From Rhodobacter capsulatus SB 1003 (GTDB lineage Bacteria > Pseudomonadota > Alphaproteobacteria > Rhodobacterales > Rhodobacteraceae): a stretch of 32,000 bases of DNA. The notes beneath the pieces were generated by a model that saw only the letters and a list, made by a program, of their open reading frames with translations, was not told where the DNA came from and did not search any database. The stretch is taken from positions 30,001 through 62,000 of the forward strand of contig NC_014035.1 in the NCBI RefSeq assembly GCF_000021865.1. The letters are read 5' to 3'. Positions 1-32,000 of the stretch are shown here, one piece after another; the stretch's first letter is position 1, and every line of letters begins with the position of its first letter. The translations under genes were made by a program, and so were the position numbers.

Positions 1-859
1 CCACGGCAAAGCGCACCGCATGCGGGATCACCAGACCGACGAAGCCGATCGAGCCGACAAGGCTGACCATCGTCGCGGTCATCAGCGTCGTCGCGCCGAT
101 CAGCACCAGCTGCACCCGACGCACCGCAATGCCAAGCGCCGCCGCCGATTGCGCGCCGAATACAAAGGCATCCATCGCCCGGACATGCCAGAGACAGACC
201 AGAAACCCCAAGGCCGCCGCAGGCGCGGCCAGCGCCACATCCGGCCAGCGCACCCCGGAGAGATTGCCAAGAAGCCAGAACATGATCCCCCGCGCCTGTT
301 CGGCATTGGCCGATTTCGCGATGAAGAAACTCGTCAGGGCGTTGAAGAGCTGCGATCCCGCGATCCCGGCCAGCACCAGTTGCGCGGGCCCCCCTCCGGC
401 GGCCCGGGCCAGCGCCGCGACCAGCCCGAAGGCCAGAACCGCGCCGACGAAGGCGCCCCCGGACAGGCCAAGCGCGCCTCCGCCCACGCCAAGGATGGTC
501 ACCGCCACCGCCCCGGTCGACGCGCCGGCCGACACGCCCAGCAGGTAGGGATCGGCCAGCGCATTGCGGATCAGCGCTTGCAGCACGACGCCCGAAAGCG
601 CCAGCCCGGCGCCGCAGCCCGCCGCCACCAGCGTGCGGGGCATCCGGTAGTTCCAGATGATCGCCGCATCGATCGGATCGACGGGATGGCCCGCGTTCCA
701 AAGCTCATTGGCCAGAACCGCCGCCACCGTCGAAACCGGCAGCGGCGTTTCGCCGATGACGACCCCCGCAAGGATCGCCATCGTCAGCACGGCAGCCCCA
801 AGCATCCCTCGCCACAGGAGAGACCGGGCACGCCAGCCGGAAGCTGCCGCCGCCATCAT
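1..859 (-). CDS. FecCD/BtuC-family ABC transporter permease (3' end cut by window edge)
   Basis: It is absent from the ORF track because there is no stop codon in the window. My translation from ATG 859..857 gives MMAAAASGWRARSLL...LIRNALADPYLLGVSAGASTGAVAV...FNALTSFFIAKSANAEQARGIMFWLLG...GFVGLVIPHAVRF. This is colinear with and very similar to the complete permease at 4101..5141. The start overlaps the upstream stop (ATGA). Confidence 0.85.
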   Translation of the reverse strand, partial: MMAAAASGWRARSLLWRGMLGAAVLTMAILAGVVIGETPLPVSTVAAVLANELWNAGHPVDPIDAAIIWNYRMPRTLVAAGCGAGLALSGVVLQALIRNALADPYLLGVSAGASTGAVAVTILGVGGGALGLSGGAFVGAVLAFGLVAALARAAGGGPAQLVLAGIAGSQLFNALTSFFIAKSANAEQARGIMFWLLGNLSGVRWPDVALAAPAAALGFLVCLWHVRAMDAFVFGAQSAAALGIAVRRVQLVLIGATTLMTATMVSLVGSIGFVGLVIPHAVRFAV

Positions 860-1866
860 TTCAGACCGAATGCCGGCAGGGCTTCAACCAGCGTCTCGAG
901 CGCGGTGACGTTGCGGATCGAGGGATCCATCGCATGGGCATCCAGAATGACGATCCGGTTGTTCTTCACCGCATCCATCTGGCGCGTCACCGGATCGGAT
1001 TTCAGGAAGGCGAGTTTCTTTTCGTAATCATCCGCCTCGAAGCGGCGCCGGTCCATGCGGGCGATGACGATCACCGAGGGATTCGCCCGCGCGATGGTTT
1101 CCCAGCTTACGGTCGGCCATTCCTCGTCGCTCTCCACGACATTCTTCAGCCCCAGTTTCTCCATCATGTAGCCGGGCGGCCCTTTGCGGCCCGCAACATA
1201 GGGGTCGACATCCATCTCGGCCGAGGAAAACCAGAACACCGCCGACGCGTCATGCAGATCGAGCGCCCGGGCCTTTTCGATCGCCACGGCCTCGCGCGCC
1301 TTCAGATCGGCGACAAGCGCATCGGCCCGGTCCGAAACGTCGAAGATCTGCCCCAACTGGGTCACGCCCGCATGGATCGAGGCCATCTCGAACATCGCGC
1401 TGCGGGTGCCGTCGGAGCCGGTGCTGTTGTCCTTTTTCCAGCAATCGGCGGGCAAGACATAGGTGGGGATGCCGACATCGGCGAACTGTTCCCGCGTGGC
1501 GACGATGCCTTGCGGCCCCACATGCCATTCGTATTGCACGGCGACCAGTCCCGGCTTTTTCGCCACGACCGATTCAAAGCTCGGGTCATTGTCGGCCAGC
1601 CGCGCGACGCGGGCATTCGTCTCGCGGAACTCCGGAAGGACCTCGGTGAACCAGACCGAGGTGCCGGTCACCTTGTCGCCAAGGCCAAGCGCATAGAGGA
1701 TCTCGGTCGCGGCCTGCCCCACGGTCACGACGCTGTCGGGCGCCTTCTGAAAAGTCAGATCGACACCGCAGTTCTTCAGCTGCAGGGGATAGGTGGTTTC
1801 GGCCATGACGGGCGACGCGAAGCCGGTCGCGCAGGCAAGCGCGACAGTCAGGGAACGGACAAACAT
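856..1866 (-). CDS. Periplasmic substrate-binding protein of a FecCD-type (iron-siderophore/cobalamin class) ABC importer
   Basis: 336 aa ORF with a signal peptide (MFVRSLTVALACATGFASPVMA). It is a paralog of the binding protein at 5138..6172, sharing YPL..NC..TF.KAP, FWFSS and DPSIR blocks. A GGAGA SD lies 5 nt before the ATG. It sits downstream of a cobalamin riboswitch. Confidence 0.9.
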   Translation of the reverse strand: MFVRSLTVALACATGFASPVMAETTYPLQLKNCGVDLTFQKAPDSVVTVGQAATEILYALGLGDKVTGTSVWFTEVLPEFRETNARVARLADNDPSFESVVAKKPGLVAVQYEWHVGPQGIVATREQFADVGIPTYVLPADCWKKDNSTGSDGTRSAMFEMASIHAGVTQLGQIFDVSDRADALVADLKAREAVAIEKARALDLHDASAVFWFSSAEMDVDPYVAGRKGPPGYMMEKLGLKNVVESDEEWPTVSWETIARANPSVIVIARMDRRRFEADDYEKKLAFLKSDPVTRQMDAVKNNRIVILDAHAMDPSIRNVTALETLVEALPAFGLK

Positions 1867-2044
1867 GAAAAGTCTCCGGATGTCAGGGCAGCCGGGGACA
1901 GATCAGGAAAGGTCGGCCATGGCGTGTTCCTGCGGCACCCCTGCGGGCCGCGCACGAACTGGCTGGAGGGTGCGCAAACGCACCCAAGGGCAAAAGTCAT
2001 TCGACACCTCCCCGGACACCCCGCCCGGGCCGCATTGCGTTTCG

Positions 2045-2215
2045 ACGTGTCGGCAGGTCTCCTGACTGGCGGGTCATCGAGGTTTCGCGGCCTTCCCATG
2101 GCATGCGCCACAGTGACTTTGGGTGCGAAACCCCTCGCCGCCTACAGTTGCGGGGGCAGTTCCGGTTCGTCAGACGCTTCTGACAACGGATTCCCTTTCA
2201 ATTCCTTTCGGAAAC
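2045..2215 (-). promoter_or_regulatory. Cobalamin (B12) riboswitch, leader of the 1866..1 ABC operon
   Basis: The minus-strand RNA reads ...UUCCGAAAGGAAUUGAAAGGGAAUCC...CUGCCCCCGCAACUGUAGGCGGCGAG...GUCACUGUGGC...CAUGGGAAGGCC...GACCCGCCAGUCAGGAGACCUGCCGAC. The B12 box AGUCAGGAGACCUGCC is at 2052..2067. All hallmark conserved blocks are present in the canonical order. Confidence 0.9.
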
Positions 2216-2385
2216 CGACGCCGCTGGTTACCCCGAACGTGGCGGAACGGCAAGCGCGAGAAGCGAAAAACCGTTGTTTCTGCTGCAAATTATATCTCGG
2301 ACAGATCGAACCTCGCGCTTCGGCGGGTCCATCCCCCGAGACGGCGGGCGGGCAGAGCGGCCCCGATGATCGAGCGGTTTCGTGA

Positions 2386-3321
2386 TCAGAGGCCCTGCGC
2401 GCGATCCCTGGTGACGACCGTCGGCTTGCGCCCTGCGGGCGTCGCGATCATGGCGCCGCCAAGGATCAGCGGGCCGGCGATCAGGAAGGCCGTGCCGGGG
2501 CGTTCGGCGAAGAAAAGCATGCCCGCGACGGCCGCCCAGAGGATCGAGAGATATTCGTACGGGGCCAGCGCCGCGGCTTCGGCATGGCGGAACGACAGCG
2601 TCATGAGGATATGCGCGACGCCCCCGGCAAGGCCTGCCCCAAGAAGCAGGGCGAACTCGGCCGGGTGCGGCCACACCCAGCCCGCGGGCACGGTCGCAAG
2701 CCCGGCCGCGGCCGAGACCACGGCGAACCAGAAGGCGATCGCCCCCGCCTTTTCCCCCGCCAAGGTCAGCCGGCGCACCTGAAGCAGCGCTCCGGCTGTC
2801 AGCATCGCGGTGGCAAGGCCCAGCGTCCCCCCCAAAGCCGCGCCCGGCGGAAGCCCGCCCGAGAAGGCGGGCAGGCAGAAGGCCGCCGCCCCCGCCAGCC
2901 CCAGCCCGACGCCGCCCAGCCGCCTTGGACCAAGCCTTTCGCCCAGCATCCCCCACCCGAGCAGCGCCAGCACGACCGGCGCGAGATAGGACAGCAAGGT
3001 CGCCTCGGCCAGCGGCAGATAGCGCAGCGTGGCGAAAGAGGTGAACATCGCCGCGGCCCCCATCAGGCAGCGGGCGATGTGGCCGAAGGGGCGGCGCGTG
3101 GCAAGCCCCCGGGGGAAGTCGCCCGTCCACCACAGAAAGAGCACCAGAGGCAGCAGCGCCACCGCCGAGCGGAAGAACACCACCTGGCCCAGCGGAACGG
3201 CGTCACCCAGCGCCTTGATGCAGGCGGTCATCGCGGCGAAGGCGAGGGTGGAGCCGATGCGCAGCGCGATGCCGAGCGGCTCGCCGCTCAGCCGCGGCCG
3301 AGGGGTCGTCAGACTGCCCAT
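2386..3321 (-). CDS. DMT superfamily (EamA/RhaT-like) membrane transporter
   Basis: 311 aa, about 10 hydrophobic segments with a duplicated EamA-like pattern (LAFAAMTACIKAL..., FFRSAVALLPL..., LSYLAPVVLALLGW...). It starts 21 nt after the ABC ATPase stop, so it may be co-transcribed. Confidence 0.85.
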   Translation of the reverse strand: MGSLTTPRPRLSGEPLGIALRIGSTLAFAAMTACIKALGDAVPLGQVVFFRSAVALLPLVLFLWWTGDFPRGLATRRPFGHIARCLMGAAAMFTSFATLRYLPLAEATLLSYLAPVVLALLGWGMLGERLGPRRLGGVGLGLAGAAAFCLPAFSGGLPPGAALGGTLGLATAMLTAGALLQVRRLTLAGEKAGAIAFWFAVVSAAAGLATVPAGWVWPHPAEFALLLGAGLAGGVAHILMTLSFRHAEAAALAPYEYLSILWAAVAGMLFFAERPGTAFLIAGPLILGGAMIATPAGRKPTVVTRDRAQGL

Positions 3322-3342
3322 GCGGATCGGTCCCTTTCGCTT

Positions 3343-4104
3343 TCAGGCGCGGAAACGGATATGCGGCGGCCCGGCCGTTGTCGAGGTGGCGATCTCTGCC
3401 TCCACCCGGAACACGGCGCGCAGCAGCTCGGCGGTCAACACGGCCTCGGGCGTGCCGCAGGCCACGACACGGCCCGCCTCCAGCACGACGATCCGGTCGC
3501 AGAACATCGCGGCGAGGTTCATGTCATGCAGCGCGATGATGCTTGTCAGATCAAGCTCGCGCACCATGCGCAGGATCGCGATCTGATGATGGATGTCGAG
3601 ATGGTTGGTCGGCTCGTCAAGAAACAGGATGCGCGGCGCCTGGGCCAATGCCCGGGCGATGTGGACCCGCTGCTTCTCGCCGCCCGAGAGGGTCTGCCAG
3701 GGCTGCGCGCGGCGCCCCTCCATGTCGACGCGGGCCAGCGCCGAGGTGACCGCCGCCTCGTCCTCCGCCGACCAGCCCGAGAGGGCGGAGCGGTGCGGCG
3801 TCCGCCCCAGCCGCACCACGTCGCGGACCGAGACATTGCTGTCGGTCGCGGCGCTTTGCCGGACGAAGGCCAGCTGCCGCGCCAGCGCCCGGCGCGGGAG
3901 GCGCGCGATATCCTGCCCCTCGATCTCGACGAAACCGGCCTGCGGGCGCTTCAACCCGGCAAGCAGCCGCAGCAGCGAGGACTTGCCCGAGCCGTTCGGC
4001 CCGATCAGGCCCAGCGTCTCGCCCCGCGCCACATCAAGCGAGACATCCGCGACGATGGTCCGCTTGCGGATGCCCCAGGTCAGATTGCGGGCGGCGATGG
4101 TCAT
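3343..4104 (-). CDS. ABC transporter ATP-binding protein (FecE/BtuD-like)
   Basis: 253 aa with Walker A GPNGSGKSS, signature LSGGEKQRV, Walker B ILFLDEPTNHLD and an H-loop ALHD. Its start overlaps the permease stop. Confidence 0.92.
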   Translation of the reverse strand: MTIAARNLTWGIRKRTIVADVSLDVARGETLGLIGPNGSGKSSLLRLLAGLKRPQAGFVEIEGQDIARLPRRALARQLAFVRQSAATDSNVSVRDVVRLGRTPHRSALSGWSAEDEAAVTSALARVDMEGRRAQPWQTLSGGEKQRVHIARALAQAPRILFLDEPTNHLDIHHQIAILRMVRELDLTSIIALHDMNLAAMFCDRIVVLEAGRVVACGTPEAVLTAELLRAVFRVEAEIATSTTAGPPHIRFRA

Positions 4105-5141
4105 GATTGCGGCCGGGAACGATAGAGGATGATGGCGAAGAAGGGCACGCCGACCAGGGCGGTGACGACGCCGATGGGAATGGTCTGCTGCGCGACGATC
4201 ACGCGCGCGGCGATGTCGGCCAGCACGAGGAAGATTGCCCCCGCAGCCGCGCAGGCCGGGATCAGCCGCAGATGCATCGGCCCGACGATGAAGCGTGCCG
4301 CATGGGGCACGACAAGCCCGACGAAGCCGATGGCGCCAACCATGCTGACGATGGTCGCGGTCATCATCGCCGTCACGCCGAACAGGATCAGGCGGATGCG
4401 CGCCACCGGCACGCCAAGCGCCGCGGCATCCTCGTCGCCGAAGGTGAAGGCGTCAAGCGAACGTGCCATCAACAGGCAGATCGCAAGGCCCGTCATCACG
4501 ACGAGGATCAGAAGCTGGAAATCCGGCCAGCGCACGCCGCCGAAGCTGCCCAGCAACCAGAACATCACGTCGCGCGCCTGCTGGGCATTGCCCGAGGTGG
4601 TGACGATATAGGAGGTCAGCGCGTTGAAAAGCTGCGAGGCGGCGACCCCCGCGAGGATCGTGTGGTTCGGCCCGCTGGTCGCGCCGTTCGACAAAAGCGC
4701 CACCAGCGCGAAGGCAGCGAAGGCGCCCGCGAAAGCCCCCATGGGACAGCGACAGCCCGCCCGGCCGATGCCCAGCACGATGACCGCCACCGCGCCGGTC
4801 GAGGCCCCCGCCGAGACGCCCAGCACGAAGGGTTCGGCCAGCGGGTTGCGCAGCAGCGCCTGCAGGATCGCGCCGCAGATGGCCAGCCCCGCGCCCGCCA
4901 GCGCCGCGACCAGCGCACGGCTCAGCCGCAGGTCCCAGACCACGCTCTGCTCGATGCGCGGGATCTCGGCGGTCGTGAGGCCCAGCCCGTTGCCCACCGC
5001 CAGCACGACCGTGCCAAGCGCAATGGCATAATCGCCGACGGTCATCGCCACCGCGACGGCAAGACACAGAACCAGAAGGGACACCGTCAGAAGCAAGAGG
5101 AATTTCCCCGCCCCGCTTCCGGTCTCGTCACGAATGCTCAC
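4101..5141 (-). CDS. FecCD-family ABC transporter permease
   Basis: 346 aa polytopic membrane protein with typical FecCD blocks (LLRNPLAEPFVLGVSAGAS, FGDEDAAALGV, GFVGLVVPHAARF). It has 4-nt overlaps with both neighbouring genes. Confidence 0.92.
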   Translation of the reverse strand: MSIRDETGSGAGKFLLLLTVSLLVLCLAVAVAMTVGDYAIALGTVVLAVGNGLGLTTAEIPRIEQSVVWDLRLSRALVAALAGAGLAICGAILQALLRNPLAEPFVLGVSAGASTGAVAVIVLGIGRAGCRCPMGAFAGAFAAFALVALLSNGATSGPNHTILAGVAASQLFNALTSYIVTTSGNAQQARDVMFWLLGSFGGVRWPDFQLLILVVMTGLAICLLMARSLDAFTFGDEDAAALGVPVARIRLILFGVTAMMTATIVSMVGAIGFVGLVVPHAARFIVGPMHLRLIPACAAAGAIFLVLADIAARVIVAQQTIPIGVVTALVGVPFFAIILYRSRPQS

Positions 5142-6172
5142 GGCAGGTCGAAGGAACGGAGCTGGTCTGCCAGTTGCTCGGCGCCGTAAAGCGTGCGGAT
5201 CGAGGGGTTCATCGCCGCCCCGCTCATCACCGCGATGCGCCCCGCCTTGACCGCCTCCATCTGGCTGACCGCCGGATCGGAGGTCAGCCAGGCGATCTTG
5301 GTGTCGGCCCGGTCAAGGTCCCAGCGGTTGCGGTCCACCTGCGCGGCGACGAAGACGGTGGGATTGGCGGCCATGATGCCTTCCCAGCCCAGGGTCGGCC
5401 ATTCCGCCTCGGTCCTGATCGCGTTGGAGCCGCCAAGCAGATCGGCGATGTAGCCCGAAGGCCCATGGCCGCCGCCCAGATAGGCATCGTCGGCAGGCGA
5501 GGGGCTGGAGAACCAGAACAGGAAGGTCAGATCCTCGCGCGGCGCGAATTCGGCGCGCAGGGCGGCCTCGCGGGCCTTGAAATCGGCGATCACCGCCGCG
5601 CCGCGCTCGGCCACGTCGAAGATGCGCGCCATGTCCTCGATCTCCTTGTAGAGGAGGTCCATGGACCACAGATCCTTGCGGACACCATAGGCAGAGCTCG
5701 CCGCGCTGCCGTTCGCGCTCTGCGTGTCGGCCTCGGTGGTGCAGGCACTGGGCGAGAGGTAGGTCGGGATGCCGAGCGCTTCCAGATCTTCACGCTTGGT
5801 GACCTTGCTGTCGGGCCCCATCAGCGTCACCAGCATGGCAGGCACGAAATCGGGCTGCTGCGCCAGCACCGCTTCAAGCGTCGGGAATTCGACCGTCAGC
5901 ACCTCCACCTTGTCATGCGCCGCGGCCAGCTCCGGCAGGACGCTGTTCGGCCAGAAGGCGGTGGCGGCCATGCGATCCTCGAGCCCCAGCAGGAGCAGGA
6001 TCTCGGCGCTGTTCTGCCCCAGCGCCACGGTGCGCTCGGGTGCTTTCGCGAAGGTCACCTTTTGCTCGCAATTCTCGATGGTGAGGGGATAGCTCGTCCG
6101 CTCGGCAAGCGCGGCGGAGCAAAGGCAGGAGAGGGCGACGCCACCCAGAATGGCGGTCTTGAGGGGCAACAT
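5138..6172 (-). CDS. Periplasmic substrate-binding protein of a FecCD-type ABC importer
   Basis: The track ORF 5138..6457 has an implausible 95-aa Arg/Pro-rich extension. Internal ATG 6172 gives MLPLKTAILGGVALSCLCSAALA (signal peptide) followed by a mature sequence colinear with the 856..1866 protein. Confidence 0.85.
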   Translation of the reverse strand: MLPLKTAILGGVALSCLCSAALAERTSYPLTIENCEQKVTFAKAPERTVALGQNSAEILLLLGLEDRMAATAFWPNSVLPELAAAHDKVEVLTVEFPTLEAVLAQQPDFVPAMLVTLMGPDSKVTKREDLEALGIPTYLSPSACTTEADTQSANGSAASSAYGVRKDLWSMDLLYKEIEDMARIFDVAERGAAVIADFKAREAALRAEFAPREDLTFLFWFSSPSPADDAYLGGGHGPSGYIADLLGGSNAIRTEAEWPTLGWEGIMAANPTVFVAAQVDRNRWDLDRADTKIAWLTSDPAVSQMEAVKAGRIAVMSGAAMNPSIRTLYGAEQLADQLRSFDLP

Positions 6173-6192
6173 GGGGGAGGGTCCGGTTTCCG

Positions 6193-6214
6193 AGTGAAAG
6201 AGTCGATTTTCACT
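6193..6214. promoter_or_regulatory. Perfect 7-bp-arm inverted repeat AGTGAAA-N8-TTTCACT, candidate operator of the 6172..3343 operon
   Basis: It lies 21-42 bp upstream of the binding-protein start codon. A related palindrome GAGTG-TTT-CACTC is at 6239..6251. The cognate regulator is unknown. Confidence 0.3.
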
Positions 6215-6322
6215 ATCCCCGCAACCCGCGGAACTCAAGAGTGTTTCACTCAGGAACTGCGGGCGAAACAGGGGCTTTGTTGCACAACGCCGACGTGCGG
6301 CGGTGTGGCACCTTTTGCCCCC

Positions 6323-7183
6323 GACTGGAGGGTGACCGGCGGCCTGCGCTATCAGCGCGACGACGTGGAGCGGCGCGGCACCACCAGCTTCACGCCCGAG
6401 GTGCTGGATTACGACCGGAGCTTCGATGCCTGGCTGCCGAAGCTTGCGCTGACCCATGACCTGAACGACACCACCAGCATCGGCGCGATGGTCAGCAAGG
6501 GCTACAACCCGGGCGGGGTGACGCTTGGCTTCGTGTCAAGGCAATATGTGACCTTCGAGCCGGAAACGGTCTGGAACTACGAGCTTTTCGGCCGCACGAA
6601 GCTGTTTGACGAGCGGCTCGACCTGACCGGGAACCTGTTTTACAGCCGGATGAAGAATGCGCAGCGCTATGTGACCTCGGTGATCGAGGGCGGCTATACC
6701 GATGCGGTGACCGTCAATGCCGACAAGGCGGAATCCTACGGGATGGAGCTGGGCTTCAGCTTCGCGGCGCGCGACGACCTGACCCTGCGCGGCAATCTTG
6801 GCCTTTTGCACACCGAAATCGTCAGCTTCGAGAATGCGCTGGCCGATTACGAGGGGCATGAATTCGGCCGCGCGCCCAGCCGCACGCTCAGCCTTGGTGC
6901 GGATTGGGCGATCCGTCCCGATGTGACGCTGGCGGGCACGGTGCGTTACACCGACGCCTATTTCTCGGATGACACCAATGCGACGGCGCTTCTGATCGAC
7001 GCGCATACCGTGGCCGATGCCCGCGTGACCTGGACCCCGCGCGAGGATCTGTCGCTTTTCGCCTATGTGAACAACATCTTCGACGATCGTTCGGTGACCA
7101 ACCTGCGGTCGCTGCAGGGATCGCTGCAGGGCACCGTGGTCGATCCGCGCTCGGCCGGCGTCGGCCTGAAAATGACCTTCTGA
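6323..7183 (+). pseudogene. TonB-dependent receptor, C-terminal ~286 aa only (plug and N-terminal barrel missing)
   Basis: This is the tail of track ORF 5174..7183: DWRVTGGLRYQRDD...GYNPGGV...NLFYSRMKNAQ...YVNNIFDDRS...AGVGLKMTF*, with a terminal aromatic residue. Everything upstream of about 6320 in that ORF is antisense to the binding-protein gene, so it is not part of this protein. Confidence 0.75.
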
Positions 7184-7190
7184 CCGACAG

Positions 7191-7220
7191 CCCGGCCCCG
7201 GGACGCTCTTCGGGGCCGGG
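7191..7220. terminator. GC-rich hairpin between convergent gene remnants (bidirectional terminator candidate)
   Basis: CCCGGCCCCG-ggacgctctt-CGGGGCCGGG, a 10-bp perfect stem 8 nt after the receptor-fragment stop. There is no clear U-tract. Confidence 0.45.
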
Positions 7221-7241
7221 CGAAGGCGGGCATCCGCCGGA

Positions 7242-7943
7242 TCAGGGCAGCAGCGCGCCGTTCAGCCGGTTCTGGGCGTGGATCTGGATGAAGACCTCGA
7301 ACATATGCGCATCAAGGGGCGCGGTACCACCCGACAGCGCCGCCTCGACCAGATCTATCGGGATTTCGCTGTGCGGCATCGAGGCGGTGATCTGGTCGCG
7401 CACCGCGGTGATCAGCGCGCGCGGGGTCGCATCGCCGGGGGCGCGCAGGCAATGCGCGGTGACGGTGGTGAAATAGCCGATCGTGTCGAACCAGGCCGGA
7501 TCGGTGCGGCCCGCGGCCGAGGTGCCGATGGTCAGCGCCTCAAGCCCGGCCAGCCGCTGCAGCGCCACAGAGATCGCCGCATAGACGGTGTTGAACAGCG
7601 AGGCCGAGCAGGTCTTTGCCAAGGCATGCAACCCGGCGCAGACCGCGGGCGGCACGGCGATTTCGCACCAGCCGCCCGCCGTCGCATCCTCCGGGGCCGC
7701 ATCCTCGGGGGTCGCGGGCCGGGACGCTGCGCCCGGGGCACGGATCGGCTGCGGCGGCGGCGCGTCGCGCAGAGCCGTGACCCAATGTTCCAGCGACCGG
7801 GCGTCGATGCCGGCACTGGCCCGGGCGCGAGCAAAAGCGTGAAACGGTGCGACCGGTCCGGCCCAGTCGGGGGCCCGTTCCGCCGCCCGGGCGGCATAGG
7901 CGCAGGCCAGCTCGGCCATCATCAGGTTGAGCCTGACCTCGCC
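7242..7943 (-). pseudogene. NRPS-type condensation-domain protein, C-terminal half only
   Basis: The C-terminal part of ORF 7242..8225 shows C-domain motifs after the His motif: LMMAELACAYAA (post-C3), SLFNTVYAAISVALQRL, IGYFTTVTAHCLR (C5-like IGxFVNT..R) and HSEIPIDL (C6-like). The catalytic HHxxxDG region and everything N-terminal of it is absent, replaced by IS-derived sequence. Confidence 0.6.
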
Positions 7944-7981
7944 CCTCAGGCCTTCGCGGCGCTTCCCGCTGAATCGTCGGT

Positions 7982-8575
7982 CTTGGCTACAACGCCGAGG
8001 GGCAACTGATCCGGCCGTTACATCGAGGAGGCGGACCGGATCGACCGTCAGGAAACCGGCGCGGCGCGGGCCGAGCGGGCGGCCCATCTGAAGGGGCGAT
8101 ACCATGGCATTCGTCAGCAGATCGAACGTTTGCTGGCGATGGAAAAGGCGCTGGACGATGCGCCGGACGGGCAAATTTCGCTGACCGACCCAGATGCCCG
8201 GGCGATGGCAACGCGCGCGCAGCACAGACGCTATTGGCGCGGCGGGTGTTCAAGCTGCGAAATCAAACGCCGTTGCACGACGATCCATGAAGGACGGGGG
8301 GCTCTGAACGACGGGTTTCGCGGTGGGAACACGAGCATCTGGTCGAGGCATCGGATGCGCGCCGACGCAGCGCCGGCGCGCCGATGCGGGTGCGAAGATC
8401 AACCGTCGAGCACCCGTTCGGCACGATCAAGGCCTGGACCGGGTCCTGCCATTTCCTGACCAAGCGGTTTCAAGGGGTGGGCACGGAAATGGCGTTGAAC
8501 GTGCAGGCCTACAACATCAAGAGAATGATCTCCTTGGTGGGCATGCCGAGGTTGGTGGCTGCAATCCAAAGGTGA
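7982..8575 (+). mobile_element. IS1182-like (IS5 superfamily) transposase remnant, frameshifted and internally deleted
   Basis: Fragments occur in different frames: YIEEADRIDRQETGAARAERAAHLKGRYHGIRQQIERLLAMEKALDDAPDGQISLTDPDARAMAT, then ...CEIKRRCTT..., RWEHEHLVEA and MRVRRSTVEHPFGTIKAWTGSCHFLTKRFQGVGTEMALNVQAYNIKRMISLVG. The DDE catalytic core between SLTDPDA and the Cys-rich/VEHPFG tail is missing. Confidence 0.7.
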
Positions 8576-8896
8576 TCGCGGGAAAATCGGCGATCTCAAG
8601 CCCGAGAATGGCGCCTTTTGAGCCCGAAAAGGCCCTCAAAACAGGGGTTCGGAGAAATTGGTTCTGAAAACCGCCGGAACGGGGCAGAGCGCCTACGATT
8701 TGAAACCAAAATCTGAGTTTTCACACAGCCTCGGCCGGTCGCTTCCTGTCTGAGCGCTGCGGTGCAGCTTCACGAGACCGGCCATTCGTCCATCGTGCAG
8801 CATTTCGGAAGGTGAAGGTTGGCTGCGCGGGCGAAGCTGCCGTTGCCGGCTCATGAAACGCAGCCTATTGGTATCCTTGGTTTACGCGAGGATTTC

Positions 8897-9835
8897 ATGC
8901 GCCTGCTTACCCTACTTCTGCTATCTCTTCCTGCATTGGCAATGGCCGAACCGGTTCACATTCCCGGACCGCAGGGTCAGCTTGAGGCGGAAATGGTCGC
9001 CGTCGATAGGGCTGGTCATGTGATCATCATCATTCCTGGGTCGGGTCCGACGGACCGGGACGGAAATTCGCCGCAGATGGGCCTCTCGACTGACACCTAC
9101 AAGTTACTGGCCGAGGCATTTGCCGAACAAGGCATCGCCTCATTGCGTATCGACAAGAGGGGGTTTTATGGCAGCGCCGGGGCTATTTCCGATCCCAACA
9201 ATGTCACTATTCGTGCGTATGCCGAAGATGTGCGCGATTGGGCAGCATACGCCTCAAGTGTCGCACCTTGTGTATGGCTTGCCGGGCATTCCGAAGGTGG
9301 ACTGGTGGCCCTTGTGGCCGCCCAAGACGCGCCGGAAAATCTCTGCGGCTTGATCCTTCTGGCAACGCCGGGGCGCCCGATAGGGCAGCTCATGGTCGAA
9401 CAGTTCAAGGCCAATCCGGCAAACGCTCCTTTGATGCCTGAGATCGGCGCCATCGTAGCTGATCTTGAAGCGGGCGAGGCCCGCGATCCAGATTCCATGT
9501 CCGCGGTGCTGCGTCCGCTATTCTCTTCGGGACTTCAGCGCTACATGATCGACCTCTTCTCTTATGACCCCGTAGAGATTGCCAAAGAATGGAACGGCCC
9601 CGTGCTGATCGTCCAAGGAAGCGAAGACACGCAAGTCCGACCTCGCGATGCCGATCTTCTGGCCAGTGCGCTGCGTCAGTCCCAACGGATCAATCTTGTC
9701 CGGGGAACGCATATGCTGAAGACAGCGGTCGCCGGGAAACCCTTTGCCACATATACTGACCCATCTCTCCCTCTCTATGAAAATCTCGTGCCCGGCATCG
9801 CCAGCTTTATGGACGAATCTGCGCGTCCCGACTGA
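8897..9835 (+). CDS. Secreted alpha/beta-fold serine hydrolase
   Basis: The start was moved from the track's TTG (8819) to ATG 8897, which has a GAGGA SD 5 nt upstream. This gives the signal peptide MRLLTLLLLSLPALAMA. A nucleophile elbow GHSEGG and a C-terminal His region (RGTHML) are present. GC content and codon usage are lower than in the neighbouring genes. Confidence 0.8.
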   Translation: MRLLTLLLLSLPALAMAEPVHIPGPQGQLEAEMVAVDRAGHVIIIIPGSGPTDRDGNSPQMGLSTDTYKLLAEAFAEQGIASLRIDKRGFYGSAGAISDPNNVTIRAYAEDVRDWAAYASSVAPCVWLAGHSEGGLVALVAAQDAPENLCGLILLATPGRPIGQLMVEQFKANPANAPLMPEIGAIVADLEAGEARDPDSMSAVLRPLFSSGLQRYMIDLFSYDPVEIAKEWNGPVLIVQGSEDTQVRPRDADLLASALRQSQRINLVRGTHMLKTAVAGKPFATYTDPSLPLYENLVPGIASFMDESARPD

Positions 9836-10037
9836 CAACTTGGGGCTCGGAGCTGACCTCTGTCTCGCCGCAGCATGCCCCGAATCGCGGACATCTCGCG
9901 ACGTCGAGATCGGCCCTAAGCCGCCGGTCGAGGCCATGTCTTCGCCGCAACGCAGCTGGCTCGAAGCGGACGGTCAACATTCGATACAGCAAAATCTTGA
10001 GCGAACGTCGCTGAGGCGATCTGGATACGGAACAGGC

Positions 10038-10631
10038 TCAGGGGGCCAGCTTCAGGCAAGGGGCATCCGGCGCGAAGAACCGGGTCGCATCATGGCTGGT
10101 CTCGATCAGGGCAAATCCCGTTTCCGCCCGGCTTCGCTCCAGAAAATCCCTGCTGCGCGCGAGGCTCTCGGGGTCGAGCCCCGAGACAGCCTCGTCCAGG
10201 ATCACAAGATCCGGCCGGATCGCCAAGGCGCGCAGCAAGGCCACCCGTTGCGCTTGCCCCTTCGACAAGAGCGGCGCAGGCAGCGCGGCACAGGCGCCAA
10301 GACCCAGCTGATCCAGCGCCTCTTGCAGCCAGACCGTCTGCGGCCGGGGCAGCGGCAGGGCGACGTTGCCCCGCGCCGAAAGGCCGGGGATCAACCTTGG
10401 CTCGGCAAAGGCGAAGCCGATGCGAAGCCCGGGCTTGCGGATGACCTCGCCGCGAACCGGGCTGGGCAGACCCGCAAGATGGCGCAACAGAGCCGTCTTG
10501 CCCGCGCCGCTGGCGCCGTTCAGGCGCAGGCTTTCCCCGGGGCCGAGCGTCAGCGCCAGCGGACCGAAAAGCGCGCGCTGATGCCCCGGGGGGCACAGGC
10601 CGAGCGCGGTTGCACGGATCAGCATGGTCAT
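10038..10631 (-). CDS. ABC transporter ATP-binding protein, short (197 aa), NitT/TauT-type operon
   Basis: The start is taken at MTMLIRAT (ATG 10631, an ATGA overlap with the permease stop). It has Walker A GASGAGKT, signature variant LSKGQAQRV, Walker B LVILDEAVSGLD and H-loop TSHD. Confidence 0.85.
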   Translation of the reverse strand: MTMLIRATALGLCPPGHQRALFGPLALTLGPGESLRLNGASGAGKTALLRHLAGLPSPVRGEVIRKPGLRIGFAFAEPRLIPGLSARGNVALPLPRPQTVWLQEALDQLGLGACAALPAPLLSKGQAQRVALLRALAIRPDLVILDEAVSGLDPESLARSRDFLERSRAETGFALIETSHDATRFFAPDAPCLKLAP

Positions 10632-11386
10632 TTGCGCCGCGCCCTGCGGTCCGCCAGGGCCAGCAGCGCCTCTGCTCCGGCGATCATCAGCAGGACCACG
10701 AAGGTCAGGGCAAGAAGCCGGTCCGTCATCAACCATGTCTGCGCCGACTGGATCGCGCGGCCAAGTCCCTGACCGCCGCCCAGAAGCTCGACCAGCAGGG
10801 TGATGCGCAGCCCGTTGGCCACGGCGACACGCAGCGCGGGCATCAGCGCGGTTGCAAGCGCAGGCCACAGGACATGGCGCAACCGCCGCAGGCGGGGGAC
10901 GTGGAACAGCCGTGCCATCTCGTCAAGTTGCGGGTCGATGGCGCCAAGGCCCGCAGTCGTCGCGATCTGGAACACCGGCACAAGCAACGCGGACACGGCC
11001 GCCACCACCATCGTCCCGCCGCCCTCGAGCCAGAGGATCAGCAGAATCGCCAGCACGGCCGCGGGCAGACCCATCAGGACCAGCCGCAAGGGCGCCAGAG
11101 CTGCGCCGATCAGCGGCCAGCGAAAGGACATCCATCCAAGCACGAGACCAAAGAACAGCGCCAACAGCACGCCGGCAAGCGCTGCGGCGAGGCTGGGCGC
11201 AAGGCTCCCGGTCCAGAATGTCCGCTCCCCCAGAAGTGCAATCAGCGCGCGTCCGACCGCCAGCGGCCCGGGCAGGATTGCGGGCAGTGTCTGCCGTGCG
11301 ATCACCTCCCAAAGCAGCAGGAGCAGCCCTGCTCCGGCCAGACCGGCCCCAAGACGCGCCGCCTTGGCGGGAGGAGACGGGCTCAC
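10628..11386 (-). CDS. ABC transporter permease (BPD_transp_1, NitT/TauT/ThiX-like)
   Basis: GTG start at 11386 overlapping the binding-protein stop (GTGA). The product VSPSPPAKAARLGAGLAGAGLLLLLWEVIARQ... has about 6 TM segments and an EAA-like loop (DEMARLFHVPRLRRLRHVLWPALATALMPAL). The long N-terminal extension of track ORF 10628..12001 is rejected. Confidence 0.8.
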   Translation of the reverse strand: MSPSPPAKAARLGAGLAGAGLLLLLWEVIARQTLPAILPGPLAVGRALIALLGERTFWTGSLAPSLAAALAGVLLALFFGLVLGWMSFRWPLIGAALAPLRLVLMGLPAAVLAILLILWLEGGGTMVVAAVSALLVPVFQIATTAGLGAIDPQLDEMARLFHVPRLRRLRHVLWPALATALMPALRVAVANGLRITLLVELLGGGQGLGRAIQSAQTWLMTDRLLALTFVVLLMIAGAEALLALADRRARRK

Positions 11387-12312
11387 TTTCGGATCCCGGA
11401 GGCATAGAACTCCGGTCCCGGCAGCGTGCCGCCGATTGCCTGCGGGGCGAGGTCGAAGATCTCGCCGTAAAAGGCCCTCAGGGGGGCAGCATCGGCGGGC
11501 ATGACCAGAAGGCTGGCGGTGATGCCCGCAAAGGCCGATGCCCCGGGCCCGGTCGAGAGTTCCGGAAAAAAGCCCGCCAGAAGAGCATGTGCCTGCCCCG
11601 GAGTGGCCGCGAGGTCCGAATGAGCCGTTTCCAATGCCGTGACGATCTTTCCGCGCGCAGGCAAATCGGGGCTTGCAAGCAGTGCGCCGCCGGGCGGGCA
11701 GGCCGTCGCGCCGGTGGCTTTTTGCCAGAGCGGACACAGATCGGAACGCCGCCGCAATGTCGGGTCCGCCGCGAGCGCCGCACTGGCCATCGGTTCGGCC
11801 AGAAGCGCGAGATCCGCCTTGCCGGCCAGCAGCATCTGCATCGAAGCCGGATAGGCGCCGGTGTAAAGCGGTTGCCAGGCCGTTGTGCCAAGAATTCGGC
11901 GCAGCATCAGATCGGGCAGATTGCCCTCGAAGGGCACGGTGATCTTCAGACCGCTCAGCGCTTCCGGCCCATCCAGATCGGAGCCGCGCCCGATCAGCCA
12001 CAGATTGCCCCCGGTCACGCTGGCCGCAAGAAGATCGCCTTTCATCCCGCGCGCCTGCAACAGGGGCGCCATGAGCACCGGCGCCATCGCCACCACCGGC
12101 CGCCCGGAAGCGAGCTCCTTGCGCAGCGTTTCAGGATTGGTCCAGGGCCGGAAGGTGAAGGTGATCCCGTCGGCTGCCAGCGGTTGTTGCGCGGCAAGCG
12201 CGATCAGCGGGGCCGAGTCCCAGATCGGCGGGCCGGTCAGGATCACTTCCTCGGCTCGCAGGGGGGCGGGCAGGCCAAGAAGCAGCGCGGCGAACAGAGG
12301 GAGCAAGTTCAT
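11383..12312 (-). CDS. Periplasmic substrate-binding protein, NMT1/ThiY/SsuA-like (NitT/TauT family)
   Basis: 309 aa with signal peptide MNLLPLFAALLLGLPAPLRA and a PBP type-2 pattern. It has 4-nt overlaps with both neighbours. Confidence 0.75.
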   Translation of the reverse strand: MNLLPLFAALLLGLPAPLRAEEVILTGPPIWDSAPLIALAAQQPLAADGITFTFRPWTNPETLRKELASGRPVVAMAPVLMAPLLQARGMKGDLLAASVTGGNLWLIGRGSDLDGPEALSGLKITVPFEGNLPDLMLRRILGTTAWQPLYTGAYPASMQMLLAGKADLALLAEPMASAALAADPTLRRRSDLCPLWQKATGATACPPGGALLASPDLPARGKIVTALETAHSDLAATPGQAHALLAGFFPELSTGPGASAFAGITASLLVMPADAAPLRAFYGEIFDLAPQAIGGTLPGPEFYASGIRK

Positions 12313-13352
12313 CTGGGGGGCGCCTTGGGGTCAGAAGGGGAAAGGGATTTGCGGCCCATGTCGACGCGGAACCGGCCGAAGGGCGTTCCGATCCATTTCG
12401 AACTGACGGCAAGGCCTGCCTGTGCCATCGCATCGGCGATCTCGCCATCGTCAAAGGAAACGTCGCGCTGCCACAGCGCGGGCATCAGACGGCCGATCAC
12501 ATGTTCCTCGGGGGCGCAGCGTCCCTCGGTCAGCGTGGCATGCAGCGAGACGAACACCCCCCGAGGCGACAGCCGCTCGGCGATCCGCCCAATCAAGGCG
12601 CTGATCCCCCGATCATGGAAATAGAGCGTCATCGAGGCGAAGATCATGTCGAAGGCCCCTTCGGGCAGCGGATCGTTGTAGCTGCCCGGATGCACCCGCA
12701 CCGACAGTTCCGCCAGTTCTGCCGCGATGCGCTCGGCGACCGGCGGCAGGTCCAGAAGGGTGATCCGCAGATCGTGTCGCAGGGCAGACAAGGCGCGGGC
12801 AAGCGTTCCCGAGCCGGGGCCGATCTCGAGCAAGCTTTGCGCGCTTTCCCATTCCGGCAGACCGGTCAGACACGGAAGCATCACCTCTGCCGCCGCGCCG
12901 CGATGAAACGAGGCAAGGCTTTCATGCGCGCGGTTCCAATAAGCCGCGTCAAACAGCGGCCGCTCCGGAGAGGGCCGCTCCGGCGCCAGAAGCTCGGCGA
13001 TCCGGTCCAGCCCCGCATGCCTGAGCCGCGCCAGCGCCTGCAGGCTGGGGATCAGGCTGGTCGGGCTTCGCGCCGACAGCAGCGGCAACAGATCGGGCGG
13101 CGTCTGGAACGTTTCGCCCGCCCGGTCCAGAAATCCGCAAGCCACAAGGGCGCGCAGGACCAGCGTCAGTCGATCCGGATCCAGACCCTGCGCCAGCGCC
13201 AGATCGGACGCCCCGACTGGCGCCGCGCAAAGATCGAAGAGTCCCGTTTGCATCGCATGGTCGAGCAGGGCAAAGCGGATCGGCCCCTCGATCGTCTCGA
13301 ACAGCACATGCGCCCCCTGATCGCGGCGGGGAGCCGTCTCCGGAGTCACCAT
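12309..13352 (-). CDS. Class I SAM-dependent methyltransferase with N-terminal winged-helix dimerisation domain (O-methyltransferase family-2-like)
   Basis: 347 aa with no signal peptide. The N-terminal region LLDHAMQTGLFDLCAAPVGASDLALAQGLDPDRLTLVLRALVACGFLDR resembles a dimerisation/wHTH domain. SAM motif I is LLEIGPGSGTLA, followed by ITLLDLP and MIFASMTLYF. The start overlaps the receptor stop (ATGGTGA). Confidence 0.85.
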   Translation of the reverse strand: MVTPETAPRRDQGAHVLFETIEGPIRFALLDHAMQTGLFDLCAAPVGASDLALAQGLDPDRLTLVLRALVACGFLDRAGETFQTPPDLLPLLSARSPTSLIPSLQALARLRHAGLDRIAELLAPERPSPERPLFDAAYWNRAHESLASFHRGAAAEVMLPCLTGLPEWESAQSLLEIGPGSGTLARALSALRHDLRITLLDLPPVAERIAAELAELSVRVHPGSYNDPLPEGAFDMIFASMTLYFHDRGISALIGRIAERLSPRGVFVSLHATLTEGRCAPEEHVIGRLMPALWQRDVSFDDGEIADAMAQAGLAVSSKWIGTPFGRFRVDMGRKSLSPSDPKAPPR

Positions 13353-15439
13353 TGCGTCGTCCAGTTCAGCCCGAAGCTGCGCGGCTGGCCATCCTCGACC
13401 AACGTGCCGTAGAACGAGCGCAGCGACAGCGCGGCATATTCCTCGTCAAAAAGGTTGTGCGCCCAGAGCGTCAGCACTCCGTTACCCAGATCGCGGCTGA
13501 TCGAAGCGTCGACGATCCGGTAGCCATCCTGTTCCAGAGTGTTGGCCGCGTCGAAATAGGACGACCCGTAGCCGTTGACTGCAGCGCGCGCACGCCAGCC
13601 ATCGCCGCCTTCCCAGGTCACACCAAGACCGTAACTCAGGTTTGGAGCCATCGGCAGCTGGTTGCCGGAATAATCCACCGGCCCAGCACCCGTGCGGGTC
13701 ATGAAGGAGGTTGCCCGCGCATGCTGCCATCCGAGCGATCCATCAATCTGCCAGCCATGACCAAGGGGGGCGGACAGCGCCGCCTCCAGCCCATAGCTTT
13801 CGGCCTCGGCGGCGTTCGAGATTTTCTGAACCGCGCCCACCACCGTTTCGGTGATCTGCTTGTCCTTCACCGTGGTGTGAAACCCGGTCAGGCTGAGGCT
13901 CGCGTCATTGAGAAAGATGGTTTTCAGACCGATTTCCGCGTTCCAGCTGTATTCGGGCGCGTAGATCAGGCTCGCGGCATTGCCCGCAAAGGCATAGTTG
14001 TAACCAGCGGGCATGTAGCCGCGCGCATAGGAGGCGTGCAGCGTCGTGCGGTCGGAGATATCCCACGCCAAAGTGGCTTTCGGCAGCGGCGTCGTCGTCG
14101 CATCCGAGGCGGCATAGCTGCCCGCCAGCGAGAAGGTCTGGCTGGCAGAGCTGGCGATATGGTCGATCCGCAGCCCGCCGCCAAGACGGAGCCGGTCAGT
14201 CAGCGCAACCTCGCCAAGGCCGTAAAGTGCGACACCGTTTTGCGTGATGCTGGTCACCCGGCGCGCGCCCATTCCGCGCAGGTCGAAATCCACGTCGGTT
14301 GCCTGATGATAAGCGTGAAGGCCCAAAGACCATTTGAACCGTTCGGCGCCCTCGAGCGAACTCAGCCGGATCTCCTGAGAGATCATGCGGTCCTTCAGAT
14401 CGAAAGCCGTCACGGCGACCCCGGGGATTGGCGGGAGCGGGCTGGAATCGGTATCGAGCAGGAAATCGCGATCAAAGGTGGTGAAGCCGGTGATGGTGGT
14501 CAGATCGAACCCGTCCAGGGTCTGGGCATAGTCCAGCGAAGTGACGCTCGAACGGCGGTTTTCCCGGGATGGATCGCTGTAGCGACTTTCGTAGCGGCCG
14601 GTCGCCTGCGGCCCGTCGATGTAGCGATACTGCTCCTTGCCGAGGGTCTCGTCTTCGCCAAGGAAGCTGACCCGCAGCGTGCCACCGTTTTCGAAAGCCC
14701 AGGCCGCCCCCGCCAAGAGGCTGGTTCGGCCTTCGCGTCCGCCATCGTCATCGCCGCCCGGGCGCGGGTCCGAGATCACCCCGTCCGTTTTCGACCGCTC
14801 CAGGCCGAACAGCAGTGCCGGAGCCCCCTCCTTCGCCGCGCCCCAAAGCACCGAGGCGGTATAGCCCGGCGGCTGCGCCCCGGCATCCGAGCCGGAAACG
14901 CCAAAGCCCAACTTGACCCCGGTGAAATCGCCCGGGCGCAGCGTGTCGTAGATCAGCAGACCGGCTTCGCTATTGCGCCCGAAGGCCGTTCCCTGCGGCC
15001 CTTTCAGCAGTGTCACCTGTTCGGCGGCGAAAAAATGCGGCAGTTGCAGCGTCCCGAGCGGCAGGGCGACGCCATTCACCTGGTAACCGACCGGGTCGCT
15101 CAACGCGTTGTCAAAGGCGGAAAGGCCGCGAACCACCAGACGCTCACCGGAATTCGCGCGCTGAAACAGAACATTGCCCGCCCGTGCCGTCACCGCCTCA
15201 AGATCCGGGGCGTTGCGCTCGGCCAGATCCGCGCCGTCAATCACGGTTGCATCGCTGGCGGAGCGCAGCGCGGTCTCACTCCAATGACTGGGTGAGATCT
15301 CGATGGTGCCAAGGTTGGTCGCCTCCTGCGCGCAAAGGCCGACAGGGGTGGCGCCAAGCGCAAGGGCGGCAACCGAAATCAGGACCCCGCGATGGCGCGG
15401 GCCGGGCAGTGGCGGCAAGAAAAGAGGGGCAGGGCACAT
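13346..15439 (-). CDS. TonB-dependent outer-membrane receptor
   Basis: 697 aa with a signal peptide, plug motifs (VVRGLS..., VNGVALP, TLLKGPQGTAFGRNSEAG), a long beta-barrel and a C-terminal ...FGLNWTTQW*. A GAGGA SD lies upstream. Confidence 0.92.
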   Translation of the reverse strand: MCPAPLFLPPLPGPRHRGVLISVAALALGATPVGLCAQEATNLGTIEISPSHWSETALRSASDATVIDGADLAERNAPDLEAVTARAGNVLFQRANSGERLVVRGLSAFDNALSDPVGYQVNGVALPLGTLQLPHFFAAEQVTLLKGPQGTAFGRNSEAGLLIYDTLRPGDFTGVKLGFGVSGSDAGAQPPGYTASVLWGAAKEGAPALLFGLERSKTDGVISDPRPGGDDDGGREGRTSLLAGAAWAFENGGTLRVSFLGEDETLGKEQYRYIDGPQATGRYESRYSDPSRENRRSSVTSLDYAQTLDGFDLTTITGFTTFDRDFLLDTDSSPLPPIPGVAVTAFDLKDRMISQEIRLSSLEGAERFKWSLGLHAYHQATDVDFDLRGMGARRVTSITQNGVALYGLGEVALTDRLRLGGGLRIDHIASSASQTFSLAGSYAASDATTTPLPKATLAWDISDRTTLHASYARGYMPAGYNYAFAGNAASLIYAPEYSWNAEIGLKTIFLNDASLSLTGFHTTVKDKQITETVVGAVQKISNAAEAESYGLEAALSAPLGHGWQIDGSLGWQHARATSFMTRTGAGPVDYSGNQLPMAPNLSYGLGVTWEGGDGWRARAAVNGYGSSYFDAANTLEQDGYRIVDASISRDLGNGVLTLWAHNLFDEEYAALSLRSFYGTLVEDGQPRSFGLNWTTQW

Positions 15440-15536
15440 GTCACGGTCCTCGCTGCGGATGGGCGCCTGCGGGTTAACACGGGCCTGCCGCCCCGACTTT
15501 CATCCGGGCAAATAAATCTTCCATTCGGCGAAACCA

Positions 15537-16565
15537 TCAGTTGCGCTGGCTGCCATGGCGGCGCCAGCTGCGCGCGGTCATGCCGAAGCGCTTGCGAAAG
15601 GCGGTGCTCAGATGGCTGGGGCTGGAAAAGCCGCAGTCATAAGCGATTTCTGTCAACGAGCGGCCTTGATGGCCGATCAGTTCTGCCGCTCGCTCCAGCC
15701 GGAGTTCTCGCAAGCGCTCGAAGACGGTCGTGCCGGTTTCGCGACGGAAGCAGCGGTTGAGCGTGACATGGCTCAGGCCCAGATCCTGCGCCAGATCGTC
15801 AAGACTGAAGGTCTCGGCCAGCCGGTCGCGCAGCAGCGCCTCTGTGCGCGCCACCAGCAGCATTGCCTCGGGCATGGCCCCCGCACGGCCCTGCTGCGCC
15901 AGTTCCTCGAAGACATTGCCGACGAGGGCGAGGCAATCTCCCTCCTTGCGCAGCAGCGCCGCCGGGGTGTCGGCGCCATCAAAAAAGCGTTCCGGCAGCC
16001 CGCGCGCCGGACGCGACAGCCGAAACCTGCGCACCATCCCCGGGTCGGGCAATTCCTGCGCGATCACCCGGCACAGCCGTTCCGTGACCGCTTCGGCCTC
16101 GATCACGATGACCAGATTGGAACAGCCCTGCCCGGGATGCAACACACGCGTCAGGGCTTCGGAGTTGGTGCGCAGCACCCATCCCTCGCCGTTGCAGATG
16201 TCGTGATCACGCCCCGCGGCGTCCCGGATCGTCATGATCCCCAAGAGGTTGAAGGCGATCAGCAACCGACCGGCGGGCCAAAGGATGACATCCTCTCGTC
16301 CCCGGCCGGGGGCGAATTGGCTCAGCGCGACCGAGATCCCCGGCCCGAGCCGCAGCAGATCGATCCGCGTTGCAGCGCCGACCCCGGGCAGGGTGATCCG
16401 TGTGGTCTCGCCCTCTCCCGGAAGCGAGCGGGCCGGTTCGATCCGGCCGGAAACAGCCGCGCCCGGTCCCCGGCGATGATCCGGACAGGGGGCCGATGCG
16501 GGTTTGGCGACATCCGCAAAATCAGAAACCCGGCTGCGGGCAGCCGATGACAAGCCAGACTCCAT
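15537..16565 (-). CDS. AraC-family transcriptional regulator
   Basis: 342 aa with a C-terminal double HTH (LDDLAQDLGLSHVTLNRCFRRETG...LTEIAYDCGFSSPSHLSTAFRKRFGMTARSWRR). A strong GGAGG SD lies 4 nt before ATG 16565. Confidence 0.9.
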   Translation of the reverse strand: MESGLSSAARSRVSDFADVAKPASAPCPDHRRGPGAAVSGRIEPARSLPGEGETTRITLPGVGAATRIDLLRLGPGISVALSQFAPGRGREDVILWPAGRLLIAFNLLGIMTIRDAAGRDHDICNGEGWVLRTNSEALTRVLHPGQGCSNLVIVIEAEAVTERLCRVIAQELPDPGMVRRFRLSRPARGLPERFFDGADTPAALLRKEGDCLALVGNVFEELAQQGRAGAMPEAMLLVARTEALLRDRLAETFSLDDLAQDLGLSHVTLNRCFRRETGTTVFERLRELRLERAAELIGHQGRSLTEIAYDCGFSSPSHLSTAFRKRFGMTARSWRRHGSQRN

Positions 16566-16599
16566 AATTCCTCCGATCCGTCACACCCGACGGCTGAGC

Positions 16600-16800
16600 C
16601 AGACTGCAAGGTCGGTCTCCTGACTTGCGGGTCGCTGCCTTCCCGCCCTTCCCATGTCCGGCGTCAGTCCGGGCCACAGTGGATTTTCGGGTCGGCTCGC
16701 CGCTCACAGTCGCGGGGGCGGTCGGATTTGGCTCTTGCCCTCCTGCAAGCCGCAGGCGGGATGGCTGTCCTGTTCCCTGCCATCGGATCTGCGATGGCAC
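16600..16800 (-). promoter_or_regulatory. Cobalamin (B12) riboswitch in the leader of the AraC regulator gene
   Basis: The minus-strand RNA reads ...GGAGGGCAAGAGCCAAAUCCGACCGCCCCCGCGACUGUGAGCGGCGAG...AUCCACUGUGGC...CAUGGGAAGGGCGGGAAGGC...GACCCGCAAGUCAGGAGACCGACC. The B12 box is at 16610..16625. It shares the blocks GCCCCCGCxACUGU, CACUGUGGC, CAUGGGAAGG and GACCCGCxAGUCAGGAGACC with the riboswitch at 2045..2215. I could not identify the P1 pairing by eye. Confidence 0.8.
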
Positions 16801-17029
16801 CATGCACGGACGAAGGCTGCCAGTTCGGGACAGGAAGGTCAAGCTGTCCGGAACGCCCGGCCGCCTCGCCCTCGCGCCGCGGTGCCGCGCTCCGCCGTCT
16901 CTCGACGGCCTGCCGGAAAGTCTTGCCTGGCCGTCGAAGCTGGACCTGACGCGGATCATCCCTTACGGTCGGGAGGGTCTGCTTGCTCGCAGCGGCATCT
17001 ACCCCACCGACGTCCTGGAGGATCTACCT

Positions 17030-18040
17030 ATGAAATTCGTTTCTTTCAAATCCCTTGCGGGAGCCGCGCTTGCGGTCGGCCTGATGGCGCAGGGCGTTGT
17101 GGCGCAAGACCTGCAGTTTTTCAGGATCGGAACCGGAGGCACGGCCGGGACCTACTATCCGATCGGCGGCCTGATCGCGAACGCGATTTCCAATCCGCCG
17201 GGATCGCGCGCCTGCGCGGATGGCGGGTCTTGCGGCGTGCCCGGGCTGATCGCCACTGCCGTGGCCTCGAACGGGTCGGTCGGCAACGTGAATTCGATCA
17301 ACGGCGGCACGCTTGAGGCAGGCTTCAGCCAGTCCGACGTCGCCTTCTGGGCGCAGACCGGAACCGGCATCTGGGAAGGTCAGCCGCCGGTCGAAAAGCT
17401 GCGGCTGATCGCGACCCTTTACCCCGAAAGCATCCATCTTGTCGCCACCAAGGCGTCGGGCATCACCTCTGTTGCCGATCTCAAGGGCAAGCGGGTGTCG
17501 CTTGACGAGCCGGGATCGGGCACGCTGGTCGATGCCAAGATCATTCTGGGCGCCTTCGGCCTGACCGAAGCCGACATCACGCCGGAATATCTGAAACCCG
17601 ATCAGGCCTCGGACCGGATGCGCGACGGGGCGATGGACGCGTTCTTCTTCGTGGGCGGTTATCCGGCCGGTGCGATCGCCGAACTGTCCAGCCAGCATGA
17701 GGTGGTGATGGTTCCGATCACCGGCCCCGAGGTCGATGCGCTGCGCGCCGAATACAAGTTCTTCGCCAATGACGTGGTTCCGGCGGGCACCTACAAGGGC
17801 CAGGACGCCGAAGTGCCCACCCTGTCGGTGGGCGCGCAGCTGGTGACCTCGGCCGATCTCTCCGAAGAGCTGGTCTACGGCATCACCAAGGCGATGTTCA
17901 ACGAGACCACCCAGAAGCTGTTTGCCAACGGACATTCCAAGGGCAAGTTCATCACGCTGGAAAATGCGGTGCAGGGCGCGGGTATCCCGTTCCATCCGGG
18001 CGCCGAAAAGTTCTATAGGGAAGTCGGCGCGATCAAGTGA
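17030..18040 (+). CDS. TAXI-family TRAP transporter solute-binding protein
   Basis: Start at ATG 17030 (GGAGGA SD), giving MKFVSFKSLAGAALAVGLMAQGVVA followed by FFRIGTGGTAGTYYPIGG and NSINGGTLEAGFSQSD, which are typical TAXI (TIGR02122-like) motifs. The track ORF's upstream 135 aa are rejected. Confidence 0.9.
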   Translation: MKFVSFKSLAGAALAVGLMAQGVVAQDLQFFRIGTGGTAGTYYPIGGLIANAISNPPGSRACADGGSCGVPGLIATAVASNGSVGNVNSINGGTLEAGFSQSDVAFWAQTGTGIWEGQPPVEKLRLIATLYPESIHLVATKASGITSVADLKGKRVSLDEPGSGTLVDAKIILGAFGLTEADITPEYLKPDQASDRMRDGAMDAFFFVGGYPAGAIAELSSQHEVVMVPITGPEVDALRAEYKFFANDVVPAGTYKGQDAEVPTLSVGAQLVTSADLSEELVYGITKAMFNETTQKLFANGHSKGKFITLENAVQGAGIPFHPGAEKFYREVGAIK

Positions 18041-18062
18041 TCGGCCTGTTCTGAACCGACCG

Positions 18063-18098
18063 GGAACGCGATCGCGACCGCCGATCGCGTTCCTTTAT
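18063..18098 (+). terminator. Intra-operon hairpin with T-tract between the TRAP binding-protein and permease genes (partial terminator/attenuator)
   Basis: GGAACGCGATCG-cgaccgc-CGATCGCGTTCC followed by TTTAT. The stem is a perfect 12 bp, 22 nt after the stop codon. Confidence 0.5.
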
Positions 18099-18123
18099 CT
18101 ACACGAGCCTTGAGGATACCCCG

Positions 18124-20184
18124 ATGAGTGACGGCAAACGCGCGATGACCGCAGCGGAGCTTGCAGCGATCGAAGAACAGTTCGATCCCGAAGCGCGCTT
18201 TCGCACCGTCACGCGGCCCGTGGCCACTCTGGCGGGGGTGATCCTCTTCGCGCTGGCCTGCTATCACTACTATACCTCCGGTTTCGGCATTCCGCGCGCC
18301 ACCACCCATCGCGGCATCCACATGGGGGTGTCGCTGCTGCTGATCTTCCTCAGCTTTGCCGCGCTGTCCTCTCGGCGCCACAGGACGCATGGTTTTGCCG
18401 TGCTTGGCCTGCCGGTCACGGACTGGCTTTTCGGCATCGGGGCACTGGTCAGCGCGCTTTATGTGCCGTGGATCTATGATCAGCTTGCCTTCCGCATCGG
18501 CAATCCGCTGCAGATCGACGTGGCGATGGGGACGATCCTTCTGGTGACCCTGCTTGAGGCCGTGCGCCGGTCGATGGGCTGGCCCTTGCCCCTCATCGCG
18601 CTGATGTTCATCGGATATGCCTATTTCGGCCAGTCGATGCCGGGGATCTTCGTGCATCCCGGAGCGGACTGGTCGGGGATCGTCAACCACCTTTACCTGT
18701 CGTCGCAGGGTGTCTACGGCACCGCGCTGGGTGTCATCGCGACCTATGTGTTCCATTTCGTGCTGTTCGGGGCGATGGCGCAGCGTATCGGGCTGGGTCA
18801 GTTGTTCATTGACCTGGCGACGGCGCTGACCGGGCGCTTTTCCGGCGGTCCGGCGAAAGTGTCGGTCGTGTCCTCGGCGCTTCTGGGCTCGATCTCGGGC
18901 TCGTCCATCGCCAATACGGTGACCACCGGCGCGCTGACCATTCCCGCGATGATCAAGATCGGCTTCCGGCGTCATTTCGCGGCGGCGGTCGAGGCGGCCG
19001 CCTCCACCGGCGGTCAGATCACCCCGCCGGTGATGGGGGCGGTGGCGTTCCTGATGGTCGAATATCTGGGCATCCCGCTGCGCACCATCCTGATTGCGGC
19101 CATCGTGCCCGCCTTCATGCACTTTTTCGGGGTGCTGGTGCAGGTGCATCTGGAGGCCCGGCGACTGGGCATCCGCGGCCTGCGCAAGGAAGAATTGCCC
19201 AATGCGATGCGGGTGCTGCGCGAGGGCTGGCTGTCGATTCTGCCGCTGATCCTGCTGGTTTACATGCTGATGTCGGGGCGCACGCCGTTTCTGGCCGCCT
19301 TCTGGGCGATCACCGCCTGTATCGTGATCTATGCCATTCAGCGGGTGATGGCGGCGGGGCTGGCCAAGGGCATCCGCGAGTTCGCCGCGGGCATCTACGA
19401 GAGCTTCATCTCGGGCGCCAAGGGCGCGCTTGCCGTGACGGCGGCTGCGGCGCTGGTGGGGGTTGTCATCGGGGTTGTCACGCTGACGGGCATCGGCTTC
19501 AAGATCGCGTTCATGCTGACCAGCGTGGCCCAGGGTTGGGCGGAAAGCACCCATGCTTTCCTCGCCTTCCTGCCGATCGAACTGTTCAGCATGTCCACGC
19601 TCGCACTCTTGTTCACGCTGATGATGACGGCGGTGGTGTGCATCTTGATGGGCTGCGGGATTCCGACGACGGCAAACTACATCATCATGGTCGCCGTGGC
19701 GGCCCCGGTCCTGTCGATGATGAATGTCGAGCCGCTCGTGGCGCATTTCTTCGTGTTCTACTTTGGCGTGCTGGCGGATGTGACGCCCCCGGTGGCGATG
19801 GCCGCCTATGCCGCCGCGGGGATCGCCGGGGCCAATGCGTTCAAGGCCGGCAACACCGCGTTCCGCCTTTCGATGGGCAAGGCGCTGGTGCCGTTCATGT
19901 TCGTGTTCTCGCCGTCCTTGCTGCTGGTGACGGCAGATTTCAGCTGGGGATCGTTCGCGCTGGCGTTCAGCGGGGCCGTGCTTGGCATCATCGCGCTGTC
20001 GGCGGCCATCACCAACTGGCTGCTGCGCCCGCTGCTGCTGATCGAACGGGTGGCTCTGCCGATTGCGGCGCTGCTGATGATCGCGCCCGAGATCATCTCC
20101 ACCGTGATCGGGGCGGCCATCCTGGCGGCGGTGACCCTGCGTCAATGGCTTGCGGACCGCCCCCGATCGCCCGCCGTCCCCTGA
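18124..20184 (+). CDS. TRAP transporter fused small/large permease (TAXI-type, TIGR02123-like)
   Basis: 686 aa and highly hydrophobic throughout. The N-terminus ...EEQFDPEARFRTV... precedes many TM segments, and the gene is immediately downstream of the TAXI binding protein. Confidence 0.9.
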   Translation: MSDGKRAMTAAELAAIEEQFDPEARFRTVTRPVATLAGVILFALACYHYYTSGFGIPRATTHRGIHMGVSLLLIFLSFAALSSRRHRTHGFAVLGLPVTDWLFGIGALVSALYVPWIYDQLAFRIGNPLQIDVAMGTILLVTLLEAVRRSMGWPLPLIALMFIGYAYFGQSMPGIFVHPGADWSGIVNHLYLSSQGVYGTALGVIATYVFHFVLFGAMAQRIGLGQLFIDLATALTGRFSGGPAKVSVVSSALLGSISGSSIANTVTTGALTIPAMIKIGFRRHFAAAVEAAASTGGQITPPVMGAVAFLMVEYLGIPLRTILIAAIVPAFMHFFGVLVQVHLEARRLGIRGLRKEELPNAMRVLREGWLSILPLILLVYMLMSGRTPFLAAFWAITACIVIYAIQRVMAAGLAKGIREFAAGIYESFISGAKGALAVTAAAALVGVVIGVVTLTGIGFKIAFMLTSVAQGWAESTHAFLAFLPIELFSMSTLALLFTLMMTAVVCILMGCGIPTTANYIIMVAVAAPVLSMMNVEPLVAHFFVFYFGVLADVTPPVAMAAYAAAGIAGANAFKAGNTAFRLSMGKALVPFMFVFSPSLLLVTADFSWGSFALAFSGAVLGIIALSAAITNWLLRPLLLIERVALPIAALLMIAPEIISTVIGAAILAAVTLRQWLADRPRSPAVP

Positions 20185-20478
20185 CAGAAAGTCCCCAAAG
20201 CGCCGTGATTGCCGGAAGGCCGGCCTTTCCCGATGACGGAATGACAGCTCTCTTGCTGCGCCATGCGTCATCCGCGAAAAGCCGCTTTCCGCCGAGATCG
20301 TGTCAAAACTTGCCGACTCTGCGACCCGGACAGTCCAGCGCGAGATGGCGGCCTTCAGAGACCGTGGCTGGCTGATCAAGAAACGCCCCGCGGCGCGATG
20401 GACCCGCTGCCGAGGTGGAGGATCGCAAGGTGATCCCCTCCCGCAGATCGCCTTAGCTGACGGTGTTGAACGGGCCAC

Positions 20479-20528
20479 TTGACGAAATGCGGCGGCAGTC
20501 CTAGCTATATGTCTAGCCAGCTAGCCAG
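20479..20528 (+). promoter_or_regulatory. Candidate vapBC promoter and operator repeats
   Basis: TTGACG (20479-20484), a 17-nt spacer, then TAGCTA/CTATAT. A tandem direct repeat CTAGCCAG CTAGCCAG (20513-20528) abuts the first ATG, and there is a further CTAGC at 20501. Confidence 0.35.
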
Positions 20529-20783
20529 ATGGGTGCGTTGATGTGGACCGTTCAGGATGCCAAGAACAAGTTCAGCGCGGTGGTCGAAGCTGCGCTTGCG
20601 GGTCAGCCGCAAGAGGTGAGCCGTAGAGGCAAGCCCGCGGTGGTGGTTGTTTCCGTAGAGGAGTATCGACGACTTCTGGCCGGGGCGGTGAAAGCGCGCG
20701 AAAGCTTTGCGGATCATCTGATGGCGTTTCCCGGGGGCGATGTGCCCCGGGCCACTGTTGCCCCGCGCAATGTGGACTTCTGA
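20529..20783 (+). CDS. vapB: Type II antitoxin, Phd/YefM family (VapB role)
   Basis: 84 aa. MWTVQDAKNKFSAVVEAALAGQPQEVSRRGKPAVVVVSVEEYRRL is a classic Phd/YefM N-terminus. An alternative start is ATG 20541. The stop overlaps the toxin start (TGATG). Confidence 0.85.
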   Translation: MGALMWTVQDAKNKFSAVVEAALAGQPQEVSRRGKPAVVVVSVEEYRRLLAGAVKARESFADHLMAFPGGDVPRATVAPRNVDF

Positions 20784-21184
20784 TGTACATCCTTGATACG
20801 AATGTCATTTCTGCTGTGCGTCGTCCCGACCGCGCGCCGAAGGTGGCCGCCTGGCTGCGCGGAAAAGCGGAGCAGGATCTCTTTTTGAGCGTCATCACGC
20901 TGGGCGAGATCGAACGCGGCATTCGTTTGCAGGACCCGCGTGATCCCGACTTTGCGCGCGACCTTCGCGTTTGGCTGGATCGCACCGTTCTGATGTTTTC
21001 GGACCGCCTGCTTCCTTTCGAGGCGGAGGATGCGCGGATTTGGGGCCAGCTGTCCGCCGCCATCGGACATAATGGCGCGGATCTCATGATCGCCGCCTCC
21101 GCGCTGCGCCACGGCGCAACGGTCGTGACCGGGAATGTCAGCGATTTCGCCCCGACCGGAGCGATGTTGGAGAACCCATTTTAA
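20783..21184 (+). CDS. vapC: Type II toxin, PIN-domain ribonuclease VapC
   Basis: 133 aa. It begins MYILDTNVISAVRR (first acidic residue), followed by ITLGEIERG, ARIWG and a C-terminal TGNVSDF, matching the canonical VapC/FitB-like layout. Confidence 0.9.
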   Translation: MYILDTNVISAVRRPDRAPKVAAWLRGKAEQDLFLSVITLGEIERGIRLQDPRDPDFARDLRVWLDRTVLMFSDRLLPFEAEDARIWGQLSAAIGHNGADLMIAASALRHGATVVTGNVSDFAPTGAMLENPF

Positions 21185-21352
21185 GGGCCTTGTGCGGAAT
21201 TCGCGCCGAGACATGAGAGCCAGGCACGGTATCCGTGGCCCCGGCAGCGGTCCCGAACCCGGCGCTCAGCCGGTCAGCGCCGCCTCCGCCATCGTTCCGA
21301 TCATTCGAGGGGCCGAAAATCGGGGTTTATCGGGCCGATGCACCGCTTGCAT

Positions 21353-22573
21353 TCAGGAATGCGGGCGCGGACCCAGCAGCAGGGGCGCAAGCGCGATCAG
21401 GATCAGCATGAAGGCCAGCGCCCAAAGCGTCGCCGCAAGGATCGTGCCGGGAGTGTAAAGCGCCAGCGGCCCGACGGCGGCGGCCCAGCGAAGCAGCGCG
21501 GCCAGCGGGATCAGCGCATAGGCCAGCGCGACGGGGAAGGGGGCGACCAGCGGGCGGCCGGTATGGCCGAGCGTGGCGCGGCTCATCACCGCGCTGACCA
21601 TCGTGCCGATGCCGCCGATGGCGGAAAAATGCAGCGCGCCGATCTGAGATCCGATGCCGAAGGCGGCCAGCCCCTGCAAGAGCGCGCCGAAGCCCACCAG
21701 CGCCATCGCCGCATGCAGGACGGCCAGGATCGGCTCCCCCCGCACCGCCCAGCCCTGCCAGCGCGCGATGCGGATCAGCTGGGCCGCGCCAAGGGTCAGT
21801 TCCGCCGTGCCGATCACCGGATCCGGCAGGCCAAGGGTGATCGCCAGCGCGGCGGCGATCGCGGCACCGACGGCCAGCCTGTCGGCCGGTGCGAAGCTGA
21901 CCGGCAGGCCCGGGGCCCGGGGCTTGCCCAGATCCGGGGCCGCGCCCGCCAGCATCGCCCGGCGCGCCAGCGCGTTGCGGGTGAAGGCCGGGGTGATCCG
22001 CCCGCCGATGATGACGATCAGCGCGATCAGCGTTGCCAGCGCCCCGTGCAGCCCCGCGACGGCATCGCCCATCGGCCAGCCGAGCAGATCCAGCAGCACC
22101 CGCAGCTGCGCCCCCCAGATCAGCGCCACGACGCCCAGCACCAGCAGATTGGCCGGTTTCGGCGCCGCCCGCAGCATCAGCCAGATCCGCCCGGTCAGGA
22201 CCGGCAGGAAAGCCAGCGCAAGCCCGGCGGCCAGCGGCGCGGGCAGCGCCCCCCAAAGCCACATCCCGACCCGTCCGGCCAGCCACAGCCCCCCGGCCAG
22301 GATCAGGAACCGCGGCCCGGCCGGGGCGGCGCCGGTCCAGTTCGGCACCGCCGTCAGCAGGAACCCCGCCGTCGCCGCCGCGCCGAAACCGAAGATCATC
22401 TCGTGGCCATGCCACCATTGCGGCACCATATCGGCGGGCAGCTCCATCATGCCGCCAAACGCGTGCACCGCAAGCCACAGCCCCCAGACCAGCATCGCCA
22501 CCGTGCCCCAGACGGCAGAGAGCAGGAAAAACAGACGGAAGCCTTCGGAAAAAAGGCGTTTGAGGGCGGTCAT
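21353..22573 (-). CDS. nnrS: NnrS family heme/copper membrane protein (NO-stress response)
   Basis: 406 aa. FSEGFRLFFLLSAVWG...WHGHEMIFGFGAAATAGFLLTAVPNWTG is the hallmark NnrS N-terminus, and there are about 12 TM segments. Confidence 0.9.
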   Translation of the reverse strand: MTALKRLFSEGFRLFFLLSAVWGTVAMLVWGLWLAVHAFGGMMELPADMVPQWWHGHEMIFGFGAAATAGFLLTAVPNWTGAAPAGPRFLILAGGLWLAGRVGMWLWGALPAPLAAGLALAFLPVLTGRIWLMLRAAPKPANLLVLGVVALIWGAQLRVLLDLLGWPMGDAVAGLHGALATLIALIVIIGGRITPAFTRNALARRAMLAGAAPDLGKPRAPGLPVSFAPADRLAVGAAIAAALAITLGLPDPVIGTAELTLGAAQLIRIARWQGWAVRGEPILAVLHAAMALVGFGALLQGLAAFGIGSQIGALHFSAIGGIGTMVSAVMSRATLGHTGRPLVAPFPVALAYALIPLAALLRWAAAVGPLALYTPGTILAATLWALAFMLILIALAPLLLGPRPHS

Positions 22574-22626
22574 GGCAGGTCCTTTCGCGATCTGTGCGCA
22601 GCTTGGCGCAAAGCGCCTTGATCCCC

Positions 22627-22640
22627 TTGATGAAAGTCAA
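22627..22640. promoter_or_regulatory. FNR/NnrR/Dnr-type (CRP-FNR family) binding box TTGAT-N4-GTCAA
   Basis: It has one mismatch to TTGAT-N4-ATCAA. It is centred about 60 bp from the nnrS ATG and about 62 bp from the divergent small ORF ATG (22696). Confidence 0.55.
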
Positions 22641-22695
22641 GGAAGGCCCGCGAGCGGCGGGGGATCACGGAAACGGGAAAGGCATGGAGGCCTTG

Positions 22696-22962
22696 ATGAC
22701 GACATCGTCCCGCACCACCCCCCCGGCAGCGATCCCCGGGCGCCTGCCGCGCCTGTCCCGCCTGGGGCTGCTGCTTTATCCCTTTGTCACCGCGGCGGTG
22801 GCGGTCAACCTGTTCATGCTGGGACTGATGGGGCAGGCGCTCGGCTTTGCCGCGCTGTCGCCGACGGCGGCGCTGCTTTGGGCGCTGCCCTTTGGCCTGC
22901 ATGCCAGCGTGCTGGCGGCGCGCTGGGTCCGAAGCCTGATTGCCGAGGCTGGCGGGATCTGA
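22696..22962 (+). CDS. Hypothetical small membrane protein (about 88 aa, two predicted TM helices)
   Basis: A GGAGG SD lies 5 nt before ATG 22696 (alternative start 22684). Third-position GC bias is strong, as in the real genes here. Hydrophobic stretches are LGLLLYPFVTAAVAVNLFMLGLMG and ALLWALPFGLHASVLAA. The ORF ends at a perfect hairpin terminator. I do not recognise a family. Confidence 0.5.
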   Translation: MTTSSRTTPPAAIPGRLPRLSRLGLLLYPFVTAAVAVNLFMLGLMGQALGFAALSPTAALLWALPFGLHASVLAARWVRSLIAEAGGI

Positions 22963-22963
22963 C

Positions 22964-22987
22964 GCCGCCCCGGACAACCGGGGCGGC
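22964..22987. terminator. Bidirectional hairpin terminator between convergent genes
   Basis: GCCGCCCCGG-acaa-CCGGGGCGGC, a 10-bp perfect stem, between the stop at 22962 (+) and the stop at 22996 (-). Confidence 0.55.
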
Positions 22988-22995
22988 AAGGGGGC

Positions 22996-24414
22996 TCAGG
23001 ACAGGACCCGTTTCAGCGCCGGAACGTGGCGCAGCAGCAGCGCATCGAGCGCCAGCACCGCAAGGATCGCCGCCCCGCCCAGCGGAAAGGCCAGCCCGAC
23101 CAGCACCGCGACGACAAGCCCGCCAGTCCAGAGCCGCGCCTGCGGCCCGCGCGGCGGCGCGGCCAGACGCCCGGCCGCAACCGGACGACGCTTCCACCAC
23201 AGCACCACGCCCGCGACGCAGGACAGCACCAGACCGGCGCAGATCAGCAGGTTCAGCGCGACGCTCCACCAGCCCAGCTGCCCCTCGTGCAGGGCGATCC
23301 CCACCGCCATCATCTTGCCCATCAGCGGGTAATCGGCAAAGCGGACATCGGCCAGCACCTTGCCGGTATACTGGTCAAGATGCACGGTGCGGTCGCTGGT
23401 CGGGGTCGGGCTGTCATAGCTTTGCGAATCGCGCGACAGCGTCCAGACCCCGGTCGCATCGGCGGGCGCCGAAACCTGCACCCGCGCGTCAAAGCCAAGC
23501 GCCCGGGCCCCCGCCATCACCGTCTCGAAGGTGACGGGCGTCCCCGGCGGCAGCAGTTGCACCCCCGCCTGCGAGCCCGAGGCGGGCAGCTGCACCAGTT
23601 CCAGCACCCAGGGCACCTCTTCCTGCGCGGTATGGTTCATCGCGGCATGGGTTGCGTCCGAAAGCGGCACCGCATCCCATTTCGCGGCCGGAAAGCTGGA
23701 CCAGGGCTGCACGATCCTGCCGCCCCAGACGCCGGTCCAGCTCATGCCGGTGAGCAGGAAAAACGCAAGGAACAGCGCGACCCAGACCCCGGTCGTCACA
23801 TGCAGCGACTTCCAGAAGCTGCGCCCCCGCGCGGCCAGATCGGGCACCAGCACCGCGCGCCAGCCTTTGCCCTGCCGCGGCCAGGCCAGATAAAGCCCGC
23901 TGGCCAGCATCATCACCGCAAGGCTGGCGGCGATTTCCACCAGCGTATCCCCCGGCCCGCCATTGCCGCCCCAGAGCAGCTCGCCATGCAGGTTGGTCAG
24001 CCAGTCGTTCCAGGTGCCCGCCTCGGGACGATCGGAAACGACCGCGCCCGAATAGGGATCGACGGCCAGCATCCGCGCCGTCTCGCCGTCCTCTACCCGC
24101 ACGATCGCCGGGGTCCGGTCGTCGCGCGGGGAGATGTATTTGTCGGCCCGGCTGCCCGGATGCGCAGCCTCGGCGGCGGCGATCTGCGCGCCGACGCCCA
24201 AGGCCTGCGCCGCGGGGGCGATGGCGATGCGGTCGCCATATTCCGAATCGATGGCGGTGAACCACACCATCAGCGCCCCGGTGACGGCCAGCATCAGCAG
24301 GAAGGGAACGACGTAAAGCCCGGCGTAGAAATGCCAGCGCCAGGCGGTGAAGTAAAAGCTGTTCAGGCGCGGCTGCGCCTCGGGGGGCGTGGCCCCCGGC
24401 GGTAGATCGGTCAT
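22996..24414 (-). CDS. PepSY-associated TM (PiuB/FoxB-like) membrane protein
   Basis: 472 aa. Repeated PepSY_TM signatures are present: FTAWRWHFYAGLYVVPFLLMLAVTG, NLHGELLWG, FWKSLHVTTGVWVALF and GIALHEGQLGWW...WWKRRP. An AGGAGA SD lies upstream. Confidence 0.85.
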   Translation of the reverse strand: MTDLPPGATPPEAQPRLNSFYFTAWRWHFYAGLYVVPFLLMLAVTGALMVWFTAIDSEYGDRIAIAPAAQALGVGAQIAAAEAAHPGSRADKYISPRDDRTPAIVRVEDGETARMLAVDPYSGAVVSDRPEAGTWNDWLTNLHGELLWGGNGGPGDTLVEIAASLAVMMLASGLYLAWPRQGKGWRAVLVPDLAARGRSFWKSLHVTTGVWVALFLAFFLLTGMSWTGVWGGRIVQPWSSFPAAKWDAVPLSDATHAAMNHTAQEEVPWVLELVQLPASGSQAGVQLLPPGTPVTFETVMAGARALGFDARVQVSAPADATGVWTLSRDSQSYDSPTPTSDRTVHLDQYTGKVLADVRFADYPLMGKMMAVGIALHEGQLGWWSVALNLLICAGLVLSCVAGVVLWWKRRPVAAGRLAAPPRGPQARLWTGGLVVAVLVGLAFPLGGAAILAVLALDALLLRHVPALKRVLS

Positions 24415-24444
24415 GATGTCTCCTGTGAAAGTCGTGAGCTCTGG

Positions 24445-24843
24445 TCAGGTCACGGCAGTCACGGGGGGGCCGGTGGCGGGCGGCAGGCCGGTCACATGGC
24501 CGTCGCGCAGGATCGTCGGGGGCGGTTTGATCCGGGTGGCCCGCGCCATCCGCACCGGCAGCGGCAAGCCCGCGGGCAGCGCGGCAACCGGCGCCGCCAG
24601 ATGGCAGCAGGCCCAGCTGCAATGCCGGTCATCGGAGGCGGGCAGCCGATCAAGCGGCTTTCCGCTGTCAAGATCAAGGATCACCGACACCGGGCCATGG
24701 CCCGAACACAGCACCATCTCGAGCGTGCCCGAAGCCGCGCGCAGCGGCCGCACCGCGGGCGGCAGCAGCGCCGCCAGAACCAGCCCGAGAACGAGCGTCC
24801 AGACGGCAAGCCGGTCAAGCTTTCTGAAGGCCGGTGCTTTCAT
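24445..24843 (-). CDS. Small membrane-anchored Cys/His protein, DUF2946-like
   Basis: Start chosen at MKAPAFRKLDRLAVWTLVLGLVLAALL (N-terminal TM). It continues ...EMVLCSGHGPVSVILDLDSGKP...DDRHCSWACCH. The family assignment is from memory of DUF2946 patterns (xxxC.G.G...D..G.P....HC..C) and has not been verified. Confidence 0.55.
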   Translation of the reverse strand: MKAPAFRKLDRLAVWTLVLGLVLAALLPPAVRPLRAASGTLEMVLCSGHGPVSVILDLDSGKPLDRLPASDDRHCSWACCHLAAPVAALPAGLPLPVRMARATRIKPPPTILRDGHVTGLPPATGPPVTAVT

Positions 24844-24895
24844 GTCTCTCGCAGTAATCACGCCGCCGTCATGCGTCAATATGGCGCAGACCGGG

Positions 24896-25804
24896 TCAGG
24901 CCAGATGTTCTACACGCGCCCCCGGAAACCGGGTCACGGCCTGCAGGATCGTCTCGGCCCGCGGCATCAGACAGGCCGCGGTCGAGAGCGCATCGGCCAG
25001 ACCGGCCTCGGGCGCGGTGATCGTCACCAGCTTCCAGACCGCGGGCGCCGGGCGGCCGGTCCCCGGATGCAGGATGTGACCGACCCGCCCGGCGCTGTCG
25101 AAGGTCGTTCCAAGCGCCGAGGAACTGGCCAGCGCGCGATCCTGCAAGGCGACCTGACCGCCTGCGGCCAAGGTGATCGGCCAGGGCGTGCCATCGGTCT
25201 GCGGGCCAAGCGCGCGCATCTCGCCGGTGTCGATCAGGATGCGCTCCAGCCCGCGGCCGCGCAAAAGCGCCGCCACCTTGTCGGCGATGAAACCCTGCGC
25301 AATGCCGTTCAGCGTCAGCGTCTGTCCGGGGGCCAGCCGGATCCCGCCGCTGTCGAACCGCACCGAACCCCAGTCAACCCGGTGCAAAGCCGCCGCGATT
25401 TCCGCCTCATCCGGGGCAAGACCGGCGCCGAACCGGGTCGCATACAGCGTCCAGAGCGGCTGCACCGTCGGATCGAAGAGCCCCGCCGTCGCAGCATGGA
25501 CCGTTCCCGCCAGCGCCAGGCATTCGAGCAGCTCGAAGGGCGGATCTTCCAGCCGACCGGCCGCATTCAGCCGGCTCAGCGCGCTGTCGGCCCGGGTCAG
25601 CGAAAACACCGCCTCCAGTCGCGCGATCTCGGCGGCGGCTTCGGCGGTGATCGCCGCCGCCTCGGGGTGGTCGATCACGATCCGGGCGCGGGCGCCAAGG
25701 GCGATCCCCTCCCAGACCCGGCTGGCGGCGGCGAGCGGGCTGGCGGCAAGGGCGGCGATCCCGGCGGAAATGCTCAGAAACCGGCGGCGGCTGAAATCGG
25801 TCAT
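24896..25804 (-). CDS. nosX: NosX, ApbE-family FAD:protein FMN transferase (periplasmic, Tat signal)
   Basis: Start at ATG 25804 (TGATG overlap with the nosL stop). MTDFSRRRFLSISAGIAALAA is a twin-arginine signal. ApbE-like blocks LNGIAQGFIADKV and ALSTA are present. The track ORF 24896..26530 is a read-through artefact. Confidence 0.85.
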   Translation of the reverse strand: MTDFSRRRFLSISAGIAALAASPLAAASRVWEGIALGARARIVIDHPEAAAITAEAAAEIARLEAVFSLTRADSALSRLNAAGRLEDPPFELLECLALAGTVHAATAGLFDPTVQPLWTLYATRFGAGLAPDEAEIAAALHRVDWGSVRFDSGGIRLAPGQTLTLNGIAQGFIADKVAALLRGRGLERILIDTGEMRALGPQTDGTPWPITLAAGGQVALQDRALASSSALGTTFDSAGRVGHILHPGTGRPAPAVWKLVTITAPEAGLADALSTAACLMPRAETILQAVTRFPGARVEHLA

Positions 25805-26364
25805 CACATCCCCCCCTGCATCTTCGCATGGTCGTGTTTTTGCATCCGCGCCCGGTAATCGGCCTCTTCTGCCGCCTGCACCTCGGGCGGGACGGGGGCC
25901 AGAACGGTCTCGGGGATTTCGGAAAGCCGCATCAGCTGCCCACCATATTGGGCGATGAAGGCCCGGGCATCCTCGGTCCGGGCGAAGGGCACGGTTTCGG
26001 GCTGATCCATCCCGCCCAGCCGCGAGCTGCCGACCACATAAACCGCCGTATCGGCGGCGATCCAGGGCAGGCTGCCGGGCTTTGTCCAATCGCCCGCGCC
26101 CATGTCGGTGACATAGCTGGCCTGCACCGCGCCATCCTTTTCGGGCATCCGCAGATAGGTGACGACATCGCGCACCTGACTGAAGAACAAGGGTTTTCCG
26201 GGGTGGGCATCCAGATGCACCTGCGCCTTCGGGCCACCGTGATCGAGAATGTTCATCTGGCAGAAATAGCCCACCGCCTCGGGGGTCAGCGACACCGGCT
26301 GCGGGATCGCGGCCTCCTCGCGGCAGGCGGCCAGCAGGCAGAAGGCAAGGAGGAAGCGTTTCAT
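25804..26364 (-). CDS. nosL: NosL copper-chaperone lipoprotein
   Basis: Start at ATG 26364 (ATGA overlap with nosY). It has the lipobox MKRFLLAFCLLAAC, and GYFCQMNILDHGGPKAQV is the typical NosL motif. Confidence 0.9.
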   Translation of the reverse strand: MKRFLLAFCLLAACREEAAIPQPVSLTPEAVGYFCQMNILDHGGPKAQVHLDAHPGKPLFFSQVRDVVTYLRMPEKDGAVQASYVTDMGAGDWTKPGSLPWIAADTAVYVVGSSRLGGMDQPETVPFARTEDARAFIAQYGGQLMRLSEIPETVLAPVPPEVQAAEEADYRARMQKHDHAKMQGGM

Positions 26365-27182
26365 GGCACGACCTTTTTGAACGAGAGAAGGGCAAGCCCG
26401 CCCGAGACGAGGGGCCACAGAAGGACGGAGGCCGCCGATTGCCAGACCGGCACCGCCTGCGCGGCGGCAGCGACCCCGGCGGCGACCGCCGTCGCCTGCG
26501 AGGCGGCCAGGTTGTAAAGCCGGAACGCATCGGCCGGATTGGCCAGCAGCGTCAGCGGAAAGACCTGTCTGGTGAAAAAGCCGCCATTGTCTGCCACCAC
26601 CGCGGCCAGAAGCGCCAGATCATAAAGCACGACGACCAGAAGCCAGAGCCCGATCGCCAGGCCCGCCGCCCCCGAGGGCCGCCTGGCCCGCGCCGAGATC
26701 GCATAGCCCAGCCCAAGGAAAGTGGCGCCAAGCGCGACCGAGGTCCAGATTAGCCGCAACAGCGCGCCAAGCCCCGCGACCGAGGCCGGATCGAGCAGCA
26801 CGGCCGCCACCCCCGCCGCGCCATAGCCCGCCACCAGCGCCAGCATCAGGATCGCCAGATGCGCCGCCGCCTTGCCCGCCAGGATCCGCCCGCGCCCGAC
26901 CGGATAGGTCAGGATGAGCGAGAGCGTGCCGCGTTCGGCCTCGCCCGCCACCGCGTCGAAGGACAGCAACAGCGCGATCAGCGGCACCAGATAGACCGAG
27001 AGGCTGGTCAGGCTGGCCACCGTCACCGACAGCCGGTCCACGCCCAGACTGCCGGTGGGGCCAGAGCCCGCCGCGGTCAGGATCAGCGCGAAGATCACCA
27101 TCAGCACGGCGGCAATCGCCAGCCAGCGGTTGCGCGCGGCGATGCGGAATTCGGCTTTCGCCAGCGCAAGGATCGCCGTCAT
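26361..27182 (-). CDS. nosY: NosY ABC-2 type permease
   Basis: 273 aa with six hydrophobic segments, positioned between nosF and nosL with 4-nt overlaps on both sides. Confidence 0.9.
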   Translation of the reverse strand: MTAILALAKAEFRIAARNRWLAIAAVLMVIFALILTAAGSGPTGSLGVDRLSVTVASLTSLSVYLVPLIALLLSFDAVAGEAERGTLSLILTYPVGRGRILAGKAAAHLAILMLALVAGYGAAGVAAVLLDPASVAGLGALLRLIWTSVALGATFLGLGYAISARARRPSGAAGLAIGLWLLVVVLYDLALLAAVVADNGGFFTRQVFPLTLLANPADAFRLYNLAASQATAVAAGVAAAAQAVPVWQSAASVLLWPLVSGGLALLSFKKVVP

Positions 27183-28066
27183 TGCCCGTCCCTCCGGCTG
27201 AAATGGCTGTAGATGTCTTCAAGCGAGGGCGGGATCAGGTCGAGATCGGTCACCGCCGCGCCCAGAGCCGCAATCCGGCCCAGCCAGGCCAGCTTCTGCC
27301 CCTGCGCCACGTTCAGATGAAACTGCGCGCCGGAAAGCACCGCCTCGGGCAGGGCAAGGGCGACGGTTTCGACCTGCCCGAACGCCGGGGTGATCTGCAG
27401 CGTCACCGGCAGATCGGCCGCGGCGCGCAGACCGGCCAGCGTGCCCGTCGCCACCAGATGCCCGCCCGACAGGATCACGATCCGGTCGGTCCGCGCCTCC
27501 ACCTCGGTCAGCGCATGCGACGAGAGCAGGATCGCCGCGCCCTCGGCCGCCAGTTCGTCCAAAAGCGCATAGAAATCCCGCCGCGACACCGGATCGAGGC
27601 CAGAGGTCGGTTCATCAAGGATCAGCAGTTTCGGACGCCCCACCAGCGCCTGCGCCAGCCCGACGCGCTGCCGCATCCCCTTGGAATAGGTGCCGATCCG
27701 CCGCCGCGCCGCGCCATGCAGTCCGACCCGATCGAGCAGGCTGCGCGCCTGCCCGGGATCCTCGCCGCGCAGCGACAGAAAAAGTCGGATCTGTTCCTCG
27801 CCGGTCAGGGCGGGGTGAAAGGCGACGTTTTCGGGCAGATAGGCCACGCCCGCCCGCGCCTGCGCCGATCCCGGCGCCGCCCCCAGAACCGAGACCTGCC
27901 CGCCGTCGAACGGGATCAGGCCGAGGACGATCTTCATCAGCGTGGATTTGCCCGCGCCGTTATGGCCCAAAAGCGCCACCCTTTCGCCGGGGGCGACCTG
28001 GAAGCTGACGGCACTGAGCGCCGCAACCTCCTGATAGTGCTTAGTGAGCGAGGTCAGTTTCAGCAT
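27179..28066 (-). CDS. nosF: NosF ABC ATPase
   Basis: Start at MLKLTSLTKHYQ (ATG 28066). It has Walker A GHNGAGKST, signature YSKGMRQRV and Walker B LLILDEPTSGLD. It overlaps the nosD 3' end by 26 nt. Confidence 0.9.
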   Translation of the reverse strand: MLKLTSLTKHYQEVAALSAVSFQVAPGERVALLGHNGAGKSTLMKIVLGLIPFDGGQVSVLGAAPGSAQARAGVAYLPENVAFHPALTGEEQIRLFLSLRGEDPGQARSLLDRVGLHGAARRRIGTYSKGMRQRVGLAQALVGRPKLLILDEPTSGLDPVSRRDFYALLDELAAEGAAILLSSHALTEVEARTDRIVILSGGHLVATGTLAGLRAAADLPVTLQITPAFGQVETVALALPEAVLSGAQFHLNVAQGQKLAWLGRIAALGAAVTDLDLIPPSLEDIYSHFSRRDGQ

Positions 28067-29360
28067 CTTCTTCGGTGTCTTTCGTCCAGCGGTCGCCCAG
28101 TTCCGCCGCAGCCGCGGCCAGTTCGGGGGCAAGGGGGATTTCAAGGGGCGCCATCAGCGGATGGCTGTCGACGATGCCGCCGGGCAGCGTCGCGGGGAAA
28201 CTTTGCTGGCTCCAGCGGATCAGCTGCACCGCGGGCGCGCCGATCAGAAGCCCGGCCGCGGGTTGCGACCACAGGATATGGTCCATCAGGTCATTCGGCC
28301 GGAACGCCTGATCGGCAAAGCCGTCGCCGTTCAGATCGAAGGCGGCAAGGTCGGACCAGAAATTGCCGCGCCCGTCCAGGCTCCATTCCAGATCGCGGGT
28401 GCCGACATATTTCACCTGATTGCGGTTGCCCACAAAGGCATTGCCGGTCACCGCATTCCGTGCCGATCCGGCGGTATAGTGAATGCCGATGTCGCAGCCC
28501 TGAAAGCGGTTTTCCGCGATCAGGTTCTTGTTCGCATCGTAAAGAAAGGTGCATTTCGCCGCGCCGATGACCAGATTGCCGATCACGTCGGCATCGTTCG
28601 TGGAATTCAGCATCACCCCGTGGTCACGATCCATCAGCGAGATATTGCCCGTCACCTGCACCCGGCGCGAATACATCATCGCAAAGCCAAGGTGGTTGCC
28701 GATCGAGATATTGTCTTCGACCACGCTGTCATTCGTATACATGTAGTGGATGGCAAAGCGCAGATCGCGAAAGGTGTTGCGCCGGTAGATGTCCTTTTTC
28801 GAGGCATTGGAAAAGATGCCGTCGCGGCCCCAGCGCACCTCGTTGTCCTCGATCAGCACGCCGGGCGCGTTCCAGACGTAAAAGCCGTTGCCCCGCGCGA
28901 TCATGTGCGCATCCTGCCGCCCAAGGATGGTGTTGCGCCGCGCCGTGCCGTCGATGGCGCCGTGAAAGTCGATCCCGTGCAGGTTGTCGCGCAGAAGGTT
29001 GCCCTCGATCAGCGTGCGGGCCACGCCCTTGACCACCTTGATCCCGGCGTCGATCTCCTCGTTGCGGCGGCCCGAGTTCTGCACGGTCAGCCCGCGCAGG
29101 GTGACGTCATCGGCGGTCACGGTCAGCACCGTGCCGCGGCCGTTGCCGTCGATCACCGCGCCGCCCTGCCCGTCAAGCGTAAGGGATTTGTCGATGACGG
29201 CGGGGCCATAGGACCCCGCCGCCAGTTTGAGCACGTCGCCCGGGCGGGCCGTGGCGATCGCGCCTTGCAGGGCTGCCTTGCCCGGGAACACCATGACCGT
29301 TTCTGCCTGCAAGGGGCAGGCGAGCAGGATCAGGAGGAGAGAGAGACAGGGCAGCCGCAT
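28041..29360 (-). CDS. nosD: NosD periplasmic beta-helix protein (CuZ maturation)
   Basis: 439 aa with a signal peptide and repeated parallel-beta-helix motifs (..N.I.GN.., RGNGFYVWN, GIHYTAGS). Confidence 0.92.
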   Translation of the reverse strand: MRLPCLSLLLILLACPLQAETVMVFPGKAALQGAIATARPGDVLKLAAGSYGPAVIDKSLTLDGQGGAVIDGNGRGTVLTVTADDVTLRGLTVQNSGRRNEEIDAGIKVVKGVARTLIEGNLLRDNLHGIDFHGAIDGTARRNTILGRQDAHMIARGNGFYVWNAPGVLIEDNEVRWGRDGIFSNASKKDIYRRNTFRDLRFAIHYMYTNDSVVEDNISIGNHLGFAMMYSRRVQVTGNISLMDRDHGVMLNSTNDADVIGNLVIGAAKCTFLYDANKNLIAENRFQGCDIGIHYTAGSARNAVTGNAFVGNRNQVKYVGTRDLEWSLDGRGNFWSDLAAFDLNGDGFADQAFRPNDLMDHILWSQPAAGLLIGAPAVQLIRWSQQSFPATLPGGIVDSHPLMAPLEIPLAPELAAAAAELGDRWTKDTEEDAETDLAH

Positions 29361-29363
29361 CGG

Positions 29364-31310
29364 TTACGCCTTCGGACGCACGAACATGCGGCCGCGCATT
29401 TCCATGTGCAGCGCGTGGCAGAACCACTGGCAGTAATACCAGTAGACGCCCGGATTGGCGGCGACGAAGGTGACCGACGAGGTCGCCTGCGGTCCGATCT
29501 CCATCGCCACGCCGTGGCCGCCCATGGTGAAGCCATGCGTCAGGTCGTCGATGTCATCGAGGTTGGTGATGACCATCGTCACCTCGTCGCCCTCGTTCAC
29601 CTCGAAGCTTTCCATCGCATAGTTCGGCGCCACGGCCGACATGTAGACGCGGACCTTGGTCGGATCGGCCTTGTCGCGGATGACAAAGGCCTGTTCGTCG
29701 TCCAGATCGACGCCATCGGCCTCGGCCTGTTTGCGCGTCTCGGCCCAGAACGGGTCGTTGCGGTCCCAGATCGATTTGATGCCCGTCATCTTCGAGGCAT
29801 GCACGGCAATCGCATCATGCGGTTCCGCGAAGTTCGGCCCGTCGTGCACGACCTTCATCTTGTCGCCCGAGATGTCGATCAGCTGGTCGTTTTCGGGCTT
29901 CAGCGGCCCGACGTTCAGGAACCGGTCCTTGGAGAATTTGCACAGGCAAACCAGCCACTTGCCATCGGCCTCGAGGGTCTCGCCCATCGAGGTCTTGAGG
30001 TGGCCCGGCTGATATTGCACGTCGCATTTGTCGAGGATCGGATCGACCTTTTCGCCCGCGTAAAGCCGCTTGGCCAGATCGATGTTCCATTTCACCACCT
30101 GGCTGTCGAGGAAGAGCGAGGTATAGACATTGCCCTTGCCGTCAAAGGCGTTGTGCAGCGGGCCCAGCCCCAGTTCCGGTTCCGCCACCACGACCGAACG
30201 CGGATCGACATCCGAGGCAAACAGCGTGTCCAGCTTCGTGACGTCGATCACCGTGACGGTGGGCGAGAGCTTGCCGCCGATGCACAGGTGCACCTTGTCG
30301 GGGGCCATGTTGCAGCCATGCGGGTTGTTCGCGACGGGGATGTAGCGGGTGTAGTTCTTGTTCGAGCCCTTGCGGCCGTCGATCACCTTGACGCCGTTGA
30401 GCGTTTGATAGTCGCCCGCTTTGATGCCCTTTTCGATCTCGGCGATGTTGAAGACGACGACATGGTCCATGTCCGAGGCGGTCATCTGGGCGGTGTTCAT
30501 GCCCATTTCGCTGTTGTAGCTGGTCGAGAACGCCCATTTGCCTTCGTAATCGGCGTCGCAATTGTCGAGGTTGCCGGACACGATCACCTGCCACGCCACA
30601 TCCCACTTGTCGGCATCGACCGCGGTGAAGATGTTCACGTAAGTGCCCACGTCGTCCATCGTCGCGCCGTCATTGGCCAGCGGCGTTTCATCCTCGCCGT
30701 TGCAGAAGACGTAATTCGAGCGCGGCCATTTCTGCGGCCGCAGCCCGTGGATGGCGTGCGCATTCGGGATTTCGAGGATCGCATCGCATTTCATCACGTC
30801 GCAGCGCACCCGGGCGACGCGGGTATTCGACTTGTCATTCATGAACAGGAAGCGGCCGTCATACTTGCCCTCGGTGAAGGACATGTGGACGTGGTGCAGA
30901 TCGCCCTGATCGTGGATCTTCTTGCCGTTGGCCGCGAGGAATTTCTTCGTGTGTTCGGTCATCGCGCGCTGATGCACGCGCAGCGACTCATTCGTCTGCC
31001 CCCAGCCGGTGGCCGAGCAGCGGTTGAACACCGGAACCCGCATCAGCTCGCGCATCGAGGGCACGCCGAGAATGCGCATCTCGCCCGACTGGCCCGAGGA
31101 CCAGAAGCCGTAATATTCGTCCAGCTGGCCCGGGGCGACCTCGAAGCCGCCCGTGGCGCCTTCGGCCTGCGCCGCGGTGGCCAGCGTCGCCGCGCCGATC
31201 CCGGTGCCAAGCGCCAGACGGCCGGCAAGCCCGCCCGCCAGCGCCGCGCCGCCCGCGGTGGCGCCCAGAAGCATCCTGCGGCTGATGCCGGATCTGGTTT
31301 CCTCGGTCAT
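29364..31310 (-). CDS. nosZ: Nitrous-oxide reductase NosZ (clade I, Tat-exported)
   Basis: 648 aa. It has the Tat signal [12 protein letters not shown], the block [33 protein letters not shown] and the CuA site [12 protein letters not shown] at the C-terminus. An AAGGAG SD lies upstream. Confidence 0.97.
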
Positions 31311-31328
31311 GGTCGAACTCCTTTTCGT

Positions 31329-32000
31329 TCAGTGAGGGGTATGGGGATGGTTGCGCAGATCGCGCGGCACCGACGCCGATGTCGGCGCCACGGCGGCGCG
31401 GCGTTTGTCCTGCCGGATCACCACCGGGCAGCGCGCGTGGCTTTGGTAAAGCACCTGGCAATGCAGGCAGGTGACGCATTCGTTCGGGTTGATCTCGCCC
31501 GTGGGGTGGATCGCCTGCACCGGGCAGTCATGCGCGCAGACCTGACAGGGGTTGCCGCAATCGTGGTAGCGCTTGAGCCAGTCGAACATCCGCAGCCGCG
31601 CCGGAATGGCGAGTGCCGCGCCCAGCGGGCAGAGATAGCGGCAATAGAACCGCTCGACAAAAAGCCCGGCCAGCAGCAGCGCGGCGGCATAGGCGACAAA
31701 GGGCCAGGCGCGCACGAATTTCAGGATGATCGCGGTCTTGAAGGGCTCGATTTCCGCCAGATGTTCGGCCTGTTCGATCGAGCCCAGCGAGACCCCGAAC
31801 AGCCCAAGGAAGATCATGTATTTGATCGGCCAAAGCCGTTCATTGAGGCCCCAGGGCAGGGTCCATTGCGGAATGTGCAGGGCGCGGGCGATGCGGTTGG
31901 TGATTTCCTGCAAGGCGCCAAAGGGGCAAAGCCAGCCGCAATAGGCGCCGCGGCCCCAGAACAGCAGCGCGGCGGCGACGGCAAACCACAGGATGAAGGT
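31329..32000 (-). CDS. nosR: NosR membrane flavo-/FeS regulator-electron donor (C-terminal part; 5' end outside window)
   Basis: The frame stays open to the window edge: TFILWFAVAAALLFWGRGAYCGWLCPFGALQE...CRYLCPLGA...CGNPCQVCAHDCP...CVTCLHCQ. These are the NosR/NirI-type CX3CP motifs and two ferredoxin-like Cys clusters. The gene lies 18 nt upstream of nosZ. Confidence 0.9.
   Translation of the reverse strand, partial: TFILWFAVAAALLFWGRGAYCGWLCPFGALQEITNRIARALHIPQWTLPWGLNERLWPIKYMIFLGLFGVSLGSIEQAEHLAEIEPFKTAIILKFVRAWPFVAYAAALLLAGLFVERFYCRYLCPLGAALAIPARLRMFDWLKRYHDCGNPCQVCAHDCPVQAIHPTGEINPNECVTCLHCQVLYQSHARCPVVIRQDKRRAAVAPTSASVPRDLRNHPHTPH

Follow-up and report, generated by a model that had tools for sequence, protein, structure and literature searches.

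What does an operon do that couples a TonB receptor, a methyltransferase and a type I ABC importer, and is its location behind a cobalamin riboswitch a guide to its function? The operon in question is found on the minus strand of a 32,000-nucleotide stretch of the Rhodobacter capsulatus SB 1003 genome (the window), and the original prediction was of a B12-linked system for uptake and modification, with a corrinoid precursor or a lower-ligand base among the proposed cargoes.

As to the layout, the junctions of the five overlapping genes downstream of the AraC gene were checked by direct reading of the minus strand, and the proposed single, translationally coupled unit chained by four stop/start overlaps was found at each of them: ATGGTGA at 13352-13346 (methyltransferase ATG at 13352, receptor TGA ending at 13346), ATGA at 12312-12309 (methyltransferase/binding protein), GTGA at 11386-11383 (binding protein/permease), and ATGA at 10631-10628 (permease/ATPase). 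These overlaps are not due to chance, as such close spacing is repeated in the orthologous loci: in 26 of 28, the receptor and methyltransferase genes are separated by -7, -4, -1 or at most +11 nt, and in most the permease-to-ATPase spacing is -4. The placement of the operon 97 bp downstream of a riboswitch-controlled AraC gene is likewise correct, both for the gap (AraC stop ending at 15537, receptor ATG at 15439) and for the riboswitch.

The TonB-dependent outer-membrane receptor (13346..15439; 697 aa, plug and barrel) is FyuA-like. FyuA is its only strong match among solved structures (PDB 4epa, E 1.8e-26 over residues 62-692, the next matches being at E of about 1e-5), the score for the siderophore-receptor subfamily TIGR01783 is below the cutoff (148 versus 223.5 bits), and no match to BtuB or the B12-receptor families was obtained in family-model and structure-profile searches. 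The periplasmic substrate-binding protein (11383..12312; 309 aa, with a signal peptide and with Cys193 and Cys205 invariant) has no match in Pfam or NCBIfam, and by profile it is a relative of the NMT1/TauA superfamily, matching PDB 3hn0 (an NMT1-like "nitrate transport protein"; E 2e-19) and, weakly, TauA (E 0.12). The permease (10628..11386; 252 aa, BPD_transp_1) is NitT/TauT-like, its best NCBIfam matches being SaoP, TauC, SsuC, and NtrB, all below cutoff, and the ATPase (10038..10631; 197 aa) belongs to ABC_tran. The permease matches and the 3hn0 profile agree with the NitT/TauT-type importer with an NMT1-class binding protein that had been proposed, and its pairing with a TonB receptor and a family-2 methyltransferase is unusual, as had been noted. 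The two FecCD-type importers noted elsewhere in the window are located at 4101-5141 and, cut by the window edge, at 2-790.

The enzyme between receptor and transporter was described as a cytoplasmic family-2-like methyltransferase with a dimerisation domain, and the Pfam call agrees (12309..13352; 347 aa; Methyltransf_2, 29.9 bits, cutoff 22.3), with the dimerisation domain sub-threshold. The AlphaFold2 (AF2) model (pLDDT 82) is matched by Foldseek to 3mcz, PigF, ASMT, RedM, DsyB, and DtpM at TM 0.65-0.72 and 17-24% identity; these are generic family-2 matches, and the enzyme clusters with no known pathway. Assignment as BchU or CrtF was rejected (21.9 bits versus a cutoff of 276). The SAM motif EIGPGSG and residues D201 and D235 are conserved across the family, which is rare, with 31 clusters in 5.8e9 proteins.

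The module is conserved in 31 loci. The full set of AraC, TonB receptor, methyltransferase, binding protein, permease, and ATPase recurs in about 17 alphaproteobacterial genomes, while more distant loci keep the AraC, receptor, and methyltransferase genes and have the ABC importer swapped for a 12-TM MFS permease that resembles DHA1 efflux pumps, among them those of the Tet(A) type and BcbE, which exports bacillibactin. The AraC gene adjoins the receptor gene in nearly all loci. The module is surrounded by unrelated genes, beside TrbB or between transposases, and thus behaves as an autonomous island; the five genes are a rare, mobile uptake module. Among the neighbouring Pfam families, Peripla_BP_2 is the most frequent, and TonB receptors, FecCD, and CobW also occur. 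The Rhodovulum copy is positioned 1.2 kb from a DHB/NRPS (catecholate-siderophore) cluster, and in our window two gene fragments that adjoin the operon, one from a receptor and one of the NRPS condensation type, are relics of a siderophore cluster of this type.

How, then, did a cobalamin riboswitch come to control such a module? A full-length RF00174 aptamer (16593..16819, minus strand; 71.6 bits, model positions 1-189 of 189) is present directly upstream of the gene for the AraC-family activator (15537..16565; 342 aa, HTH_18 and HTH_AraC), with 27 nt between its end and the AraC ATG (16565) and a GGAGG Shine-Dalgarno at 16574-16570; the aptamer is also present, at 70.7 bits, in an R. capsulatus genome. 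A leader hairpin (CCGTCGGGTGTGACGG) with the Shine-Dalgarno (16570..16600), probably the expression platform, is identical at 31 of 31 nt in L114, an incomplete contig of a relative whose AraC protein is only 72% identical, and this disparity points to selection on the RNA. A GC-rich hairpin followed by a T-rich tract (16530..16547, within AraC codons 7-12) is terminator-like, and its core GGCTGCCCGCAGCC is also kept in L114 while the flanking codons have diverged, although terminator-like matches in the region (9, versus 5.0 ± 2.5 from shuffling) are not above expectation. The AraC protein carries an N-terminal extension of about 38 aa, absent from most orthologues; these begin MNLIEPHRF, whereas the corresponding residues of the R. 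capsulatus protein are ...GRIEPARS and a start codon is lacking there. A cobalamin riboswitch leader and a new start codon have taken the place of the original 5' end of the gene in the R. capsulatus lineage, and the fusion is real and appears to be under selection in a small clade. In one R. capsulatus strain the AraC and binding protein genes are frameshifted, suggesting decay. Ahead of the receptor gene, 58 nt before its ATG, a direct repeat (ATGGAAG-N14-ATGAAAG; 15497..15524) with 21-bp phasing is probably the AraC operator, and at the equivalent position in orthologues the patterns TTCAAG...N...TACAAG (alphaproteobacteria) and ATGCATG...ATGAATG (L015 and L016) are found.

The riboswitch on the module is restricted to the R. 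capsulatus lineage: RF00174 was absent from 23 of the 23 orthologous loci scanned outside R. capsulatus. Five orthologous loci have a Fur-like box: four of these boxes are located ahead of the AraC gene, in Vibrio sonorensis (TTGATAACAATTATCATTT, at a distance of 33-57 nt), L018 (15/19), L020 (13/19), and L027 (13/19), and the fifth is ahead of the L030 island. Within its own 21-kb locus each box ranks among the best 2-5 sites, and the module looks to be iron-regulated in several other bacteria. With the riboswitch confined to one lineage and apparent iron control in several others, B12 control is a local rewiring and not the general purpose of the system. The original view of the B12 link as a property of the system is therefore not supported, the siderophore neighbours in Rhodovulum, the siderophore-cluster relics in the window and a FyuA-like receptor lacking a BtuB-family match being further evidence, and this picture as a whole is largely the outcome that was named in advance as refuting it.

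We therefore tentatively favor, at a little under an even chance, an uptake module that is complete in itself, moves horizontally and serves a small metal chelator, a metallophore or a xenosiderophore. The case is built on the conservation of the module with its tight receptor-methyltransferase junction and FyuA-like receptor, on the exchange of the ABC importer for an MFS permease while the AraC, receptor, and methyltransferase genes stay, on the Fur-like boxes, the Rhodovulum cluster, the fragments in the window and the Peripla_BP_2, TonB, FecCD, and CobW neighbours, and on the intact SAM motifs and confident family-2 fold of the enzyme. Its behavior as an autonomous island and two precedents also support it: the cascades predicted in alphaproteobacteria from an iron box through an AraC-like araX gene to a ferrisiderophore operon, with four araX genes in R. 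capsulatus (Rodionov et al., 2006; PMC1698941), and Spm of Staphylococcus aureus, a TcmP-like methyltransferase encoded with fhuD1 that methyl-esterifies pyochelin, with iron binding abolished (PMC10592502). In the mechanism that we infer, the FyuA-like receptor would carry the chelate across the outer membrane, and the NMT1/TauA-like binding protein with the type I permease and ATPase, or the 12-TM MFS permease in distant relatives, would carry it into the cytoplasm, where the coupled methyltransferase would methylate the ligand at a donor group (a carboxylate, phenolate or thiol, for example), thereby stripping the metal and/or neutralising the ligand. The AraC protein would activate the receptor promoter through the phased repeat, the ligand probably being the co-inducer, much as in the PchR, YbtA, and RhrA cascades; a Fur-type iron box on the AraC gene predicts iron control in several other hosts, and in the lineage of R. 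capsulatus expression of the module would require both low B12 and the inducer, possibly for the supply of cobalt. A number of observations count against a metal chelate. The canonical family-2 catalytic histidine (LYFH, residue 246) is not kept in every member of the family, and the nearest structures span O-, S-, N-, and C-methyltransferases; the MFS proteins of the distant loci, from their sequence resemblances, may export rather than import; we know of no NitT/TauT-type ABC system that imports metal chelates; most alphaproteobacterial loci yielded no iron box, and neither did the window, where the riboswitch is the only recognisable control element; and Rhodovulum is the only locus beside siderophore biosynthesis genes, the neighbours being otherwise heterogeneous.

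The alternative that survives best, though we consider it unlikely, explains the B12 gating by cobalt supply: in the R. capsulatus clade, a horizontally acquired siderophore-type module would have been re-tasked, its iron box giving way to the riboswitch, so that a chelate of cobalt is imported to feed de novo B12 synthesis, with the methyltransferase freeing the cobalt. B12 riboswitches commonly control cobalt transporters (Rodionov et al., 2003, 2006), receptors of the FyuA class carry non-iron metal complexes of yersiniabactin, CobW/COG0523 genes adjoin two of the orthologous loci, and the fusion with its conserved leader is common to at least two lineages. However, identity to the orthologues, those with Fur-like boxes included, is 45-59% for all components of the R. 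capsulatus module, and none stands out as retooled; capture of the riboswitch could also reflect regulatory noise or sparing of iron or energy, and the frameshifted strain suggests a system in decay.

Somewhat less probable is a role in taking up and detoxifying, or salvaging, an aromatic compound that carries no metal, for example a toxin of the phenolic or thiol type or a chelator resembling an antibiotic. AraC would sense this compound and the methyltransferase would inactivate it by methylation; where the locus is of the MFS type, the product would leave the cell through a DHA1-like pump. The Tet(A)-like MFS partners fit this, as does the presence of DtpM, a holomycin S-methyltransferase with a role in self-resistance, among the close structural neighbours; Spm is a protective precedent, and ABC systems of the NitT/TauT family import aromatic acids such as phthalate. 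A TonB receptor with a binding protein-dependent importer, however, is an investment in uptake and not in avoidance, the Fur-like boxes and siderophore-gene neighbours indicate metal nutrition, and the ABC-type loci have no exporter.

We give little credence to a dedicated B12 system, in which a corrinoid precursor or a lower-ligand base (a hydroxybenzimidazole or phenolic, in a BzaC-like step) is imported and methylated, even with the riboswitch directly upstream of the activator, the leader conserved in a second lineage, and a riboswitch-controlled BtuF/FecCD importer elsewhere in the window that has no receptor of its own nearby. NMT1-type binding proteins do handle small heterocycles, but R. 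capsulatus makes DMB aerobically via BluB, which makes such import unlikely a priori, and the absence of RF00174 from the other loci, the Fur-like boxes or siderophore genes found there instead, the FyuA-like receptor, the distance of the methyltransferase from BchU and CrtF and the lack of retooled components all argue against it; for these originally proposed cargoes there is no positive evidence. The least probable is a minimal biosynthetic loop, modelled on the O-methylation of xanthurenate to quinolobactin, in which the methyltransferase, the sole enzyme present and tightly coupled to the receptor, turns a common metabolite into a chelator that is secreted, perhaps by the efflux-like MFS, and re-imported via the receptor and the ABC or MFS transporter, for although the L030 island adds small ORFs and a second, TcmP/LCM-like methyltransferase behind its Fur-like box, the ABC-type loci, this window included, have no exporter, methylation usually removes donor groups and does not create them, and precursor-pathway genes are not linked.

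Uptake of a metal chelate remains our preferred reading, and comparison with known systems places the module as follows. The NitT/TauT-family importers (TauABC, SsuABC, ThiXYZ, and NrtABC) supply the best permease matches and the fold relatives of the binding protein, but the matches are far below the family cutoffs, the binding protein matches no Pfam or NCBIfam model, and to our knowledge none of these importers has a methyltransferase or a TonB receptor as its partner. With BtuB/BtuFCD under RF00174, the module shares a cobalamin riboswitch and a TonB receptor in one regulatory chain, and a riboswitch-controlled BtuF/FecCD set is present in the same window, but its receptor has no B12-receptor family match, its riboswitch controls a transcription factor instead of a transporter mRNA, its importer is of type I and not BtuCD, and its orthologues lack the riboswitch. 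Spm is similar in the genetic linkage of a methyltransferase to siderophore-uptake components, while differing in family (TcmP/LCM versus family 2, even if the L030 island does carry a TcmP/LCM-like enzyme), in its Gram-positive host without a TonB receptor, and in its role, which is protective, a nutritional one not having been shown for Spm (PMC10592502). The araX cascades (PMC1698941) follow the same logic, with the AraC gene beside siderophore-utilisation genes, whereas the upstream signal here is a cobalamin riboswitch on the araX mRNA, and the RirA/Iron-Rhodo core (TGA-N9-TCA) is present in 3 of 25 module loci, which is the background rate. From the utilisation systems for yersiniabactin and pyochelin (YbtA/FyuA/YbtPQ and PchR/FptA/FptX), the module is set apart by the lack of linked biosynthesis genes, by a binding protein-dependent NitT/TauT-type ABC importer in place of YbtPQ or FptX, by the obligate, translationally coupled cytoplasmic methyltransferase, and, in R. 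capsulatus, by a B12 riboswitch instead of Fur as the control element. What it has in common with them is an AraC-type activator beside a FyuA-class TonB receptor and an inner-membrane transporter, direct repeats in the receptor promoter, a Fur-like box on the regulator gene in several orthologues, and the existence of a variant with an MFS-type permease.

The minus-strand gene set at 10038-16565, composed of genes for an AraC regulator, a TonB receptor, a methyltransferase, a binding protein, a permease and an ATPase, is proposed to be an AraC-controlled module for TonB-dependent metallophore uptake with an obligate methyltransferase and a type I ABC partner, further distinguished in the window by a captured cobalamin riboswitch, and it is not B12-linked as a general property. 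Of the original prediction, the architecture and its oddity stand, and the B12 purpose does not hold as a general one. Direct reading of the minus strand of 9900-16900 for gene junctions found the four stop/start overlaps all as predicted: ATGGTGA at the receptor/methyltransferase junction (13352-13346), ATGA between methyltransferase and binding protein (12312-12309), GTGA between binding protein and permease (11386-11383) and ATGA between permease and ATPase (10631-10628). Pfam and NCBIfam searches agree with the domain assignments made earlier, the ATPase being a standard ABC ATPase, and the two FecCD-type importers that had been placed elsewhere in the window are present. The AraC gene was also correctly predicted to lie under riboswitch control ahead of the operon, with a full-length RF00174 cobalamin riboswitch (Rfam, 71.6 bits) at 16593-16819 of the minus strand, its 3' end 27 nt from the AraC ATG (16565), and GGAGG stands ahead of this start codon. 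Between the end of the AraC stop (15537) and the receptor ATG (15439) is a gap of 97 nt. No intrinsic terminator was detected in this gap, nor after the ATPase gene, so transcription from the riboswitch promoter may continue by read-through into the operon. The gap holds a direct repeat, ATGGAAG-N14-ATGAAAG (15524-15497, minus strand), with 21-bp phasing, and orthologues carry repeats of their own at the equivalent position (TTCAAG...TACAAG or ATGCATG...ATGAATG). Phased direct repeats are the usual signature of AraC-type activator sites, and the one at 15524-15497 is predicted to be such a site, to which AraC would bind. Convergent with the operon end is an alpha/beta-hydrolase gene (Hydrolase_4/S33; 8819-9835, plus strand) located in a lower-GC stretch (0.59-0.61).

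As to the receptor, it scores above the cutoffs for both of its domains (PF07715, 37 bits; PF00593, 154 bits) and possesses the plug and 22-strand barrel of TonB-dependent siderophore receptors. Its score against TIGR01783 (148.1 bits) is below the cutoff of 223.5, and the protein is a divergent relative, not a called member. Among solved structures, the only strong match is FyuA, the yersiniabactin/pesticin receptor (E 1.8e-26, residues 62-692), with FhuA and the remaining structures at E of about 1e-5. Pyochelin is a ligand of FptA, a related receptor.

The methyltransferase matches PF00891 (Methyltransf_2) at 29.9 bits (cutoff 22.3) and falls short of the cutoff for the dimerization domain PF08100 (22.9 versus 25.6 bits). 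Its AF2 model is confident (pLDDT 82), with a helical, winged-helix-like N-terminal domain, and aligns full-length with dimeric family-2 enzymes. The protein has no signal peptide, and its SAM motif EIGPGSG (GxGxG-type) is conserved along with the acidic residues D201 and D235, while a histidine at the usual LYFH position, present in the window protein, is replaced in 4 of 18 family members. Foldseek searches with the model retrieve family-2 small-molecule methyltransferases of every chemistry (TM 0.65-0.72, 17-24% identity), including the uncharacterized 3mcz, PigF and RedM (O-methylation), ASMT, DsyB (S-methylation), DtpM (holomycin S-methylation), SibL (C-methylation) and BchU, the structures of the latter ranking around 30th at 15-16% identity. 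The proposed comparison with BchU/CrtF was run and gave no close match (TIGR02716, 21.9 bits versus a cutoff of 276), and this identity was rejected. The protein is thus predicted, from its modeled fold, to be a bona fide small-molecule methyltransferase, and it does not cluster with any known pathway. The family is small: in a set of 5.8 billion proteins it makes up 31 clusters, alphaproteobacterial with few exceptions.

The nearest families of the permease are SaoP, TauC, SsuC and NtrB, the scores being far below cutoff (SaoP 48.6 bits versus 295, TauC 29.5 versus 342, SsuC 28.2 versus 347). The binding protein, with a signal peptide and a pair of invariant cysteines, is matched by no Pfam or NCBIfam model. 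Since its AF2 model, built from 6 sequences, was too poor for a fold search (pLDDT 53.5), a 16-sequence profile was compared to the PDB instead, retrieving the NMT1-like structural-genomics protein 3hn0 (E 2e-19) and TauA (E 0.12). The match to 3hn0 agrees with the predicted NMT1/ThiY/SsuA class at the level of the superfamily and gives no pointer to the ligand.

A scan of one genome per species identified 31 loci, of which about 17 possess the whole set in the same order, from AraC through receptor, methyltransferase, binding protein and permease to ATPase. Complete loci are found in Paracoccus denitrificans DSM 413, Salipiger mucosus, Roseovarius pacificus, Pannonibacter, Nitratireductor and Gemmobacter, as well as in MAGs of Rhizobium, Agrobacterium and Mesorhizobium, and the cluster is also carried by a plasmid of Rhodovulum sulfidophilum. 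The distant loci (Rhodospirillaceae, Insolitispirillum, Vibrio sonorensis, Marinagarivorans) maintain AraC, receptor and methyltransferase, with a 12-TM MFS permease in place of the ABC system. The receptor stop and methyltransferase start overlap or are separated by no more than 11 nt in 26 of 28 loci, which makes the receptor-methyltransferase pair the invariant core of the module and the coupling seen in the window a family trait, not chance.

The surroundings of the module vary between genomes. One example is Vibrio, where it lies between mfd/csiV/GNAT genes and an MCP gene, and another is Marinagarivorans, where it lies between transposases. The loci of R. pacificus (L008) and P. denitrificans DSM 413 (L009) have identical protein-identity profiles, flanking genes included, and both adjoin trbB, encoding the TrbB conjugal-transfer ATPase; this suggests either that a conjugative element carried the locus across recently or that the assemblies are cross-contaminated. 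A plasmid search with the Paracoccus locus returned no match, and Pden_2984 and Pden_4169 were rejected as the P. denitrificans operon genes, as their gene order does not fit. With the differing surroundings, the transposases and trbB, the module behaves like a self-contained island spread by horizontal transfer. Beside the module in L009 (13978-20796, minus strand) are a second siderophore-type TonB receptor, a FAD monooxygenase and two fused TMD-NBD ABC half-transporters of the exporter fold, and another locus, L018, encodes a further AraC protein with two fused TMD-NBD half-transporters (13499-18226). YbtPQ and IrtAB are ABC half-transporters with the exporter fold. The transposase-bracketed island of Marinagarivorans (L030, 3194-10972), with a Fur-like box ahead, carries a TcmP/LCM-like methyltransferase gene and three small ORFs that defy annotation; genes for AraC, MFS permease, receptor and methyltransferase follow, and the island may represent the system in a more complete form. 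In Gemmobacter (L010, 12400-12504) and Nitratireductor (L012, 6119-6234), TPP riboswitches lie no more than 5-6 kb away from the module and are probably unrelated neighbors.

Several of the orthologous loci point to iron. Fur-like boxes precede the AraC gene in four loci, L018 (15/19, at -121), L020 of Insolitispirillum (13/19, at -69), L022 and L027 (13/19, at -88), and the whole island in L030, where a pair of 14/19 matches stands at its head. In L022, the V. sonorensis locus, TTGATAACAATTATCATTT, with two overlapping 14/19 Fur matches, is found 33-57 nt upstream of the AraC gene. Equally good scores occur at only 2-5 positions per locus of about 21 kb, and the chance of one landing in the regulatory stretch of about 430 nt is therefore about 4-10% per locus. 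No recognizable iron box was seen in most alphaproteobacterial loci, and the window has none either, its best Fur score being 9/19, with no TGA-N9-TCA in the intergenic region. This RirA/Iron-Rhodo core was rejected as evidence, as it occurs upstream of AraC in 3 of 25 loci, exactly the background rate; the three sites resemble each other (TGACTA with an AT-rich spacer). Siderophore genes are also encountered nearby. At a distance of 1.2 kb, the Rhodovulum cluster has a second receptor gene together with entC/entB/entA and genes for a DHB-AMP ligase, an NRPS and a PPTase. The other loci lack these DHB/NRPS genes, so a position beside siderophore biosynthesis genes is no general feature of the module. 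The window itself carries a TonB receptor fragment (C-terminal, about 290 aa; 6314-7180, plus strand), 57% identical to the second receptor of the Rhodovulum plasmid, and, adjoining the operon, a lone NRPS condensation-domain ORF (7242-8225, minus strand), and both are also found in a second R. capsulatus locus, L113. We read the two as putative relics of a decayed siderophore cluster.

This second R. capsulatus locus is part of a 163.8-kb record (CP198950.1), from the genome encoding the AraC orthologue P0040 (90% identity to the window protein), and its gene order is that of the window: nosX/PepSY/NnrS, a TAXI-TRAP binding protein, riboswitch, AraC, receptor, methyltransferase, permease and ATPase, followed by the hydrolase, the condensation fragment and the receptor fragment. 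The hydrolase gene called there is shorter (162 aa). In this locus the AraC protein (9001-10020) has a frameshifted-looking stretch at about residues 190-235, and the reading frame of the binding protein (13245-14636) extends 463 codons, into the permease gene, reflecting either sequencing error or early operon decay. The riboswitch leaders of the two loci differ only by one 4-nt indel.

How the riboswitch was acquired can be traced at the AraC N terminus. Orthologous proteins start with MNLIEPHRF, where the window protein reads ...GRIEPARS, with no start codon, and is preceded by a low-complexity extension of about 38 residues (16450-16565, minus strand) that starts directly after the riboswitch and is missing in most orthologues. 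Homologous extensions are present in two further proteins, P0041 (72% identity) and P0042 of Paracoccus sp. IB05 (66%), and the extension would mark the fusion point of the riboswitch leader and the gene. The contig encoding P0041 (L114) ends 46 nt upstream of its AraC ATG, and within the part remaining for comparison the leader hairpin and Shine-Dalgarno sequence (GGCTCAGCCGTCGGGTGTGACGGATCGGAGG, window 16600-16570) are identical at 31 of 31 nt. The GGCTGCCCGCAGCC hairpin inside AraC codons 8-12 is identical as well, with the neighboring coding sequence diverged and containing indels. A terminator-like GC hairpin followed by GTTTCTGATTTT (16530-16547, minus strand), downstream of the start codon within AraC codons 7-12, may belong to the expression platform of the riboswitch; its core is maintained at the nucleotide level in L114, where the codons around it have diverged. 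From these comparisons of sequence, the riboswitch leader would have replaced the AraC 5' end, plus any iron box, in the ancestor of the subclade, the RNA leader elements appear to have been under selection since the capture, and the riboswitch is real and, within a small clade, probably functional. Another cobalamin riboswitch of the window, with a higher score (Rfam, 106 bits; 2035-2234, minus strand), precedes genes for a BtuF-like binding protein (PBP2; 856-1866) and a FecCD permease extending past the window edge (2-790), both on the minus strand, and no outer-membrane receptor is encoded beside this importer. The two riboswitches share only the conserved core, and recent duplication was rejected. 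Scanned against metagenomes, the AraC protein gave nothing beyond generic HTH matches (25-42% identity), uninformative as to riboswitch linkage, and a profile search of the PDB matched only the HTH domain.

We propose that the receptor would bring a small metal chelate through the outer membrane, and that the binding protein and ABC system, or the MFS permease in other loci, would carry it to the cytoplasm, where the methyltransferase would methylate a donor group of the ligand, resulting in metal release and/or ligand inactivation. AraC, probably with the ligand as co-inducer, would activate the receptor promoter. In R. capsulatus, the riboswitch would limit AraC synthesis to low B12, making an AND gate of low B12 and inducer. 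SAM-dependent methylation of a donor group may be the step of metal release or ligand inactivation, tied to the receptor by translational coupling, and the R. capsulatus clade possibly possesses a cascade from riboswitch to transcription factor to transporter, derived from an iron-type uptake island. The combined reading, in which the receptor-methyltransferase pair represents a new type of metallophore handling and the riboswitch-captured AraC places (cobalt) acquisition under B12 control, is a tentative one, doubtful as a whole.

Other readings differ in what is transported or why. B12 riboswitches typically govern cobalt supply, and for this reason re-tasking of the module toward cobalt chelates in R. 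capsulatus was considered; a cobalt-specific role in this clade is conceivable, if on the unlikely side. A reading in which a metal-free aromatic compound is taken up and detoxified would agree with the efflux-like MFS permeases of the distant loci and with the DtpM-type structural neighbors of the methyltransferase, and we judge it improbable. A corrinoid-precursor or lower-ligand system, part of the original prediction, is very improbable: none of the 23 orthologous loci scanned outside R. capsulatus carries RF00174, the closest complete ones included, and several orthologues have Fur-like boxes before the AraC gene instead. Together with the siderophore genes near the Rhodovulum cluster and their putative relics in the window, this largely matches the outcome named at the outset as refuting a B12 purpose. 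A BtuB-type cobalamin receptor was rejected as well, with no B12-receptor model among the nine NCBIfam matches of the receptor and with the riboswitch preceding the AraC gene, not the receptor gene. A minimal biosynthetic loop is likewise very improbable.

If the metallophore reading is correct, it defines an uptake module that is mobile, rare (about 30 genomes) and entirely uncharacterized. Textbook siderophore systems have, to our knowledge, no equivalent of its obligate methyltransferase, and the module would therefore offer a testable new route of metal release or ligand neutralization. The R. capsulatus version would present a natural case of rewired regulation, with the mRNA of a transcription factor placed behind a cobalamin riboswitch. 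Cascades from riboswitch to regulator are uncommon as far as we know, and this one could connect B12 status with scavenging of trace metal (cobalt). As both P. denitrificans and R. capsulatus are genetically tractable, these questions are directly answerable. Literature searches for cases in which methylating a siderophore releases its iron gave no relevant paper, and those on PDTC/pdtK returned only unrelated "PDTC" papers.

Among known systems, BtuB-type uptake differs in that the receptor gene described here is preceded by an intergenic region of its own, containing an operator-like repeat, and has no riboswitch directly on its mRNA. The module resembles cascades of the PchR/YbtA/RhrA type in having the AraC gene adjoining the receptor gene, with direct repeats in the target promoter. 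Cascades leading from an iron box to an AraC gene ("araX") and on to a ferrisiderophore operon have been predicted in Alphaproteobacteria, R. capsulatus having four araX genes (Rodionov et al. 2006, PMC1698941), and the window differs from such Fur/iron-box cascades in lacking the box before its AraC gene. For the proposed methylation step, a precedent is presented by Spm of S. aureus, which is encoded with the siderophore-binding protein gene fhuD1 and which methyl-esterifies pyochelin, abolishing iron binding (PMC10592502), and a TcmP/LCM-like methyltransferase of the family of Spm is also encoded in the Marinagarivorans island.

Follow-up and report, generated by a model that had tools for sequence, protein, structure and literature searches.

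The stretch of DNA analyzed in this study (32,000 nucleotides, referred to below as the window) contains a 464-nt intergenic region (16566-17029) of the R. capsulatus SB1003 plasmid pRCB133, which is bordered by a minus-strand gene for an AraC-family activator and, on the opposite side, by a TAXI-TRAP pair encoded on the plus strand and beginning at 17030. A search with the Rfam covariance models revealed in this region a match to the cobalamin riboswitch family RF00174 (16819-16593, minus strand; 71.6 bits, E 5.6e-16), which spans the full model (1-189) and lies well over the gathering cut-off of 31.5 bits. The element lies 28 nt 5' of the AUG of the AraC gene, on the same strand. Since the TAXI-TRAP neighbours are divergent, the riboswitch sits in a divergent intergenic region and is aimed at the AraC gene. 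Two large minus-strand ORFs located upstream of the riboswitch (17024-17995 and 18013-20478) were rejected as spurious, the true neighbours being the plus-strand TAXI-TRAP pair.

The aptamer (16593-16819, minus strand), defined by the covariance model, by conservation in orthologues and by compensatory pairs, carries a long peripheral extension, as is typical of AdoCbl-type members of the family. Its P1 strands correspond to positions 16806-16799 and 16613-16605, the L5 loop GCCCCCGC to 16719-16712 and the B12 box AGUCAGGAGACCGACC to 16625-16610. The core blocks, i.e. the AGYCMGGAGACCKGCC-like B12 box, the GCCCCCGC/ACUGU region of L5, CCACUG and GGGAAGG, are all present and aligned at high posterior probability. 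A second copy of RF00174 was found in the window at 2234-2035 (minus strand; 106 bits). A preliminary description of this DNA had proposed a cobalamin riboswitch directly in front of an AraC-family gene, and both parts of this proposal held: the strand is correct, every block that it quoted was found, and the downstream ORF of 342 aa carries the expected DNA-binding domains. The distance of 35-40 nt given there between the element and the SD needs correction, as the Rfam match ends 19 nt, and the 3' strand of P1 approximately 30 nt, before GGAGG. By these features the element is recognizable as a bona fide cobalamin riboswitch, with cobalamin binding itself predicted.

The AraC-type gene (15537-16565, minus strand; 342 aa, ADE87317.1; cupin-like sensor plus HTH_18) heads a co-directional six-gene cassette encoding a FyuA-like TonB-dependent receptor, an O-methyltransferase and a NitT/TauT-type ABC importer. 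A gap of 97 nt, in which no terminator was found, separates it from the gene of the receptor (13346-15439, minus strand; 697 aa, ADE87316.1), which contains the Pfam domains Plug and TonB_dep_Rec and is of the siderophore-receptor type. The best solved relative of this protein is FyuA (4epa, 1.8e-26), followed by FhuA; comparison with PDB at E <= 1e-3 yielded FyuA, another TonB-dependent receptor and FhuA, and no BtuB chain. A BtuB identity was ruled out on the grounds that no BtuB match was obtained; among the NCBIfam models the TonB-siderophore subfamily scored best, at a value below its cut-off. The fyuA gene is activated by the AraC-type protein YbtA.

The stop codon of the receptor gene is overlapped by a gene for a SAM-dependent O-methyltransferase-like protein (12309-13352, minus strand; 347 aa), which resembles the DsyB/COMT-like family-2 methyltransferases (E about 4e-9). 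The ABC importer (10038-12312, minus strand), assigned from domain matches, the relative 3hn0 and the names given in the source, comprises a binding protein (12312-11383), a permease (11386-10628) and an ATPase (10625-10038), whose start and stop codons overlap. No recognizably B12- or cobalt-specific gene was identified in the cassette.

The cassette is syntenic in approximately 17 alphaproteobacterial genomes. The riboswitch is limited to one clade (R. capsulatus, Paracoccus sp. IB05 and probably one further assembly), which amounts to only three or four independent sequences, and approximately 15 orthologous cassettes lack it. The orthologous riboswitch of locus L001 matches RF00174 with 81.2 bits. 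Identity to L001 reaches 87% in the aptamer and 91% in the expression platform, compared with 47% at third-codon positions and 55% in promoter-distal DNA, and compensatory pairs occur in the variable hairpins of the aptamer. Aptamer and platform, being far better kept than third-codon positions, are thus predicted to be under purifying selection. Screening of metagenomes with the exact 25-nt platform sequence gave 0 matches, a protein-pattern scan of metagenomes with the riboswitch-clade alignment retrieved distant HTH matches only, and a search of the PLSDB plasmids, which did not recover pRCB133 itself, yielded only a Rhodovulum cassette devoid of the riboswitch and cobalamin riboswitches unrelated to this one. 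This distribution describes a widespread siderophore-type cassette, normally riboswitch-free, to which one lineage appears to have added a riboswitch that brought along its SD and AUG.

The expression platform (16571-16598, minus strand), recognized by its invariance and predicted fold, consists of a P13-type hairpin, CCGUC-GGGUGU-GACGG (16593-16578), and a CUC extension (16598-16596) that pairs with the GAG of the SD and thereby lengthens the hairpin. The SD GGAGG (16574-16570), the 4-nt spacer AAUU and the AUG of the AraC gene (16565-16563) follow (16563-16574, minus strand); the presence of the hairpin beside the SD agrees with the preliminary description. GGAGG and ATGG, as well as a 40-nt stretch of the platform, are invariant in four lineages (the window, L048, L001 and L049), whose proteins are 66-97% identical. 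The fold predicted for the isolated platform engages the three central nucleotides of the SD, GAG, in base pairs (unpaired probability 0.05-0.11), and the SD as a whole is only partly buried. The folding energy of the platform hairpin equals the mean of shuffled sequences and so lends it no thermodynamic support. No intrinsic terminator was found between the aptamer and the AUG, and the number of terminator-like sites (3 vs 1.2 +/- 1.1 expected) is not significant. One such hairpin, located in the first codons (16547-16528), was rejected as a conserved terminator, as its U-tail is lost in Paracoccus IB05 and L049.

The architecture of the platform, with a hairpin adjacent to the SD and no terminator, fits translational control. 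To this extent the mechanism put forward in the preliminary description stands; the kissing partner that it named, the ACCC within CGACCCGAAAA (16694-16684), is doubtful, because the consensus structure of the family places this segment within a helix, and the C-rich loop L5 (16719-16712) is the canonical partner. Duplex energies to L13 do not discriminate between the two candidates (-7.4 kcal/mol for L5 vs -8.9 kcal/mol for the CGACCCGAAAA segment). The L5:L13 contact is limited here to 3-4 G-C pairs and, the platform being invariant, carries no covariation signal. The same hairpin-plus-SD design is seen in the riboswitch at 2234-2035, which has an obvious L5:L13 complement (-15 kcal/mol).

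The DNA-binding domain of the AraC protein (residues 258-336) was recognized by PF12833 (HTH_18; 5.1e-25) and PF00165 (HTH_AraC; 1.1e-18). The AF2 model (pLDDT 79) contains a beta-rich domain at residues 39-182; the top Foldseek matches covering both domains are ToxT, Rns, CsvR and CuxR (E 1e-11 to 8e-9), and the N-terminal part alone matches cupins. According to this model, the protein carries a ToxT/Rns-like ligand-sensor fold.

Alignment of orthologues, together with the AF2 model, delimited an N-terminal extension comprising codons 1-40 (16446-16565, minus strand). It is missing in all riboswitch-less orthologues, which begin with M-x-[LR]-IEP. Residues 1-38 have pLDDT values below 50, all three codon positions of the extension are 44-53% identical to L001, and every length difference among the lineages is in frame. 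Apart from the AUG at 16565, the only in-frame start codon is a TTG at codon 5. We conclude that the extension of approximately 40 aa is predicted to be disordered and neutrally evolving, linking the SD and AUG of the riboswitch to the ancestral start, and that it probably represents former spacer DNA that became coding upon acquisition of the riboswitch together with its SD and AUG. The comparison of the approximately 15 riboswitch-less cassettes with the one clade carrying an in-frame riboswitch/SD/AUG fusion would thus capture an evolutionary event, of which the disordered, neutrally evolving tail may be the scar.

A predicted AraC operator (15496-15533, minus strand) was identified immediately behind the stop codon of the AraC gene, within the 97-nt gap preceding the receptor gene. 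It consists of the direct repeats TTTCGCCGAATGGAAGA (15533-15517) and TTTGCCCGGATGAAAGT (15512-15496), i.e. two 17-bp half-sites with a 21-bp period. The tandem repeat follows the AraC stop codon in 17 loci (L001-L012, L014, L015 and L048 among these), six of which were outside the training set of the PWM. It is kept in every cassette having downstream genes, including those that bear the riboswitch, and locus L013, which has no downstream cassette, has no tandem repeat. The PWM search revealed no further repeat pair anywhere in the 32-kb window. We therefore predict that AraC binds this repeat as its operator at a separate promoter of the receptor operon. The regulator would accordingly act locally, as the activator of the TonB-dependent uptake cassette next to it, and not as a free-standing or global factor. 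The cascade from riboswitch to transcription, also proposed there, gains independent support, because a conserved operator is found precisely between the AraC gene and the receptor operon that this cascade would control.

Upstream of the aptamer we noted a −35-like box, CTTGACC (16837-16843, minus strand), which is the sole conserved island between R. capsulatus and Paracoccus IB05 within an upstream region that is approximately 55% identical, and which may, judged from this conservation, belong to the riboswitch/araC promoter. A consensus sigma-70 promoter scan of the riboswitch/araC region gave no result, the iron box TGA-N9-TCA (a crude proxy, distinct from the Iron-Rhodo-box matrix) is absent from 16566-17029, and no shared motif was seen upstream of the AraC gene in the riboswitch-less orthologues.

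Taken together, these data point to an outer-membrane uptake cassette that is controlled at two levels and repressed by B12, a reading to which we assign a probability of approx. 0.6. Transcription would begin just 5' of the aptamer, from a promoter with the conserved −35-like box, and the leader of approximately 250 nt is predicted by the covariance model to fold as an AdoCbl-type aptamer. When B12 is bound, the C-rich L5 would dock with the G-rich L13 of the neighbouring P13 hairpin, whose lower stem reaches into the SD, so that ribosome binding would be blocked and less AraC protein made; this step is suggested by the anatomy of the element and the absolute conservation of the platform. AraC, a cupin plus HTH activator, would bind the 17-bp repeats past its own stop codon, as the comparative data on the operator suggest, and turn on the separate promoter of the receptor-methyltransferase-ABC operon, probably only with a small-molecule co-inducer. 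Expression of the operon would then require both low B12 and a substrate signal. Overall, B12 would still repress a transporter, with one tier added.

The same gene order could also be read as a single operon, in which the riboswitch governs one araC-receptor-methyltransferase-ABC transcript by premature or Rho-dependent termination or by polarity, as is usual for B12 riboswitches that precede operons of TonB-dependent transporters; AraC would then simply be encoded by the first cistron, and the protein tier would contribute little. The genes are co-directional, the 97-nt gap lacks a terminator-like site, the downstream genes overlap start to stop, and a riboswitch before a TonB receptor is, as generally known, the commonest proteobacterial layout (PMC7689651). 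Since no terminator interrupts the gap, read-through could leave the operon partly AraC-independent. A dedicated AraC-dependent promoter is nevertheless indicated by the tandem operator, which is strictly conserved in all cassettes exactly in this gap; moreover, the riboswitch-less cassettes share the layout, so that the receptor operon is evidently independent of the leader upstream of araC. We consider the single operon, taken as the whole explanation, unlikely. It is compatible with two-tier control, and the two jointly would make a coherent feed-forward loop.

Less likely still is a variant of the two-tier circuit in which B12 acts mainly on transcription elongation or mRNA stability, and not by occlusion of the SD. 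Its candidate mechanisms are (i) Rho loading on the untranslated leader, (ii) the terminator-like hairpin at 16547-16528, which has a U-rich tail, and (iii) a swap of P13 with the arms of P2, which RNAalifold pairs with those of P13; the partial burial of the SD in the predicted platform also agrees with it. The U-tail is not kept in Paracoccus IB05 and L049, the count of terminator-like sites is not significant, the P2/P13 alternative shows no covariation, and the invariance spans hairpin, SD and AUG, as expected under translational control. That the riboswitch is an inactive relic or chance insertion, or acts in trans as a B12-responsive sRNA or sponge (like Listeria Rli55/AspocR or Enterococcus EutX), appears very improbable. 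The arrangement is indeed rare (three or four lineages), and cobalamin-riboswitch fragments, not assignable to particular loci, accumulate as small RNAs in R. capsulatus (PMC5546546). Against this stand the strong family score with every core motif intact and the 87-91% identity of aptamer and platform vs approximately 47% at neutral sites. Furthermore, the riboswitch-proximal AUG is the sole usable start and in-frame indels hold the frame open in all lineages, which would make the riboswitch a physical component of the araC mRNA.

The substrate of the cassette may simply be an iron siderophore, because nothing in the cassette is specific to B12 or cobalt, approximately 15 of the cassettes lack the riboswitch, and the Rhodovulum cassette adjoins DHB (catecholate) siderophore genes. 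The apparent placement of the cassette under B12 control in the riboswitch lineage suggests, for this clade, the uptake of cobalt (as a metallophore complex) or of a corrinoid-related compound. A role in cobalt uptake has been predicted for TonB receptors under the control of B12 riboswitches (PMC7689651). A more specific proposal, which we regard as tentative and on balance doubtful, is that the R. capsulatus clade has placed uptake of a cobalt-metallophore or corrinoid precursor under an RNA-protein AND gate or a coherent feed-forward loop, where B12 scarcity, signalled by the riboswitch, would permit synthesis of an activator that, in addition, has to detect the substrate being imported. 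If true, a single graft of a riboswitch plus start codon would have shifted a siderophore-type module from iron-dependent to B12-dependent regulation. The locus would then offer a first candidate, amenable to experiment, for a TonB-dependent receptor dedicated to cobalt, and a clean case in nature of RNA replacing protein as the top-level input of a regulon.

Riboswitches usually gate enzyme or transporter genes directly. A B12 riboswitch gating the local activator of a transport operon would add a second input (the co-inducer) and a delay or memory element. It also offers a B12-linked hint (cobalt or corrinoid supply) to the role of a widespread, uncharacterised cassette composed of a FyuA-like receptor, a methyltransferase and a NitT/TauT ABC importer. 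As the locus is carried by a plasmid of the genetically tractable model R. capsulatus SB1003, every step is testable by standard fusions and deletions.

Our literature search yielded nothing specific on a B12 riboswitch before an AraC gene or on this R. capsulatus locus. Control in two steps, first by an RNA and then by an AraC protein, as predicted here for R. capsulatus and a small number of its relatives only, is an uncommon type of circuit for which precedents exist. The preliminary description had regarded Listeria PocR as the only close parallel, which overlooks Streptomyces nrdABS-NrdS (PMC4991794) and Vc2-tfoY of Vibrio cholerae (bioRxiv 10.1101/617340). The nrdABS operon of Streptomyces coelicolor is under a B12 riboswitch and nrdS encodes an AraC-like regulator (Borovok et al. 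2006, as cited in PMC4991794), so that both systems share a cis-acting B12 riboswitch on a transcript encoding an AraC-family protein. In that operon, which is controlled at the level of transcription, nrdS follows two enzyme genes as the final cistron, whereas here the regulator comes first, is possibly the only cistron directly gated, and has the neighbouring uptake operon as its predicted target. In V. cholerae, the Vc2 c-di-GMP riboswitch lies directly upstream of tfoY and, as proposed here, is an off-switch in the leader of a transcription regulator (bioRxiv 10.1101/617340); it differs in ligand and RNA family, and TfoY acts more broadly than a local activator dedicated to a neighbouring transport operon. 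Listeria monocytogenes AspocR/PocR (PocR being AraC-type, like the regulator described here) and Enterococcus EutX likewise use an RNA sensor to relay B12 status to a transcription regulator, but they act through an antisense RNA or in trans, as a sponge for an ANTAR protein, and not in cis from the regulator's own 5' UTR.

The btuB riboswitch of E. coli and Salmonella shares with our element the RNA family, the expected B12 repression of outer-membrane uptake, the SD-hairpin translational platform and a TonB-dependent receptor as the end target; here, in contrast, the riboswitch precedes an AraC-type activator with its own operator before the receptor operon, and the receptor is FyuA-like and not BtuB-like. 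In gene organization the locus resembles the siderophore systems YbtA-FyuA, PchR-FptA, AlcR, RhrA and 'araX' (PMC1698941), which have in common with this locus an AraC gene beside a FyuA-like receptor and transport genes, a tandem-repeat operator and a two-tier cascade with an upstream sensor over the AraC gene. Rodionov et al. proposed such cascades, leading from a regulator through AraC ('araX') to a ferrisiderophore operon, and listed four araX in R. capsulatus (PMC1698941). The uppermost level of those cascades is occupied by a protein that senses iron (Fur, RirA or the Iron-Rhodo-box factor), whereas at this locus it would be occupied by an RNA that senses B12.

By exact sequence look-up, the window belongs to plasmid pRCB133 of R. 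capsulatus SB 1003. Scanning of the whole window with Rfam placed two cobalamin riboswitches (RF00174) on its minus strand: riboswitch 1 (2234-2035; 106 bits) and the element located upstream of the AraC-family gene (16819-16593; 71.6 bits against a gathering cut-off of 31.5 bits, E 5.6e-16, full model coverage). The latter had been recognized in the preliminary description from its sequence blocks, and both the assignment and the blocks were confirmed, namely (minus strand) the L5 region GCCCCCGC (16719-16712), the B12 box AGUCAGGAGACCGACC (16625-16610), the hairpin CCGUC-GGGUGU-GACGG (16593-16578) between the riboswitch core and the SD sequence, and GGAGG (16574-16570), separated by a 4-nt spacer from the AUG of the AraC gene at 16565. 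Within RF00174 this RNA is unremarkable. The long ORFs that precede it on the minus strand gave no family matches and were rejected as genes; the real upstream genes, a TAXI-TRAP binding protein gene (plus strand, from 17030) with a fused TRAP permease beside it, are divergent, and the riboswitch therefore sits in a divergent intergenic region of 464 nt, oriented toward the AraC gene.

The AraC gene (16565-15537, minus strand; ADE87317.1) encodes a 342-aa protein which is an ordinary member of the AraC/XylS family (HTH_18, 5e-25; HTH_AraC, 1e-18). Its model combines a cupin-like sensor domain with an HTH domain, the best structural matches being ToxT, Rns, CsvR and CuxR, and its full-length orthologues form a small family. 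After a gap of 97 nt it is followed by the gene of a 697-aa TonB-dependent receptor (ADE87316.1), whose closest solved relative is the yersiniabactin/pesticin receptor FyuA (4epa, 1.8e-26), then FhuA; comparison with solved structures gave no BtuB match. A family-2 O-methyltransferase-like gene overlaps the receptor stop codon, and genes of a NitT/TauT-type binding protein, permease and ATPase follow with overlapping start and stop codons, all on the AraC strand. Beyond this cassette lie a hydrolase gene, an NRPS condensation-domain fragment, a truncated TonB receptor, a FecCD-type ABC system, an EamA-family transporter gene and then riboswitch 1 with its BtuF-like gene; the opposite flank is the nos cluster. 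The region is an island for the uptake of metals and siderophores. The truncated receptor (plus strand, only the C-terminal barrel matching) and the isolated condensation-domain fragment (7242-8225, minus strand), both within 5174-8225, suggest that a siderophore cluster has decayed here.

A scan of the genome collection identified 15 orthologous AraC loci (in Gemmobacter, Pannonibacter, Agrobacterium, Rhizobium, Xinfangfangia, Pseudogemmobacter, Paracoccus denitrificans, Mesorhizobium, Roseovarius, Roseibium and Salipiger, among others), and in 12 of them the six-gene cassette was syntenic (tblastn). The exceptions were L001 (Paracoccus sp. IB05), ended by the contig end, L010 (AraC and methyltransferase only) and L013 (AraC alone). 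Further copies were present in another R. capsulatus strain (L048, CP198950.1) and on a plasmid of Rhodovulum sulfidophilum (NZ_CP015422, 23069-37304). Since the flanking genes vary between genomes, the cassette is a self-contained module. The Rhodovulum copy adjoins genes for biosynthesis of 2,3-dihydroxybenzoate, a catecholate siderophore (isochorismate synthase, isochorismatase and 2,3-DHB dehydrogenase), as well as another TonB receptor gene; this neighbourhood ties the cassette to catecholate siderophores and may account for the presence of the catechol-O-methyltransferase-like gene. The 1.1 kb upstream of the Rhodovulum AraC gene contained no annotated gene and no Rfam match.

Directly downstream of the AraC stop codon, at the start of the 97-nt gap, we found a tandem direct repeat with a 21-bp period, TTTCGCCGAATGGAAGA (15533-15517) and TTTGCCCGGATGAAAGT (15512-15496; minus strand), the predicted AraC operator. 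A PWM built from 14 half-sites detected the pair, 21 bp apart, at this position in every cassette with downstream genes, including six loci outside the training set (L001, L007, L008, L010, L011 and L048), and did not detect it elsewhere in the 32-kb window, 5′ of AraC, or in the cassette-less L013. The classical AraC/XylS activator site consists of two 17-bp direct repeats placed two helical turns apart. Because of this classical layout and the cupin/HTH protein model, the receptor operon very probably has its own AraC-dependent promoter, and the link from riboswitch to regulator would therefore be a true cascade. The cascade envisaged in the preliminary description is thus supported by the conserved repeat, with the reservation that the regulator acts locally rather than globally. 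No terminator was found in the 97-nt gap, and read-through may therefore add a direct arm, giving a feed-forward arrangement. The reading that we favour, with a probability of roughly 0.6, is a two-tier system in which the riboswitch would control AraC, AraC would activate the receptor operon, and B12 would repress the whole.

With regard to the first tier, no terminator-like site was present between the aptamer and the AUG. Folding of the isolated expression platform lengthened the hairpin at 16593-16578 by pairing of CUC (16598-16596) with the GAG of GGAGG, these SD bases having an unpaired probability of 0.05-0.11. Riboswitch 1 shares this design: the 3′ arm of its hairpin CCCGG-GCGGGGUGU-CCGGG runs into GAGG-N8-AUG, and the loop is a 6-bp complement of its L5 (-15 kcal/mol). 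By homology, the hairpin upstream of AraC, with its G-rich loop GGGUGU, corresponds to P13/L13, with L5 (CCCCCG) as the canonical partner. The kissing partner suggested previously, an ACCC within CGACCCGAAAA (16694-16684), is doubtful, being aligned inside a helix of the family consensus structure. The duplex energies with the L13 loop (-7.4 kcal/mol for L5, -8.9 kcal/mol for that segment) do not discriminate between the two. The platform folds with an energy no better than that of shuffled sequence and, being invariant, offers no covariation for L5:L13 pairing. Translational control is the best-supported interpretation, in which B12 would cause L5 to dock on L13 and so control translation of AraC.

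The P2 arms (CCAUCG/CGAUGG, 16793-16776) and P13 arms (CCGUC/GACGG, 16593-16578; minus strand) are near-copies, and RNAalifold pairs them across the aptamer, with no covariation for the pairing, which could represent an alternative ligand-free conformer. In the riboswitch 1 region (2234-1848, minus strand), the P13-like hairpin and GAGG precede an AUG at 2000, which opens a 50-codon ORF (2000-1848) that shares 19 nt with the BtuF-like Peripla_BP_2 gene (ATG at 1866), the two being read in different frames. This riboswitch may gate the upstream ORF and act by translational coupling rather than control the binding-protein gene directly.

At the Rfam gathering threshold, a cobalamin riboswitch preceded AraC in only one of the 15 genome loci, that of Paracoccus sp. 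IB05 (L001 7725-7952, 81.2 bits; AraC start at 7980), and in neither the other 14 nor Rhodovulum. The L048 leader is nearly identical to that of the window. In L049, a short contig encoding a 72% identical AraC, only 46 nt upstream of the gene are covered; these include the 40-nt invariant core common to the window, L048 and L001, so that a riboswitch is likely there too. Identity among the riboswitch-bearing AraC proteins is 66-97%, and with the remaining orthologues it does not exceed 50%; a single acquisition of the riboswitch would fit these values.

Could the riboswitch be a relic? Between the window and Paracoccus IB05, identity is about 55% in promoter-distal DNA and 47% at third-codon positions, compared with 87% in the aptamer and 91% in the platform (P1 3′ strand to AUG). 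All four lineages have an identical 40-nt stretch (GGCUCAGCCGUCGGGUGUGACGGAUCGGAGG and its flanks); the coding sequence right after ATGG diverges. Compensatory substitutions (CG to GC, CG to UA, UA to CG, CG to GC) occur in the variable hairpins of the P4 extension and on the P6 side. The sole conserved island upstream is a -35-like CTTGACC (16843-16837, minus strand), a putative promoter element whose spacing would put the transcription start at about the 5′ strand of P1. Taken together, these comparisons argue strongly against a relic.

Alignment of the AraC orthologues revealed an N-terminal extension of approx. 40-50 residues only in the riboswitch-bearing proteins (approx. 40 in the window protein; 16565-16446, minus strand), all riboswitch-less orthologues beginning M-x-[LR]-IEP. 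Between the window and Paracoccus IB05 the extension is 44-53% identical at each of the three codon positions and thus evolves neutrally; the rest of the gene shows 78%, 83% and 47% identity at positions 1, 2 and 3. Its length differs between lineages by in-frame indels only, the only alternative in-frame start is a TTG at codon 5, and residues 1-38 are predicted to be disordered (AlphaFold). On our reading of these sequences, the graft of a riboswitch complete with SD and AUG in front of the gene turned the spacer into coding sequence, and the extension looks like the scar left by this event.

A terminator-like GC-rich hairpin with a U-rich tail (16547-16528, minus strand) lies inside codons 7-13 of the extension; Paracoccus IB05 and L049 keep a hairpin at this position, though not the U-tail, and the number of such sites around it is not above chance. 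A second one, within the AraC coding region and followed by T6 (16011-15991, minus strand), is probably coincidental, since the conserved FF of the RFFDG motif accounts for the T-run. The L048 AraC (P0002; 10001-11020) differs from that of SB 1003 by a locally frame-shifted stretch (approx. residues 195-230), and several nearby genes (PepSY_TM, hydrolase, condensation domain, TonB receptor) are fragmented in the gene calls; either assembly error or gene decay on that plasmid could be responsible.

We argue that the ancestral role of the cassette was ordinary siderophore uptake, because many copies lack a riboswitch and the Rhodovulum copy lies beside catecholate genes. R. capsulatus makes B12 and depends heavily on it, and it is most economical to suppose that its lineage uses the cassette to acquire either cobalt, complexed with a metallophore, or a compound related to corrinoids; the cassette proteins themselves held nothing indicating such a role. 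For TonB receptors preceded by a riboswitch, cobalt uptake has been predicted and confirmed for none (PMC7689651). An AND gate of B12 and substrate controlling an importer of cobalt-metallophore or corrinoid precursor is a tentative and rather doubtful proposal; if true, it would be of high interest, since no cobalt-specific TonB-dependent receptor has been confirmed.

The cassette resembles the siderophore-responsive AraC systems YbtA-FyuA and PchR-FptA. In Listeria, regarded in the preliminary description as the only close parallel, signalling from B12 to PocR is indirect, via an antisense RNA. This near-uniqueness was overstated. Vc2-tfoY has a riboswitch directly 5′ of a regulator gene (bioRxiv 10.1101/617340), and a cis B12 riboswitch is documented for the Streptomyces nrdABS transcript (PMC4991794, citing Borovok 2006), whose final cistron, nrdS, encodes an AraC-like regulator. 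Rodionov et al. reported that alphaproteobacteria have 'araX' genes beside ferrisiderophore genes, with four such genes in R. capsulatus, and proposed cascades from an iron regulator through AraC to uptake operons (PMC1698941). The top tier of those cascades is an iron regulator, whereas at the present locus it is a B12 sensor; a crude search of the promoter region revealed no TGA-N9-TCA box. The literature, of which our coverage was incomplete, yielded no account of this R. capsulatus locus, or of a TonB-dependent uptake operon whose local AraC activator is gated directly by a cobalamin riboswitch. Both the components and their logic are familiar; the novelty lies in the wiring, with an RNA sensor in place of the iron regulator atop an AraC cascade, and in the evolutionary scar that acquisition of the riboswitch has visibly left.
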